Virus record (IMG/VR): IMGVR_UViG_3300036783_000353
Span: 1-49,454 of that record
Length of the DNA stretch: 49,454 nt
Origin: a virus
Lineage: Duplodnaviria; Caudoviricetes
Strand: one strand, 5' to 3'
Shown here piece by piece: positions 1-49,454 of the stretch (position 1 is its first letter; every line of letters starts with the position of its first letter). Made by a program: the position numbers and the translations under genes. The notes below the pieces were generated by a model. It was not told where the DNA came from and did no database searches. It saw only the letters and a program-made list of their open reading frames with translations.

Positions 1-447
1 ATGAAAATGAAGAAAATCAGCCTTGTCGCCACATACAACGCTGAAAACAAACAGGCCGTAAAGTCATTGGTCTCCAACCCTGCGGTTACCGAACTTCATG
101 AGCTAATTCTCGTTAACGAGGGGAACACTGAAGACATTATTGACCCCGCAGCAACATCAATCCGCATTACAAATTTCACGCACAATTGTGAGCCGCTTGT
201 AATGGCCGTGGGCGCTCATTACGCCAGCGGCCAGGTGGTCGTTTTGTGTAGGCAGCCCGACAGCATTACAGCGGGCCTGTGTAAGCAATTGCACAAAGCA
301 CGACGCCGTTATAGCCCCGGAGCCGGGCTTCATGTCTTTATGGATTCCGATCTACCGTGGGAGTACGACATTGAGACGGGATTTGCGAGAGGGGAAAAAG
401 GACGCTTCATCAATCTTGCGTGGGAAGTGGTAAATGTGGAAGGGTAA
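1..447 (+). CDS. Short degenerate GT2/GtrB-like domain protein
   Basis: KISLV...YN...ELILVNEGNTE...ITNFTHN...GAHYASGQVVV parallels the GtrB/GT2 N-terminus (KISLVVPVFNE...IVFINDGSKD...FTRNFG...GLDHATGDAV), but the DxD is missing at the expected position. Confidence 0.45.
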   Translation: MKMKKISLVATYNAENKQAVKSLVSNPAVTELHELILVNEGNTEDIIDPAATSIRITNFTHNCEPLVMAVGAHYASGQVVVLCRQPDSITAGLCKQLHKARRRYSPGAGLHVFMDSDLPWEYDIETGFARGEKGRFINLAWEVVNVEG

Positions 448-577
448 TCCGCATGCGGAGTTAATCTTTGCCGTCCTAACACTTGGATTTACGTTGTGCG
501 CATTAGGGCTTTTGGCATGGGATAGCTGGCGTGTATTCCGTCGCTATCTGAAAAGCAGGAAAGATAAGGGGCAATAA
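434..577 (+). CDS. 47-aa single-pass membrane peptide (not in ORF track)
   Basis: Manual translation MWKGNPHAELIFAVLTLGFTLCALGLLAWDSWRVFRRYLKSRKDKGQ*: hydrophobic helix plus basic tail. Overlaps the upstream ORF by 14 nt and ends inside the terminator. Confidence 0.55.
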   Translation: MWKGNPHAELIFAVLTLGFTLCALGLLAWDSWRVFRRYLKSRKDKGQ

Positions 578-587
578 TGCCCCTTTT
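566..587. terminator. Intrinsic terminator between convergent genes
   Basis: AAGGGGCA-ATAA-TGCCCCTT-TT hairpin. Confidence 0.75.
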
Positions 588-592
588 GTCAT

Positions 593-1009
593 TTATGCGC
601 TTGGAGGAACGGGCCAGGCAATATCCGGCGCGGTACTGGTATCAACCCGGTTGACTTCTACTCGATACGTTTTCCAGGAATCGAGCTGTGTAACTTCTTC
701 ATCCGTTGCAATACCAAGATCAACAGCATCCTGCAGAGGTGCGATCTTCGCTGTAGCCTCCGCAAGATGTTGAGATTTTTCTGTCTCAGCCGCAGCGACA
801 TAATCAACGACAGGTTCCGATAAAATCGGAAACCCATACTCATCAGCAACGATTTCGTTTCCTTTAGTTTGTCCATCCATCAGATAGTTGTACCATCGAT
901 CCGAAATTTCCACTGCATCGACAGGCCAACCTATCCCAGCCTCAAATGCAGCACGATCTTCCTCGTAAAGAAAACCGGACATTGTTGCACTGTAATAATA
1001 CTTACCCAT
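593..1009 (-). CDS. Tail fibre assembly chaperone (Tfa-like)
   Basis: [16 protein letters not shown]...[20 protein letters not shown]-terminal motif; lies downstream of the tail fibre gene. Confidence 0.9.
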
Positions 1010-1012
1010 TAT

Positions 1013-2686
1013 TTAATACCCCACAGCCCAGACCAACGCCGCAACATTTCCATTATCACCATATGATTTGTTGGGCATTACGACACAATTTGAATTTGTT
1101 TTAGATATAAGCTGATAATTTTGCTCGGCATCTATGCTGTTCGATAAGTTAAACGTACCTACACTTACAAAAAGACACGCATTCGGAAATGCCTTCGGGA
1201 ATGTAACAGTCTGGTTATTGTTATTATTTGCAGTTGCTCCCTGGCACCACTGATATATCAACCCTGTACTTGCATCCTGCGACCACCCATTTGCGGCTTT
1301 AGATGCAGTATTAGGCGCAGCGTAACTGCCTTTTGCTTGGTAACGCGCATCAAAATTGGCATAATTTGAAGGGATTGTCTGGCCGGTAATGTTAAGGTTT
1401 TTACTGTTTGCGCAGTTAATACTGACCGCCCCGTCAGACTTTAATATAAGGGTATTATTTCCACCCTTGTAGTTATTAAAAACTGCGTCGTCATTACCAT
1501 TAGAGCCTTTCCCGACATACCATGAACCTTCTCCAGCAGAATTCTGAGAAATCAGGTAACTCGAACTGCCTGCAGTTTGCGGCTTTAACGTGATAGCGCC
1601 ACTATCAGTATTCATGATGAGCTTACCCGTCATTGTGCCGCCAGCAAGAGGAAGCGCCCCGACATCAGCAGCCGTGGGCTTCTGAAATTCAGTATAAATT
1701 TTCCCCCAGGCACCAAATACTCCTTGAGGATTCGACCCCGCAATACCGATTAGTGGAGCCTGTCCACCCTGCTTGGCTATAAGATGAACTTGTGAGCCTG
1801 AGTCGTACCCAAAGCTGATTAGAGCTGCATTTCCATATGTCGGATCTGTCTGGACGCCGTAAAAACCATTTGTCAGCGGTTTTTTCGCCTGGTCTGCCGT
1901 AAGCAAAATTGTTGTGCCATATCCCCCCAGACCGCCATAACCTACTGTGAGAACCCTGCCAGCAGTAGTATCGATTGGTGAAGTAACAATGTCTTTAAAT
2001 GCGGCTGTACCAAGTCCAGCATAAATAGCCCCCGGATTCGCCACGTTGAAGAACGTTTTGGAGTTATCGAGCAGGCAGACAAGCGCCACGTCTTTAAGAA
2101 TGTCGTTCGCTACCAGCTGCGCCTTATTCCCTTTGTAGAGCGGGAATGAGCCAAGAACCTTACCGCCCATCGTCAGCTGCAGGGTTGCGGCAGCAGTGTT
2201 GTTCTGTGACGGGTATACAACTAACGGGGTTTTTAGCACCCAATCCACTGAGCCATTCAGGAAAAACGTTGAGGGCAATTCCAGGGTCAGGGCGTTAGCC
2301 GAACCACCCGCAGTACCGGAGGTGTAAAAGCCACTCTGGATGTGCGCCACTTGCGGAAAGATATTTTCCGAGCCACGGGTAGCAAAGTTGGCGATCACAT
2401 CTTTCAGTGACCAACCTTTCGCCGTCGTGCCCTCCTGCCCACGAATTACTGTCAGGGTATCGTTGCTGACGTCGATCAGATGACAAATTTCGAATGCTGT
2501 TTCACCCGCATCGGTCAGCGTAATTTTGGCGAAGTTCTTCAGCGTGGTGGATTTGTTGCTGAAATCCGATGTCAGCAGCGTCGAAAATAACGGCCCATCG
2601 CCGGGCATTACTGAGATAGCCGTCTGACTTGCCGTAATGTCAGATGCCAGCGAGGAAACCAGGTTGTTACCGAAACCCAATATCAT
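1013..2686 (-). CDS. Tail fibre protein
   Basis: GLGTAA, KPTAADVGALP and C-terminal NGW..D.STGLIYQW...VTFPKAFPNAC fibre motifs; follows the baseplate genes. Confidence 0.9.
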   Translation of the reverse strand: MILGFGNNLVSSLASDITASQTAISVMPGDGPLFSTLLTSDFSNKSTTLKNFAKITLTDAGETAFEICHLIDVSNDTLTVIRGQEGTTAKGWSLKDVIANFATRGSENIFPQVAHIQSGFYTSGTAGGSANALTLELPSTFFLNGSVDWVLKTPLVVYPSQNNTAAATLQLTMGGKVLGSFPLYKGNKAQLVANDILKDVALVCLLDNSKTFFNVANPGAIYAGLGTAAFKDIVTSPIDTTAGRVLTVGYGGLGGYGTTILLTADQAKKPLTNGFYGVQTDPTYGNAALISFGYDSGSQVHLIAKQGGQAPLIGIAGSNPQGVFGAWGKIYTEFQKPTAADVGALPLAGGTMTGKLIMNTDSGAITLKPQTAGSSSYLISQNSAGEGSWYVGKGSNGNDDAVFNNYKGGNNTLILKSDGAVSINCANSKNLNITGQTIPSNYANFDARYQAKGSYAAPNTASKAANGWSQDASTGLIYQWCQGATANNNNNQTVTFPKAFPNACLFVSVGTFNLSNSIDAEQNYQLISKTNSNCVVMPNKSYGDNGNVAALVWAVGY

Positions 2687-2712
2687 TTTTTCACCATTTC
2701 CAGTGAGTAGGA

Positions 2713-3336
2713 TTAATTAGAAAAATCGACAGTGAAGCTGTAGATAAACGGCAGTTTTACAATCCCCTGCTCTATTGCCTCTTTGAGAAATTGCCCGACA
2801 CTATCAGTCGAGTCAGGCAGCAAAATAGAGAACACACCATTGTTCGGTACGACAGAAATATCGAAGGTGTCCGTAACCGGAGGGTCAATACCGTTTGGGC
2901 CACGCAGGAAACGTGCGATGCGGCGTTTCAGCCAGTCGATGTTGAACTGCACGCCATCGGCTTTGTAGAAATTCCAGGTGAGTATTCGTTTGAAATAGTC
3001 ATCAACAACATACGTTGTGGCACCGGGAATAAAGTTCTTCATCCCTGCATAGGGGATCGTGTTGTAATCGATGGTGTTGTAAGCACCTTTCGCAATGGCT
3101 TCCTGAGAAACCATCAGGAGCGGTCGCGTTTCTCCGTAAATTCCTTCGACCACCCAATCGAGCAGCTTTCCAGATAGCGCTGGCGACGGCCAATACGGAA
3201 GGCTAAGTGAGTTAAGTTCGTCCAGATACTCCTGAGCCATCTCGTTATAGGCATCAAAAAACGCAACGATATTTGGGTCATCCCTGTACTGCACAAACGG
3301 GTAAGACGGGATGATTTTACTAACTGGCGCTTCCAT
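2713..3336 (-). CDS. Baseplate wedge subunit (gpI-position protein)
   Basis: Lies between the baseplate J-like gene and the tail fibre; LLDWV..GIYG and DDYFKRILTW motifs. Confidence 0.7.
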   Translation of the reverse strand: MEAPVSKIIPSYPFVQYRDDPNIVAFFDAYNEMAQEYLDELNSLSLPYWPSPALSGKLLDWVVEGIYGETRPLLMVSQEAIAKGAYNTIDYNTIPYAGMKNFIPGATTYVVDDYFKRILTWNFYKADGVQFNIDWLKRRIARFLRGPNGIDPPVTDTFDISVVPNNGVFSILLPDSTDSVGQFLKEAIEQGIVKLPFIYSFTVDFSN

Positions 3337-4546
3337 ATTTTTCTACCTGGATCTGACCTGCGGTCGTGGTGAAATAGCCGTATGTGTCGCCATAAACGAG
3401 AGTGGAATCTGCTCCCGGCGGCACAATTGTTCCGTTAATGCCGACCTGAATGTTGATCATCGAGACCAGGGACGGAGGCACGAGTCCCTGCACAGATTCA
3501 AGAAAAATCTCCTGAATCTGGAGGATGTTGATTGGCTGGCCAACTGCGATGGATTCGACGTAATCCGCCACTGGCTGCTGCACGGCATTTGAAACACCGA
3601 CAGGATCGATGTAATTGGTAGAGGCAGTATTCCAGGTGATGAACACCGTTGCGGTTTGCGACGTTGGGACGATATACGGCAGCTGATAACTGTCCGGGTA
3701 AACGTCAATCTGAATCGTCTTTTTATCTACGGCTGCGCCTGAAGGATTGCTTACGTCATTTGTCAGCACGGAAATATCTGGGACCGCTTTGTAAATGGCA
3801 TACGCCACTTCATACGGATCACCGCCGCCAACAATGGCAACCCATTTCCCGAGTGTTGCCTGACGGAAAGAAATCAGGTTGGACTGAACACCATCGACTT
3901 GTTGCAACTGTGAATGGAAATAGTCTGGCGTTCCCTGCGCCGCCTTCATCCCGGACTGCATCACTTCGGCGCGGTACGAAGAGTACGACTGCTCTGCGAG
4001 ACCTGGCAGCCCTGCTGTGAGGTTCGTACAGGTGACGTTGTACGTTTTCGGCACTGAGGTAACAATTTGAGTAACGGAACCTTCAGGCACAGCCCAAGAC
4101 CCTGGTGACGTTGCAAGGCAGTACATCGGTTCGGTCTGGCCGCTTGCTGGCGTTACAGCATCACGCACAACAGCGTATTGGTTATTTCCGTCACCTACAG
4201 TGAATCCTTTTGGCACTGAGAATCCCGGCGGTGCCGAGAAAACAACGTACACAGAGGTGTTTGTCCCCATGTCCTGCGGCACACCATATAAACTCCCCAG
4301 TTCCATTAGCAGCGGGATATTGGCGCCATAGGGGGTGCAAGAGTTGATGAGGTCTACACGAGCCTGATCAATCAGAGCAATAGCGCCCGTCGCAGTACCG
4401 GCTAAATCCGCAATGAGACCTGACGGAAGATTAGCTGTATAGCCGGGAACTTTGGCACTGACACGAGAAATAAGACTGGCTAAAATGCTTTTGGGTGGCG
4501 TGGGCTGTGCTCCCGCCTCGGTCATGATTATGGGTAGATCAGACAT
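3320..4546 (-). CDS. Baseplate J/gp47-like protein
   Basis: 408 aa; LMELGSLYGV, VVFS.PPGF.VPKGFTVGDG and VTCTN..AGLPG...SY.SYR patterns typical of baseplate J; SD GGGGAG. Confidence 0.8.
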   Translation of the reverse strand: MSDLPIIMTEAGAQPTPPKSILASLISRVSAKVPGYTANLPSGLIADLAGTATGAIALIDQARVDLINSCTPYGANIPLLMELGSLYGVPQDMGTNTSVYVVFSAPPGFSVPKGFTVGDGNNQYAVVRDAVTPASGQTEPMYCLATSPGSWAVPEGSVTQIVTSVPKTYNVTCTNLTAGLPGLAEQSYSSYRAEVMQSGMKAAQGTPDYFHSQLQQVDGVQSNLISFRQATLGKWVAIVGGGDPYEVAYAIYKAVPDISVLTNDVSNPSGAAVDKKTIQIDVYPDSYQLPYIVPTSQTATVFITWNTASTNYIDPVGVSNAVQQPVADYVESIAVGQPINILQIQEIFLESVQGLVPPSLVSMINIQVGINGTIVPPGADSTLVYGDTYGYFTTTAGQIQVEKYGSAS

Positions 4547-4566
4547 AGACTCCCCTAAGGATATTT

Positions 4567-5061
4567 ATGAATAAAATTTTAATTGCATCATTATTCGTTG
4601 CTGCCTTCTCAAATTCAGTTTCGGCGAAAACGGAATGGTATACGGAACAATTGCCTGGTGGCTTGTCAACGTTGACAGGTGTATTCGATAAGAGCGGTGT
4701 CGGTGTAATATTTGGATGTACAGAAAATTTCTTTTCAGCTGGTGCAATATTTTTGAAGATTAATAAAAATGCTAGTGAACCTGGTCCGACACAAATAAAA
4801 ATTTCCACATCCAAAAATGAGAATGTAGATTTTTCCGCAGATCTTGTTCCTTCAGCTGAAGACAACTACATTTTTATGTCATCAAACGCCATTGCGTCCC
4901 TCACTACATTCCATTTTCTGGATACAGCGAGCAATCAACCCTTTCAGATTGAATTAAGTAACAGCAAACTATCACTCACGAATAGATGGCTTGTTGATAC
5001 ATCGGGATCTCAGGAACCAATAAAAGAATTCAAAAAAAGCTGCCCTCTCATCGACCGATAA
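4567..5061 (+). CDS. Secreted hypothetical protein (moron, opposite strand)
   Basis: AT-rich; Sec signal peptide MNKILIASLFVAAFSNSVSA; two Cys; SD AAGGA. Confidence 0.8.
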   Translation: MNKILIASLFVAAFSNSVSAKTEWYTEQLPGGLSTLTGVFDKSGVGVIFGCTENFFSAGAIFLKINKNASEPGPTQIKISTSKNENVDFSADLVPSAEDNYIFMSSNAIASLTTFHFLDTASNQPFQIELSNSKLSLTNRWLVDTSGSQEPIKEFKKSCPLIDR

Positions 5062-5063
5062 AT

Positions 5064-5411
5064 TCAAACGGCGATGACCTTCTGAAAGCTAACTCCATTA
5101 TAAAATACAACATCAATGTTGTAAGTGGGGTTGGCTGCCCCATCCACTTTTGAGATAGCCAATGACGAAAAATATCCAGCGAATTGCTGCTGCGTCATGT
5201 TCACATAATAGTCTGGGTAAATTTGCTGAGTGATGGACTGCTGCGCGGGAATACCGTACTGCGCATAAAATGGAGATTCTCCCAGGCTTAACTTCAGTGT
5301 TTGGATCAATGTAGTCAGCCAGCCGTAGGAAAAGTCTCCGCTGTCATCCTGCTCCACAGCTACCCACTGTTTGTTCCCGTTCGCGTCTGTGACGCGGCCC
5401 CAGGTCCTCAT
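5064..5411 (-). CDS. Baseplate protein (gp25/W-position)
   Basis: Likely start MRTWGR at 5411 (SD AGGGG); L.LGESPFY..YGIP motif; follows the spike gene. Confidence 0.65.
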   Translation of the reverse strand: MRTWGRVTDANGNKQWVAVEQDDSGDFSYGWLTTLIQTLKLSLGESPFYAQYGIPAQQSITQQIYPDYYVNMTQQQFAGYFSSLAISKVDGAANPTYNIDVVFYNGVSFQKVIAV

Positions 5412-5415
5412 TGTT

Positions 5416-6141
5416 TTATCCCCCTGCAGTTGGTGTTGGAGGTTCGGAATCGATTGTTGAACTGCCCGACTGAACATTTTTGACCGGATGAGGGTGGCCG
5501 ATCAGACTTACGCCGCCGGCTACAACGTCGTTTGTGACGTTCACTGGTCCAATAAACGTTGCTGTGGTGTCGCCCATTTCACTGGCATCCTGAACAATTG
5601 GGCCATTAAGGTGTATGGTGCCACCTCCCAGATATATGTCTTTCGCGTTCAGATAAATGGCGTCAGCTTTTTCAGTGATTTTCCCCTGCTCTACAGTGAT
5701 GCTGCTGGCCCCATCTGCCGTTTTTATAATCGCACCGTCTGGACCATAGAGAACGATTTTGTTCGGATCTTCTTTCGTCCAGCCAGCGCTGGATAACGGC
5801 ACAAAGAAAAGTGGGACCAGTGAAAGCGTAAGTGAACGACTGGCAATTCCGGTGCCGAGTCCAGATATTCCCCTCAGTGAAACATCAGCTGCCACCGTGA
5901 CACCTTTGTCACCCTTCTGGATCGGATATCGAATGTACTCGAAAGTCGCGATAGGGATCGTTATTTGCGGGTACTGCGTGCCATCAGGCAGCATGTCAAA
6001 CTGCACTGTGACGATCTGCCCGTCAACCGCCACAACATGACACGGCAGGGATCGGCCTTGAATAGCCGCTCGGTCCTCTGTCGCGACCTTGTTTGCGTTG
6101 CTCTGGGCTGTCAAAAAGGAAAATTTTTGTCCGTTGCTCAT
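5416..6141 (-). CDS. Baseplate central spike (GpV/gp138-like)
   Basis: N-terminal OB-like LPCHVVAVDGQIVTVQ, beta-helix-like repeats and C-terminal GGVSLIGHPH (HxH metal tip). Confidence 0.85.
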   Translation of the reverse strand: MSNGQKFSFLTAQSNANKVATEDRAAIQGRSLPCHVVAVDGQIVTVQFDMLPDGTQYPQITIPIATFEYIRYPIQKGDKGVTVAADVSLRGISGLGTGIASRSLTLSLVPLFFVPLSSAGWTKEDPNKIVLYGPDGAIIKTADGASSITVEQGKITEKADAIYLNAKDIYLGGGTIHLNGPIVQDASEMGDTTATFIGPVNVTNDVVAGGVSLIGHPHPVKNVQSGSSTIDSEPPTPTAGG

Positions 6142-7142
6142 GTTGTATTTTTCGCCAGCGCGACGGCCTCGTAAATGGTTACCCAGGAATTTGTGTTATC
6201 GGGGTTCAGAAACTCCCCTACATGCCTGACAGAAGTGACCAAAAATTTACCCGAGAAGTTGACCTGCTCCCGTAACGAGGAATAAGAACGTTCGGAACTC
6301 ACTGCCAACAACGCACCCGGTCCAGAAATGATGTTTTGCGGTAACTCAATGGAATCACCACAGCGCAGATCGGTACGCATAGGGCATTTGAACGAAACGC
6401 TTACTGGGCCAATCCACGTTGGCTGACCGAGCAATTCCTGAGGAAGTATCTGAATGCCTCCTGCGGCACCTTTGATGTTGTCAAAAATACGGATCGTCTT
6501 GTCTTGCATGACCATCTGCACCCCGGTGTAATCGTCCCGATTGATGAAGGAAAACGACTGGCTCCTAATTGTCGTCGCAAGCTGCGTAAGCCGGGTATAA
6601 ACCCCCACCCCGTCCTCCGCTAAAACCAGTTCGTCACTAATCGCGATTTCTATTGTAAAACCTGGGTATGCAACCTTGAGTGCGCGGTTGAGAACGTCAC
6701 TCAATTTCTCCCCCATTTTGCCATCCAGCGTAATACTTGCCGCCTGCCCTTTATCGTTCAATAACGGACTGGGGTTAACGATAAGATTGAGCGACTGATT
6801 GGTGCCGAGCCAGTTCGCATAGGGATTGTAAATCTGACCACTAAGGATCAACCCGGCCTGCCCAGGATTCGCCAGGGGTAACCCAGCTGAAAAACCCGCC
6901 ATAAGGCTCACCTGACAGCCAGCCAGCTGTGCGCTTTCGCGCAACATCGTCACCGGCACGCCAAAAATAACGATCTCCGTACCGGAGTTGACGACGTCAT
7001 ATCCCGTAATTAATGCGTCAAAAACGATATGCAGCCCGGCGCCAGGAGTGAGCGAACTGTCAAAAGGACCAATCGGATTACCTGCTGAGTCAAGCGGTGT
7101 TTTCCCGTCCTTATCGGTAATTTCCAGTTTGTAGTATTTCAT
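6138..7142 (-). CDS. Baseplate hub protein
   Basis: 334 aa directly upstream of the spike; LLGQPTW and FSGKFLVTSVRHVGE motifs. Confidence 0.7.
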   Translation of the reverse strand: MKYYKLEITDKDGKTPLDSAGNPIGPFDSSLTPGAGLHIVFDALITGYDVVNSGTEIVIFGVPVTMLRESAQLAGCQVSLMAGFSAGLPLANPGQAGLILSGQIYNPYANWLGTNQSLNLIVNPSPLLNDKGQAASITLDGKMGEKLSDVLNRALKVAYPGFTIEIAISDELVLAEDGVGVYTRLTQLATTIRSQSFSFINRDDYTGVQMVMQDKTIRIFDNIKGAAGGIQILPQELLGQPTWIGPVSVSFKCPMRTDLRCGDSIELPQNIISGPGALLAVSSERSYSSLREQVNFSGKFLVTSVRHVGEFLNPDNTNSWVTIYEAVALAKNTT

Positions 7143-7408
7143 CAGGTCGCCTCAAACTGATTCGAGCTGACTCTATAAACAAGAGAACCAGGCGCATAGG
7201 GAAGCGCCAGATTGATATCAAAGTTATCCGGCGAACCGATGAGGGGAACGAACGAAACATTTCGCCCCTGCCCATCGGTTAATCTAAGGTAATATCGATT
7301 CGCATAGAGGTTATACGGGACAGTGGCGAACAGCTTCGCACCACCCACAGTCGTCTGAAACGAAAAAGGTGTTTTCCCGTCTGGTTTAAAGGCTATCGTG
7401 GTTGTCAT
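7142..7408 (-). CDS. Small baseplate (plug-like) protein
   Basis: Size and position; YNLYANRYYLRLTD motif. Confidence 0.6.
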   Translation of the reverse strand: MTTTIAFKPDGKTPFSFQTTVGGAKLFATVPYNLYANRYYLRLTDGQGRNVSFVPLIGSPDNFDINLALPYAPGSLVYRVSSNQFEAT

Positions 7409-7416
7409 ACTGAGAC

Positions 7417-8085
7417 CTATAATTTCGGGATCATCGGTACCAGATCACCGTTACCGCTCCAGGAAAGAGTCGAGGAAGGGAACGAAGGCGGCATTCCCGA
7501 TTCAAATTTACTCATAAGGTTGCCGAGAGCGGCGTCCACCTGAGAGATCGTTAGCAGTGGCTGTTCAAATTCCATCTGCCAGGTATGCTGAACCTGCTTG
7601 TTCTGTTCCGAGAAACCCGACACGTCGATCATCGTTCGTAGCAAGCAGCCTGTGTAAATGAACGATGGCGTCATAACTACGTAGTAACCGCCGCTCTGGT
7701 TGTGCTTGTCGAGCGCAAGTTTCAGCGCCGCGAAAGTGATCCCCTTTGTCGCATAGCCACCATTCTGGGTTGAAGCTGGCCGCACCATTTGCATGATCAC
7801 CCGGTTAGGCCGGTTCACGACAGAGTTTGCAGCCGTAACCATGTTGTAAAAATTCACGGTACCAATATCTTGCTGAACGAGTGTAGTTCCGGCCATCGGT
7901 GTGAACGCCGTTGACTGGCCACTCAATTCGCCGTGCAGTAACCCATCGACAATGCTCACACCTTCGGTCAGCACCGCGATAGGCATTGCTCCGCCGGGGA
8001 TCGAGGCAGCTATACCGTCAATAAGTAAAATTGGGGAAATTTCAAAGGCCAGTTTGAACGCCTGGCCAAAGTAGTTCAGAGCCAT
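7417..8085 (-). CDS. Tail tube initiator-like protein
   Basis: Immediately follows the tape measure gene; called by synteny only. Confidence 0.5.
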   Translation of the reverse strand: MALNYFGQAFKLAFEISPILLIDGIAASIPGGAMPIAVLTEGVSIVDGLLHGELSGQSTAFTPMAGTTLVQQDIGTVNFYNMVTAANSVVNRPNRVIMQMVRPASTQNGGYATKGITFAALKLALDKHNQSGGYYVVMTPSFIYTGCLLRTMIDVSGFSEQNKQVQHTWQMEFEQPLLTISQVDAALGNLMSKFESGMPPSFPSSTLSWSGNGDLVPMIPKL

Positions 8086-8088
8086 CAG

Positions 8089-10002
8089 TTACCTCGGCGT
8101 TATGTAAATGCCCCTCATCTGCGCTGTAATATCCGAACCAGGCATCTGGCCGATCTGCAGGTTAATGGTCGCACGGTCATTTTTCCCGCCCTGTGCCAGC
8201 GTGCTGCTTGCTGTTTCAAGTTGCTGCTTCAGGCCCGGATGCTGTTCAACACCGCCCTTAACCTGCGGCAGGATTTTTAGCAGGTAATCGACCGTCTCCT
8301 TTTTCAGGCTAAGATTCCCGTCAGCCATTACTGCTGCGTTACCACCATTGTACTGCGCCAGTGATTTAGCTATGTCTCCGCCGTATCGCTTAAGGTTGTC
8401 CTGGAAATAGCGAGATGCTGCATCTGCAGATTTAGTCGGGTCATATCGATCTCCAGCAGAAAGGCCATAGCGCTGCGCTGTATCAGCCGTAAATTGAAAA
8501 AGCCCGGCGGCCCCGGACGACGAATTGAATGCTTTCGGGTTCCATGAGGATTCAGTATCTGCGACAGCGGTCATCAAGCCAGATGGAAGTCCGGCGCTTT
8601 CATTCACCTTTGAAACGTTATCGCGCAACCCCTCTTTGTAACCACTCCAGCCACCAGCCTTCCAGCGATCACCGACGGTATCAGCGGTCACGTTTCCACC
8701 AGTAAGCAGGCCCAGCGTAGTGTTACCCAAAGCCTTTAAGAAACCCATCACACTGCCGTTCTCATCGGCGGCCTGTTGCGGCGTCATGCCCTTCTTCTTC
8801 AACTCTTCAGGACTGGTTTTCACGTCAAAGCTGCTGGATTTTCTGGCATCCTCAACGGATTCAGGGGCTTTTATTCCGTAGTTCGCGAGCCAGTCGATAG
8901 CGCTTCCGATAGCCTGAGCTATTCGCTTCACGGCTTTTGAAAAACTGTCCAGATCTCTCTGGAAATCATCACTACCGAGCCAGTTCCCAAGTTTCTGCAA
9001 GCCGTTTGCCAGGGTGTCGAAGAGAGCCTGGCCGTTCCTGCCATTCAGGAATTTTTCGATGCTGGCAGTCAGGTTGTCAGAGATTCTACCGATCGGGCCG
9101 TTGAGTCTCGCCAGAGCCTTGAGAAACGTGTTACCGATGCGGTCAGCATTGTAGGCAAACTGCGCAGAAAGCTCCTGATAGCTTTGCTGCGTCTCACTGC
9201 CCATCCCCTGGTCAAGACTTTGGGATTGCGCGGCAAATTGCTTATTCAACTGCGGCAACCGATCACTATTCGCCAGCACCTGATTCGCAGTAGCAACATC
9301 GATCACCCCATCGAGGCCATAGCCTTTCAGAACGGCTTGAGATACCCCGGTTCCTTTGTACTGTTTGAGAAGGCTCGAAACCCCCTCGAGCAATTTAGGC
9401 AGATTTGCTGCAGCACCGTCTTGCGGCTTAATGCCCAGACTCATTAATCCGGCATATTGAGGATTGGAGGGATCATTCTGCGCAGCGGCCAGAGCCTGCA
9501 TGATGTTGCCGGTGCCGGAAATACGCGAACCGTAAACGTTGTTGGCCGCCTGCATCTGCCCGGTTGAGACACCAAGCCCCTGAGCAGATCTGTACTGCTC
9601 TGTAACGCGGTGAGCCATGAATCCATAACCGAACATCCCACCGCCACCTATTGCAGCAAGACGAGCGCCCCACGTTACCGTTGTGGTGAATAGCCCCCTA
9701 AGCGTCGATGTGGTAACACCGAGTGTTTTGTTGATCAGCCCAAAAGTTTTCAGAGTCCCCTGAGCATCCTTATTCAAGCTTTTAAGAAATTTATCGAGTG
9801 GACCTTCCACTTCTTTTTTGCCCTTCCCCTCATCACTGCCGGGAGTGGGATGAGCAGGCGGCGACGGTGGGATTTGCGGCATCGGGAAACCGCCCGGCCC
9901 GACGGAAAACGCCGCCTTAAATTTCTCTGAAATATCGTTTAGAGCCGCAATTTTTGACTCATCAATATCCAGAGTCAGGACAGGTAACTGATCACCGGAC
10001 AT
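8089..10002 (-). CDS. Tape measure protein with C-terminal lytic transglycosylase (SLT) domain
   Basis: Ala/Gly-rich helical protein; TESSWNPKA.NSSSGAAGLFQF..TA..YG and LAQYNGG SLT motifs. Confidence 0.9.
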   Translation of the reverse strand: MSGDQLPVLTLDIDESKIAALNDISEKFKAAFSVGPGGFPMPQIPPSPPAHPTPGSDEGKGKKEVEGPLDKFLKSLNKDAQGTLKTFGLINKTLGVTTSTLRGLFTTTVTWGARLAAIGGGGMFGYGFMAHRVTEQYRSAQGLGVSTGQMQAANNVYGSRISGTGNIMQALAAAQNDPSNPQYAGLMSLGIKPQDGAAANLPKLLEGVSSLLKQYKGTGVSQAVLKGYGLDGVIDVATANQVLANSDRLPQLNKQFAAQSQSLDQGMGSETQQSYQELSAQFAYNADRIGNTFLKALARLNGPIGRISDNLTASIEKFLNGRNGQALFDTLANGLQKLGNWLGSDDFQRDLDSFSKAVKRIAQAIGSAIDWLANYGIKAPESVEDARKSSSFDVKTSPEELKKKGMTPQQAADENGSVMGFLKALGNTTLGLLTGGNVTADTVGDRWKAGGWSGYKEGLRDNVSKVNESAGLPSGLMTAVADTESSWNPKAFNSSSGAAGLFQFTADTAQRYGLSAGDRYDPTKSADAASRYFQDNLKRYGGDIAKSLAQYNGGNAAVMADGNLSLKKETVDYLLKILPQVKGGVEQHPGLKQQLETASSTLAQGGKNDRATINLQIGQMPGSDITAQMRGIYITPR

Positions 10003-10295
10003 CAGAAAATCCCTCGTGGCGTTTTGAATTTCAGCAGCTCTCTAAACTGAGCTGCTGTTTTCAGATTTATTCCGGTATCAAGCCAGATTTCGGAGAATCC
10101 AGCGGCTGCGGTGTAGTCCAGGATGCTGCTGATGACGTGCTCCCCGTCTCGCCAGAACTGTCGGCTGGCTTCAACGTCGGCAATGAACGCATCCAGTCCG
10201 TAAGACTCAAGGACGAAATTTGACTGTTCCACATTCCATTGACTTCGTTCATCAACCCATTCGCCTGAGCAGGCTTGTTTATCGACGAGACGCAT
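10002..10295 (-). CDS. Tail assembly chaperone, probable -1 frameshift extension
   Basis: The -1 frame is open from a T8 run (10298-10305) to a stop that overlaps the tape measure start (TGATG). Confidence 0.5.
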   Translation of the reverse strand: MRLVDKQACSGEWVDERSQWNVEQSNFVLESYGLDAFIADVEASRQFWRDGEHVISSILDYTAAAGFSEIWLDTGINLKTAAQFRELLKFKTPRGIF

Positions 10296-10684
10296 GTAAA
10301 AAAAACCAGCTCGCCGATCACTTCATCGAGTTCAACGATCTCGCGCTCTAGCGCCACGTCCAGAGGCTTGGTGTCCCACCCTTTCCCTTCAACCGGGTAC
10401 ACCAGATTCGACAGGCGAATAATCTCATTCACAAGCGTATTGCGTACACCGTTCGGGCCATCCCAGGCTTTATCGTTAGTGCAGATCCGCTCCAGCATCA
10501 GGTAAGCCACTCGAGGACCAGCCACCACGCCAAGCCCCTCTGAAAAAATGGCGGAAAATGTTTTGCTGAGTACGAAGAAATGTTCCCGGTAAATTTCTTT
10601 TGAAATGGGTGCTGCGTGGATAAATGCCGCCCCCATCTCGGTTTCAACGGGGATAATAAGATTCATATTTCGAGAGATTTTCAT
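10067..10684 (-). CDS. Tail assembly chaperone
   Basis: Between tail tube and tape measure genes; likely start MKISRN overlapping the tube stop codon. Confidence 0.7.
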   Translation of the reverse strand: MKISRNMNLIIPVETEMGAAFIHAAPISKEIYREHFFVLSKTFSAIFSEGLGVVAGPRVAYLMLERICTNDKAWDGPNGVRNTLVNEIIRLSNLVYPVEGKGWDTKPLDVALEREIVELDEVIGELVFFTCVSSINKPAQANGLMNEVNGMWNSQISSLSLTDWMRSLPTLKPADSSGETGSTSSAASWTTPQPLDSPKSGLIPE

Positions 10685-11124
10685 CAGATATCCCACATTT
10701 CCGAGTTGATGTAATAGGTTCCCGTAATCGTAATGGCAACGCCCGGCTGCCCCCCGGCAAAGCTCATGTCCTGCACATTCGTAATGGCTGTATTTAGCAC
10801 TTCAAAATCGCCAAAAGTTGAACTGTCTGAGTAGATTTTTGCATCCCCGATCGCAGTGTTTGTCTCCCATTGGGATTTGTACTGTGCTGCGAGCGCCTGG
10901 CTGCGAACAAGGTGAACTTTCGCCTGCATGATCAGATAAGGCTGTGGCGACTGGACTGCGCCAGTCATTGCAGGTAGGAAGTCAGTCATGTTCCCCTGGA
11001 AAACCAGTTCAACGCCCTCTTTAGCGAGGTAAGACGCGGAAACGTTGAGTTCCGAATGGTCGGTAAATTTGATGCTGGCGCGGACGCGGTTAAGCACGCC
11101 AACCGGAATCATTGGATTTGGCAC
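10684..11124 (-). CDS. Tail tube protein
   Basis: 146 aa beta-rich protein directly after the sheath gene. Confidence 0.75.
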   Translation of the reverse strand: MPNPMIPVGVLNRVRASIKFTDHSELNVSASYLAKEGVELVFQGNMTDFLPAMTGAVQSPQPYLIMQAKVHLVRSQALAAQYKSQWETNTAIGDAKIYSDSSTFGDFEVLNTAITNVQDMSFAGGQPGVAITITGTYYINSEMWDI

Positions 11125-11137
11125 GGTTCAACTCCTT

Positions 11138-12469
11138 TTAGGAAATCTGCATGGTCACGTTGATGTTGAAGGTGATCGCGGTGAAACCGCGCATTGGCGT
11201 GTAAGTCGCAGACAGGCCAGCGTAACGACCAATTCCATAGTCGTTCGGGTTGTCTTTGGTGTACTGCTTGAACGAAATCGCGTTCACTGGTGTCTGGCCG
11301 TTCACCAGTCCATAAGACACGCCAGTGTTGAACACGCCCTGAGCAACCATCTGGAGGCGGTCGATACCATCCTGGTTGTAATACAGCGGGTTGATCGAGT
11401 TGTTGCTGCCGTTGATCACGGCATTTGCCAGCATCATATCGACGTTGATTTGCACCCAATCGACGCTGTACCAGTACGTCATGTCCTGGCCGTCGCTGGT
11501 AACACCTTTCACCAGGATGGTGTTCGAAATCCCGCCCTCGGCCCCGGTGTCCACGTAGTTGATGTTCTGGGCCACCATCGTTTTAAGGATGTTGTCTTTC
11601 GATTTATTGGCGTTGACGGCCTGCAGGAAGCGGAATGCCATCGGCGGCACTTTGTTTACTTCAGAGGGCGATGCAGAGACGAAATTCCACATTGCGGCCG
11701 CCGCCGCGTTGGTCGCCGGATAGCTGTCATCGGCCATCGCCACAATGGACTTGATGCTGCTGTACGGAGTCACGTAATTCGTATCGCCCGGAGTGTCTTC
11801 CAGCACGAAGAAATATTGCTTCGCGTCATTCGCCGTATAGAGTTTTGCCAGCGTGATGAAATCGGTATCACCCTTCCACGCTTCCGGCACCAGATACGCA
11901 TAGAAGCGCTTAAGCGGCATCTGCATGTACTCTTTTAGCGCTGCCACCTCATCACCTACAACATCGTCTTGATACCCCAGCTCCAGCAGGTAGGTGCCCA
12001 CTGATTGCTTGCCCTGCCCGAAGAAGGTATCACTCGCGACAACCAGGTCCTCGCTTCCGCCGATCGAGAACTGGCCCAGCGTCGTCGGCGAACCGTCCAG
12101 CGTCGAGCTACTGTCACTCCATGTCAGCGTGCCGAGAATGCCCAGAGTCGCCGTAAACGTGCCATTCCAGGCAGATGGCGAACAGCCAGAGATTGTGATT
12201 TCAATTTCGCTTCCCGGATCGCGGTCAATCGTTTTCCCCTGTGGCAAGGTAAGCGTAAATTCGCAGTCGAAAGAGGACAGCTCGGCTGTCAGCGTGCCGA
12301 TCGGGATTTTTACCAGGTCGTTGATATCCGAATCCTGAGTGAGCAATACCGGCTGCCCTGGCTCCTGCAACGTCGCGCCAAAGGACAATATTGCTGACAT
12401 CTGCTGAAGATTGGACGGCGTGGCGCCAATCGTCTGCGAGACGTTAACAGTGACAATTTCGTAGCCCAT
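11138..12469 (-). CDS. Tail sheath protein (DUF3383-like)
   Basis: 443 aa; WYSVDWVQIN and PLYYNQDGIDRLQ...GVSYGL sheath C-terminal motifs. Confidence 0.8.
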   Translation of the reverse strand: MGYEIVTVNVSQTIGATPSNLQQMSAILSFGATLQEPGQPVLLTQDSDINDLVKIPIGTLTAELSSFDCEFTLTLPQGKTIDRDPGSEIEITISGCSPSAWNGTFTATLGILGTLTWSDSSSTLDGSPTTLGQFSIGGSEDLVVASDTFFGQGKQSVGTYLLELGYQDDVVGDEVAALKEYMQMPLKRFYAYLVPEAWKGDTDFITLAKLYTANDAKQYFFVLEDTPGDTNYVTPYSSIKSIVAMADDSYPATNAAAAAMWNFVSASPSEVNKVPPMAFRFLQAVNANKSKDNILKTMVAQNINYVDTGAEGGISNTILVKGVTSDGQDMTYWYSVDWVQINVDMMLANAVINGSNNSINPLYYNQDGIDRLQMVAQGVFNTGVSYGLVNGQTPVNAISFKQYTKDNPNDYGIGRYAGLSATYTPMRGFTAITFNINVTMQIS

Positions 12470-13413
12470 TATTTTACCTCGTAGTTGAAAATGACTTCTT
12501 TGATAAGCTGCTGAGAGATGTCTCGCGTCGTGGCCTGGTAGTAGTTCACGTCAAAATCCACGATTTTCTTTTTCGCCAGCGCGTTGATTTCCACCTGGTT
12601 CGATTTGGCATCGCTGACGATCGGAACGTTGGTGATACCGAACTCCTCATCTTCAAGCGCTTTAGCCACCACAAAATCGACGAAATCCAGCGCCTTTTGG
12701 TTGCTGAAGCCGTAGAGCGTGACGCGGACTGAATCCTGTGCGAACTGATAGCGCCGTCCATCACGGTTGATCGGTGCCAGCTGTAGCGGCTGCGTGGCGC
12801 GAACGTCGGCAGCGATATACGGCGGTTTCAGGTTGGTCGGCACCAGAAAGGACGGGTAGACCGTGGCGAACTGCCTCAGCGCCAGCCAGATGGGAGTGCT
12901 GTTCGAGATAATTTGCTCATCGCTGATATCGTCCGGGCTGTCGATAATCTGCGACCGCATTGTGGGAAGGATCGCCATACCCCGATAGTGGAAAATGCCG
13001 GATTGGGTATACCGGCTTTCCATCCGGGAGAAAGCAAACTGCGTCCCCTCGTATTCGCCCAGGTAAATCCCGTTCGGGTCCTCAATGTTAAAATCGTCAG
13101 CCTTCGCGATGGGCGTGAAGATGATGTTGTTAATGTCACGGGAGACGCTTTCTGACTGCTCAGAAACCACCTGCCGATGGAGGCTGCCCTTAATCGTCGC
13201 AACCAGAGGATTGGTGATCCCCATTCGTTCCAGCTCATCCGGCTCGATAATCGCCGCGTTAATCCAGTAAACGAAACCGTCCAGCGGGAGAACCTGACGC
13301 ACATAAAGGCGAAAGGTAATTTCCTGACCAGATGAAATGGTTTCGACGGCAGACTGGAGTACGCTGGAAAGCTGGGTGCCGGTACTTTCGGCAATTTCAT
13401 CAAGACTCGGCAT
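12469..13413 (-). CDS. Neck / tail terminator protein
   Basis: Position between head-tail genes and sheath. Confidence 0.55.
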   Translation of the reverse strand: MPSLDEIAESTGTQLSSVLQSAVETISSGQEITFRLYVRQVLPLDGFVYWINAAIIEPDELERMGITNPLVATIKGSLHRQVVSEQSESVSRDINNIIFTPIAKADDFNIEDPNGIYLGEYEGTQFAFSRMESRYTQSGIFHYRGMAILPTMRSQIIDSPDDISDEQIISNSTPIWLALRQFATVYPSFLVPTNLKPPYIAADVRATQPLQLAPINRDGRRYQFAQDSVRVTLYGFSNQKALDFVDFVVAKALEDEEFGITNVPIVSDAKSNQVEINALAKKKIVDFDVNYYQATTRDISQQLIKEVIFNYEVK

Positions 13414-13828
13414 CGTTACCTATCCATGCAACAAAGGAGGATTTGAACAGCCCCCCATCGATAAACGACGGTCGCCGTTCGCCGCGCTCAATCTTCAGAC
13501 GAGAATTTTTACCCTCCAGCGCGGCCAGTGTCGGCACGCCATCAACGGACAGCCCCGCCATTTCCTCGCCTTCGAGAAATACGTTGAACGCTTTCATGGT
13601 TTCACCCAGCAGCTCGCCGCCCGGCATCGGTGCGCCGTACTGGATGTGGTTGATGAGAGCGTAGGCAAGCGCCTCACCCACTTCAGGGACGATCTGCTTT
13701 TGGTGCAGCTCCCAGAAGTGAGTGAACAGCTTGTAGCGCTCCTGCAGGTCTTCAGCGACTTCGTAGGTAGTAGCCGGGTTGTCGCCGTAGTCGTAAGGAA
13801 TATCGATGACGCCCAGGCAGACTTTCAC
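13400..13828 (-). CDS. Neck / tail completion protein
   Basis: C-terminal RPSFIDGGLFKSS resembles the PLIDTG.L..S neck motif; synteny. Confidence 0.6.
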   Translation of the reverse strand: MKVCLGVIDIPYDYGDNPATTYEVAEDLQERYKLFTHFWELHQKQIVPEVGEALAYALINHIQYGAPMPGGELLGETMKAFNVFLEGEEMAGLSVDGVPTLAALEGKNSRLKIERGERRPSFIDGGLFKSSFVAWIGNDAES

Positions 13829-14277
13829 GGTGTTAACCCCCAGACATTCCCCAGCTCCATCAGCACTGCGGCAGCGGCCCGGCCATATGGATCCTGCAAC
13901 ATCATCAGGTCGGCCAGAGAGAGATTGCTCAGCGCGTCGCTGATGGCCATCGAGCCAGAAGTGCCCTGATCTGCGGCTGAGTTAACCAGGCCGTATATCG
14001 GAGTATTCAGGTTCAGTTTCTTTCTCTGATCGGCAAAGAAGGTGCTGGGCGGCGTATCACTGGCAAAGCGCAGGAGCAGTGAGCCACCGGCGTTGTATAC
14101 GGTGTTCGTGTAGATAATGGGGAGGAACTGCAACCCCATCCCCATCGGTACCAATTCCAGCGCCGACTTGTAGCAACACAGTAGCGTGGGATCGTCGTCG
14201 GAGATGGCGGTATCAGGCACGCCCATTACGCCACGAACGAAACGGACGTATCCGTCAAACGTCGGGCAAATGGTCAT
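13825..14277 (-). CDS. Head-tail adaptor (DUF4054-like)
   Basis: GLVNSAAD.GTSGS...PYGR motif; synteny. Confidence 0.6.
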   Translation of the reverse strand: MTICPTFDGYVRFVRGVMGVPDTAISDDDPTLLCCYKSALELVPMGMGLQFLPIIYTNTVYNAGGSLLLRFASDTPPSTFFADQRKKLNLNTPIYGLVNSAADQGTSGSMAISDALSNLSLADLMMLQDPYGRAAAAVLMELGNVWGLTP

Positions 14278-14747
14278 TATTTTTTCACCTGAACTTTTTT
14301 ATCGATTTTCGCCGGGTTTGGCTGGTCCTGATCAATGGCTTCGCCTTTGATTTCCATCTGAATGCCGTCTGCCAGTGGTGATTCACCGCCCTGGATAATG
14401 GCGTTGTCCACAGCTACATCGAGTGCTACTGCACTTGCCTCAAGGATTTGCTGAGATTGGTTGTCGAGGTTTTCGATTTTCTGCTCAAAGTTTTCGATGA
14501 TTTCGGAAGAGCTGGCCTCTTTCTCAATCGAGTAGCAAATCCCAGAGAAGTTTTTATCCACCTGGTCTTTGGGCTGGAAACCATAGGGTTCGTGCTGCCT
14601 GATGATATGAGCGATTACCTCAGGGGGTTGCTCGATGGGATGCTGCTTACCAGATGGGATAGTCACACCGAAGGACTGTAATTTTTCCGGCAGTTTGTAA
14701 TTGAAGGTGTGGGCCTGACGAGAGCAGTTGATGACAAAAAGCTTCAT
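14277..14747 (-). CDS. Hypothetical virion-associated protein
   Basis: Conserved position after the major capsid gene; SD GAGG. Confidence 0.6.
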   Translation of the reverse strand: MKLFVINCSRQAHTFNYKLPEKLQSFGVTIPSGKQHPIEQPPEVIAHIIRQHEPYGFQPKDQVDKNFSGICYSIEKEASSSEIIENFEQKIENLDNQSQQILEASAVALDVAVDNAIIQGGESPLADGIQMEIKGEAIDQDQPNPAKIDKKVQVKK

Positions 14748-14758
14748 GGTTTTTCCTC

Positions 14759-14785
14759 AAAAAAATGGGGAGCTAATGCTCCCCA
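14759..14785 (-). terminator. Terminator after major capsid gene
   Basis: TGGGGAGC-ATTA-GCTCCCCA followed by a T run on the minus strand. Confidence 0.8.
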
Positions 14786-14813
14786 AATCGACCAGACGTT
14801 TTAAACGAGGTTT

Positions 14814-15842
14814 TTACTGATATTTCGCGGACAGCAAGGTCACGCCTTCCGGACGGAAGTTCCAGCCCGGAGTCGAGCGCATGGTGTACAGCGTGGTAAG
14901 ACCGCCATCTGGCATCGGAGACGGGATCTCAGTTGGCGCGGCGACATCGCAGAACATGACGTTCACCGCCTGCTGATTCGGCGTCAGAGTGGCGAAGATA
15001 TTGGTATTAATATCCTGTCGCGCATCCGGTACCACCAGCTCAGGGTTGGTCACAACGATCAGGTCAGTACCGCCAGCACCTTTGCCAATCAGCGTATCGT
15101 CCTGACAGAACAGCACATCATCACCGCTCGCGCTTTTCGCAATGGCTTTAATCATGCCACCGGTCGTATCAGTACCGGCTCCTGGACGCTGGTAACTGGT
15201 CAGTTCAACGACCCCAGTCCATTCCAGTGCTTTCATGAAGCGCTGAGGGCAAAGTACAACCGTGGTCAACGGCTGCCCCAGCAACATCATTTTGGTTTTC
15301 TGATCAGCAATCAGCCCCAGCATAAACTTAGCCATTTCACCCGCATCCCAGGTGGTGTAGGTGTCATTGCCCTGGCTGTCACTTCCGAGGTTGAGCGTTG
15401 TTGCGCTCGGGGAATTGGTAATCCCCTCGTTGTTGGATGCCTTCACGCCGTAAAGCAGCATATTACGCATCTGCTGGGCATGACCCTGACGGTTTGCCAG
15501 ACGCAGGCCATCTGTCAGTGAATAGCCCCAGCGGTTAGCCGCATCGGTATCCAGATAACTGTATTGTGAGCGGGTTGAAATACGATAGGTCATCATCTGG
15601 TCGTAACCGCCAGTGATGGTAGCTGACGGCAGCTGACCAGGGAGAGACTGGCCTACATGCGCCTGTGTCGTTGCGCGGAGGTATTTCTGGTAAACGACGA
15701 GGTCGCTTGAACCAATTTTCACCGTCGGTGCAGAGCCAGGCAAAATATCGAATGCGCCGGATGCCATGCTGTACTGCATGATAATTTCCGGCAGCATCAT
15801 CGATGGCGATACTGTGGTAATCGCAGGTGCGAATGCGCTCAT
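14814..15842 (-). CDS. Major capsid protein
   Basis: 342 aa after scaffold and decoration genes, strong SD AAGGAG, followed by a terminator; LLYG....NNEGITN motif. Confidence 0.85.
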   Translation of the reverse strand: MSAFAPAITTVSPSMMLPEIIMQYSMASGAFDILPGSAPTVKIGSSDLVVYQKYLRATTQAHVGQSLPGQLPSATITGGYDQMMTYRISTRSQYSYLDTDAANRWGYSLTDGLRLANRQGHAQQMRNMLLYGVKASNNEGITNSPSATTLNLGSDSQGNDTYTTWDAGEMAKFMLGLIADQKTKMMLLGQPLTTVVLCPQRFMKALEWTGVVELTSYQRPGAGTDTTGGMIKAIAKSASGDDVLFCQDDTLIGKGAGGTDLIVVTNPELVVPDARQDINTNIFATLTPNQQAVNVMFCDVAAPTEIPSPMPDGGLTTLYTMRSTPGWNFRPEGVTLLSAKYQ

Positions 15843-15852
15843 TACTTACTCC

Positions 15853-16473
15853 TTAAATTAAGAACAGGCCACACGGCTTATCGGTGTTCCAGATCACGTT
15901 GCCGCTGGTCTCTTTTTCGACGGTCAGGTTGCCCAGCATGGAGACCATCAGCAGCTGGATGTTTACTTTCGGGTTCGCTGAAGTAGCGCTCGAGTAAACA
16001 TCGATGACGTTATTTGTCAGATCCCACACGAAACCATCAGCGCCCACCGCTTCATTACCGCTGTTAGCGAGTGCTGCAACGGCCTGGCTCACTGGAAGAG
16101 GAATTCGGGCACCGGACCCAATGCGGAAGTAGTGAACTGATCCACCAGCGAGGTACAGCGGTACCGGATTCCCTGCCGTGGTAATGCCGTGATAGGCCTG
16201 GTTAACCACCGAGAACGCATTACAGACGGATGCTGTTGCGAGCTTAATGCGCGAACCAGCGACATTTTCGTCAGGCTTAGCGATGCATTCCATAACGCCT
16301 ACGCCACCCCAGATCGGTGCTGCGAGCGCATCATCCAGAGAACCAGAACACAGCTGCAGGCGAATAGCAGGATCGTCCTGAGCATCGCCTTGCGTCAGAC
16401 CACGCGATTCGACATTAAACATGCCCGCGAAAGAACCTTGTGTTTTGAAAGGATCGAGATTAATTGCGGCCAT
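15853..16473 (-). CDS. Capsid decoration/cement protein
   Basis: Between scaffold and capsid; PIWGGVGV and VHYFRIGSGARIPL motifs. Confidence 0.65.
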   Translation of the reverse strand: MAAINLDPFKTQGSFAGMFNVESRGLTQGDAQDDPAIRLQLCSGSLDDALAAPIWGGVGVMECIAKPDENVAGSRIKLATASVCNAFSVVNQAYHGITTAGNPVPLYLAGGSVHYFRIGSGARIPLPVSQAVAALANSGNEAVGADGFVWDLTNNVIDVYSSATSANPKVNIQLLMVSMLGNLTVEKETSGNVIWNTDKPCGLFLI

Positions 16474-17797
16474 TGTTCAGGCTCCCTTGAGTATTAAGTT
16501 TTGACATGACGCGCGGCTGAGTCTGGAACGCTGCCAGCCACACGCGCGGATCGCCCTGATATTCGGTAATCATGCGGCCAGCTTCATCGCTGCGAACACG
16601 CTTGTTCAGGTGGCCCTGAGTGTTGTTCATTTCGTCCTCAATGGAGGAACGAGCCGCCCCGTAAATTGCTTCTTCCAGGACTGAGAGCGTCGCCGAGTCA
16701 GCAATGGCACGAATATCTACATCAGCATGTTTTGGCGCATGCTTCTGCATGGCGATCAGAACACGCTTGCGATAATCCATAGATTTTTCGCCAGAGAATG
16801 GGGGTGGGGCTTTTTTGCCACATGCGGTGTAAGCGGAGTCAGCTTTTACCTGTGCTTCAGTCATAGCGGCATCAGCCTTTTTCTGTTCCTCCTCGTCGGC
16901 TTTGGCCTTTTCTTCGGCATCAGCCTTCGCTTTTTCTTCCGCTTCAGCATCAGCTTTGGCCTTCTCTTCATCGGCCTTTTTCTGCGCTTCTGCTTCATCG
17001 GCTTTACGCTGCTCTTCCTCAGCGGCATCAGCCTTTTTCTTTTCTTCTTCGTCAGCCTTAGTCTTCTCTTCGGCCTGTTTTTTGGCCTCATCGTCAGCAT
17101 CAGCTCGCGCTTTATACCCGTTCTCCAGTGAATCCATTCGAGCGGAAATTGTTTCAAACCCCTTACTCACACCACCCAACGCGTCGCCTACTACTTTTGC
17201 GACGATGCTTTCGAGCATTTTTTCGTCCATATCAATGTCACCTTTGTTAGAAACCTCGACCCCTGCGGGGATCTTTTCTTTGTCCCACACTCCCAAAGAG
17301 CCGTGGTCCTCTGTTACCAGGGCGATGTGGTCGACCAGGAACGGCACACCTTCAATAAGAAAGTTTGTATCACCGTCCTGTACCTCCACACTGCCTGATG
17401 CGTTGTTGAACACGACCGCCGGGCTGGTGGATACCTTGCCCGTTGCGATTTGTTCGACGATGTCCCGGATGTAAATCCGACAAACCGCCCAAATTTCATC
17501 GCCCCGGATATATGGCAACATTACGGAACCAACTATTCGCTCCGTAAATTCCTGCTCATTGAGGACGGCCTCACCGGGATGGTTTGCGATTACCGGCAGT
17601 CCATTGCAGCGCTGTAGAAACTCGTCGTTCAGGTAGAGCTTTGGGTCTCGCCAGACGTGTTCCTTCAACCCCGTTCGGTAGGCCAGCCCGGTCCCCGTTA
17701 TGCGCAGATTAACCAGCCACATATTCGAAAACTTCATCGGTGACGGGGCTGTGCCATCCCGTATGCGCTGGGCTAATTCAAACTCTGTTAAATTCAC
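16460..17797 (-). CDS. Prohead protease/scaffold (DUF2213-like)
   Basis: GLPVIANHP, VSTSP and DHIALV motifs, then a charged KAD(A/E)EE repeat coiled coil. Confidence 0.8.
   Translation of the reverse strand: MNLTEFELAQRIRDGTAPSPMKFSNMWLVNLRITGTGLAYRTGLKEHVWRDPKLYLNDEFLQRCNGLPVIANHPGEAVLNEQEFTERIVGSVMLPYIRGDEIWAVCRIYIRDIVEQIATGKVSTSPAVVFNNASGSVEVQDGDTNFLIEGVPFLVDHIALVTEDHGSLGVWDKEKIPAGVEVSNKGDIDMDEKMLESIVAKVVGDALGGVSKGFETISARMDSLENGYKARADADDEAKKQAEEKTKADEEEKKKADAAEEEQRKADEAEAQKKADEEKAKADAEAEEKAKADAEEKAKADEEEQKKADAAMTEAQVKADSAYTACGKKAPPPFSGEKSMDYRKRVLIAMQKHAPKHADVDIRAIADSATLSVLEEAIYGAARSSIEDEMNNTQGHLNKRVRSDEAGRMITEYQGDPRVWLAAFQTQPRVMSKLNTQGSLNNGRN
16890..17110 (-). repeat. Degenerate coding repeats (KAD-A/E-EE units) in scaffold
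   Basis: About nine RAD/KAD-centred units in the translation; boundaries approximate. Confidence 0.7.
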
Positions 17798-18608
17798 GTT
17801 TTCCCTTCTCCGTTAAAAATTCGATGGGCAGTTTTTGAGGCGCATAAATCGGGAATACCTGGCAGCTGCAATACACCTCTTCGCCTGCTGCTGTGATTTC
17901 GTCGTAGAAACCGTTAACGGGTTTAATCAGCCCCTGCTCGACAGCCCATGAATCACGCAGCAGATAAATCAACGTGTCCCGGTCTTTATGATCAACGCGG
18001 TAGTCATAGCCGGGTCGCCGCCAGTTCGAATGCCAAACAAAAGCAATTGCCCCGCTCTGCACCGAAAGCAGATATTTCACATTGCTGGTGAGCTTGTGGC
18101 CCTGGTCTATTGCCACCCGGCGGCTAATGAAATCCAAATCAGATACCGATTTCCGCATCGCGGATTTCTGAGCGTTTTTGTTGATCTCACTGACTCCGTC
18201 CGGCGGGATCGATGATACCCAGCCCTGGAATCGCTGAACCGTGCGTTCAATTGCCTGATCACGGTTCAACTGGATGAGGTTGGCGCTTGAAAAAATGCGT
18301 TTATTGAGTTCTTCACGAAACTGTGGCTTTAGCTTATCGAGGGTGACTCGCGTCGGGCCTTCGGGAGGCTGGTCTTTCAGTGCACCACCATCGACGACGA
18401 GGCGGCTGTATATGGCGGTGAGATGCTTACGAGCGACTTCCGGGCTGGGTGACTCTCTGGTGGCGGCAACACGCAGTTTGCGGGACCATTCGAGCAATGA
18501 TTTCTCAGAGTCCCAGCCTTTATTGACGTAATGATTAATCGCTTCGGTCAGCACCTCATAGAGGCTTTTACTTTTCCTCTTTTTCGCCGCCTGGCTCTTC
18601 TTCGCCAT
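17778..18608 (-). CDS. Head morphogenesis protein (Mu gpF/SPP1 gp7-like)
   Basis: RRVAIDQGHKL, FVWHS..R...R.DH and AGEEVYCSC motifs; follows the portal gene. Confidence 0.8.
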   Translation of the reverse strand: MAKKSQAAKKRKSKSLYEVLTEAINHYVNKGWDSEKSLLEWSRKLRVAATRESPSPEVARKHLTAIYSRLVVDGGALKDQPPEGPTRVTLDKLKPQFREELNKRIFSSANLIQLNRDQAIERTVQRFQGWVSSIPPDGVSEINKNAQKSAMRKSVSDLDFISRRVAIDQGHKLTSNVKYLLSVQSGAIAFVWHSNWRRPGYDYRVDHKDRDTLIYLLRDSWAVEQGLIKPVNGFYDEITAAGEEVYCSCQVFPIYAPQKLPIEFLTEKGKREFNRV

Positions 18609-19989
18609 TTGGTTGCTCCGGAGGTGGTGGGATGAAGTTGGCCAGCGCTTCTAAATCGATGATGAGAGGGAAATCACCATAGGTCTGGGTACCGTTAACG
18701 ATCCCGGCCACCCAATCAGCAAGCGTTGCCCTGTTCTCTGGGTCCATAGTCGGAGACAACGCGGTATAGAGTGCCACAGCCTGCTGTATTACCTTGCTGT
18801 CTGCGTCGCGGCGCTTGTCCGGGGATTCATCGACGAGCTCCTGCCATTTGGCGCTAAACTCACGTTTCCACTTCTGAAACATGGTCTGGTAATCATCCAG
18901 AATGATGTCTGGATAGTCGTTTTTCAGCGCCTTGTAGAAGTCCTCACTCCACGCGATGTACATCACCAGCTTTTCGAAGAAATCCATCACCGGCTCGATT
19001 TTCTGCCGCACACCATCGATGTACTGGCTAATGGCTTTCGAGTCTTCGCTCCCCTCGCTCCATCCTTTCGAAAATGCTTCCTCTTTCAGAAGAATTGCCG
19101 GGACATCGCTGCCGGTGGCGATGTTCGAAATAATGTCGTCACGCGATGTGGTGAGCGCTTTATCGATGTTCTGAAGGTTCAGAGATTCGATATCATCTTC
19201 ATGGCCAACGTTGATTACCCCGCTGTTCCGCGCCAGCTTGACCACTTCACGCTTAAATTTCGAAGCTGCGGCCATAATGCCGTTGGCGATCGAACCATTC
19301 TGTTTAATCTTCGCCACCAGAACACCGGCCTTCTGACTAACGAGATCATCCGCCTGCATCGTCCCAACGAAAGATTTCATGGGGAAAAGGACGCGCTGGA
19401 AAACGCTACGACCAGTGAAGCCAAAAGCCGAATTCTGATATTCGAGATAAATTGGCGTGCCGTTGAAAACTTTCAGCGTTCGTGACTTGTGCCAGTTTTT
19501 CCCGTTTATCTTCAGGGTTTTCTTTGGCTCCTGAAAAAATGGGCTGTTTGGGTTTTGATCCGTAACCATCGAACCTGACGCATTGAGAGGATCCCAGACG
19601 TTGATGTAAACCTCATCCTCACGCAGGCCAAATGTTGGCAGTGGTGAACTGCAACCGGTACTAATGGTTCCCACGCCAATCGCCGCAGCGCCGTAACAGC
19701 GAGAAACAAAGAAGAAATTCTTTATTTTTTCGTTGATCCCCATCCGCTCCCACGTATCACGAAACTGCGTGATAACGCGCTCGTCCGGGTCGGTGTCTAC
19801 GTTGTACTGGCGCGGCTTGCACATCGCCATTTCGATGGGCTTTTCTACCAGCTTGCCGCCTAGCGGGTGATACTGCCAAAGCAGCTTACACAGCTCATAG
19901 CCGACATCTGTCCCCGGTTGAATTCCTTCATGGTCGAGAATTTTTGTCAGCTCGGAACTGATGTTGTTATTGAACTGAATTTCAGCCAT
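18568..19989 (-). CDS. Portal protein (DUF1073-like)
   Basis: 473 aa directly after TerL; SRCYGAAAI, FTGRSVFQ and IATGSDVPAILL motifs. Confidence 0.85.
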   Translation of the reverse strand: MAEIQFNNNISSELTKILDHEGIQPGTDVGYELCKLLWQYHPLGGKLVEKPIEMAMCKPRQYNVDTDPDERVITQFRDTWERMGINEKIKNFFFVSRCYGAAAIGVGTISTGCSSPLPTFGLREDEVYINVWDPLNASGSMVTDQNPNSPFFQEPKKTLKINGKNWHKSRTLKVFNGTPIYLEYQNSAFGFTGRSVFQRVLFPMKSFVGTMQADDLVSQKAGVLVAKIKQNGSIANGIMAAASKFKREVVKLARNSGVINVGHEDDIESLNLQNIDKALTTSRDDIISNIATGSDVPAILLKEEAFSKGWSEGSEDSKAISQYIDGVRQKIEPVMDFFEKLVMYIAWSEDFYKALKNDYPDIILDDYQTMFQKWKREFSAKWQELVDESPDKRRDADSKVIQQAVALYTALSPTMDPENRATLADWVAGIVNGTQTYGDFPLIIDLEALANFIPPPPEQPNGEEEPGGEKEEK

Positions 19990-20002
19990 CAGAATTCCCT
20001 GT

Positions 20003-21325
20003 TTACAGTGCTTCGTAGTTGCCGAACGCGATGATCAGCCCGTACGTGTAGCAATCGAAGAGGTCATCGGCGCGTTTGTGCGCTTTCGGGTCTGCCAGGT
20101 GGAAACCGGCGATTTGGCGGATGAGGTGGTTTGCGGTCTTTTTCTTGAACTCAACAGTTTTGTCATAGGCGGGTTGAGCGATTTTCGCTTTCTCCTGCCA
20201 GTGATGACCGGACGCCAAAACTGCCCTCTCGTCTTTACCTTTCGCCGTCAGAGCCGATTTGATGGGCCTCATGTCCCAATCTTCGGTTTCGGCTTTCTGG
20301 TTGAGGATGGCGCCCATTGCGGCGTCTTCCATGAAAACACCCTGGCTGCCAAGACGAGGGCGGCAAATCTTCGCCAGCCGCTCGAGGTTGTCGTATACGC
20401 TCGGCATGTATTCCGGAAGCAGCGACGCCTTAATCTGAGTGATATCCCAGTCGATAATCGTCAGCCGTGGCTCGGAGTAGGTTTCCTCATAGGCGAAGTA
20501 AACGAACCCTGTACCGTCGTTTTCGGTACCGCCTTTTAGCGCGGTATCAGCCACGGCAAAGATCATGTCGCAGGTATCTGGCATTACTACAGGCTGGCCA
20601 TCCACCAGCAGCTTGTTCACGTCCAGCAATGCGTCTTTCGACCAGTCGATAAATTCAGCCAAAAATTCCTGCTGCCACACTCGCGGATCCGTATTCTTTT
20701 CGATTTCCGCCAGCTCGTCGGCTGGTAAGTGAGGGTTGGTCGAAGTTGGCGCGTGGTGCTTATGGAAGCCGTGCGCGGGGTCGTTGCAAATGGCGTAGAA
20801 AAAGTTCTGGTCGTTAATGCCGTCTGGAGTGGAAAACACCCAGGCTCGACCACGATAGTCCACCAGCGTGGGCTTGATAGCTCGGGGCCAGACTTCCTCA
20901 AGCATTTCCGGGGCTTTAGTAAATGCCGCCTCATCTATCAGGACGGCGTGGTATTTACGGCCACGGCCTGCGAGTTTGTTATCGTCAGTAACCCAGAAAT
21001 CAATTTTCCCGCCGTTTTTCAGGAGAATTCGCTTTTCACTTCGTGACTGCGTTTTGATCAGCGGCCCGAGATAGGCGATCAGCTCATCAAATATTTCCTG
21101 ATACTGACGGTACTGCGCGGTAAAGATGCCTACGCGCCCCGCTATCGCTTTTTGAGTACCGGGGATAAGAAATTTATTGGTGGCGTAGCTTATGGCCACA
21201 TCCACCAACATGACCGTTTTACCCCAGCGACGACCACAGCAAACAGCGTTGTATCGGTACTGACCTCCCTCGGTCCAGACGTGCAACTGCCCCGGGTGTA
21301 GTTCCGGAAGAAAAATATCCATCAC
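20003..21325 (-). CDS. Terminase large subunit
   Basis: Walker A CGRRWGKT, Walker B VLIDEAAF, motif III FSTPDG, QQEFLAEF; RNase H-like nuclease acidic residues (ADTA...DDLFD). Confidence 0.95.
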   Translation of the reverse strand: MMDIFLPELHPGQLHVWTEGGQYRYNAVCCGRRWGKTVMLVDVAISYATNKFLIPGTQKAIAGRVGIFTAQYRQYQEIFDELIAYLGPLIKTQSRSEKRILLKNGGKIDFWVTDDNKLAGRGRKYHAVLIDEAAFTKAPEMLEEVWPRAIKPTLVDYRGRAWVFSTPDGINDQNFFYAICNDPAHGFHKHHAPTSTNPHLPADELAEIEKNTDPRVWQQEFLAEFIDWSKDALLDVNKLLVDGQPVVMPDTCDMIFAVADTALKGGTENDGTGFVYFAYEETYSEPRLTIIDWDITQIKASLLPEYMPSVYDNLERLAKICRPRLGSQGVFMEDAAMGAILNQKAETEDWDMRPIKSALTAKGKDERAVLASGHHWQEKAKIAQPAYDKTVEFKKKTANHLIRQIAGFHLADPKAHKRADDLFDCYTYGLIIAFGNYEAL

Positions 21326-21339
21326 ATCCCCGTCGGTAT

Positions 21340-22368
21340 TTATTCGCAGCCAGGAGGTTTAAGCGAATTGTGAATAATGATCTGCTCATTGCCGTTGCCA
21401 CCATTACGGAGGTTTTCGATTTCGGCTTTGATTTTTTCATTGCTCAGACGAGCACGTTCGATTTCCAGTAACCGAAGTTCTCTGTCCTGCTCGCTGGAGG
21501 CCAGATTGTGGAAAGCTGCGAGGTTTTTCAGTGCAGCATCCTGATCCCTCGTCATCACCTCTATGCCGAATTTTGTTTTCTTCACGCCAGCGATTAACCG
21601 ACGGGCTGGCCCTACGAGGTCGCGGGTGTCAGTCAGGAAAACATCTTCGATGCCTTCACCTGCGCAACGTGGACACTCAGGATTGGGATCGTCGTTCGGC
21701 ATAAACCCGAGGCCACCATATTCAGGTGCTGGCTTACCGTCCGTTGAGGCTTTTTCTGCGGCCTTATCAAACTCGTCAATATCTCGCCACTGATAGAGAA
21801 AATTCTCCCCCCAGCAATAGCGACAACATAAGCGGCGCATTTGAGAAACTTCGCCAGGGTCGGCAATCGCTATTTCATGCCAGTGTCTGAGAATGTCCTG
21901 GGCTTTCAATATTGCTTGCCCGGCTAATTGTTCAATACCCTGATTGATGGCTTTTGCTATCGAAGGCTTTCGGTAAAGTATCCTCGCGTTTCGAGGTCCG
22001 CCTGTATAACCAGCCTTGCTGTATGCCTCGTACTTATCGCGGCACTCGAGAAAGTAGGAAACAAATAGTTTTTCCTTCTCGGTTAAATCTGCGCAAAAAG
22101 CGGATCTTTTCGGATCTGTGTTTGCGCATTCCTGTGCAGACTTATCTTTTACCTTCCCCTGTGCTCTCGGGGCTTTTGCCGGATTCTGCGCATCTTTTTG
22201 CGCAGTTTTTTTTTGCGCATTATTCTGCGCAGGCTTTTTTATGTAGCGGCGAGCACTGTCGTAATTCAGCCCCTGTTGCTCACACCATTCTTTCGGAGAG
22301 ATTCCCGTACTGGCGTAAGCAGCAGCAAACTGAGATTGCAGCTCCTTCCAGTCGGGTTTGCTCATCAA
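21340..22368 (-). CDS. Terminase small subunit with Zn-finger insertion
   Basis: KPDW N-terminus, LTEKEKLFVSYF...AYSKAGY HTH, CCRYCWG...CPRC, GVKKTKFGIEVMTRDQDAAL. Confidence 0.9.
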   Translation of the reverse strand: MMSKPDWKELQSQFAAAYASTGISPKEWCEQQGLNYDSARRYIKKPAQNNAQKKTAQKDAQNPAKAPRAQGKVKDKSAQECANTDPKRSAFCADLTEKEKLFVSYFLECRDKYEAYSKAGYTGGPRNARILYRKPSIAKAINQGIEQLAGQAILKAQDILRHWHEIAIADPGEVSQMRRLCCRYCWGENFLYQWRDIDEFDKAAEKASTDGKPAPEYGGLGFMPNDDPNPECPRCAGEGIEDVFLTDTRDLVGPARRLIAGVKKTKFGIEVMTRDQDAALKNLAAFHNLASSEQDRELRLLEIERARLSNEKIKAEIENLRNGGNGNEQIIIHNSLKPPGCE

Positions 22369-22628
22369 TCACTGTCCTTACTGCGCGAAAGTCTCATCAG
22401 CTCGTTATAGGCGTACACATCACCGTTACGGGCACGCTTGTACAATGCCCCACGTAATTCAGCTTCACCTTTAGCGGTACCAATTCGAATGGCTTCACGA
22501 AATAGCGTTAGCGTCTTCCTGTCTTGCCTCAGTTCGTCCATGTCGATATCGAGTACGTCTGCTATCTGCTGCTCTGTCAGACGACGAGCGGCCAGCGCCT
22601 CTACCTTTTCACGAGCGAACATAAGCAC
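22365..22628 (-). CDS. Small HTH protein (terminase-small-like)
   Basis: VEALAARRLTEQQIADVLDI...FREAIRIG.AKG...L..ALYKRARNGD; coupled to TerS. Confidence 0.7.
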   Translation of the reverse strand: MLMFAREKVEALAARRLTEQQIADVLDIDMDELRQDRKTLTLFREAIRIGTAKGEAELRGALYKRARNGDVYAYNELMRLSRSKDSD

Positions 22629-22630
22629 CT

Positions 22631-23497
22631 CTACGATTTGATATGCAGTACCATTCCGTAGTCATCAGTGCCGGCAGGCAGTTGAATTTCCTCTTTCAGA
22701 CGAAGACGCAGTTTTTTGAATCCCCGATAATCCACATAATGATGAACACGACCGAAGCGGAACATCATCCTGGAAATGTCGGGATGCATCTCAATCTGCA
22801 TTTTGCTTTTGTTATACGTCCCCTCTTTCGCGTAAAACTCTGCGGTGTTTCCACCTTTTGTTTTTTGCGTCTGGATTTTTTGTTGGAGGAACGCATTGAA
22901 CTGGACCGTACACCAGCCAGCCTTGAGCATTCTCAGTGATAAATCCGTATCCTCGTTGTAACGCCCTCGCCACCGAAACGGGAGGTCGTTGCGAATAAGG
23001 TTGCAGGAGTAAATGCGGGTATTGGTAACAAATGGCGGTAGCTTGTCCCTCTCCGGGGCAAACATGGCGTAATTAGGCCCCGCCATTCCTACGTTCTGAT
23101 AACGCTGCACAAAATCCTCCATGCAGCGGAATATGGTCCCGTCACCCACGCGGATCCGCTTGTTTTTATGCAGACGGAAAAAATGACGGATGTTGTCATC
23201 CATAACCCAGTGCCAGGCGAACCCGTTGGCTATCGAGTGATCCCACGCAAAATTCCGCGCTGCACCCGGGCCGACGCTTTTAGTCAGCCCCAGATCGTCA
23301 AAGGTGTCATAGTCACGCTGGTATTGCTTATCGAGCACCAGAATATTCTTCGCATCGATGACTGCGGCGTACAGGTCATATTCTGTTTCCTCGATCACGA
23401 TGTGATATGGGACTCCAATATGTTCCAGCGCTTTGGCCGTCATGCGAGAATCAGCCCGACCCTTGCTGACGATATAAATCGGGTAATTAGGATTCAT
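22631..23497 (-). CDS. TAGT/GREB1-like GT-A glycosyltransferase
   Basis: YPIYIVSKGR, GPGAARNFAW, WVMDDNI, RIYSCNLI, RYNEDTDLSLR and KGGNT motifs of phage TET/JBP-associated glycosyltransferases. Confidence 0.8.
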   Translation of the reverse strand: MNPNYPIYIVSKGRADSRMTAKALEHIGVPYHIVIEETEYDLYAAVIDAKNILVLDKQYQRDYDTFDDLGLTKSVGPGAARNFAWDHSIANGFAWHWVMDDNIRHFFRLHKNKRIRVGDGTIFRCMEDFVQRYQNVGMAGPNYAMFAPERDKLPPFVTNTRIYSCNLIRNDLPFRWRGRYNEDTDLSLRMLKAGWCTVQFNAFLQQKIQTQKTKGGNTAEFYAKEGTYNKSKMQIEMHPDISRMMFRFGRVHHYVDYRGFKKLRLRLKEEIQLPAGTDDYGMVLHIKS

Positions 23498-24126
23498 CGC
23501 TGATGTATGCCTTATTCACCGTGGATTCCCGTTTATGTTCCGGGTACCAGATATATTTCGTTTTCGCCGTTATCTGCTGCTGCACGAGCTGGGCGAATAG
23601 CGCAACGTCAGCATCAGTCTCGAAATGCACAATAAGCTGGCGTACGCCGTTGGTGTTTCCCTGATCGAATGCAGGCATTCCAACCCAATGGTCTGTTGGG
23701 TCGTCAGGCTCAACGCCCAAAATATTCCCTACTTCCAGATCACTGAATCCCAGCAGACCAATATCAAAATCAACATCCTGTAGCGCCTCAATCTCCACTT
23801 TAAGGAGTTCGCCATTCCAGCCGGCATTGAGAGGCAGTCGGTTATCGGTTATCCGCTATCCGGTACGCAGTTTTTTGCGTATCGGTAAGACCCGACAAAG
23901 TGATAGTGGGTATTGAGGTAACACCCATTTGCTCTGCGGCCAACACACGGCCATGTCCTGCAATTATTTCACCGTTATCATCAATCAATATCGGGTTCGT
24001 CCAGCCAAACTCCTCAATGCTCGCCACAAGCTGCAACACTTGCCGATCGTCATGCGTTCGGGCGTTGTGAGCATATGGGGTTAGATCCTTTAACGGGCGA
24101 TAGACGATTTTAAGTTTCTCAGTCAT
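23487..24126 (-). pseudogene. ParB/Srx-domain protein fused to a TAGT-partner domain, frameshifted by a 7-bp duplication
   Basis: PYAHNARTH, SIEEFGWTNPILID, IIAGHGRVLAA, AYRIADNR*. Removing one TCGGTTA copy restores ADNRLPLNAGW and joins both ORFs into 210 aa. Confidence 0.9.
23838..23851. repeat. Exact 7-bp tandem duplication (TCGGTTA)x2
   Basis: Sequence reads tcggtta tcggtta tc. Confidence 0.95.
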
Positions 24127-24372
24127 ATCTCCGCTCTCTGATAAAAAAGCAGCGATGATCAATGCGCAGGGTGCGCGGCGGGTATCACTACTGCTTTAAC
24201 AATCACTATCGGGCACCATCGTAATGACCCCCTGTAGTGGCTGCTGTATAGGGAAAACTTGTAAGCACTGGTACCGGCAGCTGGTTGTCCGGTGGTTCAG
24301 GAAAGAGTTGGGGATCGCCGTTGAAGAATACGCTCCCCGCTTTACGCCACAGCTGGATATGTTCTGAAGCAG

Positions 24373-24393
24373 AGCCGGGAAAACCCGGCTTTT
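24373..24393. terminator. Hairpin/terminator at the end of the moron
   Basis: AGCCGGG-AAAA-CCCGGCT-TTT; the T tract is on the plus strand, so efficiency for the minus-strand gene is uncertain. Confidence 0.5.
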
Positions 24394-24817
24394 AGCTGAA
24401 AACGAATTTTTCGTCCATAATCGCCAAACAGTGATTCATCAAAACAAGAGTAAAAACATTCCCTGCTAAATATTCAGAATGTGCAGAAACTAAGCCAGCC
24501 CAATTCTCGGAAACTTTTTTGTTAGTTTTGAGTAAACCCTCACAAGCCATCCACTCAAAAGTGCACTTCCCATAAATTTTCTTTAATTCTTCAGTTTTAG
24601 CCGGCTCAGTAATATTTTTGAGCGATGGAGGCATTTGCGTTAACGCATATGCATATTCGCAAACAGCCTTCTTAAAATCTAACTTAACTCGTAGCTCATC
24701 CTGTTTTCTCCACCGAAGCATTGCCCATACAGCAACTGCTACAGTAGCCATTGCCACTAGTGCTGAAATTGCTGCCCATATGGTTGCCCAAGGCCAGTTA
24801 AAAATTGTTTGCAGCAT
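24392..24817 (-). CDS. Hypothetical membrane-anchored protein (moron)
   Basis: AT-rich; N-terminal TM helix followed by RWRK; SD AAGGAGG. Confidence 0.8.
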   Translation of the reverse strand: MLQTIFNWPWATIWAAISALVAMATVAVAVWAMLRWRKQDELRVKLDFKKAVCEYAYALTQMPPSLKNITEPAKTEELKKIYGKCTFEWMACEGLLKTNKKVSENWAGLVSAHSEYLAGNVFTLVLMNHCLAIMDEKFVFS

Positions 24818-24841
24818 GAAAACCTCCTTGAAATAAGGAGG

Positions 24842-25459
24842 TTATTCTACCCTGGCAAACGCATAACTGCCGATACCCTCGCGCCCGAGCTGCGTCTCAA
24901 AGTCGTTGCTCTCCATCAGTGCGAAGCCCTGCTCTGCGAACCAGCTGACCAAGCCGTCGTGGGTCCAGTACCAGATATGTTCGTCCCGGCGGAAATGGCG
25001 GGAGCGGATGACGTGCTCTGCACCGGAAAAGATCGGTACCGAAACGAATACCCATTTTTCCGCTCGAGCTACGGCGACGTCCGGGCGGTCGATATGCTCC
25101 AGGCTATCCCAGAACGATAGCGCGGTGTAACGCTCCCGGTAGAGATGCGCCCACATACCCCGCTGCTTTAACCACTCCACACCTGCAGGGTTTACGTCGA
25201 ATCCTTTCGTGTCCGGCCGGGCCGTGACAAATTGCCCTGCGCCTATCCCCACGTCGAGAACCTGGCCAGTATAGTGCCGGGCCACCAGCCTGATACGTGC
25301 CGCCGTCAGTTCTCGCCCGAGTTCTGTGTCGGCCAGCTGCTGGTACCGGCAGAAGTAATTTTCATCATACGGGCGATTTTTCGGTACCGGATACCGGCCC
25401 ATACCGAGTTCGGGCAGCCAGATCAGGCCGCGATTAATTTCTTGTGAAAATCTCTTCAT
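24842..25459 (-). CDS. Class I SAM-dependent methyltransferase
   Basis: VLDVGIGAG (motif I), GFDVNP, FWDSLEHI, VFVSVP; ATGA overlap with the upstream gene. Confidence 0.9.
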   Translation of the reverse strand: MKRFSQEINRGLIWLPELGMGRYPVPKNRPYDENYFCRYQQLADTELGRELTAARIRLVARHYTGQVLDVGIGAGQFVTARPDTKGFDVNPAGVEWLKQRGMWAHLYRERYTALSFWDSLEHIDRPDVAVARAEKWVFVSVPIFSGAEHVIRSRHFRRDEHIWYWTHDGLVSWFAEQGFALMESNDFETQLGREGIGSYAFARVE

Positions 25460-26364
25460 GCTGCGTTCCGCCTGCGAGCCTGCTGGTAGACATTTGTGAT
25501 GAATCCCTCCACCTTGCCGGGCAACCCACTGATGCGCTTATCGCAGTCGTGGATCATTTCCTGGCATTTGCAGTAGCGGTCCGGGTAGATAAAGAGCGCG
25601 GTGGAAAGATCCATGCAGCGCGGGTCCGTCACCTTCGAGTGATGGTTGTTGCCACCATTGCCACCAGCGAGGCAAATCATCGGACGCTGATACGCCAGTG
25701 CAGCATGCATGATGACGCATGGCCCGGTCAGCACGATATTTGCGCTTTCCACCAGCGCCAGCATTTGCCAGATGGTCAGTTCGCCGTGATGGAATTTCTG
25801 ATGAGCGAAAGGCTCGCCGTCAGGAATCCACTCTTTCCCCTCCTCCACATCAGCGACGCTGATGACGTGGAAGCCGCAAATAGCCAGGCGACGCGCAATG
25901 TCATCGATGTACTGATTCAACGGGCCACGGCTGGCGTTATGCCATTCCGAACGTTCCGTTGTAGGTCTAATCACGGCCACCGGCTTACCTGCGGGAATGC
26001 GGAGACCAGCAGCTGTGTAGCTGGGCAAATCCATCGGCGCTGGCGCCGTACCAAACTGCTGTTGCATCGCGTCGAAAATGCCGCCTTGCTGCAGGTGTCC
26101 ATTTCCGTAGAAAACGCGATTGCGGGGAATGCCCGGCGGTTCGCACTCAAACGGCACTGTGGAAGACTGCTCGCTTTTCTTCTGCGTGCGCAGCGGCGAG
26201 TTGGCATGAACAAAATGAAGGTTTGGGATACCGGCATAAATTTCAGGAAGCGGCGTTTTCAGCCAAATTTCGTGTCCTTTTTGGGCCAACGCTTTGATGA
26301 AACAGCGCTGGTTGATGTTGTCGCCGATGCCGTGCATCCCGTCAAAATAGAGTTTTTCAGGCAT
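25456..26364 (-). CDS. GT9-like (GT-B) glycosyltransferase
   Basis: N-terminal GIGDN motif; C-terminal GELTIWQMLALVESANIVLTGPCVIMHAALAYQRPMICL resembles the heptosyltransferase signature; likely start MPEKLY at 26364 (SD GAGG). Confidence 0.75.
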   Translation of the reverse strand: MPEKLYFDGMHGIGDNINQRCFIKALAQKGHEIWLKTPLPEIYAGIPNLHFVHANSPLRTQKKSEQSSTVPFECEPPGIPRNRVFYGNGHLQQGGIFDAMQQQFGTAPAPMDLPSYTAAGLRIPAGKPVAVIRPTTERSEWHNASRGPLNQYIDDIARRLAICGFHVISVADVEEGKEWIPDGEPFAHQKFHHGELTIWQMLALVESANIVLTGPCVIMHAALAYQRPMICLAGGNGGNNHHSKVTDPRCMDLSTALFIYPDRYCKCQEMIHDCDKRISGLPGKVEGFITNVYQQARRRNAA

Positions 26365-26902
26365 TAAGAGCCGCCTCAAGTGATAAGCGAGTGAAGCAGG
26401 TCAGCGCGGTTTCGCGCGACGCGTTGATGATTTCCACGCCCGGTAGGAGGCCAGCCAGGGTGGAGAAGTCGGTGTGCCATCGCTCTACTTCGCGCGGTAC
26501 CGGATTGTGCATGGTGACCGGATGTCTGCCGTGCCAGTGAGCACCGTTCGCCAGGGTGCAATCGTAACCCAGCAGGATCACCCTCTCAGCGCCGAGGTGC
26601 ACAGCGAGCTGTATGGCACGCTGGCCGGAATTGAATGGGCCGCCTTCCGCTGGACTGAATAGACTCACGCCGAACCGCAGGTTTGCACGCTTGCTTTGGG
26701 TCCAAAGTGCGGCAGTGGTCTCCAGCGAGTCATGGTAATGATCCCACCAGGCAAAATCAGATGCGTAGATGTGCTGGCAGTCTGGCACTGCCCTCCAACT
26801 CGAATTTACCGCGATTACCGGATAACCGGAGCCAGAGACCAGTACGCAGTCGTCCGTCGTCAACGAAGGGCCGCTGGCGACACAGATAAAGGTTTTTTTC
26901 AT
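26357..26902 (-). CDS. Maf/DUF115 (GT42 sialyltransferase-fold)-like protein
   Basis: ICVASGPSL, VIAVN, NSGQRAIQLAVHLGAERVILLGYD, HWHG, IINAS. Confidence 0.7.
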   Translation of the reverse strand: MKKTFICVASGPSLTTDDCVLVSGSGYPVIAVNSSWRAVPDCQHIYASDFAWWDHYHDSLETTAALWTQSKRANLRFGVSLFSPAEGGPFNSGQRAIQLAVHLGAERVILLGYDCTLANGAHWHGRHPVTMHNPVPREVERWHTDFSTLAGLLPGVEIINASRETALTCFTRLSLEAALNA

Positions 26903-26913
26903 GAGTTTTGACG

Positions 26914-26937
26914 AAAAAAAACCGCCCGTAGGCGGTT
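26914..26937 (-). terminator. Strong terminator immediately upstream of the glycosyltransferase trio
   Basis: AACCGCC-TACG-GGCGGTT followed by a long T run on the minus strand. Confidence 0.85.
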
Positions 26938-26955
26938 GAACATTTTGAAGACGAA

Positions 26956-27276
26956 TTACAGTTCTTTAACCGAATAAATCAACTTTTCTGAGGCGAAATC
27001 TTTCCTGAACAACAAAGTGATAACCATTTCAAAACCATTATCATTTTGAACTATGGTGGCTTTTCTGAAGGAATAAATTCCACGGGCAAATGCTATTTGT
27101 GCAGGTTCATCTAATTCCAAACTCCACACACCATTTTTAATGGTCTCGCTGTTGGTTCGTTTCAGTTCACCCGATACCCCAGCTTTCAAAACATAAGTTG
27201 ATTCAGCTCTTTTGCCATCTCCATCAACAAAAATTGTCCTGATTGATGGGCCAAACTTGGTTAAAGACATCAGCAT
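26956..27276 (-). CDS. Hypothetical protein (moron)
   Basis: AT-rich; likely start MLMSLTK at 27276 after AAGGGA; followed by a terminator. Confidence 0.65.
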   Translation of the reverse strand: MLMSLTKFGPSIRTIFVDGDGKRAESTYVLKAGVSGELKRTNSETIKNGVWSLELDEPAQIAFARGIYSFRKATIVQNDNGFEMVITLLFRKDFASEKLIYSVKEL

Positions 27277-27317
27277 TTTTAATCCCTTAATGATTGGAAG
27301 TACAAGCATTATGGGGT

Positions 27318-27354
27318 CATTATCACAGGCACTCAATGAATGCCTGTTGTAATG
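27318..27354. other. Imperfect hairpin of the type common downstream of lambdoid Rz genes
   Basis: CATTATCACAGGCACTC-AAT-GAATGCCTGTTGTAATG. Confidence 0.6.
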
Positions 27355-27360
27355 GCACAC

Positions 27361-27924
27361 TTAAAGTGCGTTAAAGATGTCTGTAAACTTCTTGATGAGG
27401 TCTTTATCAGGTTGGAAGTAAAAACGCCCTCCCGACGACGTGGCTATGGAGAGTTTTAGGTTACGCGGGTTTGCACCCTTATCCTTCATATCCTGAGCGA
27501 ATTTTTGAAACCAAGATTCTTCTTTGTTGATCAAACTAATCCAAAAGAAACCTTGTTCACCATATTCAATTCGCTTTGGTAGATTGTCAGAATCAGCGTC
27601 ACCAAGCATCTGGTGCCAGTAACATTTTTTCCTTCGATACCAATCAGTACTAGCCCAAGACTTTCCGCACGACCAGCCAATACTAGTCAATTTGACAGGC
27701 ATGGCTGTTAAATTTGTGACAACAATGGCAATGCCGGGCTGCTGTGCATTGTCTCCCTGAGCCCCGGGGGTCACGATGATCCTTTCCCCAACATCACATG
27801 CAACCCTAACTTTTGTTTTCCTGTTCGCAAGGTACAGCGATGTTACAACCGCTATCAGTGTCCCTATGCCTGAAACCCAACCTCCAATTGCCGAGAATAA
27901 AGCAATTTTATCAGCAGTTGTCAT
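27361..27924 (-). CDS. Hypothetical membrane-anchored protein (moron)
   Basis: N-terminal TM (IALFSAIGGWVSGIGTLIAVVTSLYLA) then a beta-rich domain; SD GAGGAG; lower GC. Confidence 0.8.
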   Translation of the reverse strand: MTTADKIALFSAIGGWVSGIGTLIAVVTSLYLANRKTKVRVACDVGERIIVTPGAQGDNAQQPGIAIVVTNLTAMPVKLTSIGWSCGKSWASTDWYRRKKCYWHQMLGDADSDNLPKRIEYGEQGFFWISLINKEESWFQKFAQDMKDKGANPRNLKLSIATSSGGRFYFQPDKDLIKKFTDIFNAL

Positions 27925-27996
27925 CCGAACGCTCCTCTATGTGCGAGGTGCATATTTCACGAAAATATCTGGGATAGGTCCAGATAAATCTTTTTA

Positions 27997-28539
27997 CTAA
28001 TGGGTAGCGATTTGTGTAGCAGTTACTTTGTCATAGGTTCGTTCGCAAGTGCTGCCGGCGACATAACGTTCATCAGCCTCTTTTGCGAACTCTCCCGCCA
28101 GGCTGTCAGCTTCGCCAAGCAGCTGGGCGAGCAGACTGGCGACCTCGGCTTTTGCTGCGCTTGCGGCGGCAATTGCGGAAAGTCGGCCTGTTTCGCTTCC
28201 TGCGAGTTTCCGCTGTAAGACTTTGAGCTGCTTCCGCAGCCCGTCAGCAGCAAGATCAGCAGCATCAGCATCAGCCTGCACATTTGCCAGCTCGTCGGCG
28301 GCCCTTTTCTGTTCATCGTCAACCGCCCTCTGTCTGCGCCGTTCTTCCGCACGCTCGGCGACCTCGCTGTGCAACGTTGCGGTTGAGTCAGCCAGGTCAC
28401 GCTGCAACCACTGAAGGTTCCAGGCGGAATCCGCCGACTCATAACCCGCGTCGTATGCTCGCCATAACAAAAAAACCACCAGCAATGTGATCGCCAGTGG
28501 CTTCCAGTATTTCCCGAGCAACCCGAGCAGCGCCGTCAT
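27997..28539 (-). CDS. i-spanin (Rz-like, DUF2514)
   Basis: N-terminal TM, coiled coil, ADERYVAGSTCERTYD C-terminus; follows the endolysin. Confidence 0.9.
   Translation of the reverse strand: MTALLGLLGKYWKPLAITLLVVFLLWRAYDAGYESADSAWNLQWLQRDLADSTATLHSEVAERAEERRRQRAVDDEQKRAADELANVQADADAADLAADGLRKQLKVLQRKLAGSETGRLSAIAAASAAKAEVASLLAQLLGEADSLAGEFAKEADERYVAGSTCERTYDKVTATQIATH
28023..28283 (-). CDS. o-spanin (Rz1-like lipoprotein) embedded in Rz
   Basis: MCRLMLMLLILLLTG/C lipobox, Pro-rich mature part with CSPSC, different frame inside the i-spanin gene. Confidence 0.85.
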   Translation of the reverse strand: MCRLMLMLLILLLTGCGSSSKSYSGNSQEAKQADFPQLPPQAQQKPRSPVCSPSCLAKLTAWRESSQKRLMNVMSPAALANEPMTK

Positions 28540-29147
28540 ACCAGCACCGATTTTGCCTTATCGAAGCGCTTGCGGCGGTCATCAAGGCCGTTGGTACCGC
28601 CATTGATAATTTTCGTGACTTTTTCCACGTCGCCCGGATATTTCAGGCAGCCCTTTGAAACGTAAAACCATGCAGCTGAACGTGCTGCATACGGCTCTTG
28701 CTCAAGGAATTGTGGTGCAGCCAGCAGATCGACACCGATTCCTGTGGCGCATTCTTTGTAATTGTCGTGCCCGGTAATCTGAATCAGGCCACGGCCGCGA
28801 AAATTCCAACCATCATTTTCTTCAACATTGCCCATGCGGTGCGCATAGACAATATTTGCGATAGCCTGCTGGTTCGCTGGGTGATCCGCTGTACGTCCAT
28901 ACTGCTGTGCCGTATCACCAGGGAAATATTTACCGAACGTCGCCTTTAATCCTTCAGCTGAATAATTCAGGTTCTCCACGATACGGGTAAAGCCTCCAGA
29001 TTCGTGCCCCACCTGGGCGATAAACATCGCCTGATCATGTGCCTCGACGATCCCAAACTCTGCCATTGCTGCGCTGACCGGCTGAAACCAACGCGCGGCA
29101 ATTCCAGCGCTGATTCCAGCTGCCTGCTGAAACTGTGATTGATTCAT
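28536..29147 (-). CDS. Endolysin, glycoside hydrolase family 19
   Basis: FIAQVGHESGGF...ENLNYS, FRGRGLIQITG..NY, SAAWF, TKIINGGTNGL.DR. Confidence 0.95.
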   Translation of the reverse strand: MNQSQFQQAAGISAGIAARWFQPVSAAMAEFGIVEAHDQAMFIAQVGHESGGFTRIVENLNYSAEGLKATFGKYFPGDTAQQYGRTADHPANQQAIANIVYAHRMGNVEENDGWNFRGRGLIQITGHDNYKECATGIGVDLLAAPQFLEQEPYAARSAAWFYVSKGCLKYPGDVEKVTKIINGGTNGLDDRRKRFDKAKSVLV

Positions 29148-29152
29148 AGGGT

Positions 29153-29455
29153 TTACTCTGTTTTGTGAGGATTGTGATACCGGAAGATTTTCGAAATATT
29201 GCCACCAGCCAGGACAACGACAGCAGCGAAGGCCATGATCAGGAGGGCTTCAGGTGGGCTGACGGTTTTATAGTGGTCGGTGAGTATGAGGATCACGATA
29301 GAACCGCTGGCCACGATCAAAATGAGGGTGAAAATCTTAGCGAAAATACTGTGCTTTGCTCCCTTGCGCTGATAGGTTCCCAGCGTGATGGAAATCACCG
29401 AACAACTGAACGCTGTCAGCATCAGGAGCGCTTCATTTAGCGTTACCATCCCCAC
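29153..29455 (-). CDS. Holin-family membrane protein (3 TM)
   Basis: Three hydrophobic segments, YQRKGAKHS loop, GGNISKI; directly upstream of the endolysin. Confidence 0.75.
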   Translation of the reverse strand: MGMVTLNEALLMLTAFSCSVISITLGTYQRKGAKHSIFAKIFTLILIVASGSIVILILTDHYKTVSPPEALLIMAFAAVVVLAGGNISKIFRYHNPHKTE

Positions 29456-29831
29456 CTCCGGAAAGCAGACGGCTCAGGATTGTCTGAACGTTCACTTTCC
29501 TCAGTGAGATGAGGAAGCATACGCCCACTGCCGCTGCGACCGTCGCACCCAACCAGGTGCCAATCACTATTCCATCGGGCAGATATTTCCCTACCAGTTC
29601 GTTGAGAATCGCCGTTGTCAGCTCTGCACCCAGAATACCGATCAGGAAAGACGCCACGAAATACCCCACTTGCGCTATTCGGCTCAATTCCTGTGATGAC
29701 AGCACGTAGACAACGGCACCAGCAAACGCCCCGACATAAACCCCTGCTGGCGTATCTGCAAGCAGGCTTGCAAACGTAACGCTCGTTATTGCCAGCGTAG
29801 TAGTCGTGGCTGTGGATACAGGTTCACCCAC
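29433..29831 (-). CDS. Putative holin/antiholin
   Basis: EPVST N-terminus, GAFAGAVVYV, F..SFLIGILGA; multiple TMs; GTG start. Confidence 0.75.
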   Translation of the reverse strand: MGEPVSTATTTTLAITSVTFASLLADTPAGVYVGAFAGAVVYVLSSQELSRIAQVGYFVASFLIGILGAELTTAILNELVGKYLPDGIVIGTWLGATVAAAVGVCFLISLRKVNVQTILSRLLSGGGDGNAK

Positions 29832-29988
29832 CTCAGCCCCCTAAAGTTATGCCCGGCAAAGCGAGCCTGCTATGAATAAAAAATCCCCGAATATCCAGGA
29901 GCGGCGACGGGGAAATGAGTTGCACTAAAACGGACCTGTCAGCGGCCTTAATAATGCGCCCCGCAGGACGCATGATAAAAACGCTGCT

Positions 29989-30252
29989 TTACTCCTGCTC
30001 GACTATGCAGTCGGCGTAGGTGTGAACGAAGCGCCCGGTCTTTGATGATTTGTAATAAACACCAGCGCCGCTTTTGCTGGTGGCAACTTTCCCTGTCGAT
30101 TCGTCTTTAAATACCGATGCACCTCCGCTGTAACAGGTGATGGTCGATTTCGAACCATAGGAGCCAATATTTGCCATGTCGGCATCAGTACAACCACCAG
30201 CGACCAGCGCAAGCGAAATCCCTGCCACTGCGATCAAACAGCGTGAAAGCAT
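29989..30252 (-). CDS. Small lipoprotein
   Basis: Start MLSRCLIAVAGISLALVAGG/C (lipobox); ITCYSGG...STGKV...ADC with two further Cys; SD GGAGG/AGGA. Confidence 0.8.
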   Translation of the reverse strand: MLSRCLIAVAGISLALVAGGCTDADMANIGSYGSKSTITCYSGGASVFKDESTGKVATSKSGAGVYYKSSKTGRFVHTYADCIVEQE

Positions 30253-30275
30253 ATTTCCTAACCTCCAGAAACGAC

Positions 30276-30298
30276 AAAACCCGCTCGGAGGCGGGTTT
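30276..30298 (-). terminator. tR'-like terminator downstream of Q
   Basis: AAACCCGC-(7 nt)-GCGGGTTT hairpin about 65 nt after the Q stop. Confidence 0.8.
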
Positions 30299-30324
30299 AT
30301 ATAATTTTGGCAACATACCAAATT

Positions 30325-30360
30325 AGCCTTAAATATCGGCTATTTTGTTCGGTTTTGCAA
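30325..30360 (-). promoter_or_regulatory. Probable late promoter pR'
   Basis: TTGCAA -35 just after Q, weak AT-rich -10 (GATATT/TATTTA), then a terminator; lambdoid Q/pR'/tR' layout. Confidence 0.45.
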
Positions 30361-30363
30361 TAG

Positions 30364-31050
30364 TCAGTCGGTAACTTCGTCTAAAACTTGATCCATCTTA
30401 AGAAATAAAACCCCCTCCAACGCACGTCTATCCAGATCGATCACTGCAGCCTTTAAATCGCGCCAGTGCGGCGCGTATATTTCGCACCAGGTAGCGCGCG
30501 AAACTCCAAGGTGCGCCGCCAGCGCCGCTCCTGCATAAACCTTGTATGTGTCGTTCAGGTTCTGCGCGGCCACTTCCTGCACCGCCAGCCACACCAGCCC
30601 AATGAGCCGCTTTCTGGTTTTTTTCATCAACCCTGCTGGAAGGCGCTCGTGGTGCTCGTTCCAGATCGATTCACAAATCAACGTCTGGTGTTTAAATGCC
30701 AGATCAAAACCGTAGCAGTAGCGGAGCCATGACTGCCCATGTTCTGGGATCATATTCACTGCGCGGCGCCACGGTGCAGCCGCAAATTCATTATCGTTAA
30801 TCGGCGGTAATGGTCTGCGGCGACTGCGAGTTTCAAGAACGTAAAGCGCCGAGTTCTCGGCTTTGACTGCGCGAGTACCACCCTTTCCGTCCTCCAACTC
30901 AACAACATGAACCGGTTTACGTGAGTTTCGATTCTTATCCGCCAGCGGATTTTCGCTGAATGCCTCAAGCTGGCCTTTGGTTTTGCCTGAGGTATCCCTC
31001 AGGGCTTGAGTGAGCTCAAGTCGAGCGTAATTAAGCAAGTTTTCGTCCAT
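30364..31050 (-). CDS. Late-gene antiterminator Q
   Basis: LNYARLEL..AL.D.SG.TKGQLEAF, ETRSRRRPLPPI, WRRAV, WLRYCYG; upstream of the lysis cassette. Confidence 0.9.
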   Translation of the reverse strand: MDENLLNYARLELTQALRDTSGKTKGQLEAFSENPLADKNRNSRKPVHVVELEDGKGGTRAVKAENSALYVLETRSRRRPLPPINDNEFAAAPWRRAVNMIPEHGQSWLRYCYGFDLAFKHQTLICESIWNEHHERLPAGLMKKTRKRLIGLVWLAVQEVAAQNLNDTYKVYAGAALAAHLGVSRATWCEIYAPHWRDLKAAVIDLDRRALEGVLFLKMDQVLDEVTD

Positions 31051-31343
31051 CAGATAAACCCCTCACGACGCCAGATAGCGAGCGTTCTCATCACTCCCTC
31101 GGCGTGCATCAGCTTTAGCTCGTCATGGGTGTATTCGGTTTTCGCGCGCCCGTCGATTGCGTCGTGGCACCCATTGCAGGAAATCGCGCCCTGCAGGTCG
31201 TCGGGCTTGCAACCAGTTCCGCACGTACCGGCAAGCCGGTAATGCGCCAGTACGCTTGTCTCAGTATTAAAATTGCAGATGCCGGGGATACGAACGGTGC
31301 ATTCCCGGCCCCGGGCCTGCTTCCTGAGATCGACTTTTTTCAC
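31050..31343 (-). CDS. DUF1364 (YbcO-like) HNH-related protein
   Basis: LRKQARGRECTVRIPGICN...TSVLAHYR...G.KPDD...CNGCHDAIDGR; GTG start overlapping the MTase stop. Confidence 0.9.
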   Translation of the reverse strand: MKKVDLRKQARGRECTVRIPGICNFNTETSVLAHYRLAGTCGTGCKPDDLQGAISCNGCHDAIDGRAKTEYTHDELKLMHAEGVMRTLAIWRREGFI

Positions 31344-33319
31344 GCTGCCACCTCCTGCCCGGTGCATAGCTCGGGAAGATTCGCGCGCACCAGCGCCTCG
31401 GCGAACGGTGGCGGCACGGCGTTACCGCATCGTGCGACCTGCTTATCTTTTGCGTAGCGGTTGCCGTCAGCGTCCTGGTCAATCACGTACCACTCGGGGA
31501 AGCCCTGAGCGCGATACAGCTCATGCGGCTGTAGCATGCGCATGCAGATATCGACGATCTGGTAGGTGCATCCGTCGATTTCGATATATTCGCACCAGTC
31601 ATCACCGCAGTATTTCTGCAGGAATTCGCGGACCTTATTCGCGTTAGGGTGTTCATAGCCATACTCACCGGGCATCATCACAGACTGCACCTCTCCGATA
31701 TGCAGGCCACCAGCTGTAACTGTCGGCACAGGTTGAGTAATCTCCTGCCCGTCCCTGCAGTTCTTACGTAAAACCACGAGGTGAGATGTAACGAGAGCAT
31801 GATGATCGGTTGTCGTCACTGTATGGGCTGGCTCGTCCATTGCGATCCCCGCCCCCGTATAGTTGCCGCCGAAATGCTTCACCATGTGCGCAGTTACGAG
31901 GGCATGCTTTCCGCCGCCAGCAACGACAGTGCCGAGCGGCTTATCCAGTCCGGGCACGCGCGGTGATTGTCCTGGTCGTTCCGAATATCCCACCTGAATA
32001 AGCGTGGCGGCCGCCAACTGGCTTTTTCCACCTCCACCCGCGGTAATTGTTCCAGAAGGCTGATCGACTGAATGCGCCGTGCTGTTCCCAAACTGGCGCA
32101 CGACTACCGGCGCTACAACACAAGCGCGGGACTGCTTGAGGATTGTGTGAGCAGGCTGATCAACTCCGCGTGGCTTCGCCTGGTACTCACTGCCGCCATT
32201 GCCAGCGATGAAAGGGGTCAGCATGGCCTCAACCATACCGAGGGCATGCCCATTCCCGCCGGGGCGCTTTGAAGTACCTGCAGTGACCGTCGGCGCGGGT
32301 TCAGTCAAGGGCTGTCCGGTTGCGCCAGTGCGGAATTTTGTCAGGTGTGGGATCACGACGGCATAGCCGTGTTTTCTGGTAATTGTCTGTAATGGATCTG
32401 CCAGGGACTGACCACGGAAACAGTTGTAATTGCTCCCGGTGTGGTTACATTTCACAATGAAAGGCGCGGCATTGTGGATCACAAATTTTTGCATTCCGCG
32501 TGCCACGCGCTTTAGGGTGTTTTCTGCCAGTGGTTTTTTTCGGTCAAAAATTGAAGCTGCTGGAAGTGTCCAGTCGATGCAATCTGCTGCTGTCTTCCAC
32601 GGCTGCAGTGCACCATTTCTTACCGCATCCGTTTTTGGATCGCCGTGGCTTGCTGCAGGCCAAACAATCGGCCGCCCGTCGCACCGCATCACCATGAAGA
32701 ACCTTTTGCGTATCGTCGGCGCGCCATAATCACAGGCGCGTAGTACCCGGAAATCTACCGTGTATCCGAGGCCGGACAGTAATTTTTTTCCGTCTTTGCT
32801 GTTAGGCGCTACCCGAAGGAATTCGCAGGCCTCCGCGTGCGCCGGATGCCCGGCAGCGATACCGCTGGAGAGCATGCCGCAGAACGCTTCAAAGGTTTGC
32901 CCGGCTCGGTCTGGATCCGGGCGAGTCTCACAGTTGAGCAGTGGCCCCCACGTTTTAAACTCCTCTACGTTTTCCAGCATCATCACGCGGGGCCGAGTCT
33001 GCAGCGCCCAGCGGAGGACGATCCACGCCAGCCCCCTGATTTCTTTTTTTACAGGCTTCGCGCCTTTCGCCTTCGAAAAATGGCGGCAATCAGGACTGAA
33101 CCAGCCTAAATCAACGGGCCTCCCCGCTGTCGCAGCTACAGGATCAATATCAAAGACAGATTCGCAGTAATGCAGCGTGCGCGGGTGGTTACGGGTGTGC
33201 ATAGCGATAGCATGCGGGTCGTGGTTAATGGCAATGTCAACCGCGCGCCCGATAGCCTGCTCGATGCCAGTTGACGCCCCGCCGCCGCCTGCAAAATTAT
33301 CAACGATTAGTCCGCGCAT
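31340..33319 (-). CDS. DNA (cytosine-5) methyltransferase with long repetitive variable region
   Basis: DNFAGGGG (I), SPDC (IV), ENV (VI), RKRFF (VIII), RMLQPHELYRAQGFP (IX), GNAV (X). Confidence 0.95.
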   Translation of the reverse strand: MRGLIVDNFAGGGGASTGIEQAIGRAVDIAINHDPHAIAMHTRNHPRTLHYCESVFDIDPVAATAGRPVDLGWFSPDCRHFSKAKGAKPVKKEIRGLAWIVLRWALQTRPRVMMLENVEEFKTWGPLLNCETRPDPDRAGQTFEAFCGMLSSGIAAGHPAHAEACEFLRVAPNSKDGKKLLSGLGYTVDFRVLRACDYGAPTIRKRFFMVMRCDGRPIVWPAASHGDPKTDAVRNGALQPWKTAADCIDWTLPAASIFDRKKPLAENTLKRVARGMQKFVIHNAAPFIVKCNHTGSNYNCFRGQSLADPLQTITRKHGYAVVIPHLTKFRTGATGQPLTEPAPTVTAGTSKRPGGNGHALGMVEAMLTPFIAGNGGSEYQAKPRGVDQPAHTILKQSRACVVAPVVVRQFGNSTAHSVDQPSGTITAGGGGKSQLAAATLIQVGYSERPGQSPRVPGLDKPLGTVVAGGGKHALVTAHMVKHFGGNYTGAGIAMDEPAHTVTTTDHHALVTSHLVVLRKNCRDGQEITQPVPTVTAGGLHIGEVQSVMMPGEYGYEHPNANKVREFLQKYCGDDWCEYIEIDGCTYQIVDICMRMLQPHELYRAQGFPEWYVIDQDADGNRYAKDKQVARCGNAVPPPFAEALVRANLPELCTGQEVAA

Positions 33320-33501
33320 TGTTCGCTCTCCATAGCTTTGGCAAGAATAGAAATTTCGTGAATGATGGTTTCTTCGGGAGTGTCAGCCAGCCACAGGCGA
33401 TTAATATGCACCCTGAGTTTTTCGGCGTGGGGGGGATCGATCATTACCTTTCCAGCTGCAGCCAAAAACAGCACCCGGACTTCGTTAGGCCATTTAGTCA
33501 C
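33307..33501 (-). CDS. Hypothetical protein
   Basis: Overlaps both neighbours in operon fashion. Confidence 0.6.
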   Translation of the reverse strand: MTKWPNEVRVLFLAAAGKVMIDPPHAEKLRVHINRLWLADTPEETIIHEISILAKAMESEQCAD

Positions 33502-34091
33502 GCGGCATACTCCAGCAGCTGCATGGCTACGCTTTCGGCTTCCTGCTCAGTTGAAAAGCTACGAAACAGAATGGTGTTCCAGAGGACATTAAAAACGGCT
33601 TTATAAACTTCGTGGAATTCCCCCTCGCTCATATTTGCGAACGAGATAGAACGGGCCTCACGGCGGCGGGTATTGTCTGGCAACACAAACTCATCGTAGA
33701 AACCGGCTTCGACGGTTGCCCACTTTCGGAACGCCTCGAACGACTTAACCACAGCGTGACCATTGGCACGGCGCTGAGAGGTTCGCTCGATGTAATCCTG
33801 TTCGGTTTCGTGAAGTGCTTCATCGTTACCAATGATTGAGATCAAATAGCGGATATAGCCGTTGAGATACTGCTTTTCCGCTGGGGTGATCGTTCCACCT
33901 GCAGGCGTCCAGTATTCAAAGCCCATATTGAGCAATGCGAAAAAGCGTTTGTGGAAGAGGTAATTACGCGCTTGCTTAACGTCGCAGTTAAGCCACACGC
34001 CAATTTTTACACGTTGCAAAAAATCACTGGCCTCGGGCGTTGCCGGGGTCAGTGTATTTTGCGAGGTCTTTATCAGTTGGATATGCGCCAT
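33498..34091 (-). CDS. DUF1367 family protein
   Basis: L.PATPEA, RNY.FHKRFFALLN.GFEYW.P.GG, KSFEAFRKW, SISFANM...EF...YK; start MAHIQL. Confidence 0.9.
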   Translation of the reverse strand: MAHIQLIKTSQNTLTPATPEASDFLQRVKIGVWLNCDVKQARNYLFHKRFFALLNMGFEYWTPAGGTITPAEKQYLNGYIRYLISIIGNDEALHETEQDYIERTSQRRANGHAVVKSFEAFRKWATVEAGFYDEFVLPDNTRRREARSISFANMSEGEFHEVYKAVFNVLWNTILFRSFSTEQEAESVAMQLLEYAA

Positions 34092-34150
34092 CGGTTTTCC
34101 CCGTGGCACAATGTTACTCAGCAGGCTGTTCAGGCCTGCAGTGATTATAG

Positions 34151-34339
34151 CTAAACACCGTCGGCTTCTAAAGCGGGTAGACCAGCTTTTTTTCTCGACT
34201 CATTTAATGACGATATCGATGTTACGAACTCATCCTTGCGTAACGCGAAACCGCGCTTCACCTCCCCCCTCTCAAGGATCACCAACACCGGCCCTGTATG
34301 CTGTGTCACTCCTGGAAATAAGTTGTCGGGAATCTCCAT
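34151..34339 (-). CDS. rem: Rem-like antirepressor
   Basis: GFALRKDEFVTSISSLNESRKKAG matches the recalled E. coli Qin Rem segment GFILREGEFVTSLQALKEIGIKAG; same position upstream of the Q region; SD GGAG. Confidence 0.75.
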   Translation of the reverse strand: MEIPDNLFPGVTQHTGPVLVILERGEVKRGFALRKDEFVTSISSLNESRKKAGLPALEADGV

Positions 34340-34465
34340 AGCGCTCTCCAGTGGGTGTGCTTTCGCACGTCTGATTAGTTAAGCAAACGCTGCCCTTAAC
34401 TCAAATGCCAGAAGTGTGAATCTGGTGAAATAGAGACAGGCATCACGAATATTTTAAACATCGAA

Positions 34466-34485
34466 TACTGTAAATATATACAGTA
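34466..34485. promoter_or_regulatory. LexA (SOS) box
   Basis: TACTGTAAATATATACAGTA, one mismatch from the consensus TACTG(TA)5CAGTA. Confidence 0.95.
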
Positions 34486-34507
34486 TCACTAATCAGGATT
34501 TGATCAA
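34480..34507 (-). promoter_or_regulatory. Sigma70 promoter overlapped by the LexA box
   Basis: TTGATC-16 nt-TACTGT with extended TG; sulA-like layout; points toward rem. Confidence 0.7.
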
Positions 34508-34626
34508 CTTCGTGATACAAAAACTCTGTAACATGTTGTTTAGCTAGATGTTTCAGAAATGGCTTTAGATGTGTCAAATTTATGGCAGTTATAGAAGTTA
34601 AAGATCTATTCAGGATATCAGTTATG

Positions 34627-34647
34627 AAAAAACCCGCCGAAGCGGGT
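34627..34647 (-). terminator. Terminator after the Cys-rich peptide gene
   Basis: ACCCGC-TTCG-GCGGGT-TTTTT on the minus strand. Confidence 0.85.
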
Positions 34648-34666
34648 CTGGTTTTATTACTAATAC

Positions 34667-34816
34667 TTACGCTGCATGCTTACCGCTGCAGCTGCAAAGT
34701 GGGATAGGAAAAGGTCTTCCTTTCTTTGCGTGACGCATTACACCGTCTACACATACTGAGTAGCGGAAAATGATCTCGCAGGAACATCCACATTTGCGAC
34801 AGGTGCCCATTGCCAT
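34667..34816 (-). CDS. 49-aa Cys-rich basic peptide (Zn-ribbon-like)
   Basis: MAMGTCRKCGCSCEIIFRYSVCVDGVMRHAKKGRPFPIPLCSCSGKHAA; GGGA SD; followed by a terminator. Confidence 0.65.
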   Translation of the reverse strand: MAMGTCRKCGCSCEIIFRYSVCVDGVMRHAKKGRPFPIPLCSCSGKHAA

Positions 34817-34956
34817 AGCTTTGATTCCCTGCATACCTGTAAACCCATACAGATTGCATTTTGTTAGGAGAACCACTACACTTCGGCTGTCTAAGAAGAG
34901 TGTTGTGGTTGGATTACCTCCATACGCTACGGATGTGTTAGCGCACTTCCGCCCCT

Positions 34957-34983
34957 AAAAGCCCTGTTAGCGCAGGGCTTTTT
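34957..34983. terminator. Bidirectional hairpin terminator at the end of the ImmA gene
   Basis: AAAAGCCCTG-TTAGCG-CAGGGCTTTT. Confidence 0.75.
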
Positions 34984-35458
34984 ACATATAAAAATCGAAT
35001 GACATCTGTTGGGTTCTTACACCAATCGTTTCCAATGCTATATCTGCGAAAGTATCGGCTTGCCATTCTGCATCCTCAACACGAGTAGCTTCTTTAGCTG
35101 AAAAGTGTAACACCGGTTTATGGCCGAGAAGTAAATGACCTAATTCATGGAAAATAACGGCCAGAGCATGCTCTTCACCTAAGCAGGCATTAACATATAT
35201 TTTATTTGGTACGGTAATCGTCAGAGAGGCAGGGTCGCAGTGCCCAATTGTGAGATCGAATGTCAGGGCTTCCCATTCTTTATCAGTCATTACATCTAAA
35301 GTAACCCCATAAGTAGACAAACTTTCGAAAAAAAGATCGTAACGCTTACGCTTGCGTTTTGAAGCTGTAAGACCGATTGCATTGCAGAAGTTGATAGCCC
35401 TGTAAGCTATTTCTTCTTCTTGCATAGGTGACACCCTATTGCCTCTCATCTGATACAT
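34982..35458 (-). CDS. ImmA/IrrE family Zn metallopeptidase (stand-alone)
   Basis: IFHELGHLLLGH...AEWQADTFA (HExxH plus E..A..FA); likely start MYQMRG. Confidence 0.9.
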   Translation of the reverse strand: MYQMRGNRVSPMQEEEIAYRAINFCNAIGLTASKRKRKRYDLFFESLSTYGVTLDVMTDKEWEALTFDLTIGHCDPASLTITVPNKIYVNACLGEEHALAVIFHELGHLLLGHKPVLHFSAKEATRVEDAEWQADTFADIALETIGVRTQQMSFDFYM

Positions 35459-35460
35459 GA

Positions 35461-35820
35461 TCAACCCTCATTGTTGTTAATTTTTTGCAGTAATTCAGCA
35501 AAACTCTTGAGTTGCTCTGGCGTGAACTGCGACTTGGCAAATCCTGCCACCAGCATCTTCTGTTGCTGAGACAGACCATTCACCGGAACAGTATCATTCG
35601 CAACAGAAGCAAGTTCCTGAAGCCCTTCAACTATTACGCCTTTCGTTTTAAAGAAAGACTCAATTTTTTTAACCCATTTCTGGGGTATTTTTTTACTGCC
35701 TGTTTCTAATCCACTAAGAAATGCAGGAGTGGTTTCCAGTTCCTGAGACATAGTTAAAAGTGTGCTGCCAGTATCTATCCTCGCTTTTCTGACGGCCTTA
35801 CCGAATTCAGTGAGTGCCAT
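35461..35820 (-). CDS. XRE-family HTH transcriptional regulator
   Basis: LTEFGKAVRKARI...L..MSQEL.TTPAFLSGLETGSK; SD GAGG. Confidence 0.9.
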   Translation of the reverse strand: MALTEFGKAVRKARIDTGSTLLTMSQELETTPAFLSGLETGSKKIPQKWVKKIESFFKTKGVIVEGLQELASVANDTVPVNGLSQQQKMLVAGFAKSQFTPEQLKSFAELLQKINNNEG

Positions 35821-35978
35821 GATTAAATCCTCAGTTGGTTGGTATTGCAGACTGGCTCAATGCATGTCTGCTGGGTTGCTCATAATCTAATGAGCTAACT
35901 TTACCATTAGAAAGAGAAAAGTAAACCTTTTTGGTTAATTTTCTTACCGAATGCTGTGAATAAATTTATGCTTTGAAG

Positions 35979-35996
35979 AAACCCGCCGGAGCGGGC
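35979..35996 (-). terminator. Terminator after the HTH-IrrE fusion gene
   Basis: CCCGC-TCCG-GCGGG-TTTCTT on the minus strand. Confidence 0.7.
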
Positions 35997-36032
35997 TCAG
36001 TGTACTTATGAAGAAAGTGCCTCAGCTAGTGA

Positions 36033-37130
36033 TCAGACAAGCTTGAGATTTGGCCTTTTGCTTACAGATACAGCCCCCCCCCCTTCAAGCACAGCAACTT
36101 TAAACAAGAGGTTTGAAAGCTCATCTAAAGGTATGGACAGGATGCTAGCGAGTTTAGATAGATCGATGTCATCAGACTTCAACGCCGCCAATAACTTATC
36201 TATGATGAGCGAACGCTCTCGAGGGATCCCGTTAATTTCAGCTTTACGCAATCCCTTTTTCGTTGCTTCAACCATGAGTGTTCTGTATTGCCATTCAGTC
36301 AACATACCGACATTTTTCATCCTCACGATGAGAGCTACTGAGGATACTCGCCAGTTTTCTTTAATAGAGATAATCCCATCCAAAGTAGGAAATGGCATTT
36401 TGATCCCGAGAACACTTCTGCGCGGCATTAGAAATGCAGAAGCAAAATTGTCAGCCTCATCTTCAAGATCTTTACCTTGAGGAGAACCATGTCTATGCAT
36501 TACTAAATGACCAAGCTCATGTGCAGCATCAAATCGACTGCGTTCACCACTTTTCTGAGTGTTCAGAAAAATGTAAGGGGTCTCATTTTTCCAGAAGGAA
36601 AATGCATCTACATCAAGCGTGTTTTCCGATAACGAAAATACTCGAACACCGTTTGCTTCGAGGAGGTGTATAAGATTGTCGATACTTTTTACACCCAAGC
36701 CCCATCTCTCACGTACAGCTTCTGCGGCAGCCTCGGGTTCATAACCTCTTAAATTGGGAACATTGCAATTTGGTAAATTGAATGATTCCTCAAAAAAAGC
36801 ATTAACCATAACGCCCAGACTACCAGCAGCTTCTGCAGCATGCTGATCCGCTGCCTTCATACTTTTTAAAGAACGGAAAGAAACCGTTGAAGGATCGACA
36901 AATTCAACATCACTACCGCATAAGAAACTCGCTGGATAACCTAGAGTTTCTGCTAATAATTCAATAGTTTGTGGAGTTGCCGTAAACAAACAATCTGCCT
37001 TTTCATACTCGGCAACTGATTTAGATGACAACCCAGAAGCCGAAGCCAAAGAGCTAAATGTCATCTTTCTTCGTAACCTAGCGACTTTGAGTCTGTCTGG
37101 GTTCAGTTGCATATTTTGCATATCTTTCAT
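36033..37130 (-). CDS. XRE-HTH + ImmA/IrrE peptidase fusion (COG2856; RmrA-like antitoxin)
   Basis: RLKVARLRRKMT HTH, VSFRSL, RSRFDAAHELGHLVMH, EDEADNFASAFLMP; ATGA overlap with the upstream gene. Confidence 0.9.
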   Translation of the reverse strand: MKDMQNMQLNPDRLKVARLRRKMTFSSLASASGLSSKSVAEYEKADCLFTATPQTIELLAETLGYPASFLCGSDVEFVDPSTVSFRSLKSMKAADQHAAEAAGSLGVMVNAFFEESFNLPNCNVPNLRGYEPEAAAEAVRERWGLGVKSIDNLIHLLEANGVRVFSLSENTLDVDAFSFWKNETPYIFLNTQKSGERSRFDAAHELGHLVMHRHGSPQGKDLEDEADNFASAFLMPRRSVLGIKMPFPTLDGIISIKENWRVSSVALIVRMKNVGMLTEWQYRTLMVEATKKGLRKAEINGIPRERSLIIDKLLAALKSDDIDLSKLASILSIPLDELSNLLFKVAVLEGGGAVSVSKRPNLKLV

Positions 37131-37795
37131 TTCCGAGATACGACGATATCGATCTCTTCATTAAACTCTTTTTCAGGTGTTTCAATGGCTGCGCTGAACG
37201 GCACTGCAGGTAAAATAATCCTTTCACTCCATGAAGATATTTTATTATGACCGTTAAACCCGCTCATCCCGCTAGGTTTTGATAGCTCACAACGCACTTC
37301 TTGAGCGACTTGATCGAAATAATAAAGAAAAACGAATGTCTGAGTTGAATCAATTGAAATTTGAACAGAACTATCCGGCTCTTCACTTTCTTGCGTTTCG
37401 ACTTCACCAAATAAATCCAAGTTTCTGGATATTACGTTTTCAGTCGCGCTACCTTTCGCGTTCTTGGTTTTAGGAAAACCTTCGATCAGACCAGTATCAC
37501 TATTGCCGCTGGTTGCAATTATACTGAGCCCCAGCTCAGAGTTGATTGTGTACTCGAGTCCAGAGTGAAAAGTGTAATTCCAACCCTTTAAACTCGACAG
37601 AACACTTTCCCTAAATGCAGCAACAACCTCTTCCCATGCCCGTGTCATAGCACTTGTACGAGGATGTAGCGGAGAGCTTCGACGACTTTCATAGATAGCT
37701 CGCGAAATTGCGAAAGTGAAATCTTCTACAGACAATCCCATAGATCCCAGCTTTTCTACCGAGTTCTGATCCTGAAAAATTTTTTGCGCTAACAT
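37127..37795 (-). CDS. Hypothetical protein coupled to HTH-IrrE (candidate toxin/effector)
   Basis: AT-rich 222 aa; PKTKNAKG.AT, VRCELSKP, WSERIILP; strong SD GGAGGTGA. Confidence 0.75.
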   Translation of the reverse strand: MLAQKIFQDQNSVEKLGSMGLSVEDFTFAISRAIYESRRSSPLHPRTSAMTRAWEEVVAAFRESVLSSLKGWNYTFHSGLEYTINSELGLSIIATSGNSDTGLIEGFPKTKNAKGSATENVISRNLDLFGEVETQESEEPDSSVQISIDSTQTFVFLYYFDQVAQEVRCELSKPSGMSGFNGHNKISSWSERIILPAVPFSAAIETPEKEFNEEIDIVVSRK

Positions 37796-37808
37796 ATCAC
37801 CTCCCCAT

Positions 37809-37856
37809 TCACTTCCGATAATTACACCTCAAATGAGGAGGGAAAACAAGAAGTGA
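37809..37856 (-). promoter_or_regulatory. Promoter with co-centred nested inverted repeats (probable operator)
   Basis: TTGTTT-17-TGTAAT on the minus strand; CCTCA-AA-TGAGG (37827-37838) and TCACTTC/GAAGTGA (37809-37815, 37850-37856) share one symmetry centre. Confidence 0.65.
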
Positions 37857-37951
37857 GACACAAAAACTTGTTCAAAACTCGATAATTATTTTTTGTCTAA
37901 CGTTCAGTCACTATCCAAAACCATCACCTGCCATATATTTTTTTTCATTCT

Positions 37952-38551
37952 TCATCCTGTGCCTCCTCTCTCATAGATATCGATAACGCGAGCTGGGTTC
38001 AGCGCCACTACAGGCGACTCACATTGATTTCCCCATACGTCGAATCCGTGGGATGACCGGCGCGCGAATAGCTCAATGCGCGGCACATCGCCCAGCAGCT
38101 TCACTAGCATTTCGCGGACGTAATCTGGTTTGCGGGAATGCTCCTGCCGTGGCGCGCTGAAATGCTGGATGATCGACGCGTTCTGGCGCGGAGGGCGTTT
38201 GCCACTGACCGCAAACAGCACATCTTCGGAATTAGCGCGGGTCAGATGCCCCATACCCATCGCGGACTTTTCCGGCTGGTGCAGGCAGGTTTTATGCCAG
38301 GTGAAGCCCTTCATGGTGATCAATTTAAATCCCCAGGCTTCGACGACCTTCAACGCCTCGAGCGGTTGAGTCGGTACCCACCACATCGCCAGCAAGCAGC
38401 TTTCGGCTGCCAGCTCCCACACAGGAAGGCGGCAGATCTCCTGCACTTTCATGGTCGGATATTTGAACTCGGCCCCGCGCTTTCCTGAGTTGCATTTGTC
38501 CTCGTAAGCCCACGGAGGATCTGCGTAAATCAGCGTGTATTTTTTATTCAT
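37952..38551 (-). CDS. MT-A70 family adenine methyltransferase
   Basis: LIYADPPW, EAWGF, GMGHLTRANSE, HSRKP, RIELFAR, WGNQ. Confidence 0.95.
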   Translation of the reverse strand: MNKKYTLIYADPPWAYEDKCNSGKRGAEFKYPTMKVQEICRLPVWELAAESCLLAMWWVPTQPLEALKVVEAWGFKLITMKGFTWHKTCLHQPEKSAMGMGHLTRANSEDVLFAVSGKRPPRQNASIIQHFSAPRQEHSRKPDYVREMLVKLLGDVPRIELFARRSSHGFDVWGNQCESPVVALNPARVIDIYERGGTG

Positions 38552-38557
38552 GCTTCC

Positions 38558-39307
38558 CTACTTAACGATTCGGAGGTGGCTCACGTTTTTGCGGTAGCTC
38601 CCCCAGTCAAAATTCACCCAAATGCCGCCGTCCATTGTCAGACGGTCCATGATTCGCACCCCGAGGACGCGCTCGAGATCCGTGTGGTTAAGGTTCGTTA
38701 AAACGCCCACCGGCTTCATGCTCGCCAGGCGGCGATCGATCAGCTGATTCAGAATGACCAACTCGCCGCGGGATTCTCGCTGCACCCCAACTTCATCAAG
38801 GATCAGCAGGTCCACTGCGCACAGGTCGTTAAGCAGCGTAGCCTCGCTTCCGCCGCTGTCGTAGCACGAGCGCACTCTCAGCATCAGATCCGGGATAGTC
38901 ACCACCAGCACGCTCTTGCCCTGCTTCAAAATGTGGTTCCCGATAGCCGCGGCCAGATGGTTTTTACCTGTACCCGGACTCCCGGAAAAAATAAAACTGC
39001 CGAATCCGGTACCGAAGTTCTGAGCAAAGCTTTTCGCCATTGTGTACGCCTTGCGCTGCCCGTCGTCGTGTACCTGGTAATTTGCGAAAGTGCAGTTGCG
39101 GTGCAGCTCCTGAATACCAGTGCGACCGAGGATTTTCTCGGCGCGCGCCTGCCGGTTCTGCTCGTTGACCTCTGCAGCGCGTTTGCGCCCTTCCGCCTCC
39201 TGCCAGATCCGCCATTCGTCCGCGCTGGCGAACTTTGGCGTTACGCCTGCAGGGATTATTTTTTTCAGTCGCTCGAGCGCGTTGCCTGGTGCTGAGATAT
39301 TTTTCAC
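38558..39307 (-). CDS. DnaC-like helicase loader
   Basis: Walker A GSPGTGKNHL, Walker B LLILDEVG, LTNL, RIMDRL, F.W.SYR. Confidence 0.95.
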   Translation of the reverse strand: MKNISAPGNALERLKKIIPAGVTPKFASADEWRIWQEAEGRKRAAEVNEQNRQARAEKILGRTGIQELHRNCTFANYQVHDDGQRKAYTMAKSFAQNFGTGFGSFIFSGSPGTGKNHLAAAIGNHILKQGKSVLVVTIPDLMLRVRSCYDSGGSEATLLNDLCAVDLLILDEVGVQRESRGELVILNQLIDRRLASMKPVGVLTNLNHTDLERVLGVRIMDRLTMDGGIWVNFDWGSYRKNVSHLRIVK

Positions 39308-39309
39308 GC

Positions 39310-40194
39310 CTACCCCCTGAACCCGTTCGGGATCGCTTTCTGTGGTGTTGAAACCACGTTGACGCTTCCCGTTGTGTTGGCTGGTGGTGTCCAGGCCTCG
39401 GCGTAATGCCCAGCCGGGCCGAAGAACGTAGCCGCCTGTTTCACGTATTCGGTGTTGAGTTTTCCGGTAGCCGTTACGAATTCCGCGTAACGCTGCACAC
39501 CGTCGAAAATATCCTGCTGAGTAACGCCAGATTTAACTCGAGCGTTCCAGGCTTTGAAGGCATCGCCTTTGCTGTTGCCGCCAGCACGCTTCGGATAAAT
39601 TGCCCAGACCTCTTCGAACTCGAGCGGGTAATTATTTTTTTTCGCTACTGGCGGATCTTTCTGAGGTGATTCCTCGTCTGGGGGTGTGGCTCCGCCATGC
39701 CCCGATTTATTACTTTCCTGTTCCTGATCCTGTTCCTGATCCTGTTCCTGATTAAGGAACGGTTGTATAACCCTTTCCGAACCCTTTAATTTCTCGGGCT
39801 CAATATGGGCAATAGCACCAGCAAGAATCCGCGCCAGCTCTGGCTTTAAGCTGGTGTTGTCCGGTACCTGAGAAAACAAGCGCAGAGCAGAGATCCCCTG
39901 ATTCGGGTTCTCGATGGAATTCCACGTCATAAAGTTACGAATCAATACCCATTTAGACGTCGAATCCCGGGTTGCGAAACCGTTTAGCGATAGATCATCA
40001 AACCCTTTTGAAACCCTTTCGAAAGGCCAGCCTAAGTCTTCCGAAACATACCCATCAGGCAGACGGAAACACCCAATCATGTTGGTGTGCTGCCCGGTCA
40101 GCAGGTACAAAGCCAGCAATCGTGCATCGTCAGAAACCTGACGCATTCCATCGCTAATCCAAAATGATGTGTGCACTTTGCCGTAATCACGCAT
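39310..40194 (-). CDS. Phage replication initiator (O-like)
   Basis: Start MRDYGKVHTSFW; LLALYLLT; EQDQEQDQEQE linker; FEEVWAIYPKR...AFKAW C-domain; upstream of the loader. Confidence 0.9.
   Translation of the reverse strand: MRDYGKVHTSFWISDGMRQVSDDARLLALYLLTGQHTNMIGCFRLPDGYVSEDLGWPFERVSKGFDDLSLNGFATRDSTSKWVLIRNFMTWNSIENPNQGISALRLFSQVPDNTSLKPELARILAGAIAHIEPEKLKGSERVIQPFLNQEQDQEQDQEQESNKSGHGGATPPDEESPQKDPPVAKKNNYPLEFEEVWAIYPKRAGGNSKGDAFKAWNARVKSGVTQQDIFDGVQRYAEFVTATGKLNTEYVKQAATFFGPAGHYAEAWTPPANTTGSVNVVSTPQKAIPNGFRG
39758..40019. repeat. Probable origin iterons (AACCCTTT) inside the initiator gene
   Basis: AACCCTTT at 39769, 39780, 40001 and 40012 (11-bp pairs); variants at 39758 and 39978. 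Confidence 0.6.
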
Positions 40195-40675
40195 AACTAC
40201 TCCGGTATACTTCTCGCGCCTCGTAGCGCAGCAAGCGTTCAAGAGCTGAACGAATTGCAATGAAGGCCACGATGGCTTCGTTAATTTCTACGAGTGCCGA
40301 CGCTGGCGCCGCGCCGAGATTCACGGCGTTTATCGCCTCGATCCCCTCTTTCGCGGCCACAGCTGCGAGCAATACGGGATCACCAGGAGAAACCAGTCGC
40401 GCCCGGCGTTCTGCAGGCAGAGCCGATAGCGCTGCTGCTTTCAACTCTTCGGCCTGAGGCGCATAACGTGGACCATCACACCCCCGGAAAATCCGCTTAA
40501 CGCGCTGGGTGGCGTTCGCCAAGCCTTTCTCGCTGTCTGCCAGCGGCAGCGCATTGCCCCCGCCGCTGGCGTGATACTGCTCCGCAACTGCGCCGCCGAC
40601 CGTCTTCCAGCCGTCAATCAACGCCCATGACTCCAGCTCGGCGGCAACCGCATCAATCGGAGGACTGATTTTCAT
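40187..40675 (-). CDS. YdaT/CII-like regulator
   Basis: ELESWALIDGWKTV...VAEQY, QRVKRIFR, ALPAERRARL; downstream of cro. Confidence 0.75.
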   Translation of the reverse strand: MKISPPIDAVAAELESWALIDGWKTVGGAVAEQYHASGGGNALPLADSEKGLANATQRVKRIFRGCDGPRYAPQAEELKAAALSALPAERRARLVSPGDPVLLAAVAAKEGIEAINAVNLGAAPASALVEINEAIVAFIAIRSALERLLRYEAREVYRSSYA

Positions 40676-40886
40676 GATTCAGTTCCCCTTCGCGCTTTGC
40701 CTTAGCATGGCGATCGTAAATTTCAGGGTCGTATTTCAGAAGACCTTGTGATGCAGCCTGAAGACGACCAGCCCGGCCCTCAGGTACGAGTTCACCCCAT
40801 TTGTAAACAGAGGGAGTCCTCACCCCTGCGGCTAAAGCCAGTTTTGTTTTGCTTCCGAAGTATTCGAGAGCTTCTTTGGTAAACAT
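40653..40886 (-). CDS. dicC: DicC-like Cro repressor
   Basis: FGSKTKLA.AAGVR..SV..WGELVPEGRA.RLQ.AS.G.L.YDP..YD closely matches the recalled Qin DicC. Confidence 0.85.
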   Translation of the reverse strand: MFTKEALEYFGSKTKLALAAGVRTPSVYKWGELVPEGRAGRLQAASQGLLKYDPEIYDRHAKAKREGELNHENQSSD

Positions 40887-40901
40887 AAATGATCCCTTTT
40901 A

Positions 40902-40966
40902 ATTAGCTATGGCTAATAACATATATGCAAGCCATAACTTGATCAAGTGATATTAGTATTAGCTAA
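40902..40966. promoter_or_regulatory. OR: three 14-bp operators plus pR
   Basis: TTAGCTATGGCTAA (40903), CAAGCCATAACTTG (40928), TTAGTATTAGCTAA (40953), spaced exactly 25 bp; minus-strand TTGATC-17-TATGTT. Confidence 0.8.
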
Positions 40967-40968
40967 CT

Positions 40969-41376
40969 ATGACGATGAAAAACTTATCTATCGGAGAGCG
41001 CATCAGAGCGCGCCGTAAAGACTTAAAACAAACTCAAAAATCCCTGGCAAAAACTCTCCAACTTTCTGATGTTTCTGTGTCGCAATGGGAAAGGGACGAT
41101 AGCGAGCCAACAGGGAAGAACCTATTCGCTCTCGCAAAGGCCCTCAAGTGTTCCCCGACATGGATCCTGTTTGGTGATGAAGATAAAACACCTGATGACT
41201 CTGCAGTAACCCAGCCAGAATTGGATGATCAAAAGCTGGAACTCATTGAGCTTTACGATGCCCTAACGACTACAGAACAGGCAGCTTTGATCGAAGAATT
41301 ACGCGCCCGAGTTGAAAACGCGAATAAATTGTTCGAAGAATTGTTAGAAGCACGGAAACGCTCACGCAAAAAATAA
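40969..41376 (+). CDS. dicA: DicA-like prophage repressor (no S24 peptidase domain)
   Basis: KNL.IGERIR.RRK.LK.TQ.SLAK.L..S.VSVSQWER.DSEPTGKNLFAL...CSPTWILFGDEDK...RARV.N.NKLFEELL.AR matches the recalled Qin DicA along its length. Confidence 0.9.
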   Translation: MTMKNLSIGERIRARRKDLKQTQKSLAKTLQLSDVSVSQWERDDSEPTGKNLFALAKALKCSPTWILFGDEDKTPDDSAVTQPELDDQKLELIELYDALTTTEQAALIEELRARVENANKLFEELLEARKRSRKK

Positions 41377-41419
41377 CTCTATTCCCTTCAATGCGTTATC
41401 TCATTTTTGGCTTTTAAAT

Positions 41420-41470
41420 CGAGCTTTAACTAAGTTTTAGCTTGATCTAATCATTAGCCATAGCTAATCT
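41420..41470 (+). promoter_or_regulatory. OL operators and pL
   Basis: TTGATC(41442)-17-TAATCT(41465); ATTAGCCATAGCTAAT (41453-41468) is the exact reverse complement of 40902-40917; weaker sites at 41420 and 41431. Confidence 0.85.
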
Positions 41471-41556
41471 AAGCCCATCAACAGCAATCACCGCACAGTG
41501 ATTACTCAGCAAAAAGTTCCGTTAGCCGCGATAAGGCCACGATGGGAGAAGTGAAG

Positions 41557-41891
41557 ATGGGAAAAGCACTCGAGCAGTTTAAGCAGATTGCACCGCATAT
41601 CCTGGGCAATGTGAAAGCACGCCTGACCGGAAGCGAAAGCGATGAAGCAAAGCTGCAGATCATCCACGAAGAAATCGTGAAATATTTCGCAGGTTGGCAG
41701 AGCTTCTTTAAGCAGTATCTCTGCTTCAACGACAACCAGCGCCGGGATTTCGCCGAGCTGATGTACGACATGGTGTTGCCACTGGCGCAGAACCGCGAAG
41801 CCCCACTGAATCCGGTTTACGAGAAATTCGTAAAAGAGACCGGACAGACCGGCGCACTTAATTTCATCTGCCACCAGATTGGATAAGCTGA
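41557..41891 (+). CDS. Hypothetical early protein (first pL gene; the ORF track gives 41542..41886, so ends are approximate)
   Basis: MGKALEQFKQ... follows a GGAGA SD. Confidence 0.55.
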
Positions 41892-41899
41892 GGTGCAAA

Positions 41900-42094
41900 A
41901 TGCAAATAACTCAGAATTTCATTCTCGCTGATGTAAAACCCGGAATGCTGGTTAGTCATAATGGTAAAACTTATCGGGCCTCAGCGAATACCAACGGGAA
42001 GTTATATTTATTTAATCTCACGGAGCGCAAACGCATCACGGATGAATTCGTGAAAGTATTTTTAAATGCACGAAATGAACCAGCAGTAAATTAA
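41900..42094 (+). CDS. Small hypothetical early protein
   Basis: Likely start MQITQN after GAGGTG; PGMLV.H.GKTYRASAN..GKLYL pattern seen in enterobacterial prophages. Confidence 0.7.
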   Translation: MQITQNFILADVKPGMLVSHNGKTYRASANTNGKLYLFNLTERKRITDEFVKVFLNARNEPAVN

Positions 42095-42163
42095 CTCAGT
42101 AGTTTTTTAATTAATGCCCTTCCGGGCAGAGACTTTATCAACCAAAATTCAGGAGCAAATAAT

Positions 42164-42502
42164 ATGAAACCTTCATTCACCGTTAATTTCGATGTTCAAT
42201 GTATTTTCAAATCTGCAGAATGTGAAGTATCACAGGTATTAATTAACCAGCAGTGTATCGGTTATATAGCTGAGAACATCAACCTTGAATCACCTTCGGC
42301 TCAACCTGTTGTAACTACGTTCACCGAAGCTGGCGAACTGGCAGAACTTCACTGTGTAGGTTGTGCTGCTGAACATCTTTTCGCAACTCATACCGGCCTC
42401 CCGGCAAGCGTCATCGGGATTACAACTGATGGGCAAAGCCGCACACCACTGGCAGCGCTACTTATGGCGGATGTACTGAGCGCAGCTTTAAACCGTCGCT
42501 AA
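42164..42502 (+). CDS. Hypothetical protein
   Basis: SD AGGAG; HCVGC motif. Confidence 0.7.
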   Translation: MKPSFTVNFDVQCIFKSAECEVSQVLINQQCIGYIAENINLESPSAQPVVTTFTEAGELAELHCVGCAAEHLFATHTGLPASVIGITTDGQSRTPLAALLMADVLSAALNRR

Positions 42503-42516
42503 CCTGCCAGTAACTA

Positions 42517-42537
42517 ATGCCCCTGCGGGGGCATTTA
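42517..42537 (+). terminator. Hairpin, possible terminator
   Basis: AATGCCCC-TGC-GGGGCATT-type stem with a short T tract. Confidence 0.5.
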
Positions 42538-42588
42538 TCAACATGAGGATTTATCGAAGTCCTCAATTTGATAAATGGAGAGTAAGCA

Positions 42589-42852
42589 GTGGATATCACG
42601 CTCGCATTTAAAAAGTTAACTCTCGTCAATGGCGACGAAATAACTTTAAGCATCGCACCAAACGCAATGAAAAAAATGATTATGGATTTAGTGGCGAACG
42701 GTTATTTAACCACTGAGGAATTAATCATCCTTTCAATTGGTCAGTTGAAATTATGTGATCAGCAACATCTTGATCTTGTTTTACCCGAAAACGTTTTAAA
42801 GAAATTAAACACAACTTTCGATTCCGTGAAAAATGGAGAAAATCATGAATGA
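42589..42852 (+). CDS. Hypothetical protein
   Basis: GTG start after GGAGAG; overlaps the next gene. Confidence 0.65.
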   Translation: MDITLAFKKLTLVNGDEITLSIAPNAMKKMIMDLVANGYLTTEELIILSIGQLKLCDQQHLDLVLPENVLKKLNTTFDSVKNGENHE

Positions 42853-45178
42853 AAAAGCTTTATTCATTCTTTACGCAATTCCAAACGAGGAATTCGTTGA
42901 GGAGACCGGCGCAGTAAAAACCACCCTTTCCTTCCATGCCGCCAATATCAGGCAGGCGCGCGCCAAAGCAGCGATGCTTTTTGTTGAGCAGTACCCTGAC
43001 GCAGGCGACGATGATTTCAAACTCGTTGTGCTGGAAGACGCGCCGCACCTTCCGCGCGGTGAAGTCGATGTTTGGGACGAGCTGATCCTGTCCGATTACG
43101 AATGGGACGACGAGATGGGGCTGCCAGTCACCATCGAAACCGACGAGCCGGAGTATGTCGATTTCGGCAAGCTTTCCGCGACAATGAAGGCTTGTGTACT
43201 GGTGAAGTTTCAGACTACCGAAATCACGAAGGATCAGCTGCCTGCAGCTCTTGAACTGACGCAGGACGAGTCGCACACATTCCAGGGCCATATCGTGGAA
43301 GCGCTCAGCAAAATGCCTCCCATTATGGCGATGTACCCAGAGCGGATTCTTGAAGCAATCAGCTTCGTGTTTGAAAAATGCTCCACAACTAAAAAATGGC
43401 CTGAAATCAAAGCACAACTCGCTAACTGGCTCAAAGAGCACGAGAAAGAGCGGAAAGACTCTGCAGAAGATGCAGAACGTAAAGAGGTGATCGCCGCCGC
43501 AACAGCTACGGCATACGCAGGCCGCTCGTATGAGCACTCCTACCGCACCCTCAATAAAGAGATCGCTTACGCCCTCTGGTCTGGTGATATCGATCCAGCC
43601 AAAACTGACCCATCAATTTCTCGTTGGGCTGACGGCATAATCAAAGATGATCGCGAGGACTGGAAACGCTGGTCTGCTTTGATTGTTATTCAGGAAAATA
43701 TTCTGGCATTCGACCGCCCGACTATTTTCAGCATGGTTCGTAACGCACCGAAACCCGATATTTATAAATTCCCATCCGAACTTAAAGCCTATGTAACTGC
43801 ATACCTGGCCGATCACGGCGTACTCGAAGGAGGTAATGATGAGAAAGCCGAACAGAAACCGCAGAACGCGGCTGGCGCACTGGCAGATGCGCCGCAGGAG
43901 ACTGGCGCAGTGGATTCTCAACAATCTGATGAGCAGTCTAAGAAAGCGCCGGAAGAATTAACCGAGCGTCAGGGGCCGTTTTATTACCGCACGGTTGCTG
44001 GCGATAAAATTGGTCGCGCCAACAAGCTGGCTGGCCTGACAAAAGCTTTGTCAGAAGGTTGCACTGAGATAAGTCAGGAAGAATACCAGGCGCGCAAAAC
44101 TGGCACATTCGATAACAGTGAAAAAGGCCACCCCGACCAGGCGGGGACAATGCAGGAACCCACCATACAAAAAGACGATCTCGGGCGTTTCTCAGTAGAG
44201 GGTTTGGCTGGGGGACATCTGCAGGTTAACGAACATCACCATTCAAACGAAGTGGAAAAACCGGAAATCGAAAACGCTCCGGTGCCAGATACGGATAAAC
44301 CAGTAACAGATTTTCAGAGCGTTGGTGCAAGCCTCGAAAAAGACCTGCAGGAGAAGCCGGAGGAAGCTCTGGACAACCTCAAATTGTGGCGCCGCGTTAT
44401 GCGCACAGATCCGCGCTTCACAAAAGACATTACGGGCGCTGGCTTCGATGGTACCAGCGTAAACGCAGAGTACATGATCATGCGTGCAACCGAACTCTTC
44501 GGGCCGCTGGGTAGCGGATGGGGCTATGAAATCCAGGAAGAAAAATTCCTACCCGGTGCCCCGCTTTCTGAGCCTGTCGTGGTGGATGGGAAAACGAGCT
44601 ACCGCATGTTACGCGATGCCGACGGCACCCTGATCACCGAGCAGCATCACAGCATCCGGATCCGCCTGTGGTATTCAACCGAAGAAAACGATGGGTCCGT
44701 AATTGCCTACGGTGCAACCCCCTACATGTATAAAACCAACACCAAAGGCATTAAGTGCGACGGGGAAGCGCCGAAAAAATCACTGACCGACGCGATCAAA
44801 AAAGCGCTTTCTATGCTCGGCTTTAGTGCCGATGTATGGCTCGGCATGTACGACAAACCCGAATACGTGGCCGAGGTCGGCGTGGAGTTCGGCATCAAGA
44901 CCGCCAGCGAAAAAGCAGAGGACACCACCCGCCTTCGTAATGAACTCGACGAGAAACTTACCCGAGTTGCCAACACCATCGAGACCTCCGTCAGCACCAA
45001 CGAGGCGAAGAAGGTATTCGACACCATTGCTCGAGAAGTCGAGGTACACCGCAAGGCTGCAGACGCTAAGGGCGATACAGAGCACGCAAAATACCTGGCT
45101 GGCCGCCTGCGCCGTCTGTCTCAAATTAAAGATCAACGCATCAAAACATTAACTGAAAATCAGGAGCAATCAGCATGA
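42845..45178 (+). CDS. RecE(ExoVIII)-N-like region fused to a Rad52/Sak-like annealase domain
   Basis: RecE-like N-terminus (TLNKEIAYALW, I.KDDREDWKRWS, FDRPTIF..VR.AP); C-terminal ATELFGP.G.GWG...EAPKKSLTDAIKKALSMLGFSADV Rad52-like motif. Confidence 0.7.
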   Translation: MNEKALFILYAIPNEEFVEETGAVKTTLSFHAANIRQARAKAAMLFVEQYPDAGDDDFKLVVLEDAPHLPRGEVDVWDELILSDYEWDDEMGLPVTIETDEPEYVDFGKLSATMKACVLVKFQTTEITKDQLPAALELTQDESHTFQGHIVEALSKMPPIMAMYPERILEAISFVFEKCSTTKKWPEIKAQLANWLKEHEKERKDSAEDAERKEVIAAATATAYAGRSYEHSYRTLNKEIAYALWSGDIDPAKTDPSISRWADGIIKDDREDWKRWSALIVIQENILAFDRPTIFSMVRNAPKPDIYKFPSELKAYVTAYLADHGVLEGGNDEKAEQKPQNAAGALADAPQETGAVDSQQSDEQSKKAPEELTERQGPFYYRTVAGDKIGRANKLAGLTKALSEGCTEISQEEYQARKTGTFDNSEKGHPDQAGTMQEPTIQKDDLGRFSVEGLAGGHLQVNEHHHSNEVEKPEIENAPVPDTDKPVTDFQSVGASLEKDLQEKPEEALDNLKLWRRVMRTDPRFTKDITGAGFDGTSVNAEYMIMRATELFGPLGSGWGYEIQEEKFLPGAPLSEPVVVDGKTSYRMLRDADGTLITEQHHSIRIRLWYSTEENDGSVIAYGATPYMYKTNTKGIKCDGEAPKKSLTDAIKKALSMLGFSADVWLGMYDKPEYVAEVGVEFGIKTASEKAEDTTRLRNELDEKLTRVANTIETSVSTNEAKKVFDTIAREVEVHRKAADAKGDTEHAKYLAGRLRRLSQIKDQRIKTLTENQEQSA
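43836..43961 (+). CDS. Nested 41-aa Arg-rich peptide (+1 frame)
   Basis: AAGGAGGT SD then ATGATG; MMRKPNRNRRTRLAHWQMRRRRLAQWILNNLMSSLRKRRKN*. Confidence 0.5.
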   Translation: MMRKPNRNRRTRLAHWQMRRRRLAQWILNNLMSSLRKRRKN

Positions 45179-45678
45179 GCCAGAACACTACCGCCATTTC
45201 AATCGCCGCCAATATGACCAACCTGCTTGCCCTGGTTGAAAACGGTGAATTCACTTTCGAAGATATCGCCGACACGCTGGAAGGCGAAGAGCTGGCGCTG
45301 GGCGATAAATTCGATGGGATCATGTCGCTGGTCCGTAACTTAGAAGGCCAGGCCAACACCGTAGGCGACGAAGTCAAACGACTTAGCGACCGCAAAAAGT
45401 CTTTCGAAACTCAGGCCAAAAACCTGAAAACCTACATCCTGTCATGTCTGCAGGCAGCAGAACTCAAAACGTTTAAGACAGAACGCAACACACTCACGGT
45501 GCGCAAGGGTTCTATTTCTGTGGTGATCGATAACGTTGATCAGTTACCCGACGAGCTTGTAGACGTAGCCACAGTCGTTTCGCCTGATAAGAAAAAAATC
45601 AAAGAAGCTATTGAGGCTGGCGAAGAAGTTAAAGGCGCGCATCTGGAAACCGGCGCGGAATCCCTGCAGGTCCGTTAA
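45175..45678 (+). CDS. Siphovirus Gp157 family protein
   Basis: IADTLEG, EVKRLSDRKKSFE...NLKTYI, PDKKKIKEAIEAGEEVKGAHLE.G.ESLQVR. Confidence 0.9.
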   Translation: MSQNTTAISIAANMTNLLALVENGEFTFEDIADTLEGEELALGDKFDGIMSLVRNLEGQANTVGDEVKRLSDRKKSFETQAKNLKTYILSCLQAAELKTFKTERNTLTVRKGSISVVIDNVDQLPDELVDVATVVSPDKKKIKEAIEAGEEVKGAHLETGAESLQVR

Positions 45679-45710
45679 TTGAGGGCGGCCCTCCGGGGCC
45701 GCAATAAACC

Positions 45711-46121
45711 ATGACCAGAAAAGACAAAATCACCAATTTTTTATTTCGCAATCCTCGCTCGATCATTTCCGTTATTGCCGATGCAGCTGCGACCGATAAC
45801 AGCCAGTGCAGCAACACCCTGAGCAAGCTGGTTAGCGAGGGTAAGGTAATTCGGGAGAAGAACGGGCTGGTGAGCTATTACTCTGTTTCACCGAATTATG
45901 AGCCGGTACCGGAAACCCTTCCATACGTCCCGACGGTTTCCACTGACGAAATGATCCGACAGGAAAAAGTTGTCGCTGATTTAGAGCAGCGGGGACTCTG
46001 GCGCCGCGCGATCACTGAACTGGCCCGGCTTGCTGATATGCAGTGTACATCTATCGGCGTGGCAATCGTCGCCCAGCGCCGCAACCACTGCAGGAATAAG
46101 CTGAGGTTGAAATCATGCTGA
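45711..46121 (+). CDS. wHTH + PerC-like regulator
   Basis: N-terminal winged HTH; LEQRGLWRRA...AQRRNHC PerC motif. Confidence 0.75.
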   Translation: MTRKDKITNFLFRNPRSIISVIADAAATDNSQCSNTLSKLVSEGKVIREKNGLVSYYSVSPNYEPVPETLPYVPTVSTDEMIRQEKVVADLEQRGLWRRAITELARLADMQCTSIGVAIVAQRRNHCRNKLRLKSC

Positions 46122-46336
46122 GGGAAAGAGAAAGGCAATTTCACGACCTTCCGCCCTGCTCATGCGGCGCGCCTGCCACATTACGCGGACGGTATGCAAC
46201 CGAGGCCGGGCGGCTTACATGGTATTACCGCGTTGAATGCAATCACAGCACCTGCACAAAGGGCGTGATCCTGCTGGGCGATATCTGGACACGCCAGAAC
46301 GCGCTGGATGCCTGGCAGCGTGAAGTAATTAAGTGA
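46115..46336 (+). CDS. Lar-like Zn-finger protein
   Basis: LPPCSCGAPA...YYRVEC.HSTC...A.DAW.R. Confidence 0.6.
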   Translation: MLRERERQFHDLPPCSCGAPATLRGRYATEAGRLTWYYRVECNHSTCTKGVILLGDIWTRQNALDAWQREVIK

Positions 46337-46399
46337 TTATCGATAATCAGTTGTGATCCCCGGTCAGCGGTAATCTGCTGGCCGGTGATGGGGTGACTC

Positions 46400-46618
46400 A
46401 TGCCGCAGATCATTTTTAACAAAGAATGGGTAGTTGAAGCGGAGCTCACGGCGTTAACCGGCCTGAGCGAAAACCAGATAAAAGCACTTCGCAGCGGTAG
46501 CGGCCCCTGGCTTGAGGGTATTCACTTCAAGCGTCAGGCGATGAGGGGAAGCGACACGAAACGCGGTCTGCTCTGGTACAACTTCCCCCGCATAAATCAG
46601 TTAGTGCAGGAGCTGTAA
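46400..46618 (+). CDS. xis: Excisionase
   Basis: EWVVE.EL.ALTGL....IKALR...WLEGIHFKR...LWYNFPRINQ; overlaps the integrase start. Confidence 0.85.
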   Translation: MPQIIFNKEWVVEAELTALTGLSENQIKALRSGSGPWLEGIHFKRQAMRGSDTKRGLLWYNFPRINQLVQEL

Positions 46619-47898
46619 TGTCTTTTCCCACCGGCGTCGAGTTACACAACGGCAAAATTCGCATTTCGTTCATCTATCGCGGCACCCGTTGCCGCGAAGT
46701 GCTGAAAGGCTGGGTAGCCAGCAGCGCGAATATAAAAAAGGCGGGCAACCTGCGCGCGCTCATCGTCAGTGAGATACAGCTCGGACAGTTCGATTACGCC
46801 CAGCGCTTCCCGGACTCCAAAGCGATCGGTAAATTTACGTCAACTCGTGTGGCTTACACCTGGGAGCAATTGGTGGAATTGTGGACCGATGCGAAGGAAG
46901 AGGATGTGTCGAAAAATACTATGGTACGTATGCAGGCACAGCTTAAAACAATGAACCGGATTATCGGTGAAAATACGTTGATAGCAGACATCACGCACAG
47001 CGACATGATGCAGTACAGAAAGGAGTTACTGAAGGGAGAGAGTTTTTACGCAGAGGGCAACAAGAGGAAAAAAACAGGCCGTAGCGTGAACACCGTCAAC
47101 GATTATATCTCGCTGACCTGCCAGATTTTACGCTTCGCGCACCGCAGCCGCTTTATCAGTGATAAGCCGTTCGAACACATCACGAAGTTGCACAAAGACC
47201 GTACGAAGCCTGATCCGCTTCTGAGGGATGAATACGCAACAATGATGCTGGCCATCACCGGGCAGGATCGCAATATGTGGCAATTCGCCATTAATGCCGG
47301 GCCCCGCCACGGCGAGCTGGCGGCGCTCTCCTGGAATGATGTGAATTTAGAAGCCGGGACCGTTCACATACAGCGCAACCTGACGGCACAGGGCGATTTC
47401 GTACCACCGAAAACAAAAGCCGGTGACCGGGTGATCACCCTGCTCGCCCCCGCACTCGATGCGCTACGTGCTCAGTACGCACTGACGGGCCACCTGCCGC
47501 CAACCGAAATCACGCAGCATTTCCGGGAATACGGCAAAACAGAACTGCAGCAGCATCGTTTCGTATTTCTGCCTGGGCTTGCCTCCGGGAAACCTGGTAA
47601 TTTTTTATCCACCCAGTCGATTACCGACCGATGGGACATTTCAGTGAAAAAGGCGAAGATCCGCCGCCGCACCCCGTATCAATCACGCCACACGTTCGCG
47701 TGCTGGGCGCTGGCCGCTGGAGCCAACCCGTCATTCATCGCAAGCCAGCTCGGGCATGAGGACGCGGAAATGGTCTACCGTGTGTATTCAGCGTGGATCA
47801 AAGAGTTCGACGGGGAGCAGGTGGAAATGCTGAACCGCAATTTAGGCTTTGCCCCCATAGTGTCCCCGAATGGAAAAATCAGCAGGATTAACCAGTAA
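46618..47898 (+). CDS. int: Tyrosine integrase with Arm-binding N-domain
   Basis: PTGVELHNGKIRI.F.YRG.RCRE; catalytic R (GPRHGEL), K (PPKTKAG), YQSRHTFA, LGH, VY. Confidence 0.97.
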   Translation: MSFPTGVELHNGKIRISFIYRGTRCREVLKGWVASSANIKKAGNLRALIVSEIQLGQFDYAQRFPDSKAIGKFTSTRVAYTWEQLVELWTDAKEEDVSKNTMVRMQAQLKTMNRIIGENTLIADITHSDMMQYRKELLKGESFYAEGNKRKKTGRSVNTVNDYISLTCQILRFAHRSRFISDKPFEHITKLHKDRTKPDPLLRDEYATMMLAITGQDRNMWQFAINAGPRHGELAALSWNDVNLEAGTVHIQRNLTAQGDFVPPKTKAGDRVITLLAPALDALRAQYALTGHLPPTEITQHFREYGKTELQQHRFVFLPGLASGKPGNFLSTQSITDRWDISVKKAKIRRRTPYQSRHTFACWALAAGANPSFIASQLGHEDAEMVYRVYSAWIKEFDGEQVEMLNRNLGFAPIVSPNGKISRINQ

Positions 47899-47999
47899 AT
47901 TCAAGGTGTTGAGGGGTTATTTTGTTACTGTAGGGGGGTATAGTAGCCGATTTATCTTCGAGATGAAAATCTGAATGATGGGTCCGATATATAAACGGT

Positions 48000-48029
48000 A
48001 AAAACCTGGCCGTCAGCGGCCAGGTTTTT
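48000..48029. terminator. Bidirectional terminator downstream of the MFS gene
   Basis: AAAAACCTGGCCG-TCAG-CGGCCAGGTTTTT. Confidence 0.9.
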
Positions 48030-48056
48030 GTCGACAATCATACTACCGGTTACAGT

Positions 48057-49454
48057 CTACTTCCCGGCATTCCTCGGTACCATAATGAGGACCGCGATAA
48101 ACGACAGCAGGCAAAACAACACGTTGACCAGCAGGCCGATTGTCGCTGCCGTCGCACCACCAGAGGAGAGCAGCGCCGTATAGACAGAAGCAGAAATAGC
48201 CACTCCGAATGCGCCGCCAAGAGAGCTGGCCATTTTGTATATCCCGGAGGCAATGCCGACTTTATCCGCTGGCGCATTAGAAATAGCTGTGTCCGTGGAG
48301 GGCGTGGCATAAAATCCGAGGCCCAGACCAAACAGGATGTAGCCCAGCAGCACAGCTACGACGTACGCTGTGTTTGATAAAAAGGTGAGCGCCATTAAAG
48401 CAATGCCAATTCCCGTCATAAAACTCCCTAACAGCATAGGCTTTTTGGCACCGATTTTTTGCAGCAATTTTTCTCCCACTCTGATCATCGCCAGTACCGC
48501 AATCAAATAACCAATGGTCAGCATACCGGACTGAAAAGCCGTAAATCCCCGAATTTGCTGAACGTACAAACTCGCCACCAGTAGCGTTCCCGCCGCTGCG
48601 TTAAGCATAAAGTTAGAAAACGTTGCCGCCGCATAAGGTTTATTTTTAAACAAAGACAAATCGATAAACCCGTTCTGCCTTTTAAAATAACTCTCTTTGC
48701 CAAATACAATCGCTGACACCACAAATACGGCAAACAAGATCAGCATCGGCTGACTTTTCCAGCCCAGAGTACTGCCTTTAGTAATGATCAGGTTAAGAGA
48801 GATGAGCATTACCACAAATGCGCACAGGCCTAAATAGTCGAAGCGATGTCTCCCCTTCTCGACAACTTTACTTTCTGGCGTACCGTGAATTAACAACATC
48901 CCCACTAAGGCGCAAATAATCGAAAAAATAAATATCCATTTCCAGCCCATCGATGTCGCAACCGCCCCGCCAAACAGTGAGCAGATGCCCGAACCTCCCC
49001 ACGAACCAATAGACCAGAAGCTCAATGCTCGCTGACGCGCCTTTCCCTCATAATAGGTCTTCATCAACGCCAGCGTGGCGGGCATAATACAGGCTCCGGA
49101 AAGCCCCTGAACCACTCTTCCAGCGGCAAAAATCACCGTGTTGCTGGCGAAAATAATAAGCAAACAGCCCACAATACTTAAAACAAACCCAATATAAGTC
49201 ATTTTGACCCGGCCAATTTTATCTGCGACAGCACCGGCCACCACAATAAAACAGCCCGATAAGAGTGAAGTCAGACTGATGGCCAGATTTAATGAGGCTG
49301 ACGGAATATTAATGTCCTGTTGAATAGCAGGGACAATATTCATCATAGATTGAGCAAATAACCAGAACGTTAATACACCTAACACAATACCCAGTGTCAG
49401 GCGATCATTCCCTTTAAATTGTACCTGAGTGACGTTGTATCCTATTGAAGACAT
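48057..49454 (-). CDS. Host MFS transporter (14-TM DHA2/NorB-like)
   Basis: GAVADKIGRVK motif A, GRVVQGLSGA, WKWIF, many TM helices. Confidence 0.9.
   Translation of the reverse strand: MSSIGYNVTQVQFKGNDRLTLGIVLGVLTFWLFAQSMMNIVPAIQQDINIPSASLNLAISLTSLLSGCFIVVAGAVADKIGRVKMTYIGFVLSIVGCLLIIFASNTVIFAAGRVVQGLSGACIMPATLALMKTYYEGKARQRALSFWSIGSWGGSGICSLFGGAVATSMGWKWIFIFSIICALVGMLLIHGTPESKVVEKGRHRFDYLGLCAFVVMLISLNLIITKGSTLGWKSQPMLILFAVFVVSAIVFGKESYFKRQNGFIDLSLFKNKPYAAATFSNFMLNAAAGTLLVASLYVQQIRGFTAFQSGMLTIGYLIAVLAMIRVGEKLLQKIGAKKPMLLGSFMTGIGIALMALTFLSNTAYVVAVLLGYILFGLGLGFYATPSTDTAISNAPADKVGIASGIYKMASSLGGAFGVAISASVYTALLSSGGATAATIGLLVNVLFCLLSFIAVLIMVPRNAGK

Follow-up and report, generated by a model that had tools for sequence, protein, structure and literature searches.

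Three overlapping genes in a lambdoid-type enterobacterial prophage with a contractile tail (classified by Pfam and PHROG scans) probably direct the late, cytoplasmic O-glycosylation of the phage's own virion proteins. The genes, denoted ORF1, ORF2 and ORF3 and together the trio, were analyzed in the window, which comprises the whole 49,454-nucleotide stretch of IMG/VR record IMGVR_UViG_3300036783_000353. Their products are a predicted Maf-like transferase, a predicted GT9-like transferase and a methyltransferase (Table 1).

Table 1. Coordinates of the trio and of associated features in the window.
Feature	Position	Strand	Length	Assignment
ORF1	26357..26902	minus	181 aa	Stand-alone Maf/GT42-type transferase domain; predicted initiating enzyme
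ORF2	25456..26364	minus	302 aa	GT9-like GT-B transferase; predicted second sugar transferase
ORF3	24842..25459	minus	205 aa	Class I SAM-dependent methyltransferase; predicted glycan O-methyltransferase
Intrinsic-terminator-like site	26913..26937	minus		Ends inserted AT-rich gene, directly upstream of ORF1
Two AT-rich inserted genes	26956..27924	minus	187 aa, 106 aa	Between Rz and ORF1; outside the cassette
Conserved hairpin	27318..27354	minus		Here between the two AT-rich inserts
Q antiterminator	30364..31050	minus		PF06323, 128.6 bits; presumed role in read-through of the cassette
Major capsid protein	14814..15842	minus		Ser154 (codon 15381-15383), candidate acceptor
206-aa protein	15853..16473	minus	206 aa	Usual decoration-protein slot (role by position); Ser/Thr loop 162-165, candidate acceptor

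Organization and expression of the cassette

As the earlier note had described, the trio occupies positions 24842-26902 of the minus strand as a run of overlapping genes with the lysis genes (27997-29831) on one side and the terminase genes (20003-22628) on the other. The likely start of ORF2, an ATG at 26364, gives an 8-nt overlap with the end of ORF1, and ORF2 and ORF3 are joined by an ATGA overlap. The same note's description of a backbone-like composition, of proteins devoid of transmembrane segments and of missing sugar-nucleotide synthesis, flippase and polymerase genes was borne out. The GC content of the trio is 0.56-0.58 and its GC3 of 0.65-0.68 falls inside the range of the backbone genes (0.48-0.71), as compared with 0.36-0.44 for the three AT-rich neighbours. 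Maximal 19-residue hydropathy values are 1.14, 1.71 and 1.06 for ORF1, ORF2 and ORF3, below those of the holins (2.03 and 2.73), and Pfam and PHROG scans of the window (30 and 57 ORFs) yielded no gene for nucleotide-sugar synthesis, a flippase or a polymerase.

A terminator stem (26937-26920) followed by a T run lies ∼10 nt upstream of the ATG of ORF1, which is preceded by no obvious Shine-Dalgarno sequence. We found no promoter-like site between terminator and ATG, and over 9.2 kb only four promoter-like sites were detected, compared with 8.0 expected from shuffled sequences. The earlier claim of a terminator just before the first ATG and of no separate promoter is therefore correct on both counts, but the terminator seems to belong to the inserted AT-rich gene and not to the trio. 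The two inserts (GC 0.44 and 0.38) are missing from close relatives. In seven of the 13 closest relatives inspected, Rz is followed by the conserved hairpin and then directly by ORF1; a terminator is found in four, and two differ. We accordingly rejected the terminator as a part of the cassette. The hairpin itself is significantly stable (z −5.25; 0 of 200 shuffles), and no Rfam family matched anywhere in the window, the hairpin included. Late expression of the cassette would be achieved by Q-dependent read-through.

This arrangement bears on ordinary lysogenic conversion, in which the lysogen would express the trio and thereby acquire an altered cell surface. Prophage sugar transferases are often seroconversion genes and most of the related loci are prophages, yet we consider this explanation highly improbable: it is at odds with the lack of a promoter-like site, with the upstream terminator and with the backbone-like codon use. 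Furthermore, 175 of 176 nearest marker genes in related loci are co-oriented with the trio, and homologues occur in the jumbo phage Eowyn, a T4-like cyanophage and Caulobacter jumbo phages, all of which we take to be lytic. Seroconversion cassettes of the gtrABC type carry their own promoter and a membrane flippase/transferase, whereas the trio has neither.

Predicted structures of the three proteins

The model of ORF1 (pLDDT 90.8) is predicted to have the Maf catalytic fold. In agreement with the Maf-like assignment of the earlier note, its best structural match is the Maf flagellin glycosyltransferase 5mu5 (Z 15.0, rmsd 2.7, 165 aligned residues), which also ranked first in Foldseek, followed by CstI (Z 11.0). 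PDB sequence searches with ORF1 gave nothing useful; among phage families the protein matches phrog_4603 (E 5.7e-56), whose label 'alpha-2,3-sialyltransferase' is an annotation only. Residues Ala9-Ser10-Gly11-x-Ser13, Asn33, Asn91-Ser92-Gly93, Gly112, His122-Trp123-His124 and His127 are invariant in the family. Enzymes of family GT42 possess a CMP-binding glycine loop and a catalytic histidine; the ORF1 model has the catalytic fold of CstI/CstII, and the invariant positions of the protein include the A-S-G-x-S and N-S-G segments, Asn33 and three histidines. Maf proteins transfer sugars from CMP-ulosonate to Ser/Thr residues of proteins, and their genes usually lie next to those for flagellin and nonulosonate synthesis. 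ORF1, in contrast, is located in a phage late operon with no such genes nearby and, while 5mu5 is a multi-domain protein of 632 residues, ORF1 aligns to its residues 271-512 only.

For ORF2 (pLDDT 93.7), the model predicts a GT-B fold of the GT9/TibC type in which WaaF and TibC are tied as closest relatives. Foldseek placed TibC first (E 3.2e-10; WaaF, 5.2e-9), and the Z scores were 18.3 for 3tov, 18.1 for WaaF, 17.8 for TibC and 14.8 for WaaC. These values and the invariant Gly12, Gly14 and Asp15 uphold the GT9-like assignment made previously. The protein matches phrog_6804 (E 6e-70); PF01075, scanned against ORF2 minus its first Met, scored 15.9 bits, below the gathering score of 22, and the BAHT model TIGR04414 gave no match at E 0.1. 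Also invariant in the family are Trp179, Cys265, Cys267, His272 and Cys274, with Ile180 near-invariant.

TibC has, according to the accessible part of its structural description, a four-stranded N-lobe, a thumb with a hydrophobic tip and a C-terminal metal finger (PMC4358343). Like TibC and Aah of the BAHT family (4rap, 4rb4), ORF2 combines the GT-B fold with a catalytic Asp in a G-x-G-D motif and, in the model, an N-lobe of ∼110 residues with four strands (residues 4-8, 32-36, 49-52 and 81-83). Its Trp179/Ile180 pair aligns to the Phe-Val of the thumb tip in one TibC homologue (profile probability 64%; TibC numbering derived from motifs), and Cys265, Cys267, His272 and Cys274 form a putative C-terminal metal finger. 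This Cys3His motif differs in spacing from the iron-binding four-Cys finger of BAHT enzymes; moreover, the BAHT N-terminal barrel is missing, the model aligning to TibC residues 95-391 only, and the autotransporter neighbour typical of BAHT genes is not found beside ORF2. Among the TibC donor contacts, Thr226 is kept (Thr135), while Lys230 is replaced by Ser139 beside the invariant Arg138, Arg286 (the adenine contact) by Met202 and Trp305 by His220.

WaaF and WaaC of family GT9 share with ORF2 the fold and the catalytic Asp. The heptose-binding motif of GT9 heptosyltransferases is D-S/T-x-x-x-H; ORF2 His220 aligns to its His, at the heptose-contact position, but is <90% conserved in the family, and the position of the Asp is occupied by Pro. 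The shorter N-lobe, the score below the Pfam cut-off and the phage location further set ORF2 apart from these enzymes.

Judged by its sequence, ORF3 is a class I SAM methyltransferase. It matches PF13489 (Methyltransf_23) with 36.9 bits (cut-off 27) and phrog_6564 with E 1.2e-82, and a PDB sequence search gave weak methyltransferase matches only.

Distribution and genomic placement

Of 105 related, non-redundant loci, 95 contain the complete trio. Judged by the nearest markers, 20 loci have it between Q and lysis genes, 34 between lysis and terminase genes, 12 between capsid and neck genes (six more show one such marker) and two among baseplate genes; 'LYS' labels inside the module were shadow frames and were disregarded. 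In Pseudomonas phage D3, the trio (orf7, orf12 and orf13) is interleaved with head-tail adaptor and closure genes, and all 65 D3-type loci with a capsid at least 93% identical and at least 4 kb of room retain it in full. PAJU2 also carries the full trio (ORF010-012); the D3 and PAJU2 proteins are 36-48% identical to those of the window and uncharacterised, and ORF010 carries the annotation 'structural protein'. Homologues in BUCT-ZZ01, CcrSC, Mulvp2 and S20 likewise lie inside virion gene blocks.

ORF1 is present in every variant of the cassette. Its homologues in P1, phiNP, IME392, CcrSC, S20 and two further loci (L112 and L158) are accompanied by other glycosyltransferase sets (GT2, GT4, GT-D or DxD-type), and these varied partners fit an initiator with variable extenders. 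In P1, pmgO, pmgP and pmgQ (hdmB, hdmC and hdmD in P7) are likewise uncharacterised; PmgO is 41% identical to ORF1, and ORF2 and ORF3 are replaced by another Maf-like protein and by one that was judged by eye to be of the DxD type. Single deletions of the P1 pmg genes exist (PMC9024508). In the accessible parts of two reports, PmgO is absent among the P1 virion proteins, and its loss causes no plaque or antirestriction defect (PMC9024508, PMC10695390).

The statement in the earlier note that no characterised system of this make-up is known from an enterobacterial phage stands insofar as we found no functional paper and no description of the trio in a literature search that had most subscription journals outside its reach; the family itself, however, is known there, as P1 PmgO illustrates. 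Among bacterial genomes, partial matches were present in nine of 5426 E. coli genomes, none covering 80%, and a strong ORF1 match in four of 401 Enterobacterales genomes (centre genome counted), with one further weak, broken match.

The genomic setting is also informative on a late modification of the phage DNA before packaging, which would protect it against nucleases. There are precedents in Mu mom and in ParB-TAGT modules; the trio follows the terminase-portal-capsid block, packaging included, and in the window adjoins a ParB-like and TAGT module (PF20691, 158.7 bits). A TAGT gene is near the trio in only 10 of the 105 loci, though, and we rejected the module as a fixed part of the cassette. 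With no DNA-modifying transferase among the top fold matches, no DNA methylase family matched by ORF3 and antirestriction unchanged in the P1 knockouts, as far as the accessible text reports (PMC9024508), this explanation is improbable.

Inheritance with virion genes

The trio is inherited with virion genes rather than with the adjacent lysin or Q genes. On 44 loci, the ORF1, ORF2 and ORF3 trees each required six changes of head type (minimum 5; shuffled 23), as opposed to 19, 20 and 21 changes of the adjacent lysin type (minimum 7; shuffled 22.4). A second set of 44 loci gave 7, 7 and 8 changes for head type versus 19, 21 and 19 for Q type. On 73 loci, ORF1 followed the head type best, with 10 changes compared with 13 for ORF2 and 16 for ORF3 (bootstrap means 10.9, 12.6 and 15.7). 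The head labels were built from terminase, portal and capsid clusters, so that the capsid is inseparable from packaging in these counts, and because kin share labels the counts alone are no proof of co-evolution. Two loci, L147 and L155, have near-identical trios and different head types.

In a second family, of myoviruses with an HK97-type head, the sheath gene is the only one of 13 that separates carriers of the trio from non-carriers (10 of 10 bootstraps); this split amounts to a single contrast and may track host genus. In its variable part, the sheath of the carriers has seven additional residues that include a conserved Thr-Ser. In the family of the window phage, the sheath type of non-carriers occurs in one carrier of the trio (L232).

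These patterns weigh on two further explanations. The first is a late change of the host LPS inner core by WaaZ-like, WaaF-like and methyltransferase activities, which would reduce adsorption of progeny to debris or alter envelope lysis. It draws on the near-equal match of ORF2 to WaaF and TibC (Z about 18), on an A2 profile match to WaaF (E 2.2e-4), on an Atlas lead (0.89) from ORF1 to an MptE-like/WaaZ Kdo-transferase cluster with WaaZ on 43% of its members, and on the 54 of 105 loci with a lysis gene nearest on one side and Q or terminase on the other. The lack of transmembrane segments is compatible with it, since core enzymes of the WaaC/WaaF type are soluble peripheral proteins that need no membrane segment. 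It is nonetheless unlikely: the trio trees track virion genes and not the adjacent lysin type, other phages have the trio interspersed among neck and baseplate genes, the N-lobe of ORF2 has the reduced TibC-type form, and a gene-specific tie to a sheath allele is unexpected for an LPS enzyme.

The second is that, late in infection, the cassette glycosylates a host protein, for instance disarming a defence sensor, or drains a host metabolite (such as CMP-Kdo or ADP-heptose). Both folds include protein-modifying enzymes; laboratory growth does not require the cassette, which is passed between unrelated head types. We regard such a role as quite unlikely, as it fails to explain why the trio is inherited with head or sheath alleles while the Q and lysis genes around it are swapped, and why retention within the D3 neck block is complete.

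Candidate acceptor sites

In the family of the window phage, capsid Ser154 is present in 18 of 18 distinct proteins of trio carriers and in one of 15 of non-carriers, a signal that rests on three changes of trio state and one informative pair; one phage (L227) keeps Ser154 without the trio. The 206-aa protein contains 15.5% Ser+Thr in carriers versus 10.6% in non-carriers, with six columns gaining and none losing Ser/Thr. In the second family no capsid column discriminates carriers from non-carriers, and Ser/Thr columns show 106 gains versus 109 losses overall (16 versus 23 in the sheath). A general Ser/Thr enrichment of the carriers' virion proteins was rejected because this family failed to show it. 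The D3 capsid has a Ser/Thr excess (12 versus 1 columns), but this represents a single contrast, and distant carriers do not show it.

Proposed function and implications

Taken together, the placement among head-neck and baseplate genes of unrelated phages and the co-inheritance with virion genes lend partial support to the virion-glycosylation reading of the earlier note. In our model, the trio, a mobile and dispensable late-operon cassette, would equip Ser/Thr loops at the surface of the phage's particle proteins with a short, methylated O-glycan. The glycan would be built in the cytoplasm and during assembly, probably from host nucleotide sugars. ORF1 would place the first sugar on the virion protein. 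Its Maf-type fold suggests a CMP-activated ulosonic acid as the probable donor; CMP-Kdo, the CMP-ulosonic acid that every enterobacterial host makes, is a candidate. ORF2 would add a second sugar, for which ADP-heptose is the best guess, or, as its TibC-like traits would allow, glycosylate protein directly, and ORF3 would O-methylate the glycan. The acceptor is likely to depend on the lineage, being perhaps the capsid or decoration protein here and the tail sheath in the second family. The benefit would probably lie in a shielded particle surface in nature and not in plaque formation.

In the literature consulted, the tailed phages with a described virion glycosylation are mycobacteriophages. 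For actinobacteriophage Che8 (Freeman et al. 2023, as cited in PMC11256854 and PMC12691614), glycosyltransferases are proposed to glycosylate capsid proteins and to form in this way a shield that alters antibody binding. Both systems are phage-encoded glycosyltransferases, those of the trio by predicted fold. They differ in that the trio has Gram-negative hosts, pairs Maf-like and GT9-like enzymes with a methyltransferase and resides in a late operon.

A bolder and rather doubtful generalization is that many Gram-negative tailed phages, D3 and P1 included, coat capsids or sheaths with a host-LPS-like Kdo-heptose-methyl glycan by means of a minimal Maf-like starter and swappable extenders, the acceptor loops co-evolving. 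If virion glycosylation by the trio is true, it would extend to enterobacterial and Pseudomonas phages with a different set of enzymes, would give a function to the long-unexplained P1 pmgO/P/Q and D3 orf7/12/13 genes and would bear on encounters between therapeutic phages and antibodies. ORF1 would then be a very small protein glycosyltransferase and a possible tool.

The late cassette and its surroundings

Pfam and PHROG scans of the window prophage identified a lambdoid early region, Q, lysis genes, terminase, head genes and a contractile tail. As the earlier note had described, three late genes overlap (8 nt for ORF1/ORF2, ATGA for ORF2/ORF3), and their backbone-like composition is confirmed by codon use. 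Every segment of the three products is less hydrophobic than the prophage's holins. Most of the named proteins that cluster with ORF2 and ORF3 come from Enterobacter. The note had also placed a terminator just before the first ATG. A terminator-like site indeed ends ∼10 nt before ORF1, and no promoter-like site was found between the two; the terminator, however, seems to come with an AT-rich insert: in 7 of the 13 closest relatives compared (among 24 loci displayed) Rz is followed by a conserved hairpin and then directly by ORF1. We infer that the trio is expressed as part of a Q-dependent late transcript, and consider lysogenic conversion as its role extremely improbable.

This imperfect hairpin lies 3' of Rz (z −5.25) and matches no Rfam family; it may act as an mRNA processing site or stabilise the transcript. 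Three inserted genes, all AT-rich, lie around the cassette, and two of them encode an N-terminal hydrophobic stretch. Next to the cassette, a ParB-like gene is apparently split by a frameshift, its reading continuing in another frame into a further ORF; it is followed by an intact TAGT gene and two terminase-small-subunit-like genes, together a possible DNA-modifying module. Two DNA methyltransferase genes encode one 659-aa C5 cytosine methylase and one phrog_359 methylase. A separate AT-rich block, possibly a toxin-antitoxin or defence island, contains an HTH-metallopeptidase antitoxin-like gene, a 222-aa gene of no named function and two shorter fragments that belong by their matches to the families of these larger genes.

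Features of the window and, where a locus number is given, of compared phage or prophage loci
Feature	Position	Strand	Remark
ORF1	within 24842-26902	-	181 aa, Maf-like
ORF2	within 24842-26902, start ATG at 26364	-	302 aa, GT9-like
ORF3	within 24842-26902	-	205 aa, methyltransferase
Hairpin	27318-27354	-	
AT-rich inserted genes	24392-24817, 26956-27276, 27361-27924	-	
Major capsid protein	14814-15842	-	holds Ser154
206-aa protein	15853-16473	-	usual decoration-protein slot
TAGT gene	22631-23497		
ParB-like gene	23487-24162	-	
ORF continuing the ParB-like reading	23487-23798		
DNA methyltransferase genes	31340-33319, 37952-38551	-	
AT-rich block	34982-37795	-	
Antitoxin-like gene	36033-37130		within the AT-rich block
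P1 pmg cluster	L003:4944-7502		
CcrSC cluster	L167:6016-10502		six genes
∼790-aa proteins	L032:6-2399, L195:2751-5123		

Predicted structures of the cassette proteins

The earlier assignment of ORF1 as Maf-like is supported by its predicted structure (pLDDT 90.8), which matches the central domain of Maf with a Z score of 15.0, ahead of CstI (11.0), SteA (10.6), MptE (9.6) and mammalian sialyltransferases. Invariant in 95 sequences are a glycine loop, Asn33, an N-S-G motif and three histidines. As the fold covers both CMP-ulosonate transferases and pyrophosphokinases, a CMP-ulosonate-type donor is a prediction from the model.

ORF2 is likewise modelled as the predicted GT9-like protein (pLDDT 93.7). 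TibC ranked first in Foldseek, and by Z score Veillonella GT9 (18.3), WaaF (18.1) and TibC (17.8) are tied. Profile comparison gave weak fits, better to one TibC/Aah homologue (64% probability) than to one protein that we take from its position to be WaaQ-like (27%). Modification of the LPS core by the trio is in our judgement unlikely. The hallmarks of TibC, as described in PMC4358343, are a barrel, a four-stranded N-lobe, a thumb, a four-Cys iron finger, Asp110 and four donor contacts. Of these, the four N-lobe strands and the Asp are present in ORF2, which also has residues that align with the thumb tip, and a Cys3His motif; neither the barrel nor the adenine-contact Arg is present. ORF2 is similar to a protein heptosyltransferase but falls outside the BAHT family. 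ORF3, as had been proposed, is a methyltransferase, scoring above the Methyltransf_23 cut-off; that the trio modifies DNA is quite improbable.

Distribution and co-inheritance with virion genes

Among 50,697 phage records, ORF1, ORF2 and ORF3 gave 77, 29 and 32 matches. In D3, orf7 lies 3' of the capsid gene and orf12-13 3' of the head closure gene; in PAJU2 all three genes lie together 3' of the adaptor; Eowyn carries the trio as one unit and Mulvp2 carries it in the head-tail block. In a T4-like cyanophage, ORF2 and ORF3 occur without ORF1, 3' of the neck genes, and P1 has PmgO with other partners. Searches with ORF1 or ORF2 recruited 184 loci from viruses and genomes, which reduced to 105 at 95% non-redundancy. 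All three genes occur in 95 of these (81/87 with 1.5 kb on both sides); this mode of recruitment favours close relatives. Trio loci are found at four positions of the late region and run in the direction of 175/176 nearest markers.

The cassette is accessory in the window phage's family: of 14 loci recruited by terminase and complete on the upstream side, 11 carry it (5/19 dropped as short). It was not found in 50 related records picked for a flank without ORF1, of which 20 reach a completeness of 90% or more; the ORF1 profile used does give matches in another genome search. In D3-type phages the cassette is fixed (65/65), and it is absent from six loci with distant capsids (9/80 loci dropped as short).

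For 73 loci with three genes and a head label (nine types; FastTree, 25 bootstraps), head type changed 10, 13 and 16 times on the ORF1, ORF2 and ORF3 trees (minimum 8, shuffled 44). In 44 lysin-labelled loci, head type changed 6/6/6 times versus 19/20/21 for lysin type (shuffled 22.4), and in 44 Q-labelled loci 7/7/8 versus 19/21/19 for Q type (shuffled 24.6). In 15 loci that share one head type, the genes on either side of the trio include four different Q types and five different lysin types. The trio therefore keeps to the virion block as the genes on both its sides are swapped, a pattern that kinship can partly yield and to which L147/L155 is a counter-example.

Variant cassettes

Sequence comparison suggests that P1 pmgO/pmgP/pmgQ are likely a glycosylation cluster. 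Both pmgO and pmgP give weak MptE/Maf-like matches, a DxD motif can be made out by eye in pmgQ, and similar sets occur in phiNP, IME392 and L158. CRISPRi plating efficiencies were 1.1, 0.72 and 1.4 for pmgO, pmgP and pmgQ (PMC10695390). PMC9024508 reports neither plaque nor antirestriction defects for the deletions and, of the pmg products discussed there, only PmgC and PmgG in virions.

The cluster of Caulobacter phage CcrSC, between tail and lysis genes, encodes a Maf-like protein, two proteins resembling capsule Kdo transferases by eye (without Pfam match), an unnamed protein, a methyltransferase and a GT9. The L032 protein combines ORF1-like and ORF2-like domains with an extra C-terminal domain and clusters with L194/L195; P0150 (505 aa) is an apparent ORF2-ORF3 fusion.

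Candidate acceptors

In a chosen sample of 21 carriers and 26 non-carriers from the window phage's family, capsid Ser154 is present in 18/18 distinct carrier proteins versus 1/15 non-carriers. The exception, L227, is the sister of a carrier, and no trio lies between its Rz and the gene that follows. L232, a carrier whose ORF3 is at the contig edge and which is nested among non-carriers, has Ser154 as well as the 206-aa protein's Ser/Thr loop. Across 14 genes, carriers show a Ser/Thr gain in 19 columns and a loss in 8; the 206-aa protein gains in six and loses in none. No test was significant because trio state changes only three times on the capsid tree.

A second family, of myoviruses with an HK97-type head, comprised 80 loci (11 carriers, 44 non-carriers, 25 unplaced). 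No column of its capsid sets carriers apart as Ser154 does, and total gains versus losses are 106 versus 109. Here the sheath alone separates carriers from non-carriers: identity to the reference sheath is 84-100% in ten carriers and 68-69% in seven close non-carriers, although the latter reach 98% for the tube and 92-94% for the capsid. In trees of 11 carriers, the seven close and 5/37 distant non-carriers, a single carrier/non-carrier change was obtained in 10/10 bootstraps only for the sheath, and in 3/10 for one other gene. Divergence peaks at residues 121-240, a region in which all four carriers displayed have a seven-residue insertion with Thr-Ser. This split is one contrast with host genus uncontrolled, and it does not recur in the window phage's family. 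In the D3 capsid there are 12 Ser/Thr gains and one loss, again in one contrast and not common to distant carriers. These candidate sites are leads for mutagenesis, short of proof; a host protein or metabolite as the target is distinctly unlikely.

Proposed function

The most likely reading, which we favour with reasonable confidence, is that virion proteins are O-glycosylated late and in the cytoplasm. ORF1 would initiate the chain, as suggested by its being the gene common to cassettes with differing GT2, GT4, GT-D, GT9 or DxD-type partners; ORF2 would lengthen the chain or attach a second sugar, and ORF3 would methylate the glycan. Literature searches turned up no description of the trio; its genes are already in PHROGs and model phages, though unexplained there. 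Capsid glycans of mycobacteriophages Che8 and Rita are cited in PMC11256854, and an effect of such glycans on antibodies in PMC12691614; supplements of the primary work on them may include Gram-negative phages. Since no synthesis genes were found in the window, nucleotide-sugar donors would come from the host; given glycosylation, our best guess in an enterobacterial host is Kdo and heptose, with perhaps an even chance of being right.
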